64,000 bases of DNA from a virus. This document shows positions 1-64,000 of this stretch, piece after piece (positions within the stretch are counted from its first letter, which is position 1; the number at the start of each line of letters is the position of its first letter). Under the pieces are notes generated by a model that was given only the letters and a program-made list of their open reading frames with translations, had not been told where the DNA came from and ran no database searches. The translations under genes and the position numbers were made by a program. Where the stretch lies: positions 64,001 to 128,000 of IMG/VR virus record IMGVR_UViG_3300031788_000002. One strand, given 5' to 3'.

Positions 1-1
1 T

Positions 2-628
2 ATAGAACACCGCCGCGCAGGCATCCTCGTTGAAACGCGCAGTGTTCACAATGTTTGGACGTCGGTCGGTAAAGCGTACTTATCCCAATTGGTCGCTTTT
101 CAAGTCATCGATGACGCTATCGGTGACTTTCCGCAAGAAGACCATCGCATCAAATACTTTGGGGTGGGCATCGGCGGTAACGAAGCCTCTGGGATAGCGT
201 ACGAAACGGTGTTGGCCACAGCGTACCCACCAGGCGAAGATCCTGTCGGTACGGCAGGCAACGCGTACAACAAGATCAATCCTACGGGACCCTTGATCAC
301 CACGCTTGAACGCCCTGTGCGCTTCACGGGAAGTACGCAGCCGTATCCTAGTGCGCTCTCTTCCGATGTTTGGCTCTCAAACCCTCTTGTGGCGTACTAC
401 CGCGATATCAACTCGGTGACGTTTCGCACGACATTGGATGGATCGGCGGGCATCTTAGCGTACAGCCCCTTTACGATCCTTCCCATTTCTGAGGCAGGGC
501 TCTTCAACTCCGCGGCGTCCCCTAACTTACCGTACAACGCGGCGCTTGCTTACGTTAATTTCAACGCTCTCTTTTTCCAAAGTGACAGCGTGATCACGTT
601 TTCTTGGACCGTGAGGTTTGCATCGTGA
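2..628 (+). CDS. Tail/baseplate-associated structural protein, 5'-truncated; paralogue of the next gene
   Basis: The frame is open from base 2 (IEHRRAGILVETRSVHNVW...). It shares YFGVGIGG, LERPVR, ISEAGLF and SWT motifs with 625..1275. E(A/V)GLF resembles tail-collar/fibre N-terminal domains. Confidence 0.6.
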   Translation: MEHRRAGILVETRSVHNVWTSVGKAYLSQLVAFQVIDDAIGDFPQEDHRIKYFGVGIGGNEASGIAYETVLATAYPPGEDPVGTAGNAYNKINPTGPLITTLERPVRFTGSTQPYPSALSSDVWLSNPLVAYYRDINSVTFRTTLDGSAGILAYSPFTILPISEAGLFNSAASPNLPYNAALAYVNFNALFFQSDSVITFSWTVRFAS

Positions 629-1275
629 GATTCACGGAAGACATTGAAGTCAAACAGAACTTGCATCTCATCGCGCGGGAACGCGGAAAGATTGTCGCGC
701 GACGCGATGGGCACAATATCTTCGTGGATCTGGGCCGCGGGTGGCTGTCGCAGCTCATCGCGTATCAGTCCTATGCTCCCGATGTAGCCCAGCGCGATGA
801 CCGCGTGCGCTACATGGGGTTCGGTATTGGTGGGGTTCGCCAGCTTCAACTAACGACGGCCAACAGCTCGCCCATCGGAGGCCCTGGCGATCCGTACGCA
901 GCCAGCAGCGCTACAGGCATTGGGGCCAATAATCAAACCGACTTAAACCGTGCGGTTACGGCGCTCGAGCGCCCGGTGCGGGTGTCCGGGGGCTCCACCA
1001 GCTACCCCGGGGTGAGTGGCGATAAATGGCTGGGCGCTATCCAAGCCCCCGCGCAACATGCCAGCGGTGTGAGCACCACGTTTGCTCGGCTCTTTCTTCA
1101 AACGGAAGTCAGCTACTTACCGTTTGCGTCGGTTCCCTTGAGTGAGGTTGGGTTGTTCACGTCTGCTGCCGATTCAGGTTTCTACCTCAATACGCTCATT
1201 GCGTACGATACGTTTGATACGCTGAGCAAGACGACGGCGATCTCGCTCGAGGTCTCGTGGACGTTCAACTTTTAG
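625..1275 (+). CDS. Tail/baseplate-associated structural protein (paralogue of 2..628)
   Basis: Likely GTG start at 625 overlaps the upstream TGA, with GAGG upstream. Motifs YMGFGIGG, LERPVR, LSEVGLF. Confidence 0.6.
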   Translation: MRFTEDIEVKQNLHLIARERGKIVARRDGHNIFVDLGRGWLSQLIAYQSYAPDVAQRDDRVRYMGFGIGGVRQLQLTTANSSPIGGPGDPYAASSATGIGANNQTDLNRAVTALERPVRVSGGSTSYPGVSGDKWLGAIQAPAQHASGVSTTFARLFLQTEVSYLPFASVPLSEVGLFTSAADSGFYLNTLIAYDTFDTLSKTTAISLEVSWTFNF

Positions 1276-1284
1276 GAGTTTGCT

Positions 1285-3303
1285 ATGCCATTTATTCGCT
1301 TCAACGACCCCCTTTATAATCTGCAAGGCGGCGCGTATCCGGGAAGTATCGGTACCCAAAGCTACGCGCGCGCCAACGTAACCAACGGGGGAACAGGGGG
1401 CGGTGACGGGAGTGCAAACGCCGACAGTGCCAAGGTTGGAGGGCCCAACGCGGGTACCTACTTCGTGGCGTTTGGGGAAGACGCTACCAGCACGTTTACA
1501 AACCGCGGGCTGCGAGCGCTAACCCAGAATACGGACGCGATCGACAACATTCTTCGTGGAAGCCTTCCACGCGTTGAGCGGGATACAATTGTTGTTGGTA
1601 CGGCGACCGCAAACATCTCGCTCGGAGGTGATGTATTCGTAGGCCCTAGCGGTACCCTGAACACCCAGGACGCCATCAATCGTTTGGTTTATCTCGAAAA
1701 CAGCGACGGAAGCGTTTTGTGGGTCTCGGGGCAGATACCGCTTTGCTCCCTCATTCACAATGGTGCGGGTGTCAATGTTTTGGGCACCGCGGCCGATGGA
1801 TTCTACACCAACCCCACCCTGCGCTTTCCTGTTCTAATCCCTCCGGGGACGTACACACTTTTTGTTGGACGACGCACCAGTTACGCCAACTTGTTGGAAG
1901 CCCGCGCGGGCGATTGGGTTGCGGAGCACTTGCTGGGACGCGCGTACGACTCGAATCTGTGGAAGCACTTTAGCCATGGTCTCAACGAGAAGTATCGGAA
2001 GTCCACGGCGCGCACCGGCGGTGGTGCGGAGGACAACGACACGCCCGGGAGCGGGTCGACCATCTATCGTGATGGTCCTTCGGTTTCCATCATTGCGGAA
2101 AACCACGCCTGGGAAGCATCGCCGAGCGCCTTTGATGATCCGCTGCGCGCGCAGTTCACGACCGCGCCGTTGGCAGGGTGGTATCTGGGAAGCGCGGGCT
2201 ATACGAACTTCGACTACACGATTTCGGGGAGTACGGGCCATGTGCACATTACGACACGCCGTACGTCGGGTGGGGGCACAGAGCGCGGTCCTTCGATTCG
2301 TGATGTTGCCGCAACGTTGGTGGTCAATCCGGTTGATTTGGCCGCGAATGAAGTAGGTAGTGACCCATACTTTACGTATTTAGCCGTGCGGACGCCGGCA
2401 ACCCTTAACCCCGGCAGTACAGGGTCTAGCTACGTCGCTGTCAATGCACCCTACTACTTCTCCGAGAGCGGAAAGACAGGGATAGCTTTCGGCATTGATA
2501 TTCTTTTGGTTGAGCGCTTGGATGGCGCTGTGCTGACGCGCATGCCGTACCTGGTGTACAGCCTTCCTAATGCAGTCACCGCCGAATTGATGCCTCTTGG
2601 CGGGGATATGAATTCCCCGGTTCCGACGTTCGCCCCCAATACTTCTTGTTATGTGACGTGGCTTCAAGTGGTGGACGTTGTCGGGGGCGCCACGACGAAT
2701 CAGCCGCAGCTTGGGCCGATGCCTCAATCCGGCATGGCCTACGCGCCCTTTATGCATATCTCACCGGCGCGTAATCGAGCGGGTACTCCGGACAGCGGTA
2801 TGCAGGAACTGGCTTCTGGTTTCTACGGGTCTGCGCTGAACAATACCCCCGTCTTTGCTGTTGGTAGCTTTTACTACACGGGAAACCTGTCCCCGCAGTT
2901 CACCGTTTGCTCCAACGGCAACATCGCGAACAGCGGCATCATCACCAGCGCACTACGGGAACGAACAATCGCCGCGACGATGAGCACCACGATGACGTGG
3001 AACATCGATCTCTGGAACGGTCCTTCCAGCGTGCTCTTTGACGCAACAACCGTTGTAGGCATCACGGAGCTAACGATTACCACAGTGGGTGCAACAGCGA
3101 ACTGGGCACTGACTCCAGGCGACTCCTTTACTTTCTACATCAAGAGCAATGGCTCTGCTTTTACGCTGAATACACCAAGCAATTGGGTATTTAGTCGCGG
3201 CGACAACGTTATCGCGGATCTCCTCGGACTCGTCTACATGTTCGTCTGCCGTGTGGCACCAGATGGCATCGTGCGGATCACGCGTACAGACTTCGAAGGG
3301 TAA
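1285..3303 (+). CDS. Putative tail fibre/structural protein, 672 aa
   Basis: AGGAG RBS; G/T/S/N-rich beta-type composition; lies in the tail cluster. Confidence 0.55.
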   Translation: MPFIRFNDPLYNLQGGAYPGSIGTQSYARANVTNGGTGGGDGSANADSAKVGGPNAGTYFVAFGEDATSTFTNRGLRALTQNTDAIDNILRGSLPRVERDTIVVGTATANISLGGDVFVGPSGTLNTQDAINRLVYLENSDGSVLWVSGQIPLCSLIHNGAGVNVLGTAADGFYTNPTLRFPVLIPPGTYTLFVGRRTSYANLLEARAGDWVAEHLLGRAYDSNLWKHFSHGLNEKYRKSTARTGGGAEDNDTPGSGSTIYRDGPSVSIIAENHAWEASPSAFDDPLRAQFTTAPLAGWYLGSAGYTNFDYTISGSTGHVHITTRRTSGGGTERGPSIRDVAATLVVNPVDLAANEVGSDPYFTYLAVRTPATLNPGSTGSSYVAVNAPYYFSESGKTGIAFGIDILLVERLDGAVLTRMPYLVYSLPNAVTAELMPLGGDMNSPVPTFAPNTSCYVTWLQVVDVVGGATTNQPQLGPMPQSGMAYAPFMHISPARNRAGTPDSGMQELASGFYGSALNNTPVFAVGSFYYTGNLSPQFTVCSNGNIANSGIITSALRERTIAATMSTTMTWNIDLWNGPSSVLFDATTVVGITELTITTVGATANWALTPGDSFTFYIKSNGSAFTLNTPSNWVFSRGDNVIADLLGLVYMFVCRVAPDGIVRITRTDFEG

Positions 3304-3305
3304 CC

Positions 3306-4763
3306 ATGAGACAAGAGCTAGTTACATCGCGGCGATTCTCCCACGAGCCTTACATCATTGAAGCGACTTCTGTGAAGAGTATTGTAACGTGGAACCCTAG
3401 TACGCAGGGGGGCCACCTTCACGTCGTCTTCAACAGCATGCCCAACGGTCCTGTGTACGTGGCGCTCGACCCTGCGTTCAATCCCGTAGAAGGGGATCTT
3501 CTTCGCATCACGACGACGGCTGAGACGTTGGGGGGAAAGATTGCTTGGTTCGGTAGCGGCAGTACGCTCTTGACCACCTACGACAACTTCAACACGCCCG
3601 TGGAGCTCCAGTACAAGCGTACGAACACCATCGGTTCTTTTCAATGGCTGCGGGTTAACACCGTACCCAATGACCTCGATGCCGCCGCTACCTTAGCGTA
3701 CGCGTTACCCAGGGAATTTAAGCATAACGGGTATATGCCCGGAGGTACCTCAACGCTGACACGCATGAGCTACGCCAAGCGAGTAGCAAGCGGCGGAATA
3801 GCGTTAGGGTCCACGGACGCGAATGGATACGGAACGCTCTTCTACAGTGAAGCGAATAGCCCCCAGTCCCTCAACGTTCTTGAGGATGCGGCTACCTTTT
3901 CGGTGCTACGCGCGGCGTGGTCGGCGGGTACGGAGGGAAGTGATCTCGTAACCCTGGGGGATGCCTCGGAACTTGGCGCACCAGGACCTATCTCAATTAT
4001 TTACAACACGAGCGCGGGTACATCGACGAACGTCACCGTCTCCGGAGGGTTTACCCGACATGTGTGCCCACCGTATCTAGGCCCGTCGGGGATTGTTATT
4101 GTTGCCGGGCGCGCTCTTGGCGGTGAAGTGACCTTTTACAACTCGAGCTCGTACGGGTACGCGTGGGGTAGTCAGGGCACAGTTACTGGCCCTGTTTATT
4201 GCGTGTACGCCGCCAATGGCTTCGTTTATTATGGGGGTGCTGGCGGTGTGTGGCGTGCTCCCTGGGACGTGAACACATGGACGCAGGTACTTACGCTCGG
4301 CGATCCGGGTGCACCGTGCACGGGGCTTGGTCCCGTTCCTGGTAATCCGGCAGGTGTGATGGCTTCGGGTGAAGGACAGGTGCTTGTCTCTCAGAGTTAC
4401 GGCGACGTCAGCACGTGGATTCCTGGCTTTGGGCAGCAGCTCTCAAATATCTTGTGGACGGGCACTGAGCTCATTGGGATCTCCGGTAATGTTTTGTATT
4501 GGAGCCGGGACCCTGAACTGCTGGACTTCAAGCGCGGCGGCGGGGGGCTTTACACGAGCCTTGGGATGCCTAGCGCAATGCCGGGTTATGACGGCTTTGT
4601 CGCCGACGCTTCCTATACATTCGATTTTCAAATGGGTCCCGATGGCGCGTACCTCATTCTTCCGGGGTCGTCTTACATGCTAAGGGACACGAGCCCGCTC
4701 ATTCCCGCGCTTTTACGTTTCTTCCCCTTGCCTTCCCTGTTCTTGTCTAAGATAACGTCATGA
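3306..4763 (+). CDS. Putative tail/receptor-binding protein with beta-propeller-like C-terminal part, 485 aa
   Basis: Gly/aromatic-rich blade-like segments (GGVWRAPWDVNTWTQV, VLYWSRD); tail cluster context. Confidence 0.45.
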   Translation: MRQELVTSRRFSHEPYIIEATSVKSIVTWNPSTQGGHLHVVFNSMPNGPVYVALDPAFNPVEGDLLRITTTAETLGGKIAWFGSGSTLLTTYDNFNTPVELQYKRTNTIGSFQWLRVNTVPNDLDAAATLAYALPREFKHNGYMPGGTSTLTRMSYAKRVASGGIALGSTDANGYGTLFYSEANSPQSLNVLEDAATFSVLRAAWSAGTEGSDLVTLGDASELGAPGPISIIYNTSAGTSTNVTVSGGFTRHVCPPYLGPSGIVIVAGRALGGEVTFYNSSSYGYAWGSQGTVTGPVYCVYAANGFVYYGGAGGVWRAPWDVNTWTQVLTLGDPGAPCTGLGPVPGNPAGVMASGEGQVLVSQSYGDVSTWIPGFGQQLSNILWTGTELIGISGNVLYWSRDPELLDFKRGGGGLYTSLGMPSAMPGYDGFVADASYTFDFQMGPDGAYLILPGSSYMLRDTSPLIPALLRFFPLPSLFLSKITS

Positions 4764-5131
4764 CCGACGTTCACCCTTTTGGTCTCATGCTTTTGGCCGT
4801 GGTCATCTCGTCGGCGGTGGACGCCACGAAGGTGGTCGTTCGTTCTCTCGTACCTTCGTTTACGCCGAAGAAAACGTTGTGCGGGGCAACGAAGACGTTC
4901 ACGGTTATGTACTGCAGCACCCTTGCTCGTTTTTACAATGAGCTTGTGCTGCACGTACTTCCTTACGGGTGGGCGGCGGTGTTGGCCCTGATCCCGGAGC
5001 CGTTCACGTTTGGGCCTATGACGACGTATGCAGGGCGGCTCTTTCTGGCTTTCTTCGCCGCAACGTTTGCGGCGCTGATCTATCGCGCCTCGCGCAAGAT
5101 GCTGACGCAGGTGCTTCTCTCCCGTGTCTAA
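4760..5131 (+). CDS. Small membrane protein, holin-like
   Basis: 123 aa with about three hydrophobic segments and a basic C-terminus; ATGA overlap with the upstream gene. Confidence 0.45.
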   Translation: MTDVHPFGLMLLAVVISSAVDATKVVVRSLVPSFTPKKTLCGATKTFTVMYCSTLARFYNELVLHVLPYGWAAVLALIPEPFTFGPMTTYAGRLFLAFFAATFAALIYRASRKMLTQVLLSRV

Positions 5132-5164
5132 CGGATGCAGCCTACCTTCTGGTAGGCTCGTGCG

Positions 5165-6004
5165 GTGCCTTCGGACAACTCGTTTCTTCGCATAGCGTCC
5201 CCCGAGGGCATGGTGCTCGCTTCGGCGGTTTTGCGCGAAGCACCCCAGCCTTTCTCTGGAAGAGCGCTCGAGCAGCTTTACGTGGAGCCGGCGTATCGCG
5301 GGCAGGGATTTGCGCGGGCATTGATCCAAGAGGCCAAGCTGGCCGCTGAGGGACCCTTGTACATCAAGCCGCGTCCCTTTGGAGATATGCCCGCGAGCAT
5401 CGAGGCGCTGCGCCAATTCTACACAAAGGAGGGCTTCGTTCCGGTGGACAACCGCGATACGCTGGTGTTCGTGCCCTCGTTTCAGAAGAGCGCGGCGAAC
5501 GAGGAGAGCAGCTACCAAGGAAAACCTTCAAGCCCGAACACCGTTAAATTCACGGTCGACTTTCAGGGCTTCAAGGTGCGCGTGGACCGACCCAAGGGCT
5601 TTGTCATGGTGGGCAAAGACGCGAAGGGCACGCCTTGGAAGCGCACCTACCAGTACGACTACGGTTTCTTCCCGAAGACCGAAGGAGGCGACGGGGATGA
5701 GCTCGATGTTTTTCTGGGTCCTAACAAGAACGCGCCGGACGCGTATTGGGCGACGCAGACAAAGCCCGATGGAACCTTTGATGAGTACAAGGTGTTTCTT
5801 GGCTTTGATAGTGTAGCGCAGGCCAAGGCCGCGTACGTAGCGCACATTCCGAAGGATCGGTTGCAAAGCATGGCGACGATGTCCCTTGGGATGATGCAAG
5901 CTTTGCTAGGCTCGCCTCCGAAAGAAGACGTCGAGAAGACGTCTATGTGGAACGCTTTCTACGACGAGCTGATCCAAATCCACGCTGTTAACCCCGTGCG
6001 TTAG
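5165..6004 (+). CDS. GNAT acetyltransferase fused to an inorganic-pyrophosphatase-like domain
   Basis: GNAT motif A LYVEPAYRGQGFARALI and LRQFYTKEGF; PPase-like YDYGFFPKTEGGDGDELDVFLG and DEYKVFLGF. Confidence 0.75.
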   Translation: MPSDNSFLRIASPEGMVLASAVLREAPQPFSGRALEQLYVEPAYRGQGFARALIQEAKLAAEGPLYIKPRPFGDMPASIEALRQFYTKEGFVPVDNRDTLVFVPSFQKSAANEESSYQGKPSSPNTVKFTVDFQGFKVRVDRPKGFVMVGKDAKGTPWKRTYQYDYGFFPKTEGGDGDELDVFLGPNKNAPDAYWATQTKPDGTFDEYKVFLGFDSVAQAKAAYVAHIPKDRLQSMATMSLGMMQALLGSPPKEDVEKTSMWNAFYDELIQIHAVNPVR

Positions 6005-6018
6005 AATAGGAGCCTAGA

Positions 6019-6951
6019 ATGCTGAAGCGTGTCTTTAACCATCATATTGGGCGCTTTGTTACCTTTGGTCGGCGCACGCCGACGATCGTTCAGCCGCATT
6101 ACCGGCTGAGCCGTTACATGACTACGGAGCCGACGCCGCCGGCTTCAGTGTCTTATGCCCCCGCGGCGGGACCGGCCCTCAGCGACGTGTACTGCAACAA
6201 TACGCTCGGTTGTTGCGTCATCGCATCGGGTTACCACATCGAAGGCGTGGCCACGGGCAATGCGGGCAATCTGTTTGTCGCCTCCGACGCTCAGATCGTT
6301 ACCGATTACGCGCACATCGGGGGCTACGTCCCTGGAAACCCCGCGACGGACAACGGTTGCGAGATTCAGACGGCTTTGGCGTACTGGCAGGCGAAGGGGT
6401 TTGCCAATGGAACGAAACTCCTCGGCTACATTTCGGCCAACGCCACCAACAAGCTCGAGCTGATGCTCGGCATGTACCTGTTCGAGAATTGCGACTTTGG
6501 GGTGGCGCTCCCCGACGCGTACATCAACCCCTTTCCGAGCGGCAACGGCTTCGTGTGGGATGTGGCCGGTGCCACCGATCCTCAAAACGGGCATTCCTTC
6601 TGCAGTATCGGCTACGGGCCCAGCGGGGCACTCATCGATACCTGGGGGCTTCAAGGTACGTTCACGTGGAACGCCATTGCGCAGTACGCCATTCTTAACA
6701 GTGGCGGCGAGGTGTGGTTCCTGCTGACGCCCGATATCATCAACAAGGCGATGGCCAAGGCGCCGTGCGGATTCAACCTGAACCAGCTCATCTCGGACTT
6801 CGATGGCCTTGGGGGCAGCGTGGTGGTGCCCCCCGCGCCGACGCCCGTACCCCCGCCGGTTCCCCACCCGAGCATCACCCTGGCCCAGGCGCAGCAGGCA
6901 GCTTCGGCGGGAGCGATGGCAGGGCTGAAGACCATCTGGCCGAGTAGCTAG
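6019..6951 (+). CDS. Papain-like (C1-type) cysteine peptidase
   Basis: NNTLGCCVIA (catalytic Cys region), GHSFCSIGY (His), DTWG (NSWG-like); Pro-rich C-terminal linker. Confidence 0.6.
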   Translation: MLKRVFNHHIGRFVTFGRRTPTIVQPHYRLSRYMTTEPTPPASVSYAPAAGPALSDVYCNNTLGCCVIASGYHIEGVATGNAGNLFVASDAQIVTDYAHIGGYVPGNPATDNGCEIQTALAYWQAKGFANGTKLLGYISANATNKLELMLGMYLFENCDFGVALPDAYINPFPSGNGFVWDVAGATDPQNGHSFCSIGYGPSGALIDTWGLQGTFTWNAIAQYAILNSGGEVWFLLTPDIINKAMAKAPCGFNLNQLISDFDGLGGSVVVPPAPTPVPPPVPHPSITLAQAQQAASAGAMAGLKTIWPSS

Positions 6952-6965
6952 AGAAGAGGGCACGC

Positions 6966-7214
6966 GTGGCCAAGATCACCATCAGTCGTACGCTCAGCGC
7001 GCTGACGGACTCGGTTACGGCGGTTCAGGGGAACTCCAGTACCCCCTGGCTGACGTCGAGTCCGCTCGTGCCCGTGAACTACGACGCGATGGCTCTTGGC
7101 TACGATACCAGTGGCAACATCACGTCGGTGGCTTATTCCCTAGGGGGTACTGTCCTTGCGACATTGACGCTGACGTACACCAATGGGAATTTGACAGCGG
7201 TCGCGAGAACCTGA
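6966..7214 (+). CDS. Small virion structural protein
   Basis: C-terminal YDTSGNIT...TLTLTYTNGNLT module resembles the C-terminus of 10184..10675. Confidence 0.5.
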   Translation: MAKITISRTLSALTDSVTAVQGNSSTPWLTSSPLVPVNYDAMALGYDTSGNITSVAYSLGGTVLATLTLTYTNGNLTAVART

Positions 7215-7642
7215 TGGCGGCCATCGCCTTCAACCCATTCACGGGGACCTTCGACTTCGTGGGGGGCGTGCCCTCCACGAACGCGGTGCTTTCAAAGGCC
7301 GGGGAGTTTCAAGCAACGGCCGACGTAGCCGCGGGACTGCTTGTGTACGTGACCCCCGCGGGAATCGTAGAGGTAGCGGATAACGTCAGCTTAGCCACAG
7401 CTCCTGCGAGCGCTTGGGTGGTGGCGCTGCCCTCGGCGTTGATCGTAACCCTGGCATACTTCGGCCGTGTGGACGGGTTTTCGGGGTTGACGCCGGGCAC
7501 AACACTGTACCTAGGTCGTGCCGGGCGTGCTGTAACCGCGCCGCTACTAAGTCTGCCTTCGGGTTCGATAGTTCAAGCAATTGGTATGGTACTAACGCCG
7601 AGCTCGGTGTTGTTTCAACCCCAGCCCCTCGTGGAGATGTAG
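7214..7642 (+). CDS. Capsid decoration/cement-like protein
   Basis: GLTPGTTLYL...IVQAIG pattern, homologous to the C-terminal domain of 7981..9492. Confidence 0.45.
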   Translation: MAAIAFNPFTGTFDFVGGVPSTNAVLSKAGEFQATADVAAGLLVYVTPAGIVEVADNVSLATAPASAWVVALPSALIVTLAYFGRVDGFSGLTPGTTLYLGRAGRAVTAPLLSLPSGSIVQAIGMVLTPSSVLFQPQPLVEM

Positions 7643-7984
7643 ATGGCCCCTAAAAAGTATCGCGTAACGGAGCTGGCTCAGCCTTTTGTTCGCGAAGGCA
7701 CCTTCAGCTTTCGCGTGCGCTACGCCCAGAAGAATGCGGATGGAACCATGACCATCTGCGCCCTAGGATCAGCACCGGTCTTCCACGTACCTGTTGGGGG
7801 TGTTGTGCAAACGGAGAATCCTGTTGCACAACAGATGCTTCAGAACATGCACGCCCCCCAAAGCAGTCGGCGCAATGGGCAACGGCATCCCGAGGGTTTA
7901 CTTTTTCTTGATGTCACTGCGGATGCCCCGCCAGTGAACGTTGATATGGACGTGTCGTTCGCTCAGCAAGGATCTGCGCAATGA
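7643..7984 (+). CDS. Hypothetical protein, 113 aa
   Basis: Tightly packed ORF in the operon. Confidence 0.5.
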   Translation: MAPKKYRVTELAQPFVREGTFSFRVRYAQKNADGTMTICALGSAPVFHVPVGGVVQTENPVAQQMLQNMHAPQSSRRNGQRHPEGLLFLDVTADAPPVNVDMDVSFAQQGSAQ

Positions 7985-9492
7985 GTAGTTTCATCCCGAT
8001 CAAGCTTAATCCTGTCACCGGTAACCTCGCTCAATTTGCGCTGGCTGACGCGGCAGATTTAACGTCCATTACGCGCCGAGGTGCGAGCGGAAACCTGACC
8101 ATCGGTGGCAACATCGGCGCGTCCGATAAGCTTCAACTGGGTTCCGCCGCCGGCACCGTTGAAATTCTTGGCGCCTTTCTCGTAGATGGCTCGAGCACGG
8201 TGTCCGTCAATGAGACGGTTACGGGGAACTTCACGGTTGATGGCACGGTCAACCTTGGAAATAACGCCGGGCACACCATCAACTTGGGCGGAGGTACCGC
8301 CGATACCATCGCGCAGAACGCCACCGTAGCCCCCGGCGCGGGATTGGTGAGTATTGGCTCCAGCGTTTCACAATACGAGTTGGCGCTGTGGCTGAAGTCG
8401 GTGGGGGGCGCATCGAGTGGCAACCCAGGGCTGGCCGCGTACAACTTGCAAGCTTCCGGTACCAACGCCGGTGCCTACGCAATCGGTGTGGACCGTACGC
8501 GGATTAGTCAAGCGCAAACCACCAGTACGGATCTGATGGATGCCCTGGCGGACATGAGCGCGTCCATCAGTTCTGCGGGTACCCCAACACTTCAGAACGT
8601 GTACGGCAACGGGCAGTCCATTGCAGTGACGTCGGGGCACGGGTCCATCGCGTTCTCGAACAATACAAACTCCGACACCACGCCCGTTCTTACCCTTTCG
8701 AAGGCGCCCACGTCTGCGTCCACCGGCGGCGACGCCTTTGACATCACGGTCGGCGTGAATTCGACGGGCAATGTGTTGGTCATCAACAACGCGGGCTCGG
8801 GCAATGCGCTCGACGCGCAAAAAGCGGGGGTCTCGGTTTTCAAGGTCACCGGCGCAGGGGGTATCACTGGAGCCGGCGCTTCCGGGGCCCCGGTGGCCTT
8901 GGGCGCTACCGCGGCCAGCGCCACCCTTTCGACGACGACGTCGGGCAACGTCGTGTTGAGCTCCGCGGCCGAGATCAGTTTGACCGACAGTGGTTTGACG
9001 CTAACCCTGTCCCAGTCCAGCGCCCGCGCATTGGTGGAAACCGGTACCAACCAGGTGTTCAGCGGCGTGACCAGTCTTTTGGGGGGCCTCAACGCGTTGG
9101 CCACCAAAGCTGACACCCAGGGCAACATTCAATCCTTTGTTGTTTCAAGCGGCTACACCACGGCGGTGGGCGACGTCGTCGCATTGAATTCCTCGTCTCA
9201 GCTGGTGAAGTCGACGGCGGCCGGGGCGGCCAACGTGGACAATCTGGGGTGCGCGCTCGACGTCGTCGTGGGGAACGGCACCCTGACGTGCCGCGTGGCC
9301 ATGTTGGGCGCCAAGGTGACGGTGGCAGGGCAGACGTGGACGCCGGGCGGTGCTCTCTTCGCGCCGGTGGGCACGGGGGGTCCGCCTACCCAAGCCGCGT
9401 CGAGCACCACGGGAGACTTGGTTCAGCGCGTAGGGTGGGCGGCGACGGCGACAACGTTCTACTGGGATCCCGCCGTGGGCGTGGTTCTCTGA
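7981..9492 (+). CDS. Fibre protein with C-terminal decoration-like domain (possible head fibre), 503 aa
   Basis: G/A/S/T/N-rich shaft; N-terminus shared with 10184..10675; C-terminus shared with 7214..7642. Confidence 0.55.
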   Translation: MSSFIPIKLNPVTGNLAQFALADAADLTSITRRGASGNLTIGGNIGASDKLQLGSAAGTVEILGAFLVDGSSTVSVNETVTGNFTVDGTVNLGNNAGHTINLGGGTADTIAQNATVAPGAGLVSIGSSVSQYELALWLKSVGGASSGNPGLAAYNLQASGTNAGAYAIGVDRTRISQAQTTSTDLMDALADMSASISSAGTPTLQNVYGNGQSIAVTSGHGSIAFSNNTNSDTTPVLTLSKAPTSASTGGDAFDITVGVNSTGNVLVINNAGSGNALDAQKAGVSVFKVTGAGGITGAGASGAPVALGATAASATLSTTTSGNVVLSSAAEISLTDSGLTLTLSQSSARALVETGTNQVFSGVTSLLGGLNALATKADTQGNIQSFVVSSGYTTAVGDVVALNSSSQLVKSTAAGAANVDNLGCALDVVVGNGTLTCRVAMLGAKVTVAGQTWTPGGALFAPVGTGGPPTQAASSTTGDLVQRVGWAATATTFYWDPAVGVVL

Positions 9493-9504
9493 TAAAGACG
9501 GAGT

Positions 9505-10182
9505 ATGGCTACTCGAAAGCTCTCGCGTGTGAAGGCCCCTCCCGCACCCGTGCCGGTGTGCACTGTAGAGGCGTGCGCCGCTGTTCCCCCGCCGGCGCCG
9601 TCTGCGCCGGTTGAGGAGACGTTGTCGAATGAACAGATGGTGGCGCTTTACAACAAATTGCGCGCGTCGGAACGAGGGGAGTACGCGCTGCAAAACGAAG
9701 AACGCCAAGCGCTGGATCGTATGGAATCTTCCCGCAACGCCCGGTGGAGAGCCCTTCGAGAGGAAGTGCCGCGCCCGACGCTAAAGGAAACGCCTTTGGT
9801 GATGGCGCAAGCGCTGGCGCCCCCCGTTAGCATTCGGCATCAAGCCGAAGATGGCAGCATCACGCTGCCCATTCCCGAAGAGCTGCGCTGGAAGTTGGCG
9901 TACCTGGAGTTGAAACGGGAGAAGGCGCTCGAAGCGGTTGTAGCGCCTCTGCGGCAGCAATATGCGGAAGCACTGAAGCGCGCCTGCGACCAAGCGCTTA
10001 CCGTATCGCCCGAGTACCGCGCTGCGGTGAACGCTGTAAATAGCGCGTCGAACGAAGCTCTTGATGTATTGGAGAAATTGATCCCCAGCACACACGCGGT
10101 TGTAACGCTCAATCATGAACAAGGGTTCGCGCAAGCGGTTGTAAACCCTGAGATGCACAGCAAGCGCTTTCTTATTACCTGA
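9505..10182 (+). CDS. Hypothetical helical protein, 225 aa (possible assembly chaperone)
   Basis: GGAG RBS; charged, coiled-coil-like composition unlike the flanking fibre genes. Confidence 0.5.
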   Translation: MATRKLSRVKAPPAPVPVCTVEACAAVPPPAPSAPVEETLSNEQMVALYNKLRASERGEYALQNEERQALDRMESSRNARWRALREEVPRPTLKETPLVMAQALAPPVSIRHQAEDGSITLPIPEELRWKLAYLELKREKALEAVVAPLRQQYAEALKRACDQALTVSPEYRAAVNAVNSASNEALDVLEKLIPSTHAVVTLNHEQGFAQAVVNPEMHSKRFLIT

Positions 10183-10183
10183 C

Positions 10184-10675
10184 ATGCCTATTGCCCTAAA
10201 GCTCGGTACCACCGGCAACCTGGCGCGCTTCGCTGTGGGTGATGCGCTGCTGGTTGACGAGATCGAAACGCTGAACCCTACGGGCAATCTGACAGTGGGT
10301 AGTTTGCTGGGTGCTACCCAGTCTCTTTACTTAGGATCGGCAGCGGCCACGACGGTTGTACAAGGCAACCTGTCGGTTATTGGGTCCTTCACGTTTTCGA
10401 ATTATGACCTGTACCTAGCGAATGATCCCGTTACCGTTTCAACAACGTACGCAAATACGTTCGTAGGAAACAAGCTGACGAACGAGACGTGGACGCGGGT
10501 AAGCGGTGGCACACTTCTTAAGAACATAGCGTACACGTACACGGGGAATAAAATGACCCAGGAAGTACGCACTATCTATGCGTCGAATGGTACGACTGTC
10601 GTTGCTCAGCTGACTGTGGCGTACAGTTATACTGGCAATAAGATGACGAGCGCCAACTCAACGCGCAACGTGTAG
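10184..10675 (+). CDS. Virion structural protein, 163 aa
   Basis: N-terminus paralogous to 7981..9492; repeated YTGNKMT-like unit. Confidence 0.55.
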   Translation: MPIALKLGTTGNLARFAVGDALLVDEIETLNPTGNLTVGSLLGATQSLYLGSAAATTVVQGNLSVIGSFTFSNYDLYLANDPVTVSTTYANTFVGNKLTNETWTRVSGGTLLKNIAYTYTGNKMTQEVRTIYASNGTTVVAQLTVAYSYTGNKMTSANSTRNV

Positions 10676-10682
10676 GAGCCTT

Positions 10683-12278
10683 ATGTTTTCGTTTCCTGGC
10701 GCTGCAGCTCCGACCTTCGCGGATCCCAATACGCAAGCGGTGCACACCAATGCGTCTGTGAGCGCCAGCGGGTCCGTTGTTCTTTCAGGTTACGGAGCGG
10801 GTTCGCTCGAGCTCATCGTCAACATCACCGCGTCGCCCACGGGAACGCTACCGACGCTCCAGTACACCGTCACCGAGGTGGACCCGGTAACGCTGACCGC
10901 AACCGTTGGGGCCGCGCATTCTTCCAATGTGTTCAGCGCCATCGGGATTCAAGTGTTGACCATTCCCACGCAAAGTGGCGCGGTGAAAGTAGCGTGGACG
11001 ATAGGAGGTACGGGCTCTCCCACGTTCACGGGGGTGAACGCGTCGGTAAGTGCGAAGGCCGACGTTGCGGTGGGTGCGGTAGGCGCTGCAGCACCGTTAA
11101 CGGCCGTGCAGGTCGCGGGCTCCGATGGAACTAATCTGCGCGCGCTTGCCACCAATACGTCAGGGCAGCTGGTTGTCGCCCCCTTAACTACCACAGATAA
11201 AAGTGGTTCCGGGACGCTAGGGGCCCTGAACGCTACGCTCACCGTTCCACTCAACGGATGCACTACGTTGACGTGCAGCACAACCGGTACGTGGAACGGT
11301 ACGGTAGAGGTTTTTGGGCAAGCTGGGGATGGACAGTGGGTTGGGCCCTTGCCCATTTTATTTGCCTATTCTTTTCAAAACTATTCCCTCAATCAAGGGT
11401 TTAACTTTGCAAGCAACATCGTCGGCAGCGTTAACGTCGGTGGCTATACCCAAATACAGCTTCAAATGACGGCGTATACGTCGGGTACAGTTACCATTAC
11501 GTGGAATGCTTCCGTTGCACCTGGGACTACAGGTGCTGTTGCTCTACTACCGGATCAAGCAATTGCAATTGCGGGGGGTCTGACTGCATACGGGCAAACC
11601 TTTTACAATAACCCCATTTGTATCGGCGGCGTTGACGGGGGTGGGTTATTGCGCTCCGCATTAACGGACACGTCGGGGCGCCTAGTTGTTACACAAACAA
11701 CGGCTACGAATCTTAAAGCACAAGTCGTTGGCCCGAACACGCTCGCGGATGCAACCGCCAACGCAGCAACTGCAGTACCCGCCCAGGCGTTTATTTCGGG
11801 GTACAATGGCACAACGTGGGACCGCACGCGTTCAGCTGGAAATGCAGCGGATGCTTTGGCCACGGTGGCATTGGGTGTCATCTACGTTAATGCGTTCAAC
11901 ATGGGGTACAACGGCACAACGTGGGACAGATTGAAGTCCAGTACCGCTAACGGTCTTCAAGTCGATGTAACGCGTGTGCAGGGGACGGTTTCAACAAAGC
12001 CAACGACCGCATCGACCCCGGCCGTCACACAAGTAGCTGGCAGTGCATCGAACGTGGTGCTCAAAGTTGCCAACGCCAATCGGTTAGGTTTACTCATCTA
12101 CAACGACAGCACAGCCATCCTCTATGCAAAGCTGGGGACGACTGCGTCGAGCACCAGCTATTCGGTGCAGCTTGCACCCCAAACTTCTTTTTCAATCCCC
12201 TTTGGATATACGGGAGAGGTCGATGGTATCTGGGCATCGGCTGCGGGAAACGCGTACGTTACAGAGTTGACTGCGTAA
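10683..12278 (+). CDS. Fibre/structural protein, 531 aa
   Basis: AGGAG RBS; internal repeats GYNGTTWDR (twice) and G.DG..LR...T.TSG.LVV (twice). Confidence 0.55.
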   Translation: MFSFPGAAAPTFADPNTQAVHTNASVSASGSVVLSGYGAGSLELIVNITASPTGTLPTLQYTVTEVDPVTLTATVGAAHSSNVFSAIGIQVLTIPTQSGAVKVAWTIGGTGSPTFTGVNASVSAKADVAVGAVGAAAPLTAVQVAGSDGTNLRALATNTSGQLVVAPLTTTDKSGSGTLGALNATLTVPLNGCTTLTCSTTGTWNGTVEVFGQAGDGQWVGPLPILFAYSFQNYSLNQGFNFASNIVGSVNVGGYTQIQLQMTAYTSGTVTITWNASVAPGTTGAVALLPDQAIAIAGGLTAYGQTFYNNPICIGGVDGGGLLRSALTDTSGRLVVTQTTATNLKAQVVGPNTLADATANAATAVPAQAFISGYNGTTWDRTRSAGNAADALATVALGVIYVNAFNMGYNGTTWDRLKSSTANGLQVDVTRVQGTVSTKPTTASTPAVTQVAGSASNVVLKVANANRLGLLIYNDSTAILYAKLGTTASSTSYSVQLAPQTSFSIPFGYTGEVDGIWASAAGNAYVTELTA

Positions 12279-12287
12279 GGAGACCGC

Positions 12288-12626
12288 ATGACTTCGCAAA
12301 CGTTAACCGCCGTCATTGCTTCGTGGACCCCCGTCAATGTGAATGCCGGTACGTATACTTGTCAGTACTTCGTGCAGGATCAACCAACAACAGCCGCATC
12401 CACCATGTTCTGGTATCGGGGTATGGTCCAAGCACAGGCTCTGCCGGCAGCGCCCGCGACCGCTGCTATCACACCGGTTACGCTCACGGGTTTGACGCAG
12501 GCGGCCCTTCTACAAAGCTTGCAAGCCGATGTAGCTAACCTCGTCGTCGCTTTGACAGCAAAGTACCCGACGGTTATTACGGTTCCAATCGGCTATGCAA
12601 CGCCGGTCATCGTGAATATTCCGTGA
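12288..12626 (+). CDS. Hypothetical protein, 112 aa
   Basis: AAGGAG RBS; operon packing. Confidence 0.55.
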   Translation: MTSQTLTAVIASWTPVNVNAGTYTCQYFVQDQPTTAASTMFWYRGMVQAQALPAAPATAAITPVTLTGLTQAALLQSLQADVANLVVALTAKYPTVITVPIGYATPVIVNIP

Positions 12627-12627
12627 T

Positions 12628-13161
12628 ATGAGCTACTTGATCGCTGATGCGCAGGATGTCGTTCCTCTCAGCCTCGTGGTGGAGCGCGAGGGCGTGGGGG
12701 GTATCGCGGGGTTATCCCCCACGGTAGCTCTGCGCCTCGGGGAAGATCCAACACAATACTTGGACTGGTCCCTCATGGCCTTCAAAGCCAGCGGATGGGT
12801 AACGAAGTACAAGACCATGACGGGGGTTGAGCGCGGGCACTACTACACGCTTCTCAGCTTGCCGACGTTGGGGGCTGTAGCCGGGGCGTCTTACGTGGCA
12901 CAGTTCAACGTGAACAATGGCGCCGATGTTCAAGGGGAGGCCGAGGACGTTCTTTTAGTGACCTCGGTCGCTACGGATGTTGCGTTGCTTCGAAAGGCGC
13001 TGACCAACCGAATGGAAGAATCTCCGGGCAACCCAGGGCAGCTCACCCTGTTTGACGATGACGGCTTCACCGTTTTGGCGCGGTGGCAGCTTACGGACAC
13101 GACCGGGGGGGCGGTGGTCAGCAGTTTGGGGACGCCGGCGCGTCGGAGCGCGCGCGTGTAA
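12628..13161 (+). CDS. Hypothetical virion protein, 177 aa
   Basis: Operon packing; C-terminal LTLFDDDGFTVL resembles ends of phage structural proteins. Confidence 0.5.
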   Translation: MSYLIADAQDVVPLSLVVEREGVGGIAGLSPTVALRLGEDPTQYLDWSLMAFKASGWVTKYKTMTGVERGHYYTLLSLPTLGAVAGASYVAQFNVNNGADVQGEAEDVLLVTSVATDVALLRKALTNRMEESPGNPGQLTLFDDDGFTVLARWQLTDTTGGAVVSSLGTPARRSARV

Positions 13162-13373
13162 TGCGCAGCGGCTTTCTTGCGTTGACGGGCGTTCCTTTCG
13201 GAACGCTTACGATCACCCGGGGCCTCGGGGGTTTCGGCACAGGGTTGGTGGAGCCGGTTGTAGAGGAGGGCGCGGAGCTTCCACGTCCGGCCCCGCGAGC
13301 GGTGCCCGAGAACAAGAAGGCGCCCACGGCGCTTGTTTACCAACCGATGGCTAAGAAAAAGAGGGGGCGCTAA
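13161..13373 (+). CDS. Hypothetical protein, 70 aa (MRSGFLALTG...)
   Basis: ATG at 13161 overlaps the upstream TAA. Confidence 0.45.
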   Translation: MRSGFLALTGVPFGTLTITRGLGGFGTGLVEPVVEEGAELPRPAPRAVPENKKAPTALVYQPMAKKKRGR

Positions 13374-13381
13374 GCGCCCCT
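13353..13381 (-). terminator. Intrinsic terminator at the end of the leftward replication operon
   Basis: Stem GGGGCGC/GCGCCCC (13364-13380) followed on the minus strand by CTCTTTTTCTT; lies between convergent operons. Confidence 0.65.
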
Positions 13382-13384
13382 GTA

Positions 13385-13573
13385 TCAGTCGAGCTCCGCC
13401 CCTTGCAAACGGCGCAGGGGGGAGTCCGGCGCCCCGAAAACTTCGAGGCCCGCCAGCGCTACGATGTCCCGCAAAGACGCTTCGGGCGCCGTCGGGTCAA
13501 CGTCGATAAGATCCTCAGGCCGAGGAAGAACACAGCCCGGCCAGAGGTTCGCGCTGGCCGCTAGGCTTTTCCC
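13385..13573 (-). other. Programmed -1 ribosomal frameshift site with 60-aa extension frame
   Basis: In-frame G GGA AAA (13573-13567) just before GCC TAG; 6-nt spacer; CGGCCAG/CTGGCCG hairpin (13560-13538); the -1 frame is open to TGA at 13387-13385. Confidence 0.7.
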
Positions 13574-14496
13574 ATGAGCGACGCCAAGAGATCTGCCGAG
13601 AGCTGCTCGTCGTAGCCCTGGCGGAGGTGCGCCTTGTAGTATTCCAGCAGTTGCGTGTGATCCATGTTCAGCGCGCGCTCGGTGAGCATCATCAGCATCA
13701 TCAACTGGACGTTCGTGAGCTTGACGCCGCCAGTTACACGCTTGTTGAGCTCGGTCACGCTGGCGGACAGCTGTTCCTGCACCAAGGTCAGCCGCTGGAT
13801 GGTCTCGGCAATTTGGAGAAGCGTGACGTTCGTCTCCCGAGCGTTGGTTCCTTGCGGCTGTTGCATGGCGGGCTGTTGAGGAAAGGGGATCGGTTGCTGC
13901 ATGGGTTGCTGCGGCACGAGTTGCGGGTTCGTCGACATACCAGGTCCCGGCATCGTCGGCATCCCGAAAGACGTCGGGGAGTTCATCGGCATCGTCGGCA
14001 TCCCGAAGGACGGCGGCGCGTTCATCGTGTTTGGCATCTGGGTAGGGATTTGTCCCGGCATCGACTGCGGTTGCGAAGGCATTTGACCGGGCGCACCCAT
14101 GTGCGGGGGGAGCATGTGCGCGGGGATCACGACAGGGACTTGCGGCCCGGGCATCTGCGGGTTGAAGCCCCCCGGTTGCTGTTGTTGCTGTGGAAAGCCG
14201 CCTTGCACCGGCTGTTGCTGGAAGGGCAGTTGCTGCGGGTTGTTCGGCATTTGGGGCGGCATCTGGGGGTTGTTGTTCATGGCAGTTCCTTTTCTCTTGT
14301 CATGCTCGATCAGCGCGTCCGCAACGGTTTGAGCGCGGGCGTCCACGCTGAGGTCATGAAATGCGATCTTTTGTTCTTCCGTGCTGCACAAACCCATCAA
14401 GTGCATGAGCCTGTACAAGCCGGCCAATTGATACTGTGTTTTGAGGGCAGCGACATCGCGGGGGGCGGTATCGATGCTTACAAGGGCGATTCCCAC
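13561..14496 (-). CDS. Q/P/M-rich low-complexity protein with C-terminal coiled coil, about 311 aa
   Basis: Likely GTG start at 14496 (AGGAG RBS, TAGTG overlap with the upstream gene); ends ...LMGKA*. Confidence 0.7.
   Translation of the reverse strand: MGIALVSIDTAPRDVAALKTQYQLAGLYRLMHLMGLCSTEEQKIAFHDLSVDARAQTVADALIEHDKRKGTAMNNNPQMPPQMPNNPQQLPFQQQPVQGGFPQQQQQPGGFNPQMPGPQVPVVIPAHMLPPHMGAPGQMPSQPQSMPGQIPTQMPNTMNAPPSFGMPTMPMNSPTSFGMPTMPGPGMSTNPQLVPQQPMQQPIPFPQQPAMQQPQGTNARETNVTLLQIAETIQRLTLVQEQLSASVTELNKRVTGGVKLTNVQLMMLMMLTERALNMDHTQLLEYYKAHLRQGYDEQLSADLLASLMGKA
13948..14025 (-). repeat. Imperfect 39-nt tandem duplication encoding MN(A/S)P(P/T)SFGMPTMP twice
   Basis: CATCGTCGGCATCCCGAA recurs at 39-nt spacing. 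Confidence 0.7.
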
Positions 14497-14891
14497 TACT
14501 TTCTCCTGAGCTGCGTTAGGCGCTGTTGATGATCGGGGGAGAGCTCGGACCAACAAGCCGACACCTGCATATCAACACAGCGATAGCAGGGCTTTGCGTC
14601 GACCTTGGCAGGGTCTGGGTTGCGAATGTTCTTCGCCGGGCACTTCAGCTGTGCCTGTAAGTTGCTCCAAAACTCGGTGATGAACGTGATGAGGTTGACG
14701 CGCAATTCATCGAGGGCGTTGGGCTCTACGACAAACTCTTTACCCAAAAGCGCCTCGATGTACGCTGCGCGGTACCAGTTCGGTTGAACCGGTAGTTCCG
14801 CATGACGGCAGAGCTGGTAGAGCTCCGTGCGGTTCATGTGAGCGAAGAGTTCATAGAGCTCTTGCGTGGAGGAATCGAGCGATGGGTCCAT
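14496..14891 (-). CDS. Hypothetical protein, 131 aa, with Cys cluster
   Basis: CPAK...CYRC...C; operon packing. Confidence 0.55.
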   Translation of the reverse strand: MDPSLDSSTQELYELFAHMNRTELYQLCRHAELPVQPNWYRAAYIEALLGKEFVVEPNALDELRVNLITFITEFWSNLQAQLKCPAKNIRNPDPAKVDAKPCYRCVDMQVSACWSELSPDHQQRLTQLRRK

Positions 14892-15309
14892 CTTCGTCTT
14901 CGTTCCAGGCCCAGACTTCTGTGAAGGGGTCCTGATTCGGAAGGGTTACGGTTTTCGCACTTGAGATAGCAAAGTTTTGAGCGTCGTTACACCCGGCTGT
15001 TTTGGCGATGATATCTTCGAGTAACTTCACTCTATTGGACGCATCATTGCTCTTATGCCGAGCTACCTTCGTGGATTTCAGCCAGCGCTCGTTGTAAAGC
15101 TCTTCTTCGCGGAAGTGAAGTAGAAGAAGCACCTCGTACTCCACATTGGGGCGAAAGAACGCCAAGAAGTCAGGGTGGTTTTTTCCTAGAAACCCCTGCA
15201 CTTCGTTCTTGAAACGCTCCCCCTCTTTGGTCAGTTTACGGAAGCGCCCGCGGGTAAAGTACGCGTGGTTGGTCGACGGGGGAAAGAGGGGAAGGCAGAC
15301 GTACATCAT
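14851..15309 (-). CDS. RusA-like Holliday junction resolvase
   Basis: PPSTNHAY N-terminal motif and DASNRVKLLEDII (D-x-x-N-x-x-K-x-x-x-D pattern). Confidence 0.7.
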   Translation of the reverse strand: MMYVCLPLFPPSTNHAYFTRGRFRKLTKEGERFKNEVQGFLGKNHPDFLAFFRPNVEYEVLLLLHFREEELYNERWLKSTKVARHKSNDASNRVKLLEDIIAKTAGCNDAQNFAISSAKTVTLPNQDPFTEVWAWNEDEDGPIARFLHARAL

Positions 15310-15890
15310 GGGGGTGTCAAGCGTCGGAGTCCCCGGCGTCCTTGGTCCATGTTGGTCATTTCGACGTTCTGCCCCCGAAGGGTTACCTGGCGGCTCAGTC
15401 CCTTGGCGTAGCGCTCGAGCGCCTCCAAGATGGCGGTGATTTGCTTGTTGGCAACTTCGAGGTCCTGTTCAAGCTTCAGAAGTTCCCGAAAGCGCGGCTG
15501 TTCCTTGACCAAGTCTCTCAGAACGGTTTCGGCAGGTTTCGGACGCTTACCGAGGGCCACTTCATTGCGTATGGTGGCGCGTAGGTCGACCCCGATGATG
15601 TCCATTTCATTGCGTATGGTGATGAGCCGCCCTTCGATCTCCGCCTTGGCGCAGCTCGTGTACTCGAACCAGCAATCCACCTGGCCCATCAGGATGGAAT
15701 AGGCGTCGCCTTCGAGGCGGGTGTATTGATCGGGATGAATGAGTGGGCGAGGAAAAGGGGGACGGCCCGGGGGGTCGAACCCCTTCATGGACAATTCCAT
15801 GAACACGTCGTCGTAGCTATCCCATGTCGCGTGTGCAGCGGCTTCTTGCTGTTGCCCCAAGCCGATGTTGCCGCCTACGTGCAGCGTCAT
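15306..15890 (-). CDS. Coiled-coil protein, possibly a UvsY-like recombination mediator
   Basis: Long helical hairpin pattern and proximity to RecA; the function is a guess. Confidence 0.35.
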   Translation of the reverse strand: MTLHVGGNIGLGQQQEAAAHATWDSYDDVFMELSMKGFDPPGRPPFPRPLIHPDQYTRLEGDAYSILMGQVDCWFEYTSCAKAEIEGRLITIRNEMDIIGVDLRATIRNEVALGKRPKPAETVLRDLVKEQPRFRELLKLEQDLEVANKQITAILEALERYAKGLSRQVTLRGQNVEMTNMDQGRRGLRRLTPP

Positions 15891-16744
15891 GTCAGCCTCC
15901 TAGGTACGAGAGAACGTTTGCGGCTTTGCGCGTGCCGGGTATAGGCCGGTTCGCAGGGCCGTTCGAAGGGGCACCATGTGCAGTGGCGCCCTTCTTCTCG
16001 ATCGGGAAGTTGGTTCTGGGACGCAAGTAAGTGAATGTGCTTGGCCCGGCTGTCCATAAAGTTCCAAGCGTTGACGTCGAAGGGGATGAGCCAGGGGGTC
16101 TTTGGGGGTGTGTAGTTGCTGTTCGACTTGTTGTAATAAAGGATCCACGTCAGCGGAACATCGAGTAATCGCTGATACAGAGACACCTGCTGTACGTGGT
16201 CTTTATCCGGCTGCTTGATCTTGTCGTACTCCGGGGCGCTCTTGGTTTTGATCTCGAGCAGGATGCGCAAGTAAATATTTTCTTCCTGGTCGTAGAACGT
16301 GAAGAGGCCGTCGGCGCTGGACTGGTAAAGATACTGGGCGGCCAGGGCACTGGTTGTGGCGTCGATGCGTAGCTCGTGCTCGAACACGAGCTTGCCGCCC
16401 GTGTTGAAGCACATACGCTGGAAGTCGTCTTGCAGCAGTGCGTGCACCATGTGCCCCATGTCGAAGCGCATCTGCATGTTGACGTCCGCATCTTCTTCAT
16501 TGACGGTCTTCTGCGCATTTATCAACGAGTAGGCCGCGTGCCGACTGCAATGGCACAATTCAGACGCGTGAAGCCCCGGAGCACGGTCTTCGTCTCCGGG
16601 GATGAATGCATTCACCGTACGCCGGCGTTTGCGCTGCGACTTGTAGTGTTCGAAGATACCCTTTAGTGCGGCCACATGGGCGAGCAGGGGCTTCCAGTCG
16701 TTGAGGGGGTCGTAGAGGTCATTGATCGTTACGAGACGGGGCAC
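15887..16744 (-). CDS. Cas4-like PD-(D/E)xK exonuclease
   Basis: HASELCHC, SADG, EIKT, QVSLY and C-terminal CTWCPFERPC (1+3 Cys Fe-S arrangement). Confidence 0.8.
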   Translation of the reverse strand: MPRLVTINDLYDPLNDWKPLLAHVAALKGIFEHYKSQRKRRRTVNAFIPGDEDRAPGLHASELCHCSRHAAYSLINAQKTVNEEDADVNMQMRFDMGHMVHALLQDDFQRMCFNTGGKLVFEHELRIDATTSALAAQYLYQSSADGLFTFYDQEENIYLRILLEIKTKSAPEYDKIKQPDKDHVQQVSLYQRLLDVPLTWILYYNKSNSNYTPPKTPWLIPFDVNAWNFMDSRAKHIHLLASQNQLPDREEGRHCTWCPFERPCEPAYTRHAQSRKRSLVPRRLT

Positions 16745-17246
16745 CGCTTACCTGCTTCCAGTGTTCATAGGGGACCAGGATCCACTGGTCGTCAACGTGC
16801 AGCGTCGACCGGTTGGTAAAGTTAATCTGGAAAAGGGGAACCTCACCGAGCGCACACTCAGAACGAATCTTGTCGAGGTCGGCTCTCTCCACCCTTATCC
16901 CCTTGGTGAAGGCGGTTTTATTCTCGATGCGGTACTTGCCCTTGACGCGGCCATCCCCTTTGCGCCAGGAGAGCGCCCCCGACCCCCGTTGACGGTGCCC
17001 GCCCATGTCCGCGGCTACCGCTTCTTCTTGCTTCATGGTCGCGCGCTTGACGCGCTTCGCGCTGGGCAGGGGGGGAAGCACGCTGGGAGCAAGGAGGGGC
17101 ACGTTGATGGGGCGCTCCGAGGTCATCGCCTCGAACAACCCATCGTAGTTACCCGTCCACACGCCCACCGCATTACCCACGGAGAACTGCCAGTTCATTC
17201 GTTCGGGCGTCAGCGTAATGGGAAGGATCTTCAGCGATACAAGCAT
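16719..17246 (-). CDS. Hjc-like PD-(D/E)xK nuclease/resolvase
   Basis: QEEAVA...GSGA...KGD...IENK motif series. Confidence 0.6.
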   Translation of the reverse strand: MLVSLKILPITLTPERMNWQFSVGNAVGVWTGNYDGLFEAMTSERPINVPLLAPSVLPPLPSAKRVKRATMKQEEAVAADMGGHRQRGSGALSWRKGDGRVKGKYRIENKTAFTKGIRVERADLDKIRSECALGEVPLFQINFTNRSTLHVDDQWILVPYEHWKQVSGAPSRNDQ

Positions 17247-18586
17247 TGCACACCCGCTGACGCGAAGACTTCGCGTCTAACAAAGAACTCAAAGTTGACG
17301 TTACCCATCAAGTGCATACGCAGGTCATTTTCCGTAGGGTACTTGGTGCCCTCCAGGGGTTGCCGTGTCTGCCAATTGGTGACCATGAAGTAGCCACCGA
17401 AATTGGTGATGACACCACGGTGCGCCGCGGAGCGAATCAAGTCGCCATACATGTCGGTACCAAAGAGGTCGTAGTAGTACCGAAACTCTCCCGTGATGTT
17501 CTCGTGGGTTCCCGCTTTGCCCTTGAGGGTTTTGTAGTGGACCTCCTTTCCTATCGCGACCTTGTTGTTATCGTTAATCTTCGCGCCGCTCCAGAGCACG
17601 ACGTCGATGAGTTTGAAGTGCTTGCTGGCTTCGCCCCCTTTGACCTCCCAGTCCTGGATGTACTTCTGCATAGGACTTGGGGCGCTGCCCTTGCTCTGAT
17701 TGGCTACGACCTGCTGCACCATCATTAAGGTGGTGTTGTTGGTACCCCGGCGCGTCGTGGGTACGTAGTTCAACCAGAACTGCTTCATTAAAAACGCGTG
17801 GGCGCCGCGTTTGGCGAACTCATCGAGGTCTTTTTCTGCATCGGCCTGAGGTTGCAGCGAGGAAATGCTGTCGATGGCGACGATGTTACAAACGCTGCGT
17901 GACGTGAGGCCCAGAACTCCTTCGAGAATCTTCTCGCCGGTATCCCCCTGGATGGTTTCAATGTGCCCAACCTGCCGCTTCCAAAAGTCGATCTCTGTGG
18001 AAGAGAGCTGGGGGTAACCTCGCTGGTGGCGGATCTCGTTCCAGTTGTTGAGCACATTGTCGGGCACGGCGATGTAGCAGCCGACCTTTCGAATCCATTC
18101 AAAGTCCATGGCGCCCTCGGTATGGGCGATGGCCCCAATGAAATCATCGCCATAGATGCGTTGTTGCATGGCGAACATACGCCAGAGCAACCAGCTCTTG
18201 CCCGACCCGTAGGGCCCCGAAAGCATGGCGCCCCCACCGGCGGGAAACCCGCCCCCGAGGGCGATGTCGAGCTCGATGATGCCCGTGGGTCGTCGGAGCA
18301 AGTAAGGGCTTTCCAGGTCCTCTGCACTGACGAAAGTTTCGGGGTTCTTTTGGCGGAGCGCGTTGATCTCGCGCATCTTCTCCGCGTAGGACTTGTCCGT
18401 AACGCGGGTGAAGGTCTCGGTAGGGCTGAGCGCGCTCATGGAGGCCAGTGCTCCTTGGGGAGCAACCCCGGCGCTGACCTCGGAGGTCATCGCTACGGAA
18501 ACGGTAGCGATCTTGGGCTGCGCTTTACCCTTGGCTTTCTTATCGTTGGGGGCGGGGTCTACTACGGTCTTTTTCTTTGCTGGCAT
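17231..18586 (-). CDS. recA: RecA-family recombinase
   Basis: PTGIIELDIALGGGFP, Walker A GPYGSGKS, VAIDSISSL, KGGEASKHF. Confidence 0.85.
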   Translation of the reverse strand: MPAKKKTVVDPAPNDKKAKGKAQPKIATVSVAMTSEVSAGVAPQGALASMSALSPTETFTRVTDKSYAEKMREINALRQKNPETFVSAEDLESPYLLRRPTGIIELDIALGGGFPAGGGAMLSGPYGSGKSWLLWRMFAMQQRIYGDDFIGAIAHTEGAMDFEWIRKVGCYIAVPDNVLNNWNEIRHQRGYPQLSSTEIDFWKRQVGHIETIQGDTGEKILEGVLGLTSRSVCNIVAIDSISSLQPQADAEKDLDEFAKRGAHAFLMKQFWLNYVPTTRRGTNNTTLMMVQQVVANQSKGSAPSPMQKYIQDWEVKGGEASKHFKLIDVVLWSGAKINDNNKVAIGKEVHYKTLKGKAGTHENITGEFRYYYDLFGTDMYGDLIRSAAHRGVITNFGGYFMVTNWQTRQPLEGTKYPTENDLRMHLMGNVNFEFFVRREVFASAGVQCLYR

Positions 18587-18738
18587 GATTCTTTCTCAAA
18601 GGGTTCCGTGCCGTGCTTCGGGCACTGAAGGACCGAACCGTGCTTCTCGAGCGGGCCGCCACACTTAGGGCAACCCGCGTTCGCTACCTTCTCCCGCTGC
18701 TCCTGATCTACCCGTTCATCAACGCCGAGCTTCTCCAT
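18562..18738 (-). CDS. 58-aa zinc-ribbon protein, not in the ORF track
   Basis: Hand translation: MEKLGVDERVDQEQREKVANAGCPKCGGPLEKHGSVLQCPKHGTEPFEKESCQQRKRP*. CxxC...CxxH; fills the gap between HU and RecA. Confidence 0.7.
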   Translation of the reverse strand: MEKLGVDERVDQEQREKVANAGCPKCGGPLEKHGSVLQCPKHGTEPFEKESCQQRKRP

Positions 18739-19060
18739 AACCGGTCTCCTTGAGCACCGCGCGAAGCCGCGCGGACTTGGAGAAGCATACGCGAATTTGA
18801 AGGTCGACGAACCGTTGGGTTTGCGTTTGCTTACGGCGCCCCTCCTTACCCGCGAGGTAAGTCAGAGAAACCGTACGCTGAACGCGCGAGGTGTAGACGC
18901 GCAGCGTGCCTAAGCCCGGTACGACGACGGTGCCTTGATGCACCAGTTGATCGAGCAGCGCATCGTACAAGGCGTCGGTGATGCTTGAGACACGCTTTCG
19001 GGACAGACCGAGGCGCTGCGCAACCAATGCGTCGAGGGCCAGCTTGTAGGTCTGACTCAT
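18719..19060 (-). CDS. HU/IHF-like DNA-binding protein
   Basis: VAQRLGLS...VVVPGLGTLRV...VCFSKSARLR matches the HU fold pattern. Confidence 0.7.
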   Translation of the reverse strand: MSQTYKLALDALVAQRLGLSRKRVSSITDALYDALLDQLVHQGTVVVPGLGTLRVYTSRVQRTVSLTYLAGKEGRRKQTQTQRFVDLQIRVCFSKSARLRAVLKETGYGEARR

Positions 19061-21084
19061 TAGCCCTTGGCCTCGCCCCAGCTATCCCCCGAGCCACCCT
19101 CTGCAACGAGGGGGCAAAGAAGTTCTTCACTGAAGGGATGTTCCATTATCTCCTGGATGTTGGACATGGCAAAAGGCACGTATTCGGTACGGCACTCAAA
19201 GACGAGTTCGTCATGCACTTGCAGAACGGTGTGACAGTCGTATTCCCGATCAAGGGCCAGGGTATCAATGCTTAATTGTGCCATCATGGTGATGTCGGCC
19301 GCGCTGCCCTGTATGACAGTGTTCACCGCAAGGCGCTCCCCTTGTGCTCGCTCCACTTTATTGGACGACATGATCATGGGGATGTTGCGTCTACGACCGA
19401 GAATGGTGAAGGCGAAGCCTGAGGCGCGTCCTTCTTCCACCGTTTCGGTCATGAAGCGTTCCACGGCGGGATAGGTGCCCTTGTACTTCGCTATCTTGTC
19501 CTTGGCAGCTTGAACGGTGATGCCGAGGTCGTTCGCTAATTTGTTTGGGCCCATACCATAATTGAGCCCGAAGCCGATCGATTTTGCCCCAGTGCGGTCT
19601 TCGGCGCATGCATGCAGGTACTCTTCGAGCGTGCTGCCATAAAGGGTGGCCCGCGTCAGAACACCGGGAAGTACGGTCTCCGCTTCTTGTGCAGCATCGG
19701 TCGGCGACAACTTGGCGATCTTCTTGAGTAACCCCTTGGCTTCATTGATGTCGTCGTAGGACTTGCCGAACATCAGGGAGGCGTTACCGGCGTGGATATC
19801 CCATCCGCGCAAGAAGACGCCGACCATGGTTTGTTCTTGGGCAGCGGCGGCGAGCAGACGCATTTCCAGTTGCGAGTAATCAAAGCCGATGACGGTGTAA
19901 CCGGGGTCCGTAATGAACGCCTTACGTAGGTTCCACTGATCATTCTCAGGGCGAGGTATGTTCTGAAGGTTAGGGTCACTTGAACTTATACGCCCTGTAC
20001 GCGGTGTTTGATTGAAGCTCGAATGAATACGGTCGTAGGTGTCCACTAGCGCATCCAAGCCCACGATGTACGTGCCGTGCAGCTTTTCGTACTCGCGTTT
20101 TTGAATTATCAGCCCGACGACAGGGTCATCGTGTCGATAATGCTCGAGGCTGTCCGCATCCCACGACGGTCGGCGTATGCCGGACTTTCCCCCACTCGTC
20201 CACTTCAGAGGCGTTAGCCCTGTGCTATCCATATACTTGCCTACTTGGATGGATGAATTGGGGTTAAGAGCGAAGCCGGCGCGCATGGTGATCTCGCGCT
20301 CGATCTCCGCAATCTTCTTCTCCGCTTCGGGGCGGGCCGCTGCAAACTGCGCGCGGTTGACTTTGATACCCCGGCGCTCCATTTTCCAAAGCGACCGTGT
20401 GAAGGGAGATGCCACCTTGGTGAAGTAATCCCACAAGGTTTCGATGTACGGCGGCTTGCGGATGAATAGCGAGTACGTGCGCTCGCTTTGAAGTTTTGCG
20501 CGTAGAGATTCGAAGACTTTGAGCGTTCCCCACGCGTCGTTGGCCGCGTACTCTACGAGCAGCCCGAAGTTTTCCCGTTCCGCTTTTTCAATCAGCTGCG
20601 CGGGGGATTGCTTCGCATTGATCCTACCGAACTGATCCTGGAAGTCGGCCCAGGTCCAATTGAGAAGATGCTTCGCGATGAACTTGAGCTTGTGCGACAA
20701 TTGATCGTAAAGCAGGGAATGCATGACCTGGACGCAGTACCACTTGCCAACGAGCGTGTGCCCGAAGTTGGCCAGGATGTGCATGTCGTACTTGGCGTTC
20801 GCCAAGATCCAGGTGATGTTTGGGTTTTGAAAGCAAGGGGTAAAGAGTGGCAACAGGTCTGCGTGCAGGGTGGCGCGTTGCTTACCCCAAGCCAGCGACC
20901 AATAAAGTGGTACGTCTTTCCAGCGAATGAGCCCGGTGGTCTCTGTATCGATGGCGACCTCACGCGTGTTGTACACCTCGCGAATAACCCGTTGAATTTC
21001 ATCGGGGTGTGTAATGGGTCGTGTGGGGAGCGTAGCGTAAGGATGCCCGATGTATTGGGCGGTCGGTAAATCGGTGTTCCACAT
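19060..21084 (-). CDS. polA: Family A DNA polymerase (3'-5' exonuclease + polymerase)
   Basis: DTETTG, NAKYD, YAANDA; TGRISSSDPNLQNIP, DYSQLEMR, KSIGFGLNYG, QGSAADI, QVHDELVFE. Confidence 0.95.
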   Translation of the reverse strand: MWNTDLPTAQYIGHPYATLPTRPITHPDEIQRVIREVYNTREVAIDTETTGLIRWKDVPLYWSLAWGKQRATLHADLLPLFTPCFQNPNITWILANAKYDMHILANFGHTLVGKWYCVQVMHSLLYDQLSHKLKFIAKHLLNWTWADFQDQFGRINAKQSPAQLIEKAERENFGLLVEYAANDAWGTLKVFESLRAKLQSERTYSLFIRKPPYIETLWDYFTKVASPFTRSLWKMERRGIKVNRAQFAAARPEAEKKIAEIEREITMRAGFALNPNSSIQVGKYMDSTGLTPLKWTSGGKSGIRRPSWDADSLEHYRHDDPVVGLIIQKREYEKLHGTYIVGLDALVDTYDRIHSSFNQTPRTGRISSSDPNLQNIPRPENDQWNLRKAFITDPGYTVIGFDYSQLEMRLLAAAAQEQTMVGVFLRGWDIHAGNASLMFGKSYDDINEAKGLLKKIAKLSPTDAAQEAETVLPGVLTRATLYGSTLEEYLHACAEDRTGAKSIGFGLNYGMGPNKLANDLGITVQAAKDKIAKYKGTYPAVERFMTETVEEGRASGFAFTILGRRRNIPMIMSSNKVERAQGERLAVNTVIQGSAADITMMAQLSIDTLALDREYDCHTVLQVHDELVFECRTEYVPFAMSNIQEIMEHPFSEELLCPLVAEGGSGDSWGEAKG

Positions 21085-21112
21085 GCAAAGGCGCTTTCAA
21101 AGTAGAACGTTT

Positions 21113-21139
21113 GCGCCCGCGTCCCCGAAACGCGGGCGC
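21113..21139. promoter_or_regulatory. Intergenic 10-bp hairpin between the SSB-like gene and polA
   Basis: GCGCCCGCGT-N7-ACGCGGGCGC; no clean U-tract. Confidence 0.5.
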
Positions 21140-21152
21140 CAAAACGCGCGGG

Positions 21153-22511
21153 TTACTGACCCTGCTGCCCGGAGAAGGGGGGCCAGCCGGGCAGGTTCAT
21201 AGAGGGGGGCGAGAAGGCGGGCTGTGCCTGTGAAGCGGGCCAGATGGGCATTCCCCCGTTTGGCATAGCGGGCGCTGCCATCGATGCGGGGGGCGTTGGC
21301 ATCAGGGGTTGCTGCGCAAAGGTTGGCGGGGTGAAGACGGGGTACGGCGCCGGTGCGGCAGGCATCGCGGTCTGCATGGGGGGATTGAAGGTTGGGTACG
21401 CGACCGGTACCTGCGTCTGGGAGGCAGGGCCCTTAGGAATGCCCCAAAGCTTGCGCTGTTCTTCGAGGGGCGTCGGCGCGAACTTCGCATCGAGGCGCAA
21501 CGGTTTGATGTTGGCCGCCGTCGCTGCGTCCACTTGAATTGGTCGCGGGTTCGATCGGTTGGTGGGCAACAACGCGGTCTGGTTGTTCTTACCCGTAGGG
21601 ATCGCCGTGAGCTCGAGGTCTTCATCGAAGAGCGTCGCGCGCTGGGGCGTCAGGTTGTACTGAGCGCACGCACGGCACGACAAGACCTCACGAACGAAGA
21701 GCACTTGCCCGCAGAGGGCGCAGCCGTAGGGTGCGTTCAGCTTTTTGGTCTGCTCTGCATTCAAGGTTGTCGTGCGCAGGTCGACAACCAGTGCGCCACA
21801 CGAGGGGTTACCGCACATCTTGGCCGTGCAGATGATGGAGGCTTGGCTACCGCACGTTACACAATCTGTGCAGATGGTTTGGTCCATGTAGCCAAAGAGT
21901 TGTTCCTTGTGCATGGCGAACATCGGCCAGGGGATTAGATTTCCGATTTTGTACTCGTACTGGCCGACCCGTTGGTCATTGGGCGCTACGGGAACCCAGT
22001 CGTAGTACGGCTGTCCCGTTGAGGGGTTTCTGGCGTCGCTCGGAAGTTTGCACCACAGACCGTAGTCGTACCAAGTAAAGCCGAACTGCGGGGTGTTCGA
22101 CATGTACTTACCACGATCTTCTTTTCCAGAGCCCCAGTACATGTCACATCCAAGGCAAGGCTCACGACGATTCTTGTCCATGCGCAGAGGCCCTGCGCAG
22201 CACACCGCCGTCTTTTTACTCGTGGGGTGACGGTGTACGTAAAAGGGGAAGTACTCGAGCGTCTCCTCTACAATCGTGTTGTCCTCGAGCACGTAGGGGA
22301 CGACGTACTTTCCCGGGATGAAGCGACCCATGCGTGGATGATCCGGGAGGCGGAACGTATCCTTCCAGTAGGGGCCTCCCCCGCCAGCCTTCCGCGATTC
22401 CCGTGACTCCGCCTCACACTGCTTACGGTAGTGCTCCCGTTGATTCGCCGTGCCACCCCCGAAGGGCGTGACATGCGTCAAATCCCGCGGGTCTTTTCCA
22501 AATGCTGCCAT
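21153..22511 (-). CDS. Putative ssDNA-binding protein (gp32-like) with multiple Zn-binding Cys motifs and a P/Q/M-rich tail
   Basis: H...CC...CLGC core plus several CxxC pairs; lies between primase and polA; GGAG RBS. Confidence 0.45.
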   Translation of the reverse strand: MAAFGKDPRDLTHVTPFGGGTANQREHYRKQCEAESRESRKAGGGGPYWKDTFRLPDHPRMGRFIPGKYVVPYVLEDNTIVEETLEYFPFYVHRHPTSKKTAVCCAGPLRMDKNRREPCLGCDMYWGSGKEDRGKYMSNTPQFGFTWYDYGLWCKLPSDARNPSTGQPYYDWVPVAPNDQRVGQYEYKIGNLIPWPMFAMHKEQLFGYMDQTICTDCVTCGSQASIICTAKMCGNPSCGALVVDLRTTTLNAEQTKKLNAPYGCALCGQVLFVREVLSCRACAQYNLTPQRATLFDEDLELTAIPTGKNNQTALLPTNRSNPRPIQVDAATAANIKPLRLDAKFAPTPLEEQRKLWGIPKGPASQTQVPVAYPTFNPPMQTAMPAAPAPYPVFTPPTFAQQPLMPTPPASMAAPAMPNGGMPIWPASQAQPAFSPPSMNLPGWPPFSGQQGQ

Positions 22512-22529
22512 ACGTTCTCCTCTGGCCCT

Positions 22530-23657
22530 TTAGGCGTTACTTACAGGGACTGTGCCCTCTTTTTTGTTAAGCCAAGTGCTGTACGGTACGGCGTCGAAGA
22601 GCTGTTCCCAGACTTCTTCCGCCGTTAAGTTATCGGGTTGGGCATCTTCGTCATCGAGCAAACGGGGTGGGTATTCAATGACGTGGGCGTTGAGAGTGCT
22701 TCCCAGGGAGGGGCCGTCGTAGCGGCGGTACGCGCGCATTAGTTCCTCCCCGGGGTCTTGGTGAAAGCGGATCTGGTAGGGGTCCACGGCGTAGCGCTTT
22801 GTTTGCTGAAGAACTTGCCCGGCGTTGTACGTGCCACGGATTCCCGCGGCGTTGTTATCGAGGAAGAAGTACACTTTCCCGCCAAACTTTTCAATCAGCC
22901 AGCGGTGCTCCCAGGAGAAGTAAGAGCCCATCAAGCCGATCACATTCTTGATGCCGGCTTGCCAGACCCACATGCACGCTTTGTATCCTTCTACAACAAC
23001 CAAAAAGCTATGCTCGGGTCTGTGCACAAGGAGAGAAGGAAGCACGTTATGCAAGTTGTAAAGGACCTTGCGTCGATCCCAGGGGCCGCGCTCGGGTAGA
23101 CCCCACAAGAGGTATTCCTTGTTGTAGATTTTGTAGCGGGGGCGCACATCCTTGTGGAGCGTACGTCCGTTGATACCCACGAGGCGCCCGAGGGTATCGC
23201 GAATGGGGTACGTGATGCGGTCGTGCCAATGGTCAAAGCCGACGTCGAAGTAGCGCAGCGTTTCTTCCTTGAACCCGGCCATTAGAAGTGAAGGGATGGT
23301 GTATCCATCAAAAAAGCCAAGGGCGCCTTCAGGCAGAGGCGCCAGGCTGTAGACCCCCGGGTCGAGGGGGTCAGGCCCCGGGGGGGTTGTACGCCGCGCG
23401 GCCTCGATGAGGTCTTTGTACTGAAGGTCGATGAGCTGATGGGAAACGCCTACCCCGCGCAAAAAGGTGAGCAGGTTTCCCTTGGCGTGACAGGAGTGGC
23501 AGAAGTAAACGCCGTTCAGGATGTTCATCGCGAAGGACGCGGTGGCATCATCATGAAACGGGCACAGGGCCATCACGTTCTCCGAACCGGAGGGCCGTAC
23601 GTTCTCGAGGAACTTGTAAGCGATATCCAGAATCTCGGAGTGAACGTCGTAGGTCAA
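22530..23657 (-). CDS. DnaG-type primase
   Basis: CHC2 finger CPFHDD...CHSC; TOPRIM VVEG...FLDNN. Confidence 0.85.
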   Translation of the reverse strand: MTYDVHSEILDIAYKFLENVRPSGSENVMALCPFHDDATASFAMNILNGVYFCHSCHAKGNLLTFLRGVGVSHQLIDLQYKDLIEAARRTTPPGPDPLDPGVYSLAPLPEGALGFFDGYTIPSLLMAGFKEETLRYFDVGFDHWHDRITYPIRDTLGRLVGINGRTLHKDVRPRYKIYNKEYLLWGLPERGPWDRRKVLYNLHNVLPSLLVHRPEHSFLVVVEGYKACMWVWQAGIKNVIGLMGSYFSWEHRWLIEKFGGKVYFFLDNNAAGIRGTYNAGQVLQQTKRYAVDPYQIRFHQDPGEELMRAYRRYDGPSLGSTLNAHVIEYPPRLLDDEDAQPDNLTAEEVWEQLFDAVPYSTWLNKKEGTVPVSNA

Positions 23658-25111
23658 TGAACCATCCCCGCGACCTCAGCTGCCCCCTTAGAAATCTCAG
23701 CGGATTCTTGTTTATTTATTAGAGGGCGTGGAGGCTTAACAGCAGAAGCTTGCTTTGACTGCGCTTCGGTTTTCAGGACCGCTTGCGCTTCCTTGTCGGA
23801 TAGTTCGCCGTAGTAAGAAAAGTTGTGGGCGGGCATTCCGTGGATACGAAAACCGGAGAGCTTATAGCGTCGACATGCGCCCCCCATAACGAGGGCCAGC
23901 GTGTTGGCTCCCTTCTTCCACTCATTGATAACGCGAATGAGCATGGTGGCGTCTTGGCCAAGGGAGTCGGAGAACGCGACCTCTTCCGTGTTGGCGTCTT
24001 CATTCTTCGCGGCGTCCCGGTTGGCTTGAACGCTGGCGATGACGGGTATTTTCATATGAAGCACCACCTGCCGTAGGGCGCGGCTGATGTTGGCAACCCG
24101 CTCGTTAGGTTTCTTCGAACCGTGCAGGTCACTCATGAGGTACATGCCGTCGACGAATACAATGTGCGGTTTGTAGCGATCGATCTTCGATTCGAGCCAC
24201 GCGACGGTGTCCTGTCCAGGACGAACGTCTTGTGCCGAAAGGCATACGAAGGTCATGCGCTGTTTTAGAAGGCGCAACGAGTCGGCCACACAGTAGAAGC
24301 TATCGCGTTCTTCAGGCGTTAGACGCCCTGCGGTGAAGCGCTCGTAATCAACTCCAGCCATGGTGCAGCCGATGCGTTCGAAGATCTCATCGGCGTCCAT
24401 TTCCTTAGAGTAAATGAGAATGCGATAGGCAGGGTCGAGATCGATGATGAAGGCGGCGAGGTAACAAATGATCCAGCTCTTCATCGACTTCGGGCGTCCG
24501 TAGACGATGATGTAGTCGGTGCTTCGAATACCGAGCGTCGCCTTTTGAAGAGGTTCCCAAGGCCAGGGGCATACGGAAACCCGTTCCCCACGTGCCGCGG
24601 CTAAATAATTGTTCCAGACGCGGGGCATGGCGTCGGAGGCATGCACATCGATCTTACGCGGCGTGCAATCGTTGCGAAGGCTTGCCGCAGCTTCTTGAAG
24701 AAAGCCGACGGCGCGTGCCGGGTCCACTTCCACCAACTCGCCGACTTGCGCAACGAGCTGCCTCGTTTGAACCTTGATCCGGTCCTTGCGCACCTCAGCG
24801 CAAAGAGCGTCGGTGGTCATTGATTTATCGTCGCAGAGGGCAAAGTGAGGAAACTTCTGCATCAGCGCTTGGGGACCCCAAACGCTGCCCATGGTCTCCG
24901 GCGCGGAGTAGTAACCGAGGAGCTGAGTAAAGAAGCCCTTGGTTTCGGACATTGTGAAGTCGTCGTGCGTAATCCCCCATTGCACGACCGAGTTCAGGTC
25001 GCCGTTACTAATGATGCGCGATACGAGCTGATGCTGCCAACTGTACAGGGTACGGCGCTCCTTTCCTGCCCCCAGGATTGTTACGGGGGGTGACGACGGT
25101 ACGTCCCCCAT
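23654..25111 (-). CDS. DnaB-like replicative helicase
   Basis: Walker A variant GRPKSMKS, SKEM, IVFVDG, QANR, SDSLGQDA; start position uncertain. Confidence 0.8.
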   Translation of the reverse strand: MGDVPSSPPVTILGAGKERRTLYSWQHQLVSRIISNGDLNSVVQWGITHDDFTMSETKGFFTQLLGYYSAPETMGSVWGPQALMQKFPHFALCDDKSMTTDALCAEVRKDRIKVQTRQLVAQVGELVEVDPARAVGFLQEAAASLRNDCTPRKIDVHASDAMPRVWNNYLAAARGERVSVCPWPWEPLQKATLGIRSTDYIIVYGRPKSMKSWIICYLAAFIIDLDPAYRILIYSKEMDADEIFERIGCTMAGVDYERFTAGRLTPEERDSFYCVADSLRLLKQRMTFVCLSAQDVRPGQDTVAWLESKIDRYKPHIVFVDGMYLMSDLHGSKKPNERVANISRALRQVVLHMKIPVIASVQANRDAAKNEDANTEEVAFSDSLGQDATMLIRVINEWKKGANTLALVMGGACRRYKLSGFRIHGMPAHNFSYYGELSDKEAQAVLKTEAQSKQASAVKPPRPLINKQESAEISKGAAEVAGMVH

Positions 25112-25174
25112 GCGGTCTGCGCAATGAGGGACATTGGTACTACTAGGTGTGGTAGTTAGGAGACAGCGATCCCA

Positions 25175-25501
25175 CTACATATCGGGGACGTCGCTACCGG
25201 TCAGGTGCTCCGCGAGACCCATTGCCTGGGTTTTCGGTAGAGAGACAGCTCCAGGCCCGTCTACCCCATCTGAGAAAACGGTGCGTGCAACGTCCCCTTC
25301 CAGACAAGCGACAAACTGACGAAATGCGTCTTGGGTCGCTGGGCTCCATACGTTGCCGGTATGACGAATGAAAGCGGACACCCGCGTGGTAGGATTCATT
25401 AAAGCGCTGAGCACTTGAATCTCGGGTGTGTTTTTGGTGTAGTCGATGGTGAGACGCGCTAGCTGCACGCGTGTAAGAGAGCTGGTTCCATCAACGGGCA
25501 C
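25175..25501 (-). CDS. Hypothetical protein, 108 aa
   Basis: AAGGA RBS; operon packing. Confidence 0.5.
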   Translation of the reverse strand: MPVDGTSSLTRVQLARLTIDYTKNTPEIQVLSALMNPTTRVSAFIRHTGNVWSPATQDAFRQFVACLEGDVARTVFSDGVDGPGAVSLPKTQAMGLAEHLTGSDVPDM

Positions 25502-25510
25502 AGCGATTCC

Positions 25511-25834
25511 TTAAAGGATAGGAAGGCCCGCCGCGGCGGCGCCCTCGTTGAGAAGGCGTCGTCCCGTAATGAAACACGCCTCAGTGGTAAACGACAGCGC
25601 ACCCTCGGCGGAGGGGCAAGGACACGTCAAGGTGACGGTGTACCGTTGCTTGCTGTAGTCCTCGGAAGCGGTGGACAAGAGCACCGCAACAGTGCTTGTG
25701 AGTTCCCCCTTCTGTTCAGCGAAATGAGCTTGCTGTGCCATCAAGCGGAAGGGGTCTTCTTCCAAAGCGCCGCCGCTTTGTTGCGGAGAAATCCCGTACT
25801 TCTCGTAGAGGGCGTGCCAAGCGGGCGTGATCAT
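25511..25834 (-). CDS. Hypothetical protein, 107 aa
   Basis: ATGA overlap with the upstream gene. Confidence 0.5.
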   Translation of the reverse strand: MITPAWHALYEKYGISPQQSGGALEEDPFRLMAQQAHFAEQKGELTSTVAVLLSTASEDYSKQRYTVTLTCPCPSAEGALSFTTEACFITGRRLLNEGAAAAGLPIL

Positions 25835-26262
25835 GGAAGTACCATCGGCGGGGGTACGTGATAGTTCGGGGTTACCTTGATAACCTCGTCAACGACATCC
25901 TTGGGGATTAGCCTTTTCTCAGCGGCCAGCTGAAGCTTCTTCGGATCGATTTTGTAGACGACCTTGTTGGTGATCGTTCCCCCTGCGGAGAGAAAGGCAT
26001 CGTGTCCCACGGCCGCATAAAGAGCGTCGGCGTTCACGGTGGTGGTTTTTTGGTAGAACTCGAAGTCGCTGCAGGAGACACCGAGACCCCGCACGGCTTT
26101 CTCTGCATCTTCCCGCGTTGTGTTGTACGCTTCCAGCAAGCCATCAAGCACTAGAAAGAATGCTTGATTGGCTTGCTTGAATGCTTGCAGATTGCTCTTG
26201 GCGTTTTCAAACGCCGCCACTTCCGGGACCTTGCTTGAATCGACGTCGTTGTGTCTCACCAT
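25831..26262 (-). CDS. Hypothetical protein, 143 aa
   Basis: GAGGAG RBS; operon packing. Confidence 0.55.
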   Translation of the reverse strand: MVRHNDVDSSKVPEVAAFENAKSNLQAFKQANQAFFLVLDGLLEAYNTTREDAEKAVRGLGVSCSDFEFYQKTTTVNADALYAAVGHDAFLSAGGTITNKVVYKIDPKKLQLAAEKRLIPKDVVDEVIKVTPNYHVPPPMVLP

Positions 26263-27122
26263 TCCTCCTCACCCGCAGCGCCATCAAGCTGCGACGCACT
26301 GACTGTTTCAGGGGCTACGACCTCGCCGTAAACCGTTTGCATGTAGCTTGCGTAGTACCGTTTGACGGCGCTGAGCCCGGATGCAAACTTCTCTTTGGGA
26401 CTGCCCGTGCTCTTGTCAGAGAAGCAACGAAGAACGTAGGCAGGGTGAAGCAAGGGCACGACGGGGTATTCCACGACGCTTTGCTGCGTGGGCATGATGT
26501 ATTCCCCGCGCACCTTGTGACGCCACACGCCCTTCGGCGTGAGCTGCGCGCGATGACCTGCGCCGGGAAGCTTCAAAACGGTGCCCGGGGCACCCACCAT
26601 GTCGGGTTTCAGCTCCCCGGATTCTTGAAGTACTTTGAGTGATCGTCCGAGAACGGCTTCGGCCGCTGTGGCTCCCAGGGTTACGATGAGAATTGGATCC
26701 ACCGCGTAGATTTCTTGTTGAAGGCGCGGTAGACACGCGGCCCGCTGAACAGTATTGGGGGCTTCATCTTGTTCGACGGGTAAAGAAACGCCTTTGCGCG
26801 TTACGAACTTCTGGCGTCCTTCACCATCCAGTTGATAGATGAAGGAGCGGCAGCACACGGCGTTTGTGATGTAGAAGTGCTTGATGCCGATGGCTTCAAG
26901 AACGGTGCGCAGGAAGCGACCACTCTTGCCTATGAAGGGGCGCCCCTCTTCGTTTTCCTCACGTCCAGGGCCTTCGCCGATGAACATGATGGCACCCTGA
27001 GCGCCTTCGCCGAATACGAAGGCGCCCCCGGTTTCTTGCCGGACCTGCCCAAGATTGCAGGCCGTACAGGTCTCCCATTCTTGTCGAAGAACGGTGAGGC
27101 TCTTTCGGTAGTCAGGGGTCAT
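26256..27122 (-). CDS. Family 4 uracil-DNA glycosylase
   Basis: CTACNL, VFGEG, IGEGPGREENEEGRPFIGKSG, ITNAVCCR, LGATA, HPAY. Confidence 0.9.
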   Translation of the reverse strand: MTPDYRKSLTVLRQEWETCTACNLGQVRQETGGAFVFGEGAQGAIMFIGEGPGREENEEGRPFIGKSGRFLRTVLEAIGIKHFYITNAVCCRSFIYQLDGEGRQKFVTRKGVSLPVEQDEAPNTVQRAACLPRLQQEIYAVDPILIVTLGATAAEAVLGRSLKVLQESGELKPDMVGAPGTVLKLPGAGHRAQLTPKGVWRHKVRGEYIMPTQQSVVEYPVVPLLHPAYVLRCFSDKSTGSPKEKFASGLSAVKRYYASYMQTVYGEVVAPETVSASQLDGAAGEEEW

Positions 27123-27125
27123 GAA

Positions 27126-27575
27126 TCAACCAAGAAGGATTTTCTTCGCGTCTCTTGTGCCTTCGTTCGGCAAGGACTTTGCCAGGGTCAAGTTGGCGCT
27201 TTGCGCTCGAGCGCGAAGCAGCCCGGTTAGCAGGTTCTCACGCATGCTGCTGTAGGCGCGCGCCTCTTCTTCTTCCATCTCGGAGAACCGTCGGATGTTC
27301 TCGATGTGTACCGTGAGCGTAACCGGCGCGTTGGACAGGTCGAGAGGCAGCAATACCGGGTCGTAGGCCGCGTGGAGGATGCCCTGCGGGGTTGGAACAC
27401 GAATCGGTGCGCAGTGCAGCTCGAAGGCATCGTAGACGGTTGCAACGTCGCCGGCCTGGGCCTTGTGGTACCGGCACCCATCGCCAATGCGGCAAACCAG
27501 CCGACGGGTGCCCGAATCCACTACCGCCCAAACAGTTCCATCGTTGTTGCTGGGGGCTTCATTCTTGATTTCCAT
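27126..27575 (-). CDS. Hypothetical protein, about 149 aa
   Basis: Likely ATG at 27575 (MEIKNEAP); the longer track start overlaps the helicase gene. Confidence 0.5.
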   Translation of the reverse strand: MEIKNEAPSNNDGTVWAVVDSGTRRLVCRIGDGCRYHKAQAGDVATVYDAFELHCAPIRVPTPQGILHAAYDPVLLPLDLSNAPVTLTVHIENIRRFSEMEEEEARAYSSMRENLLTGLLRARAQSANLTLAKSLPNEGTRDAKKILLG

Positions 27576-29299
27576 GATGACGGGAATCCTACGAGGATCG
27601 GTTCGTACGGTCCGCCTTCCTCGGCAGGCCAGGACCGTAAGTGGCTTATCAGCTTTTTCGCCATGCCGATGCACTGGCCAACGTCGTCCACGATGCCCAA
27701 GAGCAGCGGCGTCTTTTTGTCAGGTTCTGGCCGCGTCGGGCGGCCTAGCAATTGTTGTAGACCTGGCTGTTGTGAAAACAGCGAGGAAAGGATGATGGTG
27801 TCAAGGCGCTGGCAGTCGTACCCTTCTTTGCCGTACTTGGTGATGGAGAAGATGACGTCGCGCTCAGCCACGAAGCGGTTGCGTACACCCGGGTCGACCT
27901 CGTACGTCAGCAGCCCTGCCTGGGTTGTGACCGCAAGCAAATCGTGGATGTATGCGCGTTGCCGTCGCTCGAGCTCATTTTGGAGCTTGCGGGCTACAGC
28001 AACTTGACGCTCAATTTGTTGCAGGCCCACGAGCTCCGCACGAAGGGTCTGCTGTTCGAGGGCCGTGATCCCCTTCGTGAGGCGCGCTTCAATGCACGCT
28101 TTGCGCCGCTGCATCTTCTTCAGGTCCTTGGGCGGCACTAGGAGGGGGCTCAACTGTTCCCCCACATCGGCGGGGGTAGGCAAGGGGATGTCCGTGTAAA
28201 GCGGGTGCCCCGGGCGCTCCCAGCACGACGTCAAGTTGACGACCTCATCAACGCTGTTCGAGAGCACCAAGACCACCCGTTTGTTTTGTCGCGCTTCGTG
28301 CACCAAGCGCAGGAGTAAATTGACGCGGGGTGGGCATTGCCCGAAGTAACTGCTGAGCTTTGAGAGATGTACCTCGCCGTTGACGTCAACTACTTTGGGC
28401 GCGACGGTGGGGTCCTTCATGTCGACACCTACGCCACTCCAGATGAAACTGAAGGTGGGTAGAAGCAGCGGCGTTAGATTCTTGTAAACGATGGGGCCTA
28501 CGTGTCCTTCAGAAAGAACGTGGCGTCCATCCGTGCGCTCGGGGGTTGCCGTCAACGAAATGCGCATGCCGTAGAACATGTCGGCGGTTTTGGAGAACAG
28601 GGGTGCTGGGCAATGGTGGCCTTCCTCAAAAAAGATAAGCCCGAACCATCGGCGTGCTTCTTCCGGAATGGTGTCCGCCCAGTTAGCGATGGAATGGTAC
28701 GTCGCAAGGACAATGCCGTGTTGCCATTCCTTTTTCCCCAGGGCGTAGACACCTACACCGCCCGGAACAACAAGACACGCGTTGATCTCTTTTTGCCACT
28801 GGTAGAGCAGCTGCGTGTTGTCCACCAGGATTAGTGCAGGTACACAGCGCCGGGCGATGAACTCAAGGGCAATAATCGTTTTTCCGCGGCCACATGTTAA
28901 TTGCAGTACACCACCTTGTGAACTCTCGAGCGCCTCAAGGCTTAGCCTTTGAATGTTGTTACCTGTGGGTACCAGAATCTTGTGGCCGCCCACCGTTTTC
29001 TCGATTTTGTGGTCGAGCTTTATACGGCTAGTAAAATTGATGGTGGGGTACTGACGCGGACGACAGTCAATGACAGGGCAGGGTAACCGCACGGGGTCCC
29101 AGAAAGCGCGAGGTATTAAAAGGTGAGCGGGCGCTTCCTTCCAGAGATAATCGATGCGCGTATGGCCTTCGGCACCATACGCGCTCGAACTCTCATACGT
29201 GAGCGCGCTCTTCACGCTGTTCACGTCAATGAGATACTTCGGGATCCAAAGGTAGCGGTCGAGGTACGCCTTGTCGGGATCCCGGCGAATGACTTTCAT
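27521..29299 (-). CDS. Superfamily 2 helicase (UvsW/XPB-like)
   Basis: GRGKT, FEEGHH (DExH variant), LTATPER, GKEGYD, QLLGRPTR. Confidence 0.85.
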   Translation of the reverse strand: MKVIRRDPDKAYLDRYLWIPKYLIDVNSVKSALTYESSSAYGAEGHTRIDYLWKEAPAHLLIPRAFWDPVRLPCPVIDCRPRQYPTINFTSRIKLDHKIEKTVGGHKILVPTGNNIQRLSLEALESSQGGVLQLTCGRGKTIIALEFIARRCVPALILVDNTQLLYQWQKEINACLVVPGGVGVYALGKKEWQHGIVLATYHSIANWADTIPEEARRWFGLIFFEEGHHCPAPLFSKTADMFYGMRISLTATPERTDGRHVLSEGHVGPIVYKNLTPLLLPTFSFIWSGVGVDMKDPTVAPKVVDVNGEVHLSKLSSYFGQCPPRVNLLLRLVHEARQNKRVVLVLSNSVDEVVNLTSCWERPGHPLYTDIPLPTPADVGEQLSPLLVPPKDLKKMQRRKACIEARLTKGITALEQQTLRAELVGLQQIERQVAVARKLQNELERRQRAYIHDLLAVTTQAGLLTYEVDPGVRNRFVAERDVIFSITKYGKEGYDCQRLDTIILSSLFSQQPGLQQLLGRPTRPEPDKKTPLLLGIVDDVGQCIGMAKKLISHLRSWPAEEGGPYEPILVGFPSSWKSRMKPPATTMELFGR

Positions 29300-30156
29300 G
29301 GGCGGTGGAAGTACGCCGTCCAGGGATAGTAATCTACGATATTCAGCGCGGTCATAAGCCCTCCCTTAATTGCACCCCGGCCTAGCGCAGCGGCAGCCAT
29401 GCGCCAAATATCTTGGGGTTTCACCGGCGGTGGTTCGGGTACGGTGAGAAACGAACCTGATTGAACGCCGGGTAGAATGTGGTTTTGTGGTGCGTATGCG
29501 GGGACGCTAGCGTTCTCCGGAGCGACGAGTTGTACCGGCATGTGCTGGGGCTGGCTCGCGAAGTAACTTCCGTGAACTGCGTAGGCTTGTTGTTGCTGTA
29601 CCGGGTACGCTTGCGTTTGGGTCCCTTGTTGTACAGGGCGTTGGTACATAGACTGCACCGGGTATTGGGGCTGCGCTTGGTAAGTTTGCTGTACTTGCGG
29701 TAGGGGTGCCGGCAGCCGTGTTTGATTCGCGAGCGCTTGCTGTAGCGAGCTCATCTGTTGAATGGGCGTCGGGTAGGTTTGCGACGTACCGGGCATCATC
29801 GCCGGTGGCATGACCGGGTGCGGCGTCGGCGTTGGCGCCACCGGTCGGGAAGGGATCATCCCTAGAATGGTCGGGCTCGTGTTGGGTTCAATCTGTTGAC
29901 GTACGGGTACATTCATAGACATTGCTTCCTGACAGCGACCATAAAAAGAACACGCCTCCCTTTGATGCGTTGCGCCTGACCAATAGCTTGTGTCATTGCC
30001 CCCCGCGCATTTAACGTTGTTTGGATCGTGCTTGACGCCAAAGCATAGGGGGCCAACCCAGCCGCAAGACGCGCACACGCTCTCTTCAGACCCGTTGGCA
30101 TTGCACGCCGTTTGAACCGTGTGTCGTCTGCAGCTTGGGCAGAGCGCGCTTTCCAT
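29296..30156 (-). CDS. Zn-finger protein with Q/P-rich low-complexity region, 286 aa
   Basis: CPSC...CASC...C...C N-terminus; GAGGAGG RBS; first gene of the leftward operon. Confidence 0.65.
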   Translation of the reverse strand: MESALCPSCRRHTVQTACNANGSEESVCASCGWVGPLCFGVKHDPNNVKCAGGNDTSYWSGATHQREACSFYGRCQEAMSMNVPVRQQIEPNTSPTILGMIPSRPVAPTPTPHPVMPPAMMPGTSQTYPTPIQQMSSLQQALANQTRLPAPLPQVQQTYQAQPQYPVQSMYQRPVQQGTQTQAYPVQQQQAYAVHGSYFASQPQHMPVQLVAPENASVPAYAPQNHILPGVQSGSFLTVPEPPPVKPQDIWRMAAAALGRGAIKGGLMTALNIVDYYPWTAYFHRP

Positions 30157-30196
30157 AAACCTCCTCGGGGGCTAGCGGGGCTTGCCTCCAGTTCTC

Positions 30197-30207
30197 TTAT
30201 GCCTGCG
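30197..30207 (-). promoter_or_regulatory. Candidate phage promoter motif CGCAGGCATAA
   Basis: 10/11 identical to 42025-42035; both precede the first gene of a leftward operon. Confidence 0.4.
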
Positions 30208-30257
30208 CTACCCGCTACTCTTTCGGCTATTACGGCGTGCTAGTTTGAGGGAGCGCT

Positions 30258-31694
30258 ATGCAAAAACTCAGTGGTATGATCCTGGACCCCTTCGACGATG
30301 CCGAAGGCCGCGTGATGCGCGCGCTCTATCCTCGTTATGAAGATGTACCCTCTTTTGTGAAAACCGCGATGACGGTTTCCCAAGAGGAACTTCAAGCTCT
30401 TCCCGACGATGTATTCGCCTTGGTGTTGCGCCAGGGGGATGTAACTCTTCGCAAGTATGCGTGTGTCGATACAGGGAATACCGCGTTGAACGTGGGGTAC
30501 TTCTTGGCCACTTTCGACAAACTCCCCGTCGAAGCAGTGAAGGTAGCGGCGCACAGTTTGATCACGGCGTGCGGCTGGTACGACATCGATCCGCCTGAAG
30601 CATTGAAGAAGCTGAGCACGGGGCTTTTGCCTACGGTGGGGCGCCAACGGGTGTGGAAGGACAGTGAGGGTACGCTGTACGGAAGCGATGGATCGAGCTG
30701 GGATCTTCAAAAGACGGCGGATGTTATCGGCACGATGGACATGCCCACGCAGGCGCCCATGGATAGCGTGGTGCGTAAAAAGCCGGCGCTGTCCGTCGCG
30801 AAGACAGCGGAAGAAGGCATCGCGCACCTGGTGGACACGGATAAGAAAACCGAAGGGGACGACGACACCGTACTCGAGCAGACGTTCGGGATTACTGCGA
30901 AGAATCCAGCCAAGGAGCCACAAGTTACGGCGGTGCTGCGCCCGCATGTGGACGTGACGGATAAAGAACCGCCGAAGCTGGTGAGCGAGAAGACCGCACG
31001 GTATTACGCGCTGCCCTATGCGCAGCGTTACCCTCTCGATACACATGCGCAGGTAAAAGCGGCGAGCGCGTACTTCGATGCGTATGTCCGCCTTATGGCT
31101 CCAGAGGATCGCCACACGTTCGCGGTCAATCTGGTGAAGCGCGCCGAGCCGCTTTCCATCGGTCTAAGCAAGACCGCTATGCAGTACGGGCAAACCGCGT
31201 ACGCACCGGCGGAACACATTGAAGCGTGCATCGAAGGGCGCGTTCAGCTGCTTCAGCCCCACGTGGATGGATTTACGGAGGCGGAGAAGACCGCGAGCCA
31301 GCATGCCATCGGTCTTTACCAGGAGCTGTTTCACAGCCGGGCGCTTTTAACTCCCCCGGTGTTTGCGCGGACGCTTTCGGATATCGATAAGCTGGCGGGT
31401 CTTGATGAATTTTGGGACCAAGACGTTGTCGACCCCTTCCTGTCCACGTTCTATAAGACCGCGGAACAAGATGATTCGAGCGATGCCCTCATCGTGGGTA
31501 ACGAATACATGCGCTTGACGGACTTGAAAGCCCTTGCGGCTAACAAACCCGCTACGTTGCGAAAGCGGTTCAGCGAAGAGCTTGTTACGGCGTTCCAGAA
31601 GGATCCGGTGGGTATCTTCGAATCGCTCCCCCTGGACCAACGCTTGGTTTTGATGCGCATCGCTAATGGTGCAACCGAAACGCGAATGGCGTAG
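30258..31694 (+). CDS. KTA-repeat head/internal protein, 478 aa
   Basis: Seven KTA tripeptides; two LP..(F/Y)AL...RKY/RYP-type modules. Confidence 0.7.
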   Translation: MQKLSGMILDPFDDAEGRVMRALYPRYEDVPSFVKTAMTVSQEELQALPDDVFALVLRQGDVTLRKYACVDTGNTALNVGYFLATFDKLPVEAVKVAAHSLITACGWYDIDPPEALKKLSTGLLPTVGRQRVWKDSEGTLYGSDGSSWDLQKTADVIGTMDMPTQAPMDSVVRKKPALSVAKTAEEGIAHLVDTDKKTEGDDDTVLEQTFGITAKNPAKEPQVTAVLRPHVDVTDKEPPKLVSEKTARYYALPYAQRYPLDTHAQVKAASAYFDAYVRLMAPEDRHTFAVNLVKRAEPLSIGLSKTAMQYGQTAYAPAEHIEACIEGRVQLLQPHVDGFTEAEKTASQHAIGLYQELFHSRALLTPPVFARTLSDIDKLAGLDEFWDQDVVDPFLSTFYKTAEQDDSSDALIVGNEYMRLTDLKALAANKPATLRKRFSEELVTAFQKDPVGIFESLPLDQRLVLMRIANGATETRMA

Positions 31695-31708
31695 GGTAAG
31701 GCCGATAC

Positions 31709-32536
31709 ATGCCGACCTTGCTCCGCCCCGACGATCCGGATATTCAGAAGCTCGAGCGGCTTGCGGTTAAAGGAACGAGTGAAGACGAAGCCAAGACGCT
31801 GGCGCAGCTTCTTCAAGAAGAACCCGAAGACAACGCCACGCAAGTCGCTGAGGTGCTCGAAACGCCAAGCACCAAAGTGGTTTCTTCGGCGGCTCCTTCA
31901 CCGACCACCATCAACCTGTTCCAACATCCGGACGCGCACCCCTATGTGCTCGACGTGGCCCTTCTTCGTCGCTATGGCCCGGCATGGATGGGTTGGGAAC
32001 CCGACCTCTTAGAAGCCAAGATCCTGCTTGATTTCCACACGCGCAGCATCAGCGATCTGACGCGCGACAAGATTCAAGCACTCAAGACGCTTCATCTAGT
32101 CGACACGTTCTGGGATTCGTGGCTCGTGTTTGTACCCTGCGCCATGGCCTTGTCCGGGGTGCATGCGGACTTTCGGGTCCTGAACGCTTTGACCGTCCCC
32201 CAAGCCATGATTGCGGTCGACATCGCGGCCAAGCTGCGTACCGACGTACCGTACAGCCTTGACGTGCGTACGTACCTCGCGGTGGTGCACCTGCACGACG
32301 GCATGGTGTGCCCGATCGAACCCCTGACCGATATCGTGGACGTCGATACGTCGCGTTACGATCTCGACGTACCCAAGATTCGAGCTCAATGGGATGCGGT
32401 GCGTAAAGACGATCGAGCGCCGGAAGGGTTAACACCCGAAGCGGTTCAGCTACAGCGCATGCTCGAAGCCCATCATCTTTTAGAGGAGAGCCGGCAGCAT
32501 CTGAGCGACCAGCTGCCCCTTGTTTACCATGCTTGA
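31709..32536 (+). CDS. Hypothetical protein, 275 aa
   Basis: Long ORF in the portal operon. Confidence 0.6.
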   Translation: MPTLLRPDDPDIQKLERLAVKGTSEDEAKTLAQLLQEEPEDNATQVAEVLETPSTKVVSSAAPSPTTINLFQHPDAHPYVLDVALLRRYGPAWMGWEPDLLEAKILLDFHTRSISDLTRDKIQALKTLHLVDTFWDSWLVFVPCAMALSGVHADFRVLNALTVPQAMIAVDIAAKLRTDVPYSLDVRTYLAVVHLHDGMVCPIEPLTDIVDVDTSRYDLDVPKIRAQWDAVRKDDRAPEGLTPEAVQLQRMLEAHHLLEESRQHLSDQLPLVYHA

Positions 32537-33689
32537 TCCGCTTCTTTTGCATTACATGCACGAGGCGTTGCAGAAGGAAGCGTTCTTAGGAGGGTTGGCA
32601 CGCGGCGCCCTGACCGCGGCCTCTCAGAAGCTGACGCAGTCGGGGGCGGGCGCCGCTTTGCAAAGTGCTGGACGCGCGGTGGGGGGCCAGATGGTACGTT
32701 CCGCGGGTAACGTGGGCGCGGGCATGGGCCTCGGGGCGGCTGCGGGCGGCGCGCTCGGCGCGGCACACGGCGCCTACCAGGGGTACAGCAAACCAGTCGA
32801 AGAAGGGGGAGGTACGCTGGGCGCTCTTTCGGGCGCACTCGCCGGCGGAAGCCGGGGCGCCTTGATTGGCACCGCCGTGGGGGGTGCCGCGGGGTTGGCT
32901 TCGGGGGGCCGCGGGGCGGGGACGGTGGCGCAGCTCACCGCGGGCAAATACAACCCGCTTGGTTTGGCGGCTCGGTCTGGGCAGCGCCAGCTTCACTCCG
33001 TGACCGGGTTGGTCCCTGGGGGCGCCGCGCGGGGAACGCCGCAGTACGCGCAAGCCCTGACGCAGTTGAACGTCGGGGGTTTGAAAGATCACTTGAATGC
33101 GGCGGAGAAGGCGTTGCAACGGGGCAACATCCCCGCGATGGATCAAGTGAACGGGCGGTACCGTCAGGCGCTCGAAGGCGCGCAAAAGGGGCAGACCAGC
33201 TTGGCGGGGATCGCTCAGAACTTCCAGGAGAAGGGGCTGCGCGAGGGCGGTAAAGATGTGCTGCAGCACGGTCTCGGCAATGCGTGGAGGGGGCAGAGTA
33301 CGTTAGGCAAGGCCGCGTTGATCGGCACCCCGGCCGCCGGCGCTGCCCTTGCCGCAGCGCAGCCCAGTGATCCGAATGATCCCGACGCACCGAGCACGAA
33401 AGGGGAGCAAGTCGGGGGTGCCCTTGGAAGCGGGGTAGCGTCCGCGTTGACGCCTTTCGTGGGTTCCACGGGGGGTCGTGCAATTGGGCACGTGGGAAGC
33501 GCTGTGGGCGGCACCATCGGGAAAGGCATCGGACAATTGGTGGGTGTGAAGAAGAACCAACCGCCATCCATGACGCTCGGCGGTGGCGCCGCGACCCCCG
33601 GCGCGCAGCCGGGTCTCGATAGCCCCCAAGTTGAACGAGTGATGACCAACGCAGCGCAAGGCAAACCGCCGGATAACCTGATGTCATGA
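32529..33689 (+). CDS. Glycine-zipper-rich protein with short N-terminal leader ending KEA (possible ejection protein)
   Basis: MLDPLLLHYMHEALQKEA followed by repeated GxxxG tracts. Confidence 0.6.
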   Translation: MLDPLLLHYMHEALQKEAFLGGLARGALTAASQKLTQSGAGAALQSAGRAVGGQMVRSAGNVGAGMGLGAAAGGALGAAHGAYQGYSKPVEEGGGTLGALSGALAGGSRGALIGTAVGGAAGLASGGRGAGTVAQLTAGKYNPLGLAARSGQRQLHSVTGLVPGGAARGTPQYAQALTQLNVGGLKDHLNAAEKALQRGNIPAMDQVNGRYRQALEGAQKGQTSLAGIAQNFQEKGLREGGKDVLQHGLGNAWRGQSTLGKAALIGTPAAGAALAAAQPSDPNDPDAPSTKGEQVGGALGSGVASALTPFVGSTGGRAIGHVGSAVGGTIGKGIGQLVGVKKNQPPSMTLGGGAATPGAQPGLDSPQVERVMTNAAQGKPPDNLMS

Positions 33690-36600
33690 GCTTCTCCTTC
33701 GGTAACTTTGCGATGGGCTCCCCCACGAGCCCTGGGCGCTTTCAAGGGGGCATGACCCGCGGCCGTATTCAGGGCGGCAACGTGCAAGGGGTCAATTACC
33801 CGAGCCCTTTCTTTGATGTCGCGCACACGTACTTGCCGACCACGGTTAAGCAGCTTTTCAAGTTCTGCCGGTACTACTTCCTGACCAACCCGCTCATCAA
33901 CGCCATCATTGTTAAGTTGGCGGAATATCCGGTGACAGACGTAGTCGTGGACCACGAAGATCCCGAAGTTGTACGACGGTGGAGCGAGTACTTTAATGAA
34001 ACCATCCGCATGCGATCGTTTCAGATTGAGTGCGGCTTGGACTACCAGTGCTACGGCACGTCGGCGGTCAGTCTTTCCTTCCCCTTTCAGAAATACCTGA
34101 CGTGTACATCCTGCGGCTTCAGTGAACAGGCGCGCAAGATCCGTGAGTATTGGCTGTACACGAGCCACGAGTTTCGTTTGTCGTGCCCCAAGTGCGGGCA
34201 GACGGGTGCAGCAACTCCGAAGGATTGGTATTACCGCGACGCCAGCTCTATTCGTCCAGTGCGCTGGAGCGTGGAAGACATCGAAGTCAGCTACAACGAC
34301 ATCACGGGCGAGTGCACGTACTTCTATACGCTGCCCGCGCCCATTCGCGCCGACGTTACCCTGGGAAAAAAGGACATCGTCGAGGGCATGCCCCAAATCT
34401 TTCTTCAGGCAATTCGCCAAGAGAAGGGGGTCGTTTTCAGCAAGGCCAACCTTTTCGTAATGAAGCGGCCAACGCTGGCGTTCCAAGATCGCGGCTGGGG
34501 TATCCCGCTTATCCTGCCCGTTCTCAAAGATGCGTTCTACTTGCAGATCATGAAGAAGGCGCAGGAAGCGCTTCTGCTTGAGCATATTGTTCCCCTACGC
34601 ATTTTGTTTCCCCAAGCGGCTAGCGGAACTACCGATCCATTCACGACAATCAATCTTCTCGATTGGCGTGACCAAGTTGCGATGGAGCTCGCGCGTTGGA
34701 GGCAGGACTGTGTGACGCCAGAGTCTTGGGTGGAAGCTGAGGCTGGGGTTGTACAAGCGGGGAGCGTGAAGAAGGGTGATCGTCTCCGTGACCACACAGG
34801 GTTCTTGTCTACTGTTGAGAAAGTATGGCGCCGCCCCCTACGTGACGGCGAGCGCGCGTACCAAGTTGTTGTACGCGGTTTGCACGGTGCTGTGCCCTGC
34901 GTGTCAGAAGGCCACCCGTTCATTGCACGACGGAAGTTCAACAATGGCAACGGGCACAAACTTGGAGGTGAGACTAAGCCCATCCGCGTGAAGGACCTGC
35001 GCGTGGGGGACTACATCGGGTACCCCGTACCGAAGTATCCCGCGTCGGAAGCGAGTACACTTGATCTCGCAGAGTTCGTGGACAATGCAGTGACCAACGA
35101 CTGGGTCTACGTAGACTATCGAGACGCGGGTGTTCCCGAAGCGTACGAGCACTTGGCGTCGGGCGCAGAAGCTACAGATCGACAAGCATTGCTCTCGGAA
35201 AAGGGTTGGTCGGTCAACCAGTACAAGACCGCGCAGAATGCGATCCGTGAGCAGCGCGTACCCCGTCGTGTTACCCGTTACATCGCCTTTGACGAAGAGC
35301 TGTGCTGGGTCTCTGGGTTGTACCTGGCCGAGGGGAACGTCACGCCGAAGCAGGTTCTTTTCTCGCTGCACAGGGACGGGGCGGAATTCGTGGCGCGCCT
35401 CGATGCGTTCTTCCTGAAGAACTTTGGAACCGAAGGGTTTACCGCGGAAAAGAGTGAACAGGGCATCCAGCGTGTCTACTCAAGCACAGTAGCCGCCCAG
35501 TTTTTCCATAGCCTGTGCGAGGGTACATCCGTCAGGAAGCGCGTGGCAGACGAGTTGAAGCACGCCGGGGAGCGGCGCGTCGCTTCACTTCTTCACGGCT
35601 ACTTCGACGGCGACGGTTGTTACCACGAGGGCCACAAAACGGAGAAGCGTGACGCGATTACAGCCAGCCGACAGCTCGCTGCCGACGTTCGCAATCTTCT
35701 TCTCGCCTATGGGTTCATCCCGGGTCTTACACGTCAAGAACCGGAAGCCTACTGCATCAACGGGAAGACGGGCGTGTCCAGCGGTTCGTACAAGATATCG
35801 CTTCACGGCGGCATGGCCCTGCGTTTTGACGCTTGGCTACGCGGTGAGCCGCTCCCACACGTAGTTCACTGCAACATCGGGCTCTTTAAGGACGGCTACG
35901 TGTGGCATCGCATCGAGGAGCTCCGGGAGGTAGAAGCCAAGGAGGTGATCGGTTTCCAGATGACCTGTGGTCCCGTCGTTACCCTCGAAGACGACACGGA
36001 AACGCACGGCACGTTCTGCTTGTGGGGCATGGCCTCAGTTAACACGAACTACATCCCGATCATGCCCCTACCCCTGGGTAATCAGACCATTGGTGGGGAT
36101 GGCAAAGCGCTCTTGATGAGTCAAGAAATGCAAATGCTAGGCGAGCAGATCATGATGGGCATGGGTGTGCCCCGGGAGTTTTTGCAAGGCGGCTTGTCCT
36201 GGGCTGGCAGCAACGTGTCCATGCGCATGCTCGAGAACACGTTCTTGAGCTTCATCGGCCGACAGCGGCAGATGGTCAATTGGATCATGCAGCTCGTCTC
36301 CCATTTCATGGGGTGGCCCAAGGTCAATGTACGGCTCAAGCCGTTCAAGATGGCCGACGACATGCAACGTAAGAGCTACTTGTTCCAGCTGAACCAAGCG
36401 AACAAGATCAGCGACACCACGCTACTGGCGGACGCCGACCTCGATATTGAAGATGAGAACGACATCATGATCCGCGAGAGCGCCAGGCGCTTGGCGGCGG
36501 TGAAGAAGCAACAGCTCGCGATGGCCGAGATTCAAGGCGAGAGCCAGGTCATCATGATGAAGATGCAAGCCAAGGCGCAGCAAACGATGCAGCAAGCGCA

Positions 36601-37084
36601 GCAGCAACCTTTGGCACCGGGAGAGCCCGGGGGGCCCGATGGCGCCCTGAACGCGCAGCAAGCGCAACAAGCAGCACAGCCACCCCCCGTCCCCATGTTG
36701 CCTGGGCCTGCGCCTGCGCGCGGGTACTCTTCGAGCGTGCCAGCCGGCGCGCAGAGCTCCCTTAGTATCGATCAGGACTTGGGGTCGTCCGCCGGGAACG
36801 AGAAGATGCCCGTCGACTTGGTTCAGCTGGCCACTGGCTACGCCAAACAGATCGCGCAGCTTGATCCAGACATGCAAGAGATGGCGCTCAACGCTCTGGC
36901 GGCGCAGAGTCAAGACCTGGCCGATTTGGTGACTGAACTCATCAGTAAAGAACAACAGAGCGCCGCCCCCGCAGGCGACGCCGTCATGCTGGGCGACGCT
37001 CAGGGGGGCTCGGAAACGGGGGGCGTGGACATGCGTCCGTTGCCCGAAGCATTGCCCCCACGGCGGATGCAGGCGTTGATCTAG
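33686..37084 (+). CDS. Portal protein containing an intein (about 687 aa after splicing)
   Basis: Portal-like N-terminus (FCRYYFLTNPLINAII.KLAEYP), GWGIPLI, MGVPREFL; head-cluster context. Confidence 0.65.
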   Translation: MSFSFGNFAMGSPTSPGRFQGGMTRGRIQGGNVQGVNYPSPFFDVAHTYLPTTVKQLFKFCRYYFLTNPLINAIIVKLAEYPVTDVVVDHEDPEVVRRWSEYFNETIRMRSFQIECGLDYQCYGTSAVSLSFPFQKYLTCTSCGFSEQARKIREYWLYTSHEFRLSCPKCGQTGAATPKDWYYRDASSIRPVRWSVEDIEVSYNDITGECTYFYTLPAPIRADVTLGKKDIVEGMPQIFLQAIRQEKGVVFSKANLFVMKRPTLAFQDRGWGIPLILPVLKDAFYLQIMKKAQEALLLEHIVPLRILFPQAASGTTDPFTTINLLDWRDQVAMELARWRQDCVTPESWVEAEAGVVQAGSVKKGDRLRDHTGFLSTVEKVWRRPLRDGERAYQVVVRGLHGAVPCVSEGHPFIARRKFNNGNGHKLGGETKPIRVKDLRVGDYIGYPVPKYPASEASTLDLAEFVDNAVTNDWVYVDYRDAGVPEAYEHLASGAEATDRQALLSEKGWSVNQYKTAQNAIREQRVPRRVTRYIAFDEELCWVSGLYLAEGNVTPKQVLFSLHRDGAEFVARLDAFFLKNFGTEGFTAEKSEQGIQRVYSSTVAAQFFHSLCEGTSVRKRVADELKHAGERRVASLLHGYFDGDGCYHEGHKTEKRDAITASRQLAADVRNLLLAYGFIPGLTRQEPEAYCINGKTGVSSGSYKISLHGGMALRFDAWLRGEPLPHVVHCNIGLFKDGYVWHRIEELREVEAKEVIGFQMTCGPVVTLEDDTETHGTFCLWGMASVNTNYIPIMPLPLGNQTIGGDGKALLMSQEMQMLGEQIMMGMGVPREFLQGGLSWAGSNVSMRMLENTFLSFIGRQRQMVNWIMQLVSHFMGWPKVNVRLKPFKMADDMQRKSYLFQLNQANKISDTTLLADADLDIEDENDIMIRESARRLAAVKKQQLAMAEIQGESQVIMMKMQAKAQQTMQQAQQQPLAPGEPGGPDGALNAQQAQQAAQPPPVPMLPGPAPARGYSSSVPAGAQSSLSIDQDLGSSAGNEKMPVDLVQLATGYAKQIAQLDPDMQEMALNALAAQSQDLADLVTELISKEQQSAAPAGDAVMLGDAQGGSETGGVDMRPLPEALPPRRMQALI
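34709..36043 (+). mobile_element. Intein with LAGLIDADG homing endonuclease in the portal gene (445 aa)
   Basis: Starts at D|CVTPESWV; block B SEGHPF; GLYLAEG and GYFDGDG; ends ASVN|T. Confidence 0.85.
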
Positions 37085-37086
37085 CT

Positions 37087-37419
37087 ATGGGTACGAAGCT
37101 GCATGAAGCCCGCTTGCCCGATGGGCGGCACTACTCTTGGTCGTTTTTCTGCCCGGGGTGTCAGTCGGTTCACTGCGTTACGAGTGGCTGGTCCTTCAAT
37201 GGATCCTCTACGGCGCCGACCTTTTCTCCACCTGTCTTGGTGCATGCAGAGCCGGCCGTTGGTTACCCACGGTGTCACTCCCACGTGACGAATGGCGAGA
37301 TCGCGTATTGTTCAGATTCTACGCATGCGCTGGCGGGAAAGACCGTGCCGTTACCGGACTGGGATGCCACCAGGTTTGCTGCAGACAAGCTCTTACATCC
37401 AGAGCAAAAGAACAGCTAA
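37087..37419 (+). CDS. Small Cys/His metal-binding protein (DUF6527-like)
   Basis: FCPGC...H...WSFNG...PTFSP...CHS...DSTH.LAG pattern. Confidence 0.6.
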   Translation: MGTKLHEARLPDGRHYSWSFFCPGCQSVHCVTSGWSFNGSSTAPTFSPPVLVHAEPAVGYPRCHSHVTNGEIAYCSDSTHALAGKTVPLPDWDATRFAADKLLHPEQKNS

Positions 37420-37453
37420 AAGAAACACGGGGCGCCCTCCGAAGAGAGCGCCC
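37418..37453 (-). terminator. Intrinsic terminator with cUUCGg loop for the MoxR/VWA operon
   Basis: Minus strand GGGCGCTCTC-TTCG-GAGGGCGCCC followed by CGTGTTTCTTTT. Confidence 0.75.
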
Positions 37454-37458
37454 GGTTC

Positions 37459-38727
37459 TTAGAGCTTTTGGCTCTTGTCGCACACCACTAGGTGTCCCCA
37501 GGGTGCCGGGCGTCGCGCGTAGGGGCTTCGCACGATGCACCAGATGACGTCTAATCCGCGAGGAGATTTTGCGGGCGCTGTGCCATCGCCGTCGGTGTAG
37601 TAAACGAGCAGGTTAGCGTCGCGGTACTTCCTTCTTACGTAATCGAAAACTTTGGTGAAGTCCGTTCCTCCCCGGCCCTTGTAATCGATCTTTGGTAAGT
37701 CGCGTAGGCGAATACGCCGATCAGATTGAACGTAGACATCGACTTGAAGGTGCACTGCTTCTTCGATGCCCACGCTGCGCATCAAGTGATACACCTCGCT
37801 GCGCGCGCTGAGGAGTTGCTTGTGGCCCATGGATCCCGAGGTGTCTTCGACCAAGACAACGTTGGGACGATGGTCCACCAATCCCGCGCAAAGCACACCT
37901 GCAAGCTGCCCTCCGACGCTGGGGTTTCGCATGGAGTAAACAGAGTTTCCGGCGATGTGCTCTGCGCTGCGTTGAATGAGGCGGCGGCAGAGCTTACGCC
38001 AATCCACTTCGGGCGCGTTGTAGCGCGCTTTGATCATTGTCTTGAAGCGCCCAGGGCCGTCGAGAGCCGCTTCAATCGCATCGAGGGTTTGTTGTTTGGC
38101 GCAGAGGACCTCGGCTTCATTCTTCCCGTAGGCGGCGTCGAGCGCCGCCTCGAGTTCTTTGTTTACAGCGTGCCCTCCCCCGGAGCCACAACCGCCCGCG
38201 CCGATCTTGGGTTGCCAGGATGTGGCGGCTTGCTTCGGCTGCTTGCCGTCCATGAGCTGTTGCAGCGTTTTGTTTTTTCTCCGCAGCTCTTCCTCGAGCA
38301 GGCTGTAGTACTGCTCGAGGGTCAAGTTGGGGGGATGGTTGTAGGTCGAGGGGTAAATAACCCAGGAGGGCAATGGCCACTTTTCTTCTTGAAGGTTGAA
38401 GTTGATGGCTTCATCGGCGGCGATGCCCGCTAGGTTTTCATCGGGGAGGGCGATGACACGTTCAAAGCCGCGTAGAATGTGTTCACTCTCATGTACGAGG
38501 CAGCTGCCGATAACATCTTCTGCCTGAACTTCAGGATCGGACAGCAGCCAGGGGCCGTTAACGTAGAGCACCAAGCCCTGCGTAATGCCCATGGTGGTCC
38601 CCGGGACGTCAACCACTTCCACCACCATGTCGAGCAGGATCCCGTCATAGTAGTCGGCGCGAGAGTTGACGTAGGCACGTCCGAGGGAAAGGCGTGAGAG
38701 TGCCTCAGAGACGATAGAACGGTCCAT
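37459..38727 (-). CDS. Metallopeptidase-like + VWA domain protein (DUF2201-type)
   Basis: HESEH (HExxH), DTSGSM MIDAS, GRGGTDF, YTDG. Confidence 0.85.
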   Translation of the reverse strand: MDRSIVSEALSRLSLGRAYVNSRADYYDGILLDMVVEVVDVPGTTMGITQGLVLYVNGPWLLSDPEVQAEDVIGSCLVHESEHILRGFERVIALPDENLAGIAADEAINFNLQEEKWPLPSWVIYPSTYNHPPNLTLEQYYSLLEEELRRKNKTLQQLMDGKQPKQAATSWQPKIGAGGCGSGGGHAVNKELEAALDAAYGKNEAEVLCAKQQTLDAIEAALDGPGRFKTMIKARYNAPEVDWRKLCRRLIQRSAEHIAGNSVYSMRNPSVGGQLAGVLCAGLVDHRPNVVLVEDTSGSMGHKQLLSARSEVYHLMRSVGIEEAVHLQVDVYVQSDRRIRLRDLPKIDYKGRGGTDFTKVFDYVRRKYRDANLLVYYTDGDGTAPAKSPRGLDVIWCIVRSPYARRPAPWGHLVVCDKSQKL

Positions 38728-39998
38728 CAGGTAACCCCGATGTACTTTAGGTGCCCCTTGTCGTAGAGCAGGCCAGTGGTCTGCGCTACAGCTTCTTGAA
38801 GATGAGGGTCTGGATGGTTCCCGTCGTAATGGGCACGAAGTAACGTCTTCGCGGGGCGTGTACAGACATCGGCGTAACCAAAGCTCGCCGCGTTGAACAG
38901 CAAGAGCCAGCAGCTAGTTGCCAGCTGCGCTCCCCTTACGGGGTCCGCTTCGTTAGCTACGTAAATGGCGCACGAGGACAGCACCGTGCGTACAACATCG
39001 AGCTGCTTAGGAATCTGCCAGCCCTTCAGGAGTACGTCTTCGGGATTGGGCAAATTCAGCTTCTTCATGAAGACGGCCCAGTCGGCAGCGAGCCCTGCGC
39101 CGACCAGGCCCGCAACGACGTCGAGCTGGGTGCGCTCTCCTAATCCAAGGCAGCGGGCGGTGGTGACGCCGTTGACAGCCCACGACCACGTACGGTGAGA
39201 AGGCCAGGGGCCCGCGGCGCGGGGGTCGTCTGCCTCTGGTTGGTCATAGAGGCGGTAGTGCTCCTTTCCATCATCCTCCCCCTCTCCCTTTTTCAGCTTG
39301 TAGGTGCCGCCCGACGACGCCAGAAAATCGTGGGTTACGCGTAATACAGCGCCGAAGTGAAGCCCCCAGTTGGCGCGAACGCGGGCTTCACTGTTGGTCA
39401 AATTGGGGATGTCGGGCTCGTACTCATCGTTCATGTATTCGTCCCATTGCTTCAGCGTAGGATTTGTGTACGCGTAGTGCAGTACGCGGTTAGCGAAGGG
39501 GATTTCAAGCTCTCGGCCGTTAGCTGCAATATCTGGGGGGTTCATTGCGAGAACAATGCGTACACCCGGGGGCAGCTTGTACTCACCGATGGTGCGCTCA
39601 TTCATCAAGGAGAGAAGCGCTGCCTGTACTGCGCGCGGCGCGGATGAAATCTCGTCGAGAAAAAGAATGGCACGTTCGTCGTTGATGGCAGCGCGAATCT
39701 GGGGCAGCGCGCATTCGAGAGAGAAGCCAACGGGCGTCATAACCGGGTAGCCCCCGATGTGCTCCGGGATCTTCGTGGAGGCGAAGATCGGGTAGACGTG
39801 CAAGCCCAGCATCTTTCCGATGGCGTAGATGCGCTCGCTTTTGCCAACGCCCGACCCTCCAATGGAGCATAAATTGATGCCCCAATTGCCTTCTTGGAAG
39901 GGCGCCATCGGCCCTTTGGCGAGCGGCGTGGACATGCTAGCCACCAGCAAACTCTCAAAGCGATCCATGTTGTTTTCTTTCTTCGATGAATGCGACAA
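38727..39998 (-). CDS. MoxR-like AAA+ ATPase
   Basis: GGSGVGKS, LFLDEI, AMNP, PFANR; coupled to the VWA gene. Confidence 0.85.
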   Translation of the reverse strand: MSHSSKKENNMDRFESLLVASMSTPLAKGPMAPFQEGNWGINLCSIGGSGVGKSERIYAIGKMLGLHVYPIFASTKIPEHIGGYPVMTPVGFSLECALPQIRAAINDERAILFLDEISSAPRAVQAALLSLMNERTIGEYKLPPGVRIVLAMNPPDIAANGRELEIPFANRVLHYAYTNPTLKQWDEYMNDEYEPDIPNLTNSEARVRANWGLHFGAVLRVTHDFLASSGGTYKLKKGEGEDDGKEHYRLYDQPEADDPRAAGPWPSHRTWSWAVNGVTTARCLGLGERTQLDVVAGLVGAGLAADWAVFMKKLNLPNPEDVLLKGWQIPKQLDVVRTVLSSCAIYVANEADPVRGAQLATSCWLLLFNAASFGYADVCTRPAKTLLRAHYDGNHPDPHLQEAVAQTTGLLYDKGHLKYIGVT

Positions 39999-40257
39999 CG
40001 TCAGGACAAAAACGAGCCGGCATGGCCGTTTTCAAGAAACTACCCCGTACAACAAGAAACCCGTCTTCATCCGCCAAGGTGAAGGGCACGTAGAGTCCCC
40101 CGGGAATACGCACAGCTGTTTTGCGGTTCTCTGCTTCTTGTAAACTAGCCCTAAAAAGGGCGCGTAGCGCTTCGTCGTCGAGAGCGCTAGCGGCCTGCCA
40201 GCGCTCTCGAGCACGACGAAAGGCATGCGGGTCCACGAGAACGTGGGTCAACCGCAC
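39955..40257 (-). CDS. Hypothetical protein, 100 aa
   Basis: AGGAG RBS; HAFRRARER motif. Confidence 0.5.
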   Translation of the reverse strand: MRLTHVLVDPHAFRRARERWQAASALDDEALRALFRASLQEAENRKTAVRIPGGLYVPFTLADEDGFLVVRGSFLKTAMPARFCPDVVAFIEERKQHGSL

Positions 40258-40266
40258 ACGGATCTC

Positions 40267-40518
40267 CTAGGCACTCTCGGTGGGCTCACTTTGCACAACG
40301 CGAATATCAATGCGCATGGGTTCTACCGCAGCGATTAGACCGAATAGAACGTTCAGCTCCCGTTGCTTGAGCAGTGAATCCTGCTCCTTGATGTCTTCAG
40401 TGCCTTCATACAGGCCGACGTTAACGCCGTATTCCTTAAGAAACCGGTAGAGAAGCTGCGCCAGCGTTCGTTTGTCGCTATGCGCTTTACCACTGACCGT
40501 TACCGTGAGTGTGTTCAT
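40267..40518 (-). CDS. Hypothetical protein, 83 aa
   Basis: AAGGA RBS; ATGA overlap. Confidence 0.55.
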   Translation of the reverse strand: MNTLTVTVSGKAHSDKRTLAQLLYRFLKEYGVNVGLYEGTEDIKEQDSLLKQRELNVLFGLIAAVEPMRIDIRVVQSEPTESA

Positions 40519-41144
40519 GTATTCCTTCGTGCAATGCAGTACCCGGCCGCCCGGTTACAAGGCCCGTTGCGCCAGCAGCGCGTGGTGATTCCTTCCACGC
40601 ATTCGTTGTTCTGTAGAATGTGCTCCCCGGTACCCCACAGCCCTTCCAAGAGGTTCAGGTTGATGTCGTTGCAGCATACGGAACAGATGTACTCAAAAGG
40701 CGGTATCGTAATAAAATCCAGGGCCCATTCGCGGTTGGGGGCGCGATCGGAAAGAACGAAGCTACCGTCATAGACGATCCCCGTTTTTTCCCCCTGAAGA
40801 ATGTCGGAGCCGCACCCTGTGCAAGCGGCCACAACAAATGCACCGCTTACGAGCACGGGAGGCTGGTCCTTGTAAATGTAGCGAAGGGTTGAGCGTGTTT
40901 CATCCCAGCAATCTTCATGCAGATAGTAGGGATGGTACTGATACTCGCCATCTGCGGCCAGAAGGGGCAGAGGTACTTCGAAGACCCGCCCACAGTCATC
41001 TTGCGTAACGTTCGCAATGACAATGTGCAGTAGACAAATTGGCGTCTCAGCCGCTACGAGTTTGCTGCAGCTGTTGCACACGTGGTCACTTTGCATGACG
41101 ACGCGGTTCGCCAGTGTTTCCCTAGCCAGGCTGCTCATTGCCAT
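40515..41144 (-). CDS. Cys-rich hypothetical protein, 209 aa
   Basis: Several CxxC/HxxC pairs; GGAGG RBS. Confidence 0.55.
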   Translation of the reverse strand: MAMSSLARETLANRVVMQSDHVCNSCSKLVAAETPICLLHIVIANVTQDDCGRVFEVPLPLLAADGEYQYHPYYLHEDCWDETRSTLRYIYKDQPPVLVSGAFVVAACTGCGSDILQGEKTGIVYDGSFVLSDRAPNREWALDFITIPPFEYICSVCCNDINLNLLEGLWGTGEHILQNNECVEGITTRCWRNGPCNRAAGYCIARRNT

Positions 41145-41800
41145 GTCATTACCTCCCGTTGAATGTGCAGCCAGCGTTTACTGAGCGCTTCGAGGCTCAA
41201 GTCGCGGGGGCACCCTAAGGGGTCGAAATCCCCCAAATAGGTATCGAGGAATTGTTCATCGACGCGCTCCCCCGTGTGCAAGTAACGTGGGAGATCAAAA
41301 CCATGAAGCAACAAGTCAGATACGCGATAGTCATTTTGTTGGCGTAGTTCAAGCTCACGCAGAAAGAGATCGTCTTCAACGTCGTCTGGGTAGGCATGCA
41401 GCCCTACCCACCCACGGCGCCTATCTCCGATTTCGTAGCGTTCTTCTTGTGTCCAAGGATTGATGTCCCCCGGTTTTGCATCCCCGCAGAGTAATTCGAA
41501 GTCGAACTGCCCGATGAAAGACACGATTCCATATTGATCAACCACGCGCAGGCGCAGGGGGTCTTTGCTGCGCACAGAGCGCGTAAGAAGCGTGGTGCGC
41601 TCTTCGAGTACAGGGCACAGCGTGTTCTCAACGGTCCAGCGGCGCTGCGGCATGATGGGGTCTTGGAAGGTTCTACCCCACAGGCCCAATAGTGATGTTA
41701 ATAGACGGGTGCCGGGAATGACTTCGAACTCTTTTGTTAGCGGCACGACGAGCCTCCTCTTGGGGTAAAAAACCACTGTGGTCTGCGAGCCACCAGGCAA
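41135..41800 (-). CDS. Hypothetical protein (true start may be the internal MPQRRW)
   Basis: ORF track; the 5' part overlaps 41673..41861. Confidence 0.45.
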   Translation of the reverse strand: MPGGSQTTVVFYPKRRLVVPLTKEFEVIPGTRLLTSLLGLWGRTFQDPIMPQRRWTVENTLCPVLEERTTLLTRSVRSKDPLRLRVVDQYGIVSFIGQFDFELLCGDAKPGDINPWTQEERYEIGDRRRGWVGLHAYPDDVEDDLFLRELELRQQNDYRVSDLLLHGFDLPRYLHTGERVDEQFLDTYLGDFDPLGCPRDLSLEALSKRWLHIQREVMTWQ

Positions 41801-41861
41801 TGCCCTGGAGAACGCCGACCACCGCGGCTAATAGGAAGAGGGGGACCTCTCCCTGTTTCAT
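41673..41861 (-). CDS. Small single-pass membrane protein, 62 aa
   Basis: Hydrophobic LFLLAAVVGVLQGIAWWL; AAGGA RBS; ATGA overlap. Confidence 0.45.
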   Translation of the reverse strand: MKQGEVPLFLLAAVVGVLQGIAWWLADHSGFLPQEEARRAANKRVRSHSRHPSINITIGPVG

Positions 41862-42016
41862 GCAGCGTTGCTTCCTTTCTTCGGTACAGTTGGGGGTTCT
41901 TCGCTGTCGGGTTCTCCTTCGTCGAAGGTCATGTAGAGCTCCGCAACGTCCTGGGAGAGCTGTGACGTTTCCGGGGGTATCGGCGGTGTTTCTTTCTTGG
42001 GGGTTTGCTTTCTCAT
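41858..42016 (-). CDS. Small acidic/Pro-rich protein, 52 aa
   Basis: ATG at 42016 (MRKQTPKK); avoids overlap with the RNAP gene. Confidence 0.4.
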   Translation of the reverse strand: MRKQTPKKETPPIPPETSQLSQDVAELYMTFDEGEPDSEEPPTVPKKGSNAA

Positions 42017-42024
42017 CGTGATTG

Positions 42025-42035
42025 TTATCCCTGCG
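42025..42035 (-). promoter_or_regulatory. Candidate phage promoter motif CGCAGGGATAA
   Basis: 10/11 match to 30197-30207. Confidence 0.4.
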
Positions 42036-42085
42036 AAACTGCGTTTCTTGTAGGAGCGAACCTCCTCGCGGTACGCTAGGCGGCC

Positions 42086-45000
42086 ATGGCCTACCTCAAT
42101 CCCAAGGAAGCGTTCGCCGACTTGAAGCAGAACGTCATCGAGGGGTTGCAAGCGCACTTCCCCATCACGGGGTCAAAGCAGAGCATCCATCTCGAGGGCG
42201 TCGACGTGCGTGAGCACGCACGGGATTTCAATGATCTAACGGAGCAACACAAGGCCAAAGTCGAGGGGCGCTCCTGGACGGTACCGGTCTTTGGGGCGCT
42301 GGCTCTGAAGAACAATCAAACGGGAGAGGTCCTCGATCGAAAGAGCATTCAGCTGGCGGACTTGCCGTACATGACCCAGCGGCACGCCTACATCGTTGAT
42401 GGGCGGGAATACCAGGTGGATAACCAGTGGCGCCTTAAGCCAGGCGTGTACACGCGCCGTAAAGAAGACGGGGAGCTGAAGTCTCAGTTCAACGTGCAGG
42501 GAAAGCGCCCCTTCGACATCACGTTGGATCCAGAGACCAAGGTTTTTTCCATGATACGCGGGGACTCAAAGAACATCCCCGTCTACCCCCTCATGAAAGA
42601 GCTCGGTGTCGACGACGACACGCTTCAAGCATCCTGGGGGAAAGAGGTCTTGGCGGCGAACCGAGGCGCCCGCGCAGCGGGTACGGCGCTTGAGCGCTTC
42701 TACAAAGCTGACAAGAAGCGTGCACCGACGAGCACCGAAGAAGCGCGGCAGCACTTCATCGATACGATGGAGGGTTCGAAGATACGCCCCGAGGTGACGC
42801 AGATAACGCTTGGGAAGCCCTATGACCACGTGAACGGGAATCTATTGCACGACGTTACGACCAAGATGATTGGCGTGCAACGCGGCGAGATTCCTGAGGA
42901 TGAGCGAGACAGCCTCGTCTTCAAGGATTTGCACACGGTGGCCGACTTCGCCAAGAAGGGCCTGACCGACTGGAAGACGAAGAAAGCGCTCCAAGCGCGC
43001 ACGGCACGTAAGATCAATACCGCCACCAGCATCCGCCAGGTGATTCACGGCAACATGTTCAGCAGGCCGGTTAAAGCTACATTCACCGAGAACGCGCTGG
43101 CGCGTACGGCCGATCAGGTCAACCCCGTCGAGATGCTGACTTCGAGCTTTCAAACGACCATCATGGGGCCCGGGGGAATCCAGAGCGACAACGCCATCAG
43201 TGAGTCGGCAAAGCTCATAAACCCTAGTCAAATCGGGTTTTTGGATTCCATACATACCCCCGAAGGGTCCAAAACTGGGGTAACTTTGCACCTTCCGATG
43301 GGTGTCATTAAACGCGGGAACACGCCTCTCATCCCGGTGTACAACCTGCGCACGCAGCAGATGGACCACATTGATCCTGTGACGTACCACAAGTCCGTGG
43401 TGATGATGCCCGACCAGGTAACGTGGAATAAGAGCACGCCCATCCCCGTGGGTAAGCGCGTGATGGTGTCGCAGAAGGGCAACGAGCTGGTAGAGGCCGA
43501 CGCTTCTTCCGCGGACTACGTGATGCGAAGCCCAAGTCAGCTTTTCAGCATGACTTCGAACTTGATTCCTTTTCTAGGAAACAATTCAGGTAACCGCGCG
43601 AGCTACGCCACCCATCATATCGAGCAGGCGATCAGCCTGCACGATCGGGACGCTCCCCTAGTCCAATCGGGAACAGGGCGGGCGACGGGTGTGCGTACCT
43701 TTGAAGAATTCATGGGACGGCAGTCTGCCCACATCGCGCCTACGGCGGGTACGGTGACAAAGGTCACGGCCGACGCGATCACCGTGCAGGATAAGGAGGG
43801 TAAGGACCACCACGTCACCATCTACAACAACTTTCCCCTCAATGATCCAAAGGCAGTTCTTCATAGTACGCCGGCTGTAAAGGAGGGGGATGCGGTTACA
43901 CCGGGGCAGCTTCTGGCCGATAACAACTTCACGCGCAATGGTCAGTTGGCACTCGGAAAGAACTTGCTGGTCGCCTACATTCCTTTTAAGGGACACAACT
44001 TCGAAGACGGCATCGCTATTAGCCAGACCGCCGCCGCCAAAATGGCGAGTGAGCACATGCATAAGCCGTCGATTACGTTGGGGCCTGATGCCATTACGGG
44101 CCTCGCGAAGTACAAGGCGTTGCACCCAACATCCTTCGAGACGCAGCAGCTAGAACACCTGGATGACGCAGGGGTCGTACGCGTTGGTCAAACCGTGCGT
44201 ACGGGCGATCCGCTGGTGGTGGCATCCCGCCCGTTTGACTCCAAGGGGTCGTACTCTCTGAGCAAGATTCGTAAGAGTCTAAGCAGTCAAACGCTGGACT
44301 CCAGCTTGACGTGGAAGAGTGAGCATCCCGGTGAAGTGGTGGGCATTCATCGAGATGAAGAGGGTAATGTCACCGTACATGTGCGCACCGTAGAGCCTAT
44401 GCAAGTAGGCGATAAAATGTGTTACGACGAAGAAACGGAGATGCTTACCGCGCGCGGGTGGCTTCCAGTGGCGGATGTAACGTGTGCCGACGAAGTCTGC
44501 TCTCGTGTTGACGGGCACATTGTTTATCAAAGTCCCGATGCGGTTTTTGCTTACCCAACCGGCGGGCGTATGTACCGCATCAAAAGCCGGCAGGTCGACT
44601 TACTCGTTACCGATAAGCACGACATGTTTGTCAAGGAGCGGGGGGCCTCCGACTTTTTGTTGACGCCGGCGGCTACGCTTTTTGGTCGTCGCATTCGCTA
44701 CGCCAAGAGTGGGCTCTGGCAAGGGCATGACCCGGAGTACATTGCCTTCCCCGCTCTGTGCGTTCGTGCCGGTCAGTACGGTAACGGTTCTCGGATGTTG
44801 CCCGAAGTACGGTTGCCCGTCTCGGTGTACTGCATGCTCTTGGGGGCCTACGTGTCTAACGGGCACACGTTTGATCAGCCGGGGGACTACGGCATCGCCA
44901 TTGACAAAGCAACGGGACCGCAATTCGAAGAACTGTGCCGTGCGCTAACCGAGGCGAACATCGCCTTCAGTCGTACGAACGGCGCGACCTGCTCCCGCGT

Positions 45001-48000
45001 TACCATCCATTCCAAGCAATGGCTTGAGCACTTTCGTGTTCTTGGGCGTGCACGCGTCAAGTACATCCCGGAGCACATCTTCAGTTTTTCGCGGGACAGC
45101 CTCTGCATTCTCTTTAAGTGGTTGATGTGGGGGAATAGTTCTTCAATGATGACGGGGCGTCCTGTGGCGTACTTTACCTCGTCAAAACGTCTAGCCGATG
45201 ATGTTCAGCGTTTGGCTCTGCACGTGGGCTACGCCGGTAACGTCCGTATTCACGCCGAGGAAGGGTGGCAAACGATCAAAGGTAAGCCCTCGTGGTGTGC
45301 GCGTTCCTACGAGGTGCGCATCGTTACAACGAAGCTGGAGCCTCAGGTTAATAACGGCCACGTAAAGAAGCAGCGTGCTCAAGAAGAATACTTCGTCGAG
45401 AACTACACCAAGCCGGTGTACTGCGTCCGTGTTCCCGGGCACGTTGTCTACGTTCGCCGAAACGGTAAAGCTGTTTGGTCGGGCAACTCGGGGCGTCACG
45501 GGAACAAGGGGGTCATCACCACTATCCTTCCCGACAAAGAGATGCCGCACACAGCGGACGGGCGTCCAATTGAAGTCGTCTTGAATCCTAGCGGCGTTCC
45601 CGGGCGCATGAACATGGGTCAGGTCTTGGAAACGGCGGCCGGTAAGATTGCAGAGAAGACGGGGCAGACCTACATCGTCAACAACTTCGAGCACGGTGTA
45701 GACCAACTCGATCGTGTGAAGAAGGCGCTCAAAGAACACGGGCTTACGGATACCGAAGAAGTAATTGACCCCGTGAGTGGGCAATCCCTCGGTAAAGCTT
45801 TGGTAGGTCCTCAGCACCTTCTGAAGTTGAACTTTCAAATTGATAAGAAGGTGAGCGTGCGCTCTGGTATGCCTCTTGAGGGTGCCGAACCAGAGCATTA
45901 TGATGCGGACACGCTCATTCCCGCGCAAGGGGGTAAGACGGGCGGGCAGTCCATGGGTAACCTGGGATTGTACGGGATGCTCGCGCACGGTGCGAAGCAC
46001 AATATCCGGGAGATGCAGACTTGGAAGAGTGAGGGTGCGGATCGAAAAGAGCGTTGGGACAGCCTTCACAATGAAGTGTGGCGTGCCATTCAAACGGGGG
46101 AAACACCACCCCCTCCGAAGAAGACCTTCGCGTTCCAAAAGTTCGAGGACATGCTGACGGCTGCGGGTATCAACGTCACGAAGCGCGGGCATACACTTCA
46201 GTTGACTCCCCTCACCAATCAACAGATTCTCGCGCAAAGCGCGGGGGCGTTACCCAATCCGGGCTACAGCGTCATTTCGAAGAAGGGTAAAGCAGGGGAT
46301 GAGCCCGTCGCGCGTAAAGGCGGCGTCTTCGACCCCGCGATTACGGGAGGACATGGGGGGCAGAACTGGTCGCACATTGTTCTTCCGGAGCCCGTCCCCA
46401 ACCCCGTATTCGAGCATGCGATCCAGCGTGTTCTTGGCCTTAAAGAGGGGCAGTACGCGGACATCGTTAACGGTGAGGCCGCGGTTAAGGACGGCAAGGT
46501 TGTTCCCTTGGGAACAGAGGGCTCTAAAGCGGGGGGTGCCGCCATCGCGCATATGCTGGGTGAGCTCGACGTAAAAGAGGAGCTCAAGAAAGCTAAGGAC
46601 GCTCTCGACAAGCTCAAGGTACCCGCGAACCTCGCGCATCGAGATGTTACTCCAAAACTTGATCAGCTTTCGAAGCAGGTGCGCTACCTGTCCACTTTGG
46701 ACAAGGCAGGGATTCATCCAAAGGACGCCTACGTTCTCGAAAACCTGCCCGTGATCCCACCCATCATGCGGCCCGCAAGTTTTTTGCCGAACGGTAACGT
46801 ACACGAAGCGGATCTGAACAGCTTGTACACGCGCGCTGGGCAGCTCGCGTCCGCAATGCAATCCCCCAACTACAAGTACTTGAGCGACCATGACAAGAAG
46901 GAGGATCGCTTCAATTTGTACGACAGCGTGAAAGCGCTCATGGGGGTGGGGGAAGATTGGGCGACCCGGGGCAAGCAAGGCAAGGGAGTGCTCCTTCAAA
47001 TCGCGGGCTCTGCACCCAAAGAAGGTTACTTCCAGAATACGCTCTTATCGCGTCGTCAAGACATGACCATGCGCGCCACCATCACGCCAGATGCATCCAT
47101 GGGGCTTGACCAGGTGGGCCTACCGGAAAAGAAGGCGCTCGACTTGTTCCGCCCGTTTGTAGTGAACAAGCTGCAAGAAATCGGAGCCGCTAGTACACCA
47201 CGGGAAGCGCATGCGCTTTTGTCTGAACCGGGGAAGAAAGATCCCGCGGTGTACCAGGCGCTCGATAAGGTGATGGCGGAGCGCCCCGTGCTGCTCAAGC
47301 GCGATCCGGTACTGCACAAGCACGGCGTGCAAGCTTTTTGGCCGCAGCGCGTCCCGGGGAAAGCCATTCAGATTCACCCCTTAACTACCGGGGGCTTCAC
47401 GGCCGATTTCGACGGCGACACCATGGCACTCTACGTACCCATCGGGCGCGACGCTGTTGAAGAAGCCAAGGGCATGGTGCCTTCCCGAAATGTATACAAC
47501 GAAGCCAGCGGCAAGGTTATTTACCAGCCGAGTCTGGAAGCCAGCCTGGGCTTGTTCAAACTCTCGCGTGTTACAGGGGATAGCGGAAAGACATTCGACT
47601 CCCATGCCGCCTTACTCAAAGCGGCACAAGCGGGAAAGCTGACGGTGACCGAAACCGCAACGGTCGATGGGAAGCCCACGACGGCCGGGCGTATCTTGTT
47701 GGCGTCCGCCGTTCCGGAATCGATGCAGCACGACATGTTGCACAACATGAATCTGTCCTTGAATAAAAAGGGTACGGATCGCGTGTACACGCAGATCGCC
47801 AAGGAACACAAGGCCGCTTTCGCGGATTCGGCGGTCAAGCTGATGCGCCTCGGGTACGACGCCGCCTTCGGTGTTCTCAAGATCCCTAACCCGGCAACGC
47901 AGGGAACGGCGGCGGCTGTCGAGAAAGATGGGGAACACCCCAAGGACAACGTTCAGTACTTGCCTATGGGTACGCATTCCTTGAGCTTGAACGACTTTAC

Positions 48001-49633
48001 GCCGGACAAGGCCACGCGGGATCCTATCGTGGCGGCTGCAACTAAAAAGGTGGAACAGATCAATGCGCGCACGGATCTTAGTGACGCCGAGCGAGAACAG
48101 CATGTGGTCAACACCTGGCACGATGCAACGGACCAGATGCTGAAAGAGCATGATACGAAGATGACGGCCAATCCCAATAACCTGTACCTGATGCAGCAAG
48201 CGGGTGTGAAGCCGGGGCCTATTCAATACCGGCAGCTTCGCCTGGCCCCGATGCTCATGGTGGACAGCCAGAACCGTGTGATTTCGACGCCGGTAACGAA
48301 GAGTTACTCCGAGGGGTTGGACGTGAGCTCCTACTGGACGCAGATGGCCGGTGCGCGCCGAGGATCAGTACTCAAAGTTCAAGAGGTGCGCGAACCGGGG
48401 TACTTTACGAAGAAGCTCATCAACGTAACGATGGGCCTACAGGTTACGAAGCATGATTGCGGTACGGATAACGGGCTGCACTTGCCTATCCACTCCCAGG
48501 ATATCTTTGACCGTACTCTGGCACAGGAACACACCATTGGGGGTGTGACGTACGCGAAGGACACGGTGATTACGCCGCAGGTAGCGTCCACAATCAAAGC
48601 CGCGGATAAGAACGCAACTTTGTTGGTCCGCTCAACATTGAAGTGCGACAACGGAACCGGCGTTTGTCAGAAGTGCGCGGGCCTGGCGCCCGATGGGCAG
48701 CATTATTCCTTGGGAACGAACGTTGGGATTTTGGCTACGCAAGCTCTTGGGGAACGCGCTACTCAGCTCACGCTCAAAGCTTTTCATGGAGGCGGTGTAG
48801 CGGAGCGTGGCGCAAACTTGGTCAACGATTTTATTCGCGTCCAGCAGTTGACGTCTCTGCCCAAGGAAATCCCGAACGCGGCGCGTTTGGCTGCGAAGGA
48901 TGGTGTGGTTGAGAAAATTGAAGAAGATCCCACGGGTCACGTGGCGTGGATTGGTGGCGTCAAGCACCACATCGCCAACGATGATCAGGGTAACCCGCTC
49001 TTCAAACCGCTCCCTGGGCAGACCGAGTCCACCTTACCCGGGGGCACGAAGTGGACGGGGTTGCAAGTCGGTATGAAGGTGCGCGCGGGAGACCCTTTGA
49101 CGGATCCGGCGCGCACCTATGTCAATCCCCATGACTTGTACGCCGTCACGGGAAGTATGGCTCAAGTGCAAAACCACTTGGTGACGGAGCTGCATGACAT
49201 TTACGGTCGCGAGGGCGTTCGCCGTCAGAACACGGAGACTGTGGTGCGCGCCCTTAGCGACCTGACCCGTGTCATTAACCCCGGGGATCATGAAACCATG
49301 ATCAAGGGACAGTACGCGTCGCGTGCCAAAGTGCAAGAAGCCAACCGACAGCTTATAGCGCAGGGTCTTCAGCCGATTCAGCACACGCCGATTATGAAAG
49401 GTATCAGCGTGATGCCCCTTGAGGTACAAGAGGATTGGATGGCCAAGTTGAACCATGAGCGCTTGCGGGATCCAGCGCAGGGACTGCCCGCGAGTGCCGC
49501 CCTCGGGGCTTCCTCTGATCTGCACGGGAACAACCCGGTAGCAGGCATGGCTTACGGAGCCGAGTTTGGAATGACCAACGTCAACGTCTTCGACAAGCCG
49601 CACCTTAAAGACGTCGCGTCCCACGCATACTGA
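42086..49633 (+). CDS. DNA-directed RNA polymerase, fused beta-beta' single chain, with intein (about 2159 aa after splicing)
   Basis: Beta motifs: TPEG, GHNFEDG, GDKM/SGRHGNKG, NPSGVPGRMNMGQVLE. Beta' motifs: KRDPVLH, ADFDGD, GARRG, GYFTKKL, C...CQKC, GERATQLTLKAFHGGG. Confidence 0.93.
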   Translation: MAYLNPKEAFADLKQNVIEGLQAHFPITGSKQSIHLEGVDVREHARDFNDLTEQHKAKVEGRSWTVPVFGALALKNNQTGEVLDRKSIQLADLPYMTQRHAYIVDGREYQVDNQWRLKPGVYTRRKEDGELKSQFNVQGKRPFDITLDPETKVFSMIRGDSKNIPVYPLMKELGVDDDTLQASWGKEVLAANRGARAAGTALERFYKADKKRAPTSTEEARQHFIDTMEGSKIRPEVTQITLGKPYDHVNGNLLHDVTTKMIGVQRGEIPEDERDSLVFKDLHTVADFAKKGLTDWKTKKALQARTARKINTATSIRQVIHGNMFSRPVKATFTENALARTADQVNPVEMLTSSFQTTIMGPGGIQSDNAISESAKLINPSQIGFLDSIHTPEGSKTGVTLHLPMGVIKRGNTPLIPVYNLRTQQMDHIDPVTYHKSVVMMPDQVTWNKSTPIPVGKRVMVSQKGNELVEADASSADYVMRSPSQLFSMTSNLIPFLGNNSGNRASYATHHIEQAISLHDRDAPLVQSGTGRATGVRTFEEFMGRQSAHIAPTAGTVTKVTADAITVQDKEGKDHHVTIYNNFPLNDPKAVLHSTPAVKEGDAVTPGQLLADNNFTRNGQLALGKNLLVAYIPFKGHNFEDGIAISQTAAAKMASEHMHKPSITLGPDAITGLAKYKALHPTSFETQQLEHLDDAGVVRVGQTVRTGDPLVVASRPFDSKGSYSLSKIRKSLSSQTLDSSLTWKSEHPGEVVGIHRDEEGNVTVHVRTVEPMQVGDKMCYDEETEMLTARGWLPVADVTCADEVCSRVDGHIVYQSPDAVFAYPTGGRMYRIKSRQVDLLVTDKHDMFVKERGASDFLLTPAATLFGRRIRYAKSGLWQGHDPEYIAFPALCVRAGQYGNGSRMLPEVRLPVSVYCMLLGAYVSNGHTFDQPGDYGIAIDKATGPQFEELCRALTEANIAFSRTNGATCSRVTIHSKQWLEHFRVLGRARVKYIPEHIFSFSRDSLCILFKWLMWGNSSSMMTGRPVAYFTSSKRLADDVQRLALHVGYAGNVRIHAEEGWQTIKGKPSWCARSYEVRIVTTKLEPQVNNGHVKKQRAQEEYFVENYTKPVYCVRVPGHVVYVRRNGKAVWSGNSGRHGNKGVITTILPDKEMPHTADGRPIEVVLNPSGVPGRMNMGQVLETAAGKIAEKTGQTYIVNNFEHGVDQLDRVKKALKEHGLTDTEEVIDPVSGQSLGKALVGPQHLLKLNFQIDKKVSVRSGMPLEGAEPEHYDADTLIPAQGGKTGGQSMGNLGLYGMLAHGAKHNIREMQTWKSEGADRKERWDSLHNEVWRAIQTGETPPPPKKTFAFQKFEDMLTAAGINVTKRGHTLQLTPLTNQQILAQSAGALPNPGYSVISKKGKAGDEPVARKGGVFDPAITGGHGGQNWSHIVLPEPVPNPVFEHAIQRVLGLKEGQYADIVNGEAAVKDGKVVPLGTEGSKAGGAAIAHMLGELDVKEELKKAKDALDKLKVPANLAHRDVTPKLDQLSKQVRYLSTLDKAGIHPKDAYVLENLPVIPPIMRPASFLPNGNVHEADLNSLYTRAGQLASAMQSPNYKYLSDHDKKEDRFNLYDSVKALMGVGEDWATRGKQGKGVLLQIAGSAPKEGYFQNTLLSRRQDMTMRATITPDASMGLDQVGLPEKKALDLFRPFVVNKLQEIGAASTPREAHALLSEPGKKDPAVYQALDKVMAERPVLLKRDPVLHKHGVQAFWPQRVPGKAIQIHPLTTGGFTADFDGDTMALYVPIGRDAVEEAKGMVPSRNVYNEASGKVIYQPSLEASLGLFKLSRVTGDSGKTFDSHAALLKAAQAGKLTVTETATVDGKPTTAGRILLASAVPESMQHDMLHNMNLSLNKKGTDRVYTQIAKEHKAAFADSAVKLMRLGYDAAFGVLKIPNPATQGTAAAVEKDGEHPKDNVQYLPMGTHSLSLNDFTPDKATRDPIVAAATKKVEQINARTDLSDAEREQHVVNTWHDATDQMLKEHDTKMTANPNNLYLMQQAGVKPGPIQYRQLRLAPMLMVDSQNRVISTPVTKSYSEGLDVSSYWTQMAGARRGSVLKVQEVREPGYFTKKLINVTMGLQVTKHDCGTDNGLHLPIHSQDIFDRTLAQEHTIGGVTYAKDTVITPQVASTIKAADKNATLLVRSTLKCDNGTGVCQKCAGLAPDGQHYSLGTNVGILATQALGERATQLTLKAFHGGGVAERGANLVNDFIRVQQLTSLPKEIPNAARLAAKDGVVEKIEEDPTGHVAWIGGVKHHIANDDQGNPLFKPLPGQTESTLPGGTKWTGLQVGMKVRAGDPLTDPARTYVNPHDLYAVTGSMAQVQNHLVTELHDIYGREGVRRQNTETVVRALSDLTRVINPGDHETMIKGQYASRAKVQEANRQLIAQGLQPIQHTPIMKGISVMPLEVQEDWMAKLNHERLRDPAQGLPASAALGASSDLHGNNPVAGMAYGAEFGMTNVNVFDKPHLKDVASHAY
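44420..45487 (+). mobile_element. Intein in the RNAP beta motif GDK..GRHGNKG (356 aa), endonuclease probably degenerate
   Basis: M|CYDEETEMLT; block B VTDKHDM; ends WSGN|S. Confidence 0.9.
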
Positions 49634-50913
49634 TGGGCCGCTACATCACCGATCCCCATACGGATGCGCGTACGCCGCTCGAGCGTACCAGCATGCGCAG
49701 TTCGTGGACGCAGCCCCACGGGGCTTCGCCCGCGTTTATTCACGAATCTCGCGTCTTAGACTTTAATTTGGCCACCTGGACCGTCGATGTACGCTCTCAG
49801 TTTGACCAGAAGTTCTACCCGAACATTCAGGTTGCGGGCCCTTACCTTCATCCTAATCGCGGAGAAGGTTGGTCGGTTGTTCCCGAAGTGAACGCAAAGT
49901 GCGTGGTATGTTTACCCAGTGACGGGCCCCCGCCTTTTGTGCTGGCTTTCATCATGCCTATGGAGACCCCCGAGGATCCCTCCTCGAGCGCTGCGGCAGA
50001 AGACGCAGCGGATACCACAGGTACTAACCAGGGTGCGGTTTTCTCTGGAGGTCGTGCACGGGGTAAGCCCGGGGACATGATATGGCAAGGGCGGGACGGC
50101 AACTTCGTGATTATGCATCGCGGGGGCGTTCTCCAGGTGGGGTCGACGGAGCTCGCCCAGCGCATTTACATACCGCTCGGCAATATCATTACGGACATCA
50201 GTCAAAACTACGAGCATCACAATACTGGGGGTTCCATTAACTGGGGACTGTCCACAAGCTACACCGACGATAATCCTCAGACCGAGTTTCGTCAGACGTT
50301 CCGGTTGTTTGCCAACGATGCCCAGGCGGATCTACGCATTGCTGTTGGGCAAGTGCATCAGCCTGTTCCAGAACCTTCGGGGGATGCAGGCGAGACCTCG
50401 AACAACACGGCGATGGGTGTAGGGGCCGACACTATCGTTGCTGAGTTCGTGATCGCACCGGCCGGCTTCAACGTGGAAGCGGGTTCGCCGGTGAGCGGCG
50501 TAGAGAACCTGACCAAGTTGAAGATGTTTTTTGACCGGTCAGGGTCTGGGTTCTTGCGCGCTGAAGCAAGCGTCAACATCCGCGTCAAAAATCAACTTCG
50601 TATTACGGCAGATCAGGGGATGACGCTGACCTCGGGTAAGTCACTGCAATTGCAGGCGACAGAAAATCTACGGTTGGTGGGAAGTACTGGGGTTCAGATT
50701 ACGTCGGATAAGGGCGCGGTAACCATTAACGGAGGGGACACCCCCGTGGCCACCGTCGGCTCAGCGGTGAGCATTGTTATCGCAACGCCCGTACCTATTA
50801 TCCTGAGCGCACCCGTACCGGGGACGCCAGGTGTCATCTCAGCGGGCGCGATGTTCACCGGCTTTATCACCAACGGATCCAGCACGGTGTTGGTCCCGGG
50901 GCCGCAAGGCTAA
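49633..50913 (+). CDS. Baseplate hub/spike protein (gp5/gpV-like)
   Basis: OB-fold-like N-terminus (VPEVNAKCVVC) and beta-helix-like C-terminal repeats. Confidence 0.5.
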   Translation: MGRYITDPHTDARTPLERTSMRSSWTQPHGASPAFIHESRVLDFNLATWTVDVRSQFDQKFYPNIQVAGPYLHPNRGEGWSVVPEVNAKCVVCLPSDGPPPFVLAFIMPMETPEDPSSSAAAEDAADTTGTNQGAVFSGGRARGKPGDMIWQGRDGNFVIMHRGGVLQVGSTELAQRIYIPLGNIITDISQNYEHHNTGGSINWGLSTSYTDDNPQTEFRQTFRLFANDAQADLRIAVGQVHQPVPEPSGDAGETSNNTAMGVGADTIVAEFVIAPAGFNVEAGSPVSGVENLTKLKMFFDRSGSGFLRAEASVNIRVKNQLRITADQGMTLTSGKSLQLQATENLRLVGSTGVQITSDKGAVTINGGDTPVATVGSAVSIVIATPVPIILSAPVPGTPGVISAGAMFTGFITNGSSTVLVPGPQG

Positions 50914-50916
50914 GCG

Positions 50917-51549
50917 ATGGCTCTGGGTGCGCTCAAAAGCGGTACGTTGGGCGGCTTCAACGTGGGCCTCGCGGTGGCGGTTGGGTTTTTGGTACCTCTT
51001 GGCATCCAAATCGACGCGCTCATCGCGGCGGGCCTAGGCCCCTTTCAGCTCGACATCAGCGCGCGCCTCATGGCGACGCTGTCCATGTCGGTGGGCCTGA
51101 GCATTCAGGTGGGTAACCCCTTCGCTGGGATTCAAGCGGTGCTCATGGCGCTCGCCAACATTCAAGTGGCGTTGTCCCTAGCCCTCGAATTTCCTATCCC
51201 CTCAATTCAAATTGGTGTGCAGCTCAGCGCTTCCATCGCGTTGGCGGGCACGCTGTCGATTCAGCTGGGGGGCTTGCAATTGGCTATTCAGCTGGCTCTC
51301 GCGATCAAAATCCCTGCGCTACGTGCTACGGCGCAACTCGCCGCCAGTTTAAACGCCGGCCCCGTATTCGCGTTTACCTTCGCCGGGGATTCCTTGGCGA
51401 CCACGGGCACGGAGGTGAACGGCTTATTTGCCGGGGGTCTTATTGACGGTACCAACGTCATTCAGCCTAGCGATCCCGTTTTTGGTATCGTGCTGCTAAG
51501 CGCAGCGCCTTCAGTTCAAGCATCGTTCGATGTACTCTTTCAGGTATAG
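50917..51549 (+). CDS. Very hydrophobic protein, 210 aa
   Basis: Nearly uncharged L/A/I/G/Q/S sequence next to the spike gene. Confidence 0.55.
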   Translation: MALGALKSGTLGGFNVGLAVAVGFLVPLGIQIDALIAAGLGPFQLDISARLMATLSMSVGLSIQVGNPFAGIQAVLMALANIQVALSLALEFPIPSIQIGVQLSASIALAGTLSIQLGGLQLAIQLALAIKIPALRATAQLAASLNAGPVFAFTFAGDSLATTGTEVNGLFAGGLIDGTNVIQPSDPVFGIVLLSAAPSVQASFDVLFQV

Positions 51550-51554
51550 AAACC

Positions 51555-53882
51555 ATGATGCAGCCTCTTTTCTACGCCCCCGAAGTGTTCATCGAGAAAA
51601 GCGCGGGCGAGGTCGATCTTCCAGACGATCCGAATCAGTGGCCGCAACAGATTCTTCAAGAGCTCTACAAGCAAGTCCCCTACATTACCGATTACCAACC
51701 CCATGTGCGCATGGCGAGCGTGGACGCGGAACGGGGGTACGGGCTAGGGCACGTCGAGATCCAGAACCAAACAGAAGCCCCGATGGATACGCCGCAGGAT
51801 CAATTGGATTCGGCGGGCATCCGTACGGTGCGCATCCCCTTCATCATCCGGGAAAAGAAGCTCAGCCCCTTCGACTTGCTGATCAATGATACCGGCGCGA
51901 CCATCCCGCTGACGGAAAACCGGCTGCGTCAGGCGCTCTTTCGGCCCCAGGCATTTGACGTCACCAGCCGAACGCCGGGGGATCAGAGCATGATTGGTCA
52001 GCTCTACCCACCCTACCGTCAGAACTACGGGTTTGGTGGGGGCGGCATCGCGATGAACGCGGCCGGCGGGATGGGCATTGGCAAGGTGGGCATGAAGCTC
52101 GCGGCCGCGGACGAAGCGTCCAGTGCCTTCGAAGCGTTCATTCTGAGCGCTGCGGAGAAGGACGCGAACGTCCTCACACAATCAGCGCGCGAGCACATCA
52201 AGCCGAAGAACTTTGCAATCCCGAAGGGCGAAGGCCCCGGCGGTACAGGCAAGTACCCTATCGAGAACGCGACCCATGCGAAGGCTGCGCTGTCGATGGT
52301 CGGCGCTCACGGCTCACCCGCGGAGAAGACCAGGGTCTATTCGGCGGTGGCCAAGAAGTATCCGGGGATTGCCGCGAGGTCGTTGGTGCCTGCGGTCAAA
52401 GTGGATGCAAAAAAAGAAGCCTCGGTGCTGCTTGCCATCCTCCCCACCTTGGACGGTTTCGATGCGGAGCATGCCGCAAACGAAGTAAATGCCCTAGGCC
52501 CCAACGCATTTTCTCGGATCAAGGTAGCGTCCTCTCGTTTCTACGACGCGCTGCGACTGGTACTTGCCGCGCAGGAGCAGACGAAGCACGCGGCGTGGGA
52601 GCAGTGGCTCAAGCCCGACGTGGTCCAAGTGCAAAAAGCCGTGGAGGGCTACAAGGTAAAGACGGCGAGCCGCCGGTACTGGGATCCGCAAGAAGCGTTG
52701 ATGAATCGCGGGGACGTGGTGCGGAGCTTCGGGACCAAGGTGGCCATGCAGGCGGATCTGACCGGTTGCTGCACACTAGGTACGAACCTGCAGAAGACGG
52801 CGGAGGACGCACCCGCGACGGCATCGGTGGTGACCAAGCCCGGGATGTACAAGGTCATGGACAGCGGGGGCAAAGAGCAATTGGGGTACGTGGTGCCTCA
52901 GCTGGTCGATGTGCATGGATCCGAGATTCCGATCGCCTTGTTCACCAACGGCAGCACGGTCGCGGTGCAGAGCGACATTCATGGCGTACCTGCGGGGGGC
53001 GCCAACGTGAGCTTGCCTTCGGGGCCCATTGGGCAGCACGGCACGTTTTACACCGAGCGCGACGGGGGCGTTCGTATGACGGTGCCCTTCGATTTGCAGG
53101 ACTCGGTGACGCAAGGCGATCAACCCCGAGTGTACAACGGCACGACGTTCGGGGGCGACAAGGTCACGCTGTCCGTGCAGCCCAACCTGGTCGACGTGAC
53201 CCCCGTGGACAACGGCCGGGTGTTGATCCCCGCGGAGTGGAAGTGGCTGCCCCTTGATGGCGCCGATCACATTTCGCTCTTGAGCAGTGAGGAAGCCACG
53301 GCAGCCAACCCCGAGAGCAAGCTGGCGCACGTTGAGGTGGTCTCCGACGGAATGTCCTTTACTCTGCGGGGGACGCCTCTGACCAAGATCGCGACGGAGC
53401 AGCGCAGCTTCTTGTCCCTGGATGACGCGATCTTTCTCCTCGCGGGGCTTGGGGTGGAGATGAATTACGCCGCGGAGAAGCTGGCCGCGGCGGTGGCCTT
53501 CAGCCGGCCGGAGCCGATCAAGGTGGCGTGCTTGGTTGCTCCGAAGGGCGATCAGATGAAGCAGGCCCTCGAGAAGGCGGCTGGAATTGTGGGTGCCATA
53601 GCCGGTTTCAAACAGCCGCTCCTTCTCAAAGAAGCGGCGAGCTTCCCCGATCCGCAGATGGTTGACACGGTCTTGAGCCTCGGGTTCATCAATCCCGAGA
53701 ACATCATGACCTTTGTTAGCTACCTTCCGGACATCGAAGACGTGCAGACGAAGATGTGTGAGTTGCTCTTCGCCGTGCGCTGCGGTCTCTCGAACGTGCC
53801 GCAGTCGGCACTCGAGCGCGCAGTGCGGTCGACGGAAGAGGTCATTGAGGGTCTCAAGATCCTCGGTTTCCAAGGTTCCTAA
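51555..53882 (+). CDS. KxA-motif-rich head/internal protein, 775 aa
   Basis: KSAG, KLAA, KDAN, KEAS, KVAS, KHAA, KTAS, KTAE, KLAH, KIAT, KLAA, KEAA and others. Confidence 0.65.
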   Translation: MMQPLFYAPEVFIEKSAGEVDLPDDPNQWPQQILQELYKQVPYITDYQPHVRMASVDAERGYGLGHVEIQNQTEAPMDTPQDQLDSAGIRTVRIPFIIREKKLSPFDLLINDTGATIPLTENRLRQALFRPQAFDVTSRTPGDQSMIGQLYPPYRQNYGFGGGGIAMNAAGGMGIGKVGMKLAAADEASSAFEAFILSAAEKDANVLTQSAREHIKPKNFAIPKGEGPGGTGKYPIENATHAKAALSMVGAHGSPAEKTRVYSAVAKKYPGIAARSLVPAVKVDAKKEASVLLAILPTLDGFDAEHAANEVNALGPNAFSRIKVASSRFYDALRLVLAAQEQTKHAAWEQWLKPDVVQVQKAVEGYKVKTASRRYWDPQEALMNRGDVVRSFGTKVAMQADLTGCCTLGTNLQKTAEDAPATASVVTKPGMYKVMDSGGKEQLGYVVPQLVDVHGSEIPIALFTNGSTVAVQSDIHGVPAGGANVSLPSGPIGQHGTFYTERDGGVRMTVPFDLQDSVTQGDQPRVYNGTTFGGDKVTLSVQPNLVDVTPVDNGRVLIPAEWKWLPLDGADHISLLSSEEATAANPESKLAHVEVVSDGMSFTLRGTPLTKIATEQRSFLSLDDAIFLLAGLGVEMNYAAEKLAAAVAFSRPEPIKVACLVAPKGDQMKQALEKAAGIVGAIAGFKQPLLLKEAASFPDPQMVDTVLSLGFINPENIMTFVSYLPDIEDVQTKMCELLFAVRCGLSNVPQSALERAVRSTEEVIEGLKILGFQGS

Positions 53883-53973
53883 ATCAGGAGCTAACGTTCG
53901 TGCTCCGAGCCCCGCCACCGGCGGCGTGGAGCACGAACACCAATTCACCTCTTTCGCAGTGTAGACTGCCCAG

Positions 53974-54909
53974 GTGATTCGAAGAAGCCCCGCGGAGTAC
54001 TACATCAAGTACCTCATGCTGCTACCCGACAAGCTGTCGGACGCCGACATTGTTCGGACCTTGAGGGAACACCAACTGGATTACCCAGGAGCGAGTTACT
54101 TGACGAAGCTGCGCGCGGGCTTGCGCCCGCCGACGCCCTTTCGTCCGCTGATGGCGAGCGATGTCCCTTCCTACCGCTTTTTACAGAGGCATCGGGTCCA
54201 CCATCTCTTCTTCCGAAATACCTACACGTTCGAAGCGCTGGAGATGTTGACCACGCCCCGCTCGAAGGAGCTGATCGAGTCCCTCATCTTGGCGGAAGAA
54301 CCCTTAATGAGCATCTGCCTTCGCTTGCGACGGTTTGGCGTTCATGTGAATCCTAAGTCGGTGGAGTACTACGAGCACTTCTTCTTCAACACGAGCCTCG
54401 TAGACCACACGGAGCTTCGCGCGCTCATATCGATTCGCGTGGAAGACATGGCGGCCGGAAGCAACCCGGATGCGGAGACCCTGGTGCGCTACAAAGCGAT
54501 GCAGCGGGCTTTGTACAACGACCCGCGCTACGTAGCGGTGAACGCTGTATCCCCTCAGATCGCAGCGATGCGTCTTCAGATGCGCCACGGCTTGATGCCA
54601 AATCGCATTGAACGAATGAAGCTAGCGCAGAGCGTTCAGCAAATGGCGATGACCGCGTTGTCCGACACGTTGCAGCGAGGGGGTCCGGAGTACACCACGC
54701 AGGCGCGGGATCTTGCGTCGGTGGCAAAAGACTTGAGCACCATCATTCGTGAAGCGGGCGGGGAGAACACGCAGCTCAACGAAAGCTTGCAGCGAATTGC
54801 GCTCAGTAACGATACGACCGAAGTGCAGAACATCCGACAGTTGCCCGGGGGGCAATATGAAGATAGTGTCACGATCACTTCCGTTGAGGTGATGAATGAC
54901 AAGCGCTGA
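53974..54909 (+). CDS. Hypothetical helical protein, 311 aa (terminase small subunit candidate by position only)
   Basis: Lies upstream of the terminase large subunit gene. Confidence 0.45.
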   Translation: MIRRSPAEYYIKYLMLLPDKLSDADIVRTLREHQLDYPGASYLTKLRAGLRPPTPFRPLMASDVPSYRFLQRHRVHHLFFRNTYTFEALEMLTTPRSKELIESLILAEEPLMSICLRLRRFGVHVNPKSVEYYEHFFFNTSLVDHTELRALISIRVEDMAAGSNPDAETLVRYKAMQRALYNDPRYVAVNAVSPQIAAMRLQMRHGLMPNRIERMKLAQSVQQMAMTALSDTLQRGGPEYTTQARDLASVAKDLSTIIREAGGENTQLNESLQRIALSNDTTEVQNIRQLPGGQYEDSVTITSVEVMNDKR

Positions 54910-55363
54910 GCGTACGGTGCAGGTGTCGCAGGTAGATAAGGGCAATGCTGCTACCGCGTTTTCGGGTACGGGGGACATGCTTTTGCCCGCAGTGCTGTCC
55001 TTTGTATCCACGGGCTACCGCTACTTCTTAGAGGAGCACGCCCTCGTGGAGCGTGACCTCGTGGTGCATTTCTTTACGACGGAGCAGCAACAAAAAACGT
55101 GGGATGTTAATGCGCTGGAGCAATGGTGGTTGAACACATTTGCGTGCACATTGAGCGCGGTCGCCTGTGATTACTTTCAAGCGGGGCCCCCGCGCATTAT
55201 GGCCAAGTACACAAAGGAAGTAGCGAGCTGGTGGTTTAAGGCGCAGGGGTTTGACCACCTTCTGGATTTGTCCGCGTTCCTTCACGTTTTCTTCGAGCGG
55301 CTTGACGAAACACTTCACGCTGAGCTTCTTGCACCTGGCGCACTTCCACCCGGTAGGGTTTAA
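54896..55363 (+). CDS. Hypothetical protein, 155 aa
   Basis: GAGGT RBS; overlaps the upstream stop. Confidence 0.55.
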   Translation: MTSAERTVQVSQVDKGNAATAFSGTGDMLLPAVLSFVSTGYRYFLEEHALVERDLVVHFFTTEQQQKTWDVNALEQWWLNTFACTLSAVACDYFQAGPPRIMAKYTKEVASWWFKAQGFDHLLDLSAFLHVFFERLDETLHAELLAPGALPPGRV

Positions 55364-55628
55364 GAGCAAACTCCACGTGCTCTCTTGTGAAACGTACATG
55401 CACGGCGCGCCAGCCAAGCCCCAAAGCAACCTGTCGGATAATGGCGCGGATGGACGTGTGTAGGTCCTTGGGCAATGAGGCAATCTGAAGCTTGGCGTGG
55501 TGCTCGCGTTTCTTGTCGTCGGTATCGAGGGACCAGCCACCAGGAAAGTGAGGGCCGCCGGAGCTCAACCAGCGCCAAACTTCCTGAAGGGCCTCTTGGG
55601 GGTCGGCTGTTTCTTCTTGAGGTTCCAT
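55236..55628 (-). CDS. Hypothetical protein, 130 aa, antisense within the head cluster
   Basis: Protein-like sequence (MEPQEETADPQEALQEVWRWL) filling the gap before the terminase gene. Confidence 0.4.
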   Translation of the reverse strand: MEPQEETADPQEALQEVWRWLSSGGPHFPGGWSLDTDDKKREHHAKLQIASLPKDLHTSIRAIIRQVALGLGWRAVHVRFTREHVEFALKPYRVEVRQVQEAQREVFRQAARRKREGTRTNPEGGQTPAP

Positions 55629-57402
55629 GGGTAACGCAGCTTTAGCCTACGATGACGATGATCTGGACGACACGTGGGATGGGGAAGAACCCTGGACACC
55701 CGAAGTCTTACCCGAGGAAGAGCCCCTTGAAGTAACCGCGCTTCAAAAGGTTGCGCCCGTCTTACCCATGATGCGCCCGTCACAATTCACGGCGCGGGCG
55801 TTCGTCCTACCAAAGGATGATGGAATGGGGTCAGGTCCTTTCTCTTTCAAAGGGAGACGGCATCTTCCTCGCCTTTACGATACGCCCGCACGCCGCGTTC
55901 TTCTATGCTGCGCACGACAAGTTGAAAAGTCGACAGCGTTAGGTAACCGCGCGCTGTGTTACTCAGCGCTCGTTCCTTCCATCCGCATTCTATACGTGAG
56001 CCCCTCGGGGTCGCAGACCAAAAACTTCTCACGGGATCGTATTAAGGAGCCTATCGAGACCAGCGAGCTTTTGCGCCAATTCACGACGCGCATGCTGTCG
56101 CAAAACGTCTTCGATAAGCAGTTCATCAACCGGTCGATGATCACGATGCGCTACGCGTATCTGAATGCAGACCGCGCCCGCGGTATCCCCGCCTGGCAGC
56201 TTTACTTGGATGAGATCCAGGATATTTTGCGCAGTTGCATCCCTGTTCTTGAGCAGTGCACGTCCCACGCACCCGATCGATGGAAGAGCTTTGTGTACGC
56301 CGGTACACCGAAGAGCCTCGACAACGTAATCGAGGAATACCGGGCCAATAAAAGCACGCAGGGGGAGTGGGTTGTTCCTTGCGAAGGGTGTAACACGTGG
56401 AACGTCCTCGGCGAGAAGAACATTGGTAAGAAGGGGCCCATTTGTAGCAAGTGCGGTAAGGCGATTGACCCGCAAGGAGAGCGCGCCCAGTGGGCCTGGA
56501 TGGTTACGCCGGATGAAGAGCGTATCCATGTTCCCTTTGAGAGCTACCGCATTTCGCAGTTGATGGTGCCTTGGAAGATTCGAAACTGGCACGAAGTTCT
56601 GCACGACTACGTTAACCATCCCCGCGCGCAGTTCATGAACGAATGCCTCGGCATTTCGTTTGAGTCGGGGACCCGGCCGCTAAATCAAGCGCAGCTTCGC
56701 GTGCAGTGCGGTACGCACTCCATGAGCGAGCTTGAATCCTTGCGGCATCGCTCCTTGGCGGAGCCTTTTTTCTTTGGCGTGGATTGGGGGTCTGGGGATA
56801 GCGCTTACACAGTTCTGACCATCGCGACGTACGTGAACGATCGCTTTCGGGTGATCTTCATGCACCGCTTCGTCGGCGAGGATGCGGACCCCGACGTTCA
56901 GGTTAAGAAGATTATCGAGATGGGGCATCACTTCAACGTGGCCACCATCGGTGCCGACCGTGGGTATGGCTTTGGTATGAACAGCCGCCTTGTACGCGCT
57001 TTTGGTAACAAACGCGTTCATCAATTTCAGCACTTGGGCAAGCTTACGAAGAAGGTGATCTTCGATCCCAAGTTGATGTACTGGAAGATGCACCGCACCG
57101 CGGTGATGAGCGATATCTTCGAGGCTATTAAAAAAGGCAAGGCGGAGTTTCCCCGATGGGATGAGTTCAAGAAGCCTTATGCCGAAGACTTCACGAGCAT
57201 CTACAGTGAGTACAACGAACGCCTACGAATGATCCAATACGACCATAAGCGTGGGAGCCCTGACGATTCATTTCATTCGTTTATGTACGCGTGGCTTTCC
57301 TCTATGATCATGATCCCACGCCCGGACATCATTGCGCCGTCGCAGGAAAGCGAAGACGGTAAAGTGCTATCGCCTTACACGGGCCCCGTTTATCAGGGCT
57401 AA
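55627..57402 (+). CDS. Terminase large subunit
   Basis: ARQVEKST (Walker A variant), LYLDEIQD, AGTPK, CxxC..CxxC, FMNECLG, GVDWG, PDDSFHS. Confidence 0.85.
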   Translation: MGNAALAYDDDDLDDTWDGEEPWTPEVLPEEEPLEVTALQKVAPVLPMMRPSQFTARAFVLPKDDGMGSGPFSFKGRRHLPRLYDTPARRVLLCCARQVEKSTALGNRALCYSALVPSIRILYVSPSGSQTKNFSRDRIKEPIETSELLRQFTTRMLSQNVFDKQFINRSMITMRYAYLNADRARGIPAWQLYLDEIQDILRSCIPVLEQCTSHAPDRWKSFVYAGTPKSLDNVIEEYRANKSTQGEWVVPCEGCNTWNVLGEKNIGKKGPICSKCGKAIDPQGERAQWAWMVTPDEERIHVPFESYRISQLMVPWKIRNWHEVLHDYVNHPRAQFMNECLGISFESGTRPLNQAQLRVQCGTHSMSELESLRHRSLAEPFFFGVDWGSGDSAYTVLTIATYVNDRFRVIFMHRFVGEDADPDVQVKKIIEMGHHFNVATIGADRGYGFGMNSRLVRAFGNKRVHQFQHLGKLTKKVIFDPKLMYWKMHRTAVMSDIFEAIKKGKAEFPRWDEFKKPYAEDFTSIYSEYNERLRMIQYDHKRGSPDDSFHSFMYAWLSSMIMIPRPDIIAPSQESEDGKVLSPYTGPVYQG

Positions 57403-58088
57403 TGCACATAGTGATTGAGTCGGCGTAAGACGTTGGTGTCGGTTTCAGGAAAGATTGTGGTAGCTGCGGTGCGCCCGCGCCGGCGGAGCACGTAGATGTA
57501 GGCTGCTTCGCGCAAAGAGCGTCGAGCGGCGGCAAGCTCCGCTTGTGCTTCTTTTAGCTCGAGATCCATGAACGGGACGCTGAAGCGCTGGTAGAGGCGC
57601 TCGGCCAATTCCAGGAGCTCTCGCCAGGGTTCGGGGTTGCCTGTGTACAGCTCCAGCAAATCGAAGAGCTCTTCATGAATGCCGAACAAGAGGGTGCACC
57701 AATCCGCCACTTCCAGGACTTCTGTGGGTACGTCGGCGAGCGCATCATGAACGCGGCCCGCGAGGTCGAGGATGCTTTCTCGGTCGTACGGAAGCGTGGG
57801 CGCGTTCAATCCGTGAAGGCGTTCGAGTCGGATAAGCCGGCGCTCCAAGCGGTCTTCGCGAGCATGCTCTAATAAGCGCCGCGTCTCACTGGGCGCATTG
57901 ACCACCCCGGTTTGGCGCAGAGCCGCCAGCATCTGCACTTCATCTCTCTCCAGGTAGACCGTAACTTCGATCGGGTTGTTGCAGCGACGCAGCTCTCCTG
58001 TACGCACGAATCGCCGCGCTTGCCGGTAACTTATATGAAGAATCTCTGCGGCTTGCGCGAGCGTTACCCAGTTTGGATTTCTTCCCAT
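57399..58088 (-). CDS. Helix-turn-helix (excisionase/MerR-like) DNA-binding protein
   Basis: WVTLAQAAEILHISYRQARRFVRTGELR; start at 58088 or 58103. Confidence 0.65.
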   Translation of the reverse strand: MGRNPNWVTLAQAAEILHISYRQARRFVRTGELRRCNNPIEVTVYLERDEVQMLAALRQTGVVNAPSETRRLLEHAREDRLERRLIRLERLHGLNAPTLPYDRESILDLAGRVHDALADVPTEVLEVADWCTLLFGIHEELFDLLELYTGNPEPWRELLELAERLYQRFSVPFMDLELKEAQAELAAARRSLREAAYIYVLRRRGRTAATTIFPETDTNVLRRLNHYVH

Positions 58089-58122
58089 GCGTTCTTGGGA
58101 CATGTACCCTCTAGTAGCACCT

Positions 58123-59094
58123 ATGAGCCAGTACGATCTACCGCCGCAAACCCTGTTGCAACAATCCTCGGCGCGGCCTGTCAGCGGGGAAGAACTGGAG
58201 ACATACGGAAAGCATGCGGCCGATGCTTACGGGCGGGGAGATTACGAAACCCTCAGCGAGGCCATTGTGGACACGGTGAAGACCGCGGGTCTTTCTCCTG
58301 CGCAGGTTCAACGCGTGGTGGAGTTTACGAACACCGCGGCTTTTTTGACGGAGTTCAATAAGGAGGGCGCCGCAAGTAAGTACGTTGTATTCAACGGAGG
58401 GCCGGCGCGCTTCAACGAGGTTATTCAAGACTTGAACGATGGGGGTGGGGGCACGGTGTTCGATCGGGGAATACTCGATTACTCACACACCCCCGACGTG
58501 AAGACGGCGTCGCGGAAGCAACAGGCGTTGGAGAAGACGGCGGCGGCAGAAGCCGACGATGTCTTGGCGCGCGCTTTCCGTGTTGAATGCGCTGCGTCCC
58601 CTTTGCCTTACGCAAACCCCCTCGCGGATGTTCATGATCTTTGCGAGAAGCTGGCCGCGGCACGGGACGGGCACACCGCGCAAATAAATGAGCTCGAGCT
58701 TGATCTGAGCGCAGTGTCCGAAGAGATGTACCAGCACGTAAAACAGGCAGCCCTCGAGGGTGTTTCCCTTGGCTCGGTAGTGCAGGCGTGGGACTTGGCA
58801 TTGCAACCTGACCCAGTCCTGGTCAAGGCGGCCTTTGCGCTGATGGGACCTCGACTTCAAGCCGACGTGTTCGGTTCGTGGAATGCACTGGGTGCCTCCT
58901 TTGAGAAAACCGCAGCGGTGGGGGCAATGGTTAACGCGGAACACCCTATTGTGGTGGCCTTCGATGCCTACTGCGACCTCGTTACCAAGCTCGCGCACCT
59001 GCGCGCGGCGCAGGGCGACATGCTGGCGGGCATCGATCAGCTTCAGGCGTTCGAACGTTCCGTAGCGCGTAACTACAGTGAGGTGGTGGCGTGA
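58123..59094 (+). CDS. KxA-motif-rich head protein, about 323 aa
   Basis: Four KTA plus KHAA, KLAA, KQAA, KLAH; start uncertain (58087, 58102 or 58123). Confidence 0.65.
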   Translation: MSQYDLPPQTLLQQSSARPVSGEELETYGKHAADAYGRGDYETLSEAIVDTVKTAGLSPAQVQRVVEFTNTAAFLTEFNKEGAASKYVVFNGGPARFNEVIQDLNDGGGGTVFDRGILDYSHTPDVKTASRKQQALEKTAAAEADDVLARAFRVECAASPLPYANPLADVHDLCEKLAAARDGHTAQINELELDLSAVSEEMYQHVKQAALEGVSLGSVVQAWDLALQPDPVLVKAAFALMGPRLQADVFGSWNALGASFEKTAAVGAMVNAEHPIVVAFDAYCDLVTKLAHLRAAQGDMLAGIDQLQAFERSVARNYSEVVA

Positions 59095-59597
59095 ACCCGT
59101 TGGATCTGTACTTGCTGAGCAAACACGCTGATGCGCCACAAGCAGGGGGTTGGGGGCCAACGCTGCGCAATGCTGCCATTCAAACCGGCGTGGGGTTGGC
59201 GGTAGCGGGTGCTCCCCTGGCCGCCAGTCATGTGTACAACGCGGTAACCAAGCGCCATCACTTCAACAAAATGATGGAGCACAACGAAGACTTGCAGGCG
59301 TACCACGCGCAAGACCCGGCGCGCTTCAATCAGCTCTTCACGTCATTGCACGGCATGAACCCCGAGTTCGCCGCCGACCCTATTGTGGCGGGTTCTTACA
59401 TGCGCCAGATGGCCGCCCACCCCGCAGGCGCGGGCAAAGCCTTGGTTGAAGCACGCGGTGCAGCCAAAGCGTTGCCCACGCATCCTTTGTCTGACGTGAT
59501 GAAGGGGATGGCGCCCACGATGGGTAAGGCCATTGCAGAGGGTACGGCGCCCAAGGCGCGGGCGGCACAAGTTCCTCCTGATGTAGCCACGGGCTGA
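59091..59597 (+). CDS. Head-associated protein, 168 aa, with short leader ending KHA
   Basis: MNPLDLYLLSKHA followed by a hydrophobic Gly/Ala helix; GAGGTGG RBS. Confidence 0.6.
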   Translation: MNPLDLYLLSKHADAPQAGGWGPTLRNAAIQTGVGLAVAGAPLAASHVYNAVTKRHHFNKMMEHNEDLQAYHAQDPARFNQLFTSLHGMNPEFAADPIVAGSYMRQMAAHPAGAGKALVEARGAAKALPTHPLSDVMKGMAPTMGKAIAEGTAPKARAAQVPPDVATG

Positions 59598-59606
59598 GCA
59601 CGGCGC

Positions 59607-61199
59607 GTGATTAAAGTCAGTACCTTCCTTCATCAGAACGCGTTCGGCTACACCGCCATACCGCTTTTCGGTGCGGCGGATCGGGAGTTCGAAAAGAACG
59701 CCAGCGCGCACTTGTTGACGCCTGTGGCGCAGTACATTGCGTCTTTGCGCCCGATGAACAGCGCTCAATATGTTTTGGTGAACGCCCTAGGCGCGGGGGA
59801 GTACTTCGGTTCGAATATAAATGGCGATAACTTTCCCGAAGCAGGATTGATCCATTGTCCCGCGGGATGGACGGGTACGCCTGGCGTCGATCGCGCCTTA
59901 GCCGCGGATTGGCCTTACGGCTTTCCGACGTTCTACAACGCGTACCCCTTCGCGCATCACAAGAATAAGGACGCCAGCCGCGCGTATGGGGTTGTGGAGC
60001 TCGCCGCGTGGAACGACCACATGAAGCGGGTCGAATTGGTGGTGCGCGTCGATTACGACAAGTGCCTTCAGTACGGCGGTGTTCCTGTTTGGGACAAGCT
60101 GAAAGCAGGTCAGTACGCCGACGTCTCCATGGGAAGCCGCGTCCCTTTTGATACCAGTTCCATCACGTTGGATTGGAACGCGTACAACGACGCTAAGGCA
60201 ACGTACGACCCGAAGAAGCACCGTTCCCCCGGCCAAGCTGTCCTCGAGGTGCATAAGAAGACGCCCATTAAAGGGCTAAGCATCACGCGTGACGATTACG
60301 ACGAGTACTGCCTCAAGTACATGAACCGTATTCTGCCCGATGGGCGGAAGGTGTTCGTCTGGAATGACTACCCGCGGTTCTTCGACATCAGCTTCGTCTT
60401 TATTGGTGCCGACCGTACCGCGAAGGTCATGGTGTACATCGCCCGGGAGGGGTCCTTTCCCGAAGCGATGCAAACCAAGACCGCCTCTGTCGCCGAAGGG
60501 TTCTCTGGGTTTCTTGAGAAGACGGCCAGCGTTAAGGGAGCGGGGCTTAAGCGGGCGGAAATCGATAAAGAGGTTACCCCCATTCCCGATGCGGCCAAGG
60601 CCATCCCTCTTCTGACGAAGAACGAACCGCCCCTTCCCCACGACTTGTTGAACGCCTTGTCTGCGGTACCCACAGCGAGCGCACTGAGTACAACCAGCGG
60701 CCTTGGGATGGTTCTGCGCCCTCAAGAATTTCAGCGCATGGTTCTTGTGCGTGCCGGCCAGGGTTCTCTGGCGGACAGCTTGGATAGGCAGAACAAGGTA
60801 TTTCCTTCTGGAGAACCTCCTTCATCGTGTGGTTTATCTCCGGAGTTGTTTCTTCCGGCGCTGGCGCGCTTACTTCTTCCCTTGTTCGATCAGCGCACCG
60901 CACTCGCTCCCGCTGTTGAGCGCCGCGTTGTTATTCTTAGCTCAGGTTCTGCGGATCCCGTGAGCGCACCTACTTCCGATACCTCGGAGCTTCTTCGTAA
61001 GATTGGTGCGGCCTACAATGGGTATCGTGAACAACTTCTGGAGATAGCCCCCTACAGCCAAAGCTTGATCCAGAAAGTAGCGACAGCTAGAAACCACGAC
61101 CTAACAAAGCTTGCTGAGTGTTCCCCAGAAGATGTGTTTACCCCCCTATCATTCTGTTACTTACGCGACGCGTATTTGCATACTTGCCGCGCAGGATGA
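59607..61199 (+). CDS. Probable prohead (maturation) protease, HK97/assemblin-type fold
   Basis: NINGDNF, AHHKNKD (His), DVSMG (Ser), FFDISFVFIGAD (like EiS.V..PA); two KTAS sites right after the domain. Confidence 0.6.
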   Translation: MIKVSTFLHQNAFGYTAIPLFGAADREFEKNASAHLLTPVAQYIASLRPMNSAQYVLVNALGAGEYFGSNINGDNFPEAGLIHCPAGWTGTPGVDRALAADWPYGFPTFYNAYPFAHHKNKDASRAYGVVELAAWNDHMKRVELVVRVDYDKCLQYGGVPVWDKLKAGQYADVSMGSRVPFDTSSITLDWNAYNDAKATYDPKKHRSPGQAVLEVHKKTPIKGLSITRDDYDEYCLKYMNRILPDGRKVFVWNDYPRFFDISFVFIGADRTAKVMVYIAREGSFPEAMQTKTASVAEGFSGFLEKTASVKGAGLKRAEIDKEVTPIPDAAKAIPLLTKNEPPLPHDLLNALSAVPTASALSTTSGLGMVLRPQEFQRMVLVRAGQGSLADSLDRQNKVFPSGEPPSSCGLSPELFLPALARLLLPLFDQRTALAPAVERRVVILSSGSADPVSAPTSDTSELLRKIGAAYNGYREQLLEIAPYSQSLIQKVATARNHDLTKLAECSPEDVFTPLSFCYLRDAYLHTCRAG

Positions 61200-61294
61200 T
61201 ACAACTTTCCTATTAGGCACACGCCAGCGTGGAGAGGGGTAGCGCCCTTCGAGGAACACGTGAACACGTCCCACTACTTCGGAGAAACGCATCC

Positions 61295-62059
61295 ATGATG
61301 AACGCCACGCTCGCGGCCATGTACAATACGGCAGGGTACGGAGCGCAAACCCGTGAACAGGAGAAGGTTGCACACCTTGAGCTGTTCGCCAAAACGGCCG
61401 CGGCCAATGGGATTGACCTGACGGCGCTTTCTCAAGGTGATCGGGTCGCGCTCTACAACGAGTTCACCCAGAAGCTGGCTGAAGAGGGGGGCGAGTTCCC
61501 CCCGAAGGGTGAAGAGCACGAGGAAGAGTCCGAAGAGGAAGAGTCCGAAGAGGAAAAGAAGAAGCGCGAAGAGAAGGACAAGGAAGAGGGCTCCGAGGAA
61601 GAGAAGAAGGAAGCCCAGGCGCAGTTCGCAGCCATGCGTCAGTGGCAAGAGAAGAACGCCGAGGTCGATTTCCTTGGCCGCCGTATGGCGCACGCATTCG
61701 AAGACGAGCGCCGGCAGATTCAAGCTGCGAAGACGGCGTCGGCCAAGCCGGGAGCGGCGCAACCGGCAGTGCCGGCCGTTGCTCCCATGCCGAAGACGGC
61801 GTCGGTTAAGCAGCCCGCGACGCCGTTTGATACCCAGGCCGCGCGTCTTGCGGTGAAGCTGGCTTCCGACGCCAAGCTCAATACGAACTCGGTCATCGAC
61901 AAGCTGAACGCGTTGCTGACCCTCGGGGTACCCCCGTTGGACAAGACGGCATCGGTCGCTTCAGCGAGTGATTACACCCACACCCTTAACGTGCGGGCCC
62001 TCGAGCTGTTGGAAGCGTCGGGGTACCCGGTCAACTGGAACGCGGTCTTCGGGCAGTAA
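61295..62059 (+). CDS. Scaffold-like protein with E/K-rich tract and many KxA motifs, 254 aa
   Basis: GGAG RBS before ATG at 61295; KVAH, KTAA, KLAE, KEAQ, KTAS (three), KLAS. Confidence 0.6.
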   Translation: MMNATLAAMYNTAGYGAQTREQEKVAHLELFAKTAAANGIDLTALSQGDRVALYNEFTQKLAEEGGEFPPKGEEHEEESEEEESEEEKKKREEKDKEEGSEEEKKEAQAQFAAMRQWQEKNAEVDFLGRRMAHAFEDERRQIQAAKTASAKPGAAQPAVPAVAPMPKTASVKQPATPFDTQAARLAVKLASDAKLNTNSVIDKLNALLTLGVPPLDKTASVASASDYTHTLNVRALELLEASGYPVNWNAVFGQ

Positions 62060-62066
62060 ACACGCC

Positions 62067-64000
62067 ATGACACGGAGCAGAAACAAGTACGCGGACGCTT
62101 TGGGATCGGGAACACCGGATCCCAGTACCGCCCCGGCACGTTCTGCGTCTGTGCCTCAAATCGCTATCGCGAACACCCCGGCCCCTGGTCAACGGGGGCC
62201 TGTGGGTCTTGGCGGTCGCACATCGTATTCGCGTGTCAATACGGGAACCCCACCCATCCCCGACATGGGAACCAGTGCTCAGAAGAGCCAAGCTCCTCGG
62301 GGGATGGAGTTCCTACCCAAGACGGCAGCCCAGGAGAATTATCACATGACGACTACGGTCGCGGGACGACCCGCGCTGCAAGAGATTATCAAACAGGCCA
62401 TGGAAGGGGCGGCTGCTCGGGTTGACATCAGCCTGGAGTCGGCGCGCCAAATCGCTAATGCTGGGGGAACACCCCCCGCGGTTGAGAAAACCGCTTCGGC
62501 ACTTCCTTCCGTACGTTCCTTGCCAACGGATTTGACCACGAAGTTGGCCAGCGCCCTTGATTACGTCGCGGTTCAGATGGATCCCAAGCTGGCAGCCATC
62601 GACATCGACGCCAAAACCACCGACGGCGTCGGCCCGGGGGAAGGACCCAATGCGCTTGATGTGACGCACGCGATTAGCAGCGACGCTCCCCTTCAGCCCA
62701 ATGCGTCGGGAAAGGCGATTGAACAACCGCCCAAAAACCCGGCACAGCAAAAGGATCCAACCCGTCCGGCCGACCCGGGTACGGGGCTCGAGACCAACGA
62801 CAGTACCGAGCACAGGGAGCAGCCGATCGAGCCCATCCCAAATCAAAAGACCACGCTCTCCAATGAGCAGGCCAAAGAGTCGTCGGCGTACGCCAACAAC
62901 CTGCTTGCTCTTGGGCTGGCGCGTGTTGAGTACGACACCAAAGGCCAGCCGCAAATTGTTAAAGCAGCTGGAATCGGGGGCGCTATTACGGGTGCTCTTG
63001 GCGGCGGTGCTCTTGGCGCAGGGTTGGGTGCCTTGGCCGGGCATGCGCTGGGTATCGGCGCGGGGACCGGCGCGAAGTGGGGCGCTACCCTCGGTGCCGC
63101 CGGCGGTGCCCTTCATGGATCAGACGTGCTTCAAGGCGTGGGCGCTCCCCCTGCCGCCGAAGCGCAACCCAAGGTTGCCGCGGAGGAAACCACGCTTGAG
63201 CGCAAGGGGCGCAAAGGCGGTGCATTGGCCGGCACGATTGCAGGCAGTGTCGGTGGGGAACGCGCGGGGAGAGCTCTGGCCGAAGTGCTGGGCGCGGGTG
63301 CTCTTCGAAGTGGTCTTGCCCGTGCAGGCGGTTCTGTTCTCGGAGCGGGTATCGGTCATCACATCGGTGGGCGCCTTGGGCGCGCGGCCGGCGGCGCGGC
63401 GGAACATCGTCTCGACATGATCGACCCCAAGGGGAAGAAGGAAGCGTCGGCCGCGCTCAAGAACCTGGCGCTTCGCATGGCGAAGACCGCCTTGGATCCG
63501 GAAATGATGACTCCCGAACAGATCGATGCAGCGCAAGCCTACGGAGCGGCGCGCGCGCCACAAGTTCATGGCGCGTTGGTGGGCGGTGCTCTTGGGGCTC
63601 TCGGTGGGGGTGCCGCGGGATATTACTTTACACCTCTCAACTTTGCCGGGAAGATGATGGGTGGCACCTTGGGCGCGATTCACGGTGGTTTGGCAGGAGC
63701 GGATATCGGCTCAGCCGTTGACGCGGCGCGGATGACTCCTGAACAGCACGCGCAGATGACCTTGAACGCGGAAGATGCCGCGCAGGCTAACAAGCAAGCG
63801 TCAGTGTACGCCCGCAATCTTCTGGCCCTCGGGCTGAAGAAGCAGGCGGAAGATGCCATCAACCCGGCGCAGATCAGCGCGGGTAAGATCGACGACATCG
63901 GCGTCAATTCTCCTGACGGTGCCACCCCGGCGGGCGTTGGTGTTCCTTCGGAACCGAGCGACGTCAATTCACAGAAGCGGCTCATCGAGTCGAACCTGGC
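62067..64000 (+). CDS. 3'-truncated KxA-punctuated protein with three glycine-zipper modules (>644 aa), not in the ORF track
   Basis: Hand translation is open from ATG 62067 to the window end; second in-frame ATG at 62346 with AGGAG RBS. Confidence 0.75.
   Translation, partial: MTRSRNKYADALGSGTPDPSTAPARSASVPQIAIANTPAPGQRGPVGLGGRTSYSRVNTGTPPIPDMGTSAQKSQAPRGMEFLPKTAAQENYHMTTTVAGRPALQEIIKQAMEGAAARVDISLESARQIANAGGTPPAVEKTASALPSVRSLPTDLTTKLASALDYVAVQMDPKLAAIDIDAKTTDGVGPGEGPNALDVTHAISSDAPLQPNASGKAIEQPPKNPAQQKDPTRPADPGTGLETNDSTEHREQPIEPIPNQKTTLSNEQAKESSAYANNLLALGLARVEYDTKGQPQIVKAAGIGGAITGALGGGALGAGLGALAGHALGIGAGTGAKWGATLGAAGGALHGSDVLQGVGAPPAAEAQPKVAAEETTLERKGRKGGALAGTIAGSVGGERAGRALAEVLGAGALRSGLARAGGSVLGAGIGHHIGGRLGRAAGGAAEHRLDMIDPKGKKEASAALKNLALRMAKTALDPEMMTPEQIDAAQAYGAARAPQVHGALVGGALGALGGGAAGYYFTPLNFAGKMMGGTLGAIHGGLAGADIGSAVDAARMTPEQHAQMTLNAEDAAQANKQASVYARNLLALGLKKQAEDAINPAQISAGKIDDIGVNSPDGATPAGVGVPSEPSDVNSQKRLIESNL

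Follow-up and report, generated by a model that had tools for sequence, protein, structure and literature searches.

The heptamer G GGA AAA in the last gene of a leftward DNA-metabolism operon of an uncultured 167-kb phage from peat is very probably the site of a genuine programmed -1 ribosomal frameshift, by which the 311-aa product of the gene would be accompanied by a C-terminally extended form. The predicted transframe product has 370 aa, composed of 310 residues read in the 0 frame and 60 residues read in the -1 frame. Comparison of related phages indicates that the -1 reading frame is under purifying selection, with the slippery site conserved, in 12 lineages. The initial annotation of the locus had proposed such a shift, giving a short and an extended isoform of a protein that is not a tail-assembly chaperone, and this core reading is supported by the conservation of the heptamer and of the -1 frame, by the selection acting on the extension and by identical letters in different assemblies. 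We infer the slip itself and its efficiency from the conserved site and the transframe ORF.

The locus and its reading frames

The window, referring to the whole 64,000-nt stretch that was analysed, corresponds to bases 64001-128000 of a 167,481-bp IMG/VR record with a CheckV completeness of 89%. The gene is preceded in the same operon by genes for a UvsX-like recombinase, resolvases, a Cas4-like nuclease, a RusA-like protein and PolA. It is located on the minus strand, opposite to the structural genes, which agrees with the earlier placement of the gene in the replication operon and on the strand opposite the tail genes, and its product matched no chaperone family. The features of the locus are as follows.

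13561..14496, minus strand: 0-frame gene of 311 aa (P0003), from ORF and translation, ending Gly-Lys-Ala-stop
ATG 13575-13573, GGA 13572-13570, AAA 13569-13567, GCC 13566-13564, TAG 13563-13561, minus strand: 0-frame codons at the site
13573-13567, minus strand: slippery heptamer G GGA AAA in the X XXY YYZ register of the 0 frame, from the sequence
13561..13563, minus strand: 0-frame stop TAG, one sense codon past the heptamer, from the sequence
13385..13573, minus strand: -1 frame from the heptamer, translated as Gly-Lys plus 60 residues, with the stop TGA at 13387-13385
13538..13560, minus strand: hairpin A, CGGCCAG 13560-13554, a 9-nt loop and CTGGCCG 13544-13538, separated from the heptamer by the 6-nt spacer GCCTAG
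about 13510..13550, minus strand: hairpin B in the minimum free energy structure, Trp-Pro-Gly codons paired with Leu-Pro-Arg codons, starting about 16-19 nt past the heptamer
13354..13380, minus strand: intrinsic terminator, a 7-bp all-GC stem (13380-13364) with a 3-nt loop and a T-tract, 4 nt past the -1 stop

The letters and the register of the heptamer were confirmed, and the 60 residues ascribed to the -1 frame were reproduced exactly. The lack of a suitable start codon for this frame also stood, since 242 open -1 codons upstream of the heptamer contain no ATG, GTG or TTG, and the only such codon of the frame is an internal TTG, 29 codons before its end. The -1 stretch is left as a 180-nt "gap" in the output of every gene caller. 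As had been described, the -1 stop lies 4 nt before the terminator stem; the terminator is thus positioned behind the -1 stop and not behind the 0-frame stop, and terminator-like hairpins likewise directly follow the -1 stop in two related loci (L007 and L008). The gene start assumed initially, ATG 14280, had to be revised. The most likely start is ATG 14496, which overlaps the stop of the upstream gene, and the extra 72 N-terminal residues that it provides are conserved in homologues.

On the other side of the terminator, a 70-aa ORF (13161-13373, plus strand) directly follows a 177-aa convergent gene; it is called in some assemblies and not in others, and it ends at the shared bidirectional terminator. 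The convergent neighbour in a related phage (L008:4903-5919, minus strand) showed Toxin_R_bind_N and Laminin_G_3 matches and resembles a receptor-binding or tail-fibre protein, while its counterpart in the window has no family match.

No cultured relative and no host of the phage emerged, since blastn of the locus and tblastn of P0003 and of the homologue P0011 against cultured-phage records gave no match, and its PolA gene shares at most 30% identity with any record. The relatives form an uncultured clade of phages of about 60-190 kb from peat, soil and sediment metagenomes. The phage itself recurs in peat metagenomes; DNA runs that contain it come from 13 studies (2019-2024), and six RNA libraries from peat and permafrost contain it as well.

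Gene calls on at least 24 contigs give precisely the 311-aa product, and five loci from different samples and assemblers agree in every letter between a point 60 nt ahead of the heptamer and the terminator, save for one terminator base. Contigs of four RNA libraries showed no inserted or missing letter against the locus at the consensus level; four RNA-library contigs bridge the heptamer and the extension, one of which spans 13232-14077 without any difference, although such contigs may derive from DNA carry-over and can neither prove transcription nor reveal rare slipped transcripts. An assembly indel, which the initial annotation had named as a refuting outcome, is therefore not the source of the two frames, as the same letters were obtained in five independent assemblies, from different samples and years, and in the RNA-library contigs. 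In two runs, RNA-library contigs break off close to the terminator, at about 13351 and 13382, which is a weak hint of its use.

Whether the -1 stretch has the character of coding DNA was assessed with log-odds of codon usage, for which 120 long ORFs of the phage that do not overlap served as the training set. The 60-codon stretch scored 0.252, compared with 0.256 +/- 0.150 for genuine 60-codon windows and -0.47 +/- 0.37 for off-frame windows, of which only 1.6% are at least as high. In its other five frames, the stretch scored from -0.11 to -0.57. Readthrough of the TAG was considered and rejected, as the 0 frame past the stop scores as non-coding (the two other minus frames score -0.57 and -0.53 and contain in-frame stops) and a further 0-frame stop follows about 33 codons on, by hand reading. 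A plus-strand gene in the gap was rejected as well; the plus-strand frames, with TTG-started ORFs of 53 aa and 58 aa, score -0.11 to -0.39 and are situated past the terminator that closes the convergent operon.

A crude criterion, namely an in-frame XXXYYYZ in the last 10 codons together with at least 50 open -1 codons, selects 10 of the 613 ORFs of at least 80 aa in the genome, a set that includes spurious frames, and the pattern in a single genome is therefore not significant by itself. It is the coding signature of the -1 frame together with its conservation across lineages that places the locus beyond chance.

Similar arrangements were seen elsewhere in the phage. Outside the window, two ORFs, G000:C1:160094-160456 (minus strand) and 149464-150810 (plus strand), end with in-frame G GGA AAG or G GGA AAA in the last 10 codons, and their -1 frames are open for 150 and 143 codons past the stop. 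The former, which encodes 120 aa and has the lambda-type heptamer, could be the real tail-assembly-chaperone frameshift. In the window, a 531-aa gene (10683-12278, plus strand) has in-frame G GGA AAC at its end and a -1 frame that stays open for 86 codons beyond the stop; this frame overlaps a called 112-aa gene (12288-12626) and is probably a product of chance in GC-rich DNA.

Conservation of the site and the extension

The C-terminal domain served as the query of an exhaustive HMMER search for homologues, which was complemented by a profile search; both were blind to the shift site. The protein search led to four distant homologues, P0006, P0007, P0010 and P0011, with 26-40% identity. All four have the same architecture, consisting of an N-domain, a Pro/Gln/Met-rich tract and a helical C-domain, and all end in Gly-Lys plus zero or one residue; the P0006 product, seen at the protein level only, ends Gly-Lys-stop and is compatible with the site. 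The homologue contigs, of 42, 61 and 163 kb plus a 4.3-kb fragment, share a common gene order of RecA/UvsX-like, resolvase, Cas4-like nuclease, unknown, RusA, unknown and the gene described here. The DNA of three loci (L007, L008 and L009) was read, and in each of them G GGA AAA, one sense codon and the stop occur with a homologous -1 peptide of 60-68 residues.

More distant relatives were sought with a degenerate DNA pattern derived from the extension only (Trp-Pro-Gly ... Leu-Pro ... acidic), from which the heptamer was excluded to avoid circularity. Of the stretches that matched the pattern, 4 were viral, 16 came from metagenomes and 1 from a bacterial genome. Scans of viral contigs with protein patterns, and a first scan of metagenomes, had given no match. 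Four of the DNA matches, L017, L021, L025 and, from the bacterial-genome scan, L030, were unrelated chance matches that were discarded after reading. The remaining matches and the earlier loci were assembled into 12 non-redundant lineages including the window, which are related to each other, so that counts among them are not fully independent.

Conservation of the heptamer and of the -1 frame in homologues had been named in advance as a check of the frameshift, and both were found. G GGA AAA stands in the 0-frame register in nine of the 12 lineages (the window, L007, L008, L009, the L010 group, L011/L027, L014/L015, L016 and L026), and the other three hold variants that would permit re-pairing. 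The variant of L013, which was found in two different samples, is G AAG AAA at L013:10805-10811, and that of L019 and L022/L028 is G GGG GAA; judged by base pairing, both tRNAs can re-pair on either variant after a -1 move through Watson-Crick or G-U pairs. L022 also contains the letters GGGAAAA, shifted by one base from the required register. Between the site and the 0-frame stop lie 0 codons in two lineages, 1 codon in eight, 3 codons in one and 7 codons in the remaining lineage, L016. The extension was found in the -1 frame in 12/12 lineages, as an open stretch of 50-78 codons without stops. Before the invariant Trp, the extension frame contains no ATG, GTG or TTG in 8/12 lineages, and near-cognate codons are unconserved.

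The codons used at the site are informative in themselves. GGA and AAA are minority codons in the phage, and from its codon usage the probability that a Gly-Lys following a G-ending codon is written G GGA AAA is 0.014; in its long ORFs, 6 of 137 Gly-Lys dipeptides are written in this way. With a probability of 0.014, the occurrence in 9/12 lineages far exceeds what chance would give, even when the common descent of the lineages is taken into account. Because the minority codons GGA and AAA have been kept in nine lineages at saturated synonymous divergence, selection must act on the nucleotides themselves.

The alignment of all 12 extensions (A5) contains an invariant Trp, Pro, Gly, Leu, Pro and Asp and a later invariant Gly. 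The dN/dS values of the extension, calculated by the Nei-Gojobori method, were 0.30 for the window and L007, 0.18 for L008 and L027, 0.20 for L016 and L026, and 0.23 for L010 and L016, with a fifth pair, L009 and L019, at 0.67. In other pairs synonymous sites were saturated, with pN of 0.3-0.47. Between the window and L007, the extension shares 60% identity and the parent protein 40-42%.

Proposed mechanism, candidate stimulators and competing explanations

Ribosomes translating the last gene of the operon would arrive at G GGA AAA, where tRNA-Gly pairs with GGA and tRNA-Lys with AAA, and a fraction of them would slip back by one base, upon which both tRNAs could re-pair perfectly on GGG and AAA. 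The slipped ribosomes would then bypass the stop, which is only one codon away, and append 60 residues, so that the 370-aa form is made beside the 311-aa product. Candidate stimulators of this slip are lineage-specific GC-rich hairpins on the Trp-Pro-Gly codons and/or the nearby 0-frame stop. Against a frameshift count that sites of the type X XXA AAA are less shifty than X XXA AAG in E. coli systems and that three lineages have no canonical heptamer.

The perfect 7-bp hairpin after a 6-nt spacer that the initial annotation had described (hairpin A) is indeed present, with -12.1 kcal/mol when folded alone, but it accounts for only about 4% of the predicted ensemble, its pair probability being about 0.04 over the 60 nt past the heptamer. 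Hairpin B (about 13547-13513), which shares the CTGGCCG arm with hairpin A, has -19.4 kcal/mol and pair probabilities of 0.86-0.96, and it overlaps conserved amino-acid codons, so that the two signals are confounded. A GC-rich hairpin involving the UGGCCNGG (Trp-Pro-Gly) codons is predicted in nearly all lineages, with a pairing partner that varies. The partner is an upstream arm 5-6 nt past the site in L009, L014, L019 and L026, whose hairpins resemble hairpin A and were not seen in the other related lineages, and a downstream arm 14-19 nt past the site, as in hairpin B, in L007, L008 and L027; outside the first four lineages, predicted structures begin either 0-2 or 14-19 nt past the site. 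Compared with a null of codon resampling that keeps the peptide, the stability gave z-scores between -3.5 and +1.4 that averaged about -1.1, values that are suggestive only, as the null uses the codon usage of the window phage and the lineages share ancestry. For the 12 shift regions, RNAalifold returned 0 consensus pairs, and hairpin A is not a conserved stimulator. Shine-Dalgarno-like motifs 10-15 nt upstream of the site occur in a few lineages only. Besides the heptamer, the sole conserved candidate for a stimulator is the close 0-frame stop.

Other origins of the second frame have to be weighed against a ribosomal slip. If the extension were a separate small gene whose translation begins by termination-reinitiation or at a non-canonical start close to the upstream stop, no frameshift would be needed. 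The geometry also fits coupled reinitiation, as conservation sets in 0-3 codons from the 0-frame stop in most lineages, and CTG or ATA is found 6-9 nt past the heptamer start in some lineages and an upstream in-frame GTG in four. Yet no start or near-cognate codon is conserved, and from the upstream stop up to the Trp the window, L013, L008 and L016 are devoid of such codons; a Shine-Dalgarno-like motif is also not consistently placed in the 12-nt upstream strings, which were read by eye. What is conserved at the nucleotide level is instead the heptamer, against codon preference, and L016 retains it 7 codons before the stop, all of which makes a separate gene very unlikely. Slippage of the RNA polymerase, which would drop a base in the GGGAAAA run so that a subset of mRNAs encodes the fusion, could draw on the short homopolymer runs at the site (G3A4, and G5 in two lineages). 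Known cases of productive transcriptional slippage need runs of about 7 or more, whereas the runs here are of 3-5. Moreover, the heptamer keeps its register with the 0 frame across lineages, a constraint that tRNA re-pairing would impose but polymerase slippage would not, and the RNA-library contigs contain no indel at the consensus level. An origin in the transcript is accordingly very unlikely as well.

The arrangement might also be a relic, in which a longer gene has suffered a fixed frameshift mutation and the downstream frame is decaying, or else the outcome of chance or assembly error. The ten ORFs found by the crude criterion show how readily such a pattern arises, and the sampled copies of the phage are near-identical and by themselves provide no evolutionary information. 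Against this stand the 12 diverged lineages, which at saturated synonymous divergence keep two frames and an open extension of 50-78 codons with dN/dS well below 1; the absence of any in-frame fusion lineage among those found points weakly in the same direction. The agreement of independent assemblies from different samples and years speaks against an assembly error, and contaminated copies of one sequence are ruled out by the identities of 26-40%. A relic, chance or an artefact can hardly be credited at all, and a programmed ribosomal frameshift is by far the best account of the locus.

The parent protein, the predicted extension and known recoding systems

P0003 consists of a helical N-domain (about residues 10-74), a Pro/Gln/Met-rich disordered tract (about 75-215) and a helical C-domain (219-308). 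In an AF2 model computed with nine homologues, the N-domain is a four-helix unit with pLDDT of 86-94 and the linker stays below 50; the C-domain was modelled as helices 219-276 (58 residues), 280-292 and 296-308 with pLDDT of 50-68. The description of the protein as low-complexity and Q/P/M-rich thus holds for the central tract but not for the folded N-domain and the long helical C-domain that are predicted to flank it. No relative of the parent protein was found in Pfam, PHROG or the ESM Atlas, and a VIA fold search with the whole-protein model gave generic coiled-coil matches. The N-domain (residues 13-68; 14281-14496, minus strand) superimposed on the Rho N-terminal domain 1a62_A with Z 5.2 and rmsd 2.4 A over 48 residues at 15% identity, which is below the trusted level.

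The extension was modelled with pLDDT of 79 as an extended WPG..LP segment followed by two helices, 31-41 and 52-58. It gave no usable match in Pfam, in a PDB profile search or in Foldseek against the PDB; neither an in-frame fused copy in longer proteins (a weak search) nor a second copy in the phage genome was found. An exhaustive structural alignment listed SAP and LEM-like modules among its best matches, with Z of 2.0-2.9, a range in which small motifs give noise. By its model, the extension, comprising WPG..LP..D and two helices, weakly resembles a small SAP/HeH-like binding module. The likeness to the SAP domain of MANF (6h9u_B), the LEM-like domain of LAP2 (1h9e) and the SAP domain of Ku70 (1jjr) lies in the superposition of residues of about 24-62 of the model on these two-helix (helix-extended-loop-helix) modules of about 40 residues (Z 2.0-2.7, rmsd 2.2-3.1 A, 36-43 residues aligned), whereas these modules have no counterpart of the invariant WPG..LP..D and gave no sequence-profile match. 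The transframe form may carry HeH-like modules at both ends.

Through the frameshift, a set fraction of a coiled-coil protein with a disordered linker might be tethered via the extension to DNA or to a replication or recombination partner. A more specific proposal is a stoichiometry device for the replication/recombination compartment, in which the parent protein would be a self-associating scaffold, the minority form with its SAP/HeH-like anchor would nucleate or tether the assembly on DNA or on a replisome partner, and the slip frequency would fix the ratio of anchor to scaffold; this is a speculative idea to which we assign a low probability.

The frameshift would correct the annotation, as a coding extension fills the 180-nt gap, and would add a new small domain, accessible by recoding alone. 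The natural heptamer variants (G GGA AAA, G AAG AAA and G GGG GAA) provide material for testing slippage rules outside E. coli, and the extension offers a handle on the function of a family of disordered-linker proteins. To our knowledge, a programmed frameshift was not known before in this class of replication-module genes. Frameshifts of tailed phages have been annotated almost only in tail-chaperone genes, on which the prediction tools were trained; in the SEA-PHAGES training set of PRFect, tail assembly chaperones make up 2397 of the 2476 frameshifted genes (PMC10885494).

Compared with E. coli dnaX, the present locus shares replication-associated recoding, two isoforms that differ at the C-terminus and a Lys codon in the A site. 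The dnaX site for tau and gamma is A AAA AAG, with an upstream Shine-Dalgarno-like element and a downstream hairpin, and no conserved stimulators of these kinds were found here. The slip truncates the product in dnaX and would extend it in the phage, and the two genes have no homology. C-terminal extension by frameshifting is known for structural proteins such as T7 gene 10A/10B and the major head protein of Lactobacillus phage A2 (cited in PMC10885494). In these cases too a -1 slip near the 3' end provides a minority of molecules with a short extra domain, but the proteins are capsid proteins, different from the non-structural disordered-linker protein of a DNA-metabolism operon described here.

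The closest parallel is the tail-chaperone shift of tailed phages exemplified by lambda G/GT, whose slippery site is G GGA AAG. The two would share a -1 tandem slip on G GGA AAR near the end of the upstream frame that leads to a C-terminal extension, and in both the two-frame arrangement is conserved despite sequence divergence. The very letters GGGAAAA are reported as the slippery site of the tail assembly chaperone in actinophage Bush (PMC11749239). In contrast to the chaperone genes, the present gene belongs to a different module on the opposite strand, is not flanked by the major tail and tape-measure genes and matched no chaperone in Pfam or PHROG, and its 60-aa module is distinct from the T domain that binds the tape measure. 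The proposed recoding is thus of a known type, the lambda G/GT mechanism, and is carried by a new protein family.

Follow-up and report, generated by a model that had tools for sequence, protein, structure and literature searches.

A predicted single-chain beta–beta' RNA polymerase of bacterial type, interrupted by an intein, in an uncultured phage

Introduction

The alpha dimer is regarded as the required assembly platform of bacterial-type RNA polymerase. Natural rpoB–rpoC fusions, single polypeptides that run from the C-terminus of beta into the N-terminus of beta', are found in Helicobacter and Wolbachia; these cellular enzymes have lost neither alpha nor omega nor the beta' zinc ribbon, and bacterial rpoB–rpoC fusions, whether natural or engineered, still use alpha. 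All known cellular enzymes of the bacterial multisubunit type require alpha (PMC7598289), and the precedent for alpha-less polymerases comes from jumbo phages such as phiKZ and AR9, which encode relatives of beta and beta' with neither alpha nor omega, and which package one polymerase set in the virion (PMC7598289). Bacterial-type beta and beta' subunits that branch outside the sampled bacteria have also been described for a group of uncultured tailed phages, the mReC phages, whose capsid proteins match Gp23 (PF07068) and whose terminases match PF03237 (PMC7481178). In the part of its table considered here, the mReC beta (about 900–1100 aa) and beta' (about 1000–1400 aa) are encoded by separate genes, and the paper mentions a fusion solely for crAss-like phages (PMC7481178). 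Phage polymerases such as the crAss-like gp66 and also YonO have both catalytic barrels in one polypeptide, and their divergence is so great that they go undetected by COG/Pfam models of beta and beta' (PMC7481178).

Cultured relatives of the polymerase analysed here are that of Salmonella phage Arash (Gp206 and Gp216, with the sigma factor Gp10; OQ632216, PMC10585845) and those of the Vibrio phages D69, D148, and D181, in which the same joint links beta to the N-terminal part of beta'. In the published records of these phages, the proteins are labelled "beta subunit" or "hypothetical", with no word on a fusion, and in a literature search with partial journal coverage we found no description of a fused bacterial-type beta–beta' in phages, apart from the crAss-like case.

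Here we analyse a polymerase gene that lies in a stretch of 64,000 nucleotides (the window) from the 167-kb genome of an uncultured phage. Each jumbo-phage enzyme is divided among four or five polypeptides, a genome carries two such sets, their sequences are far more diverged, and a sigma homologue is missing. By contrast, the polymerase studied here is a single chain encoded by a single-copy gene, and the genome also encodes a sigma factor. Unlike gp66 and YonO, it is readily recognized as bacterial-type (Rpb2_6, 192 bits; bacterial beta' chains in the PDB, E 1e-94). Membership of the mReC clade was considered and rejected, as the gene is fused, the terminase of the genome matches GpA_ATPase (PF05876), and no match to the Gp23-type capsid family PF07068 was found in the genome.

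Results

The polymerase gene comprises 2515 codons, with an intein inside, and its frame stays open over all of them, which amounts to 7.5 kb in DNA of 58% G+C (Table 1). Along the ORF, the Pfam matches follow the order Rpb2_3 and Rpb2_6 for beta, and then Rpb1_1, Rpb1_2, and Rpb1_5 for beta', with scores of 33 bits for Rpb2_3, 75 for Rpb1_2, and 69 for Rpb1_5, and with Rpb1_1 below the Pfam cut-off. The top matches of the PDB sequence search are all bacterial beta' chains, and the AlphaFold model of residues 1400–1770 (pLDDT 74) also matched bacterial beta' chains in Foldseek (E 2e-18). The beta C-terminus is joined to beta' directly, without any linker, and the phage chain lacks about the first 13 residues of E. 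coli beta'. Without the intein, exactly 2159 aa remain, and this length and the Pfam order confirm the original prediction that one ORF holds beta and then beta' motifs in a chain of about 2159 aa after splicing. By its sequence, the ORF very probably encodes a phage RNA polymerase of bacterial type, with its catalytic core in one polypeptide, from which the intein would be excised to give the 2159-aa chain.

Table 1. Positions of the polymerase gene, its parts, and its immediate surroundings in the window.
Feature	Position	Strand	Basis
Polymerase ORF P0001, single-chain beta–beta' precursor, 2515 aa	42086..49633	+	Pfam, PDB matches
N-extein, beta module, aa 1–778, ends GDKM; diverged rifampicin-pocket region	42086..44419	+	
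Intein, aa 779–1134, 356 aa; Cys1, VTDKH (TxxH block), LAGLIDADG-like endonuclease core, WSGN then Ser+1	44420..45487	+	
C-extein start, remaining beta module, aa 1135–1369 (SGRHGNKG ... GINVTKRGH)	45488..46192	+	
beta' module, aa 1370–2515	46193..49630	+	Pfam, PDB, alignment with E. coli
Short loop (GGVFDPAITGGHGGQNWSHIVLPEP...) at the place of the bacterial beta' N-terminal Cys4 zinc ribbon	46319..46414	+	
Clamp helices, predicted as two helices	46811..46951	+	Alignment, AlphaFold model
Catalytic loop TADFDGD, aa 1772–1778; Thr (codon ACG) for cellular Asn, three Asp retained	47399..47419	+	
Bridge helix	48332-48427	+	Alignment with E. coli
Second zinc site, Cys4 (C814/C888/C895/C898 equivalents)	48458-48676	+	Alignment
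Trigger loop N-arm	48734-48796	+	Alignment
Downstream gene, 426 aa, probable baseplate central-spike protein (gpV/gp5/VgrG-like)	49633..50913	+	
Divergent intergenic region preceding the polymerase gene, presumed promoter site	41777..42085	.	

The single-chain fusion is genuine, as it is present on several independent contigs and conserved across the family. The identical 2515-aa protein is encoded on four contigs, and two full-length, near-identical variants from the same 90% cluster are encoded on seven and five further contigs; the sources of these contigs are JGI, ENA, Logan, and NCBI. On contigs of up to 200 kb, homologues with a length of about 2150 aa occur at least 120 times. Among the best 150 representatives of 50%-identity clusters, which reach down to 34% identity and have lengths of 2000–4700 aa, nearly all are fused, and the beta' part begins at about residue 1000. 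Judged from these sequences, the layout is common to hundreds of related phages with genomes of about 160–200 kb from many environments. It is therefore highly improbable that the gene is a chimeric assembly of rpoB and rpoC, or a decaying gene with a non-splicing insertion: the same protein recurs on contigs of differing sources, the sequence of the joint is conserved in hundreds of relatives, among them Arash and Vibrio D69, which have been cultured, the long frame is intact, and every catalytic and intein splice-site residue is retained. In a beta' tree with 27 bacteria from about ten phyla, the phage polymerases group together on a branch separate from the bacteria, and the beta' sequences of Helicobacter and Aliarcobacter group with the bacteria and not with the phage family (Wolbachia was not included).

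The polymerases of Arash and the Vibrio D phages lie on the same phage side of this tree. They share with the phage polymerase the missing beta' zinc ribbon, a gene position adjoining the portal gene, and a related sigma factor (E 1.5e-11 for Arash Gp10), but the identity of the polymerases is only about 25–34%. Our beta' is continuous, whereas that of Arash and D69 goes on in a second gene, with the break near E. coli beta' position 567; in Arash, this break corresponds to about residue 1861 of our polymerase. Arash further differs in its catalytic loop, which reads AADYDGD instead of TADFDGD, and has no intein at the site where one is found here.

This intein is inserted into a beta motif, between GDKM and SGRHGNKG, and its borders are precise because orthologues without an intein have an uninterrupted GDK[ILMV][STA]GRHGNKG. 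The marks of a class-1 intein seen here are C779, VTDKH, WSGN followed by S1135, and the clean absence from orthologues, and 11 orthologous inteins at the same site retain Cys1, VT..H, and the C-terminal WSGN; the residue before the terminal Asn is Gly in place of His. The LAGLIDADG_3 match of 19.4 bits is under the Pfam cut-off of 22.5, and in both intein motifs, LLGAYVSNG and WLMWGNS, an Asn occupies the usually acidic position. We infer from the splice-site residues and borders that the intein would be spliced. The polymerase family has two intein hot spots, which are sited exactly at both catalytic motifs.

An alignment with the E. coli subunits, whose numbering is used in the following, indicated that the elements of catalysis are retained. 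Equivalents of beta' D460/D462/D464 and R425 and of beta K1065, K1073, R678, R1106, E813, and D814 are all present, and so are those of the trigger loop residues Q929 and H936. In the rifampicin pocket, by contrast, the residues differ from E. coli, with the exchanges H526S, S531T, Q513R, R529Q, and I572T. The alignment also covers the bridge helix and bears out the earlier assignment of this helix, the trigger loop, and the C-terminal zinc site. The missing beta' N-terminal Cys4 zinc domain, likewise predicted before, was verified: the cysteines C70/C72/C85/C88 of the E. coli zinc ribbon align to a gap, the phage segment reads TGGHGGQNWSH, and fewer than four Cys are found in this region in 218 of 220 family sequences. 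Besides the zinc ribbon, the insertions beta 225–343, beta 938–1040, and beta' 943–1130 are missing relative to E. coli, and elsewhere nearly all segments of 50 residues along both E. coli subunits are matched in the phage chain. The description of the enzyme as streamlined or minimal was therefore overstated, as the losses are mostly insertions specific to the E. coli lineage, together with the zinc ribbon.

The catalytic loop, at residues 1772–1778, does read TADFDGD in place of NADFDGD, as had been noted. The Asn of NADFDGD has been described as universally conserved, and in E. coli the exchange N458S altered sugar selectivity less than 5-fold, with R425 as the main determinant (PMC7862312); the equivalent of this arginine is kept in the phage polymerase. 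In the 216 family sequences of our tree set, the first loop position is N in 175, G in 32, S in 5, and T in 4, with at least 27 changes on the tree. As the position is labile throughout the phage family, TADFDGD is no special feature of this enzyme, and by these sequences its Thr is one of several residues tolerated at a freely drifting position.

The original prediction further stated that the window has no alpha or sigma gene. This holds, as we found no match to alpha (PF01000, PF01193), omega (PF01192), or sigma there, but the enzyme is not sigma-less, because a sigma-70-family gene is encoded elsewhere in the genome (G000 7291-8151) and because the sigma-binding clamp helices are kept. In bacteria, the coiled coil of the clamp helices docks sigma region 2, and the flap-tip also docks sigma; a flap-tip-like helix is found at residues 723–735, inside the N-extein. 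The sigma ORF is conserved in both complete relatives (37% and 29% identity). A profile of the three sequences gave sigma factors for all of the best 60 of 65 PDB matches (E 8e-9), one of which is covered over its full length; 6pfv_A is aligned across residues 43–264. With the single sequence, the Pfam matches to r2, r3, and r4_2 are collinear and all under the cut-off. The sigmas of T4 and SPO1 redirect the host core enzyme, and the phage sigma could by analogy do this instead; we consider it probable that the phage polymerase uses the sigma-70-family factor of the phage for initiation and does not depend on the host polymerase.

The search for alpha and omega was extended to the whole genome, in which neither PF01000 and PF01193 nor PF01192 had a match, and the two complete relatives gave no PF01000 match. 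Two genes upstream, of about 210 aa each, were considered as alpha-like, and their sequences, one of them Cys-rich, gave no support for this. From the absence of alpha and omega genes we infer alpha-independence, but host alpha and omega could be borrowed. The chances are about even that the covalent fusion replaces the alpha dimer as the assembly platform. A possible, if rather doubtful, alternative is a hybrid enzyme, in which the chain provides only beta and beta' and joins host alpha2, and also omega, in the infected cell. This would agree with the nearly complete match to full-length bacterial beta and beta', with the requirement of cellular enzymes of this type for alpha, and with its use by bacterial rpoB–rpoC fusions. 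On the other hand, alpha genes are missing in three genomes of the family, the jumbo-phage enzymes dispense with alpha, and, should the Arash data below be borne out, a polymerase delivered by the virion would need to be active ahead of host subunits or in their absence, or else bring them along. Moreover, the family branches apart from the 27 bacteria, and an interface to the alpha of one host would have to persist across many hosts.

The stop codon TGA of the polymerase gene (49631-49633) shares an A with the ATG of the downstream gene, so that the predicted TGATG overlap stands; the identity of that gene as a spike gene is a lead only, as it derives from a feature score of 0.95 to Phage_base_V/Gp5_OB clusters in the protein atlas and a sub-threshold DUF2345 match, and the AlphaFold model of the 426-aa protein was unusable (mean pLDDT 50.6). 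In the nine related loci that extend beyond the polymerase, one of them at 42% identity, the spike-like gene starts a few to about 60 bases past it, and related loci long enough to contain the whole block keep its portal, polymerase, spike-like, and terminase genes together. PHROGs and Pfam gave no match for 40515-41144, 41135-41776, 50917-51549, 51555-53882, and 53974-54909, and the protein atlas gave none for a 775-aa protein. A promoter motif was not evident: intergenic k-mers were not strongly enriched (about 3.5-fold at best for 8-mers, none for 9- and 10-mers), sites of the sigma-70 type were no more frequent than by chance (4 found, 6.6 expected), and the 11-mer CGCAGGSATAA occurred only twice, with 1.84 occurrences expected by chance at one mismatch and with little in common between the two regions beyond the 11-mer.

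Evidence for packaging comes from a single virion proteome, that of Arash, whose polymerase is only about 30% identical. Mass spectrometry of Arash virions detected Gp206 with 3516 spectra, more than any other protein, Gp216 with 1210, and the sigma Gp10 with 467, compared with 1333 for the major capsid protein (PMC10585845). By analogy, we slightly favour the view that both polymerase and sigma are late products, like those of the surrounding structural genes, and are packaged and delivered for early transcription. Somewhat short of an even chance is the alternative that the enzyme stays outside the virion and is produced in the infected cell solely for middle or late transcription, in which case the gene location would be accidental and the Arash signal a carry-over. 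The Arash authors themselves note possible carry-over of abundant proteins, and 116 proteins were scored as virion proteins, nucleotide-metabolism enzymes among them (PMC10585845). In our polymerase we found no LRKKTAA-like packaging tag, and K-x-A[SAGE] sites were not enriched (3 found, 4.0 expected). Such a carry-over would have to explain a signal that exceeds that of the major capsid protein, and an accidental location would have to recur between portal and terminase, directly before the spike-like gene, in nine related loci. By analogy, the late expression of the genes for the N4 and phiKZ virion polymerases also speaks for the packaged enzyme.

Discussion

Our analysis suggests the following model. 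The class-1 intein would excise itself after translation, and the resulting 2159-aa chain, with the C-terminus of beta directly joined to the N-terminus of beta', would retain all bacterial catalytic elements, together with the sigma-docking clamp helices and the flap-tip-like helix. The phage sigma would be the partner of this single chain in initiation. Both proteins may be made late, packaged, injected, and used for early transcription, and as the genome has only one polymerase gene, the same enzyme would serve later transcription, too. In its most far-reaching form, which we regard as unlikely at present, the virion would contain a self-sufficient holoenzyme, that is a single-chain core without alpha and omega, with its own sigma, and free of the host polymerase from the first minute of infection, and with an active-site Asn position that is free to vary.

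The question of virion delivery can be addressed at the bench, as there are two kinds of cultured relatives, Arash and the Vibrio D phages. The single chain can be aligned residue by residue with the bacterial subunits, it is accompanied by a recognizable sigma, and there is no alpha gene, which would permit a direct test of how far a covalent fusion can replace alpha and omega. The chain could also serve in vitro studies as a compact polymerase of bacterial type, and the variation of the Asn of NADFDGD and the intein hot spots may serve as natural experiments on the active site.

A fused beta–beta′ polymerase is a family trait

The virus record measures 167,481 bp, of which the window is bases 64001–128000. 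Its first 230 bases are found again at its end, and the phage genome is therefore probably complete (the source gives its topology as linear and its completeness as 89%). The genome contains one polymerase gene, which is open over 2515 codons, and, as originally predicted, bacterial-like beta and beta′ motifs follow each other in this single ORF; the Pfam domain order agrees, with Rpb2_3 and Rpb2_6 (beta), then Rpb1_1 (below cut-off), Rpb1_2 and Rpb1_5 (beta′). Bacterial beta′ chains make up all the top PDB sequence matches (E 1e-94), so that the PDB copy searched by sequence holds no structure of a closer relative. The last polymerase residue is Tyr in 8/8 sequences inspected, Arash included (...HAY, ...HSY, ...FTY, ...GRY).

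Fusion of beta and beta′ characterises the family. Four contigs from public sources carry exactly the same protein, and its 90% cluster adds two near-identical full-length variants on seven and five further contigs, again from several public sources. A word-indexed search gave 591 homologs at E 1e-10 or better, and the best 120 of these are mostly about 2150 aa long, on contigs of up to 200 kb, the longer ones carrying one or more inteins. An exhaustive HMMER search with beta′ as query gave a list of 150 cluster representatives (clustering at 50% identity) that reach down to 34% identity and are 2000–4700 aa long, and in nearly all of them the beta′ module starts at about residue 1000. Our literature searches found no description of a fused bacterial-type beta–beta′ phage enzyme; the only phage beta–beta′ fusion discussed in the literature found is the unrelated crAss-like enzyme.

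The nearest deposited phages are Salmonella phage Arash and Vibrio phages D69, D148 and D181, with about 30% identity. In Arash the enzyme is split instead, Gp206 (1525 aa) comprising beta and the N-terminal part of beta′ and Gp216 (606 aa) the remainder, and D69 has the same layout; the Arash break lies near E. coli beta′ residue 567, about aa 1861 of the window polymerase. An unrooted beta′ tree with long branches (54 rows, 884 columns, quick IQ-TREE search; no Bacillota, Cyanobacteriota or Deinococcota included) has a branch of SH-aLRT 100 with all 27 phage sequences on one side and the 27 bacteria, from about 10 phyla, on the other; within the fused family, the Arash type sits near the base, where branching is unresolved. 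In representative bacterial genomes, the 80 best matches come from many phyla, are ordinary rpoC genes at 41–46% identity and point to no particular donor lineage.

Membership in mReC, a published clade of uncultured phages with beta and beta′ genes, was rejected: mReC capsids match PF07068 and terminases PF03237 (PMC7481178), whereas no PF07068 match was found in this genome, whose terminase matches GpA_ATPase. The mReC supplementary table also gives beta and beta′ as separate proteins on each contig compared (PMC7481178), unlike the fused polymerase of the window.

Architecture relative to E. coli

In a MAFFT alignment of the two E. coli subunits with Arash and 18 members of the family, segments 225–343, 938–1040 and part of 1100–1200 of beta are absent, as are beta′ 943–1130 and the N-terminal zinc ribbon of beta′. 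The loss of this Cys4 domain had been noticed before, and indeed the four ribbon cysteines align to a gap, with TGGHGGQNWSH in their place; the loss is family-wide, Arash included, fewer than four Cys being present in this region in 218/220 family sequences. At the junction, the beta C-terminus ...GINVTKRGH (aa 1369) abuts beta′ TLQLTPLTNQQ..., and about 13 residues from the start of E. coli beta′ are missing. Lid, clamp helices, rudder, a flap-tip-like helix and, in line with the original prediction, the bridge helix, the second Cys4 zinc site and the trigger loop (with Q929 and H936) are retained, together with the catalytic residues R425, the Asp triad and beta K1065, K1073, R678, R1106, E813 and D814. 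In an AlphaFold model of aa 1400–1770 (pLDDT 74) the clamp helices appear as a helix pair, and Foldseek matches the model to bacterial beta′ chains (E 2e-18). The rifampicin pocket in the beta module diverges, mostly family-wide (H526S, S531T, Q513R, R529Q and I572T in E. coli numbering), and rifampicin is not expected to inhibit the polymerase. As the modules lack E. coli segments, calling the enzyme streamlined is true relative to E. coli, but "minimal" was an overstatement. With about 1010 and 1150 aa, the modules come close in size to the smallest subunits of bacteria.

Features of the window and of the full virus record
Feature	Position	Strand	Remark
Portal gene	33686–37084	+	1132-aa product
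Portal protein intein	about 34709–36043	+	LAGLIDADG_3 match, 30 bits
Terminator-like hairpin	37430–37453		strong; 10 pairs (8 G-C), between the ends of two convergent genes (37419, +; 37459, −)
DUF2201/AAA_5 pair	37459–39968	−	VWA/metallopeptidase-like (422 aa); MoxR-like ATPase (413 aa)
Two ~210-aa genes	40515–41144, 41135–41776	−	divergent from polymerase gene; one rich in CxxC pairs
Polymerase ORF	42086–49633	+	last residue codon 49628–49630
Beta module, rifampicin pocket	42086–44419
Polymerase intein	44420–45487	+	aa 779–1134, 356 aa
426-aa gene			one-base overlap with polymerase gene
Large terminase gene	55627–57402		polymerase gene lies between portal and terminase genes
Terminal repeat, 230 bp	1–230 and 167252–167481 of full record		direct
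Gene of 540-aa protein	3523–5145 of full record
Sigma gene	7291–8151 of full record		before window start; 286-aa ORF, faint Sigma70_r2 match

A phage sigma factor and possible packaging

Homologs of alpha (PF01000, PF01193) and omega (PF01192) were not found in the whole genome, nor was a PF01000 match in two relatives rated 100% complete. The original prediction had noted no alpha or sigma gene in the window; the absence of alpha extends to the genome, but a sigma gene exists outside the window. Its ORF is conserved in both complete relatives (37% and 29% identity) and matches Arash sigma Gp10 (E 1.5e-11). With a profile of three sequences, no annotated sigma among them, the best 60 of 65 PDB matches are all sigma factors (best E 8e-9), one group-3-type sigma being covered end to end; no second sigma was found with the same profiles. 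Since the phage genome encodes a sigma-70-family factor, the polymerase most likely works with this phage sigma. LRKKTAA occurs both in the sigma N-terminus (DPLNSYLRKKTAA) and near the C-terminus of the 540-aa protein (DPFLRKKTAA); sigma orthologs do not conserve its RKKTAA part.

The polymerase stop overlaps the start of the 426-aa gene, as had been seen. The nearest protein-atlas clusters of this gene are Phage_base_V and Gp5_OB (score 0.95, 187–192 shared features), with a sub-threshold DUF2345 match, and four further closely packed genes follow. Portal-to-terminase gene order is conserved in related loci spanning the block, one with a polymerase 42% identical, and no terminator-like site of note lies in 42086–55363. 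Together with the single polymerase gene, this makes late co-expression with structural genes, and packaging, plausible. In purified Arash particles, Gp206 ranked first among all proteins with 3516 spectra, against 1210 for Gp216 and 467 for Gp10; the authors caution that abundant proteins may be carried over, 116 proteins being scored in all (PMC10585845). Between portal and polymerase genes, the DUF2201/AAA_5 pair is conserved in nearly all related loci and the two ~210-aa genes in most. Overall, what the original prediction observed in the sequence is confirmed; its interpretation is partly supported, in that an alpha gene is missing and packaging is plausible, but the genome does encode a sigma and "minimal" goes too far.

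Inteins

The polymerase intein splits the beta motif GDKM|SGRHGNKG, uninterrupted in intein-free orthologs (GDK[ILMV][STA]GRHGNKG), and its excision would give the 2159 aa estimated earlier. At this position 11 orthologous inteins (350–359 aa) are found, the least similar host proteins being about 40% identical; 11/11 keep Cys1, the VT..H block, the C-terminal WSGN and a large part of the endonuclease core, a pattern that points to a maintained and probably splicing-competent element. Atypically, Gly precedes the terminal Asn; the LAGLIDADG match (19.4 bits) is below cut-off, and both motifs carry Asn where an acidic residue is usual. A second hot spot in the family lies directly after the catalytic DFDGD, e.g., GADFDGD|CAYGSI (relatives P0013, P0017, P0023, P0081, P0087, P0097, P0109, P0113 and P0116), so inteins target both catalytic motifs, and some family proteins are as long as 3000–4700 aa. 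The portal protein reads ARWRQD|CVTPE...ASVN|TNYIPIM against ARWRHDNNYIPIM in an intein-free relative, which makes two inteins in one window.

A tolerated substitution in the catalytic loop

The TADFDGD reported in place of NADFDGD is indeed present, and Arash has Ala at the Asn position. Among 216 non-identical family sequences this position is N in 175, G in 32, S in 5 and T in 4, and on a FastTree tree it has changed 27 times or more; the window polymerase's clade (15 sequences) has mostly Gly, and its sister sequence Asn. E. coli N458S shifts sugar selectivity less than 5-fold, R425 being the main determinant (PMC7862312), and R425 is kept here. Given this variability, the mild N458S effect and the retained R425, the Thr is, judging from sequence, a tolerated variant. 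More interesting than the Thr itself is the relaxed constraint on the Asn position throughout the family.
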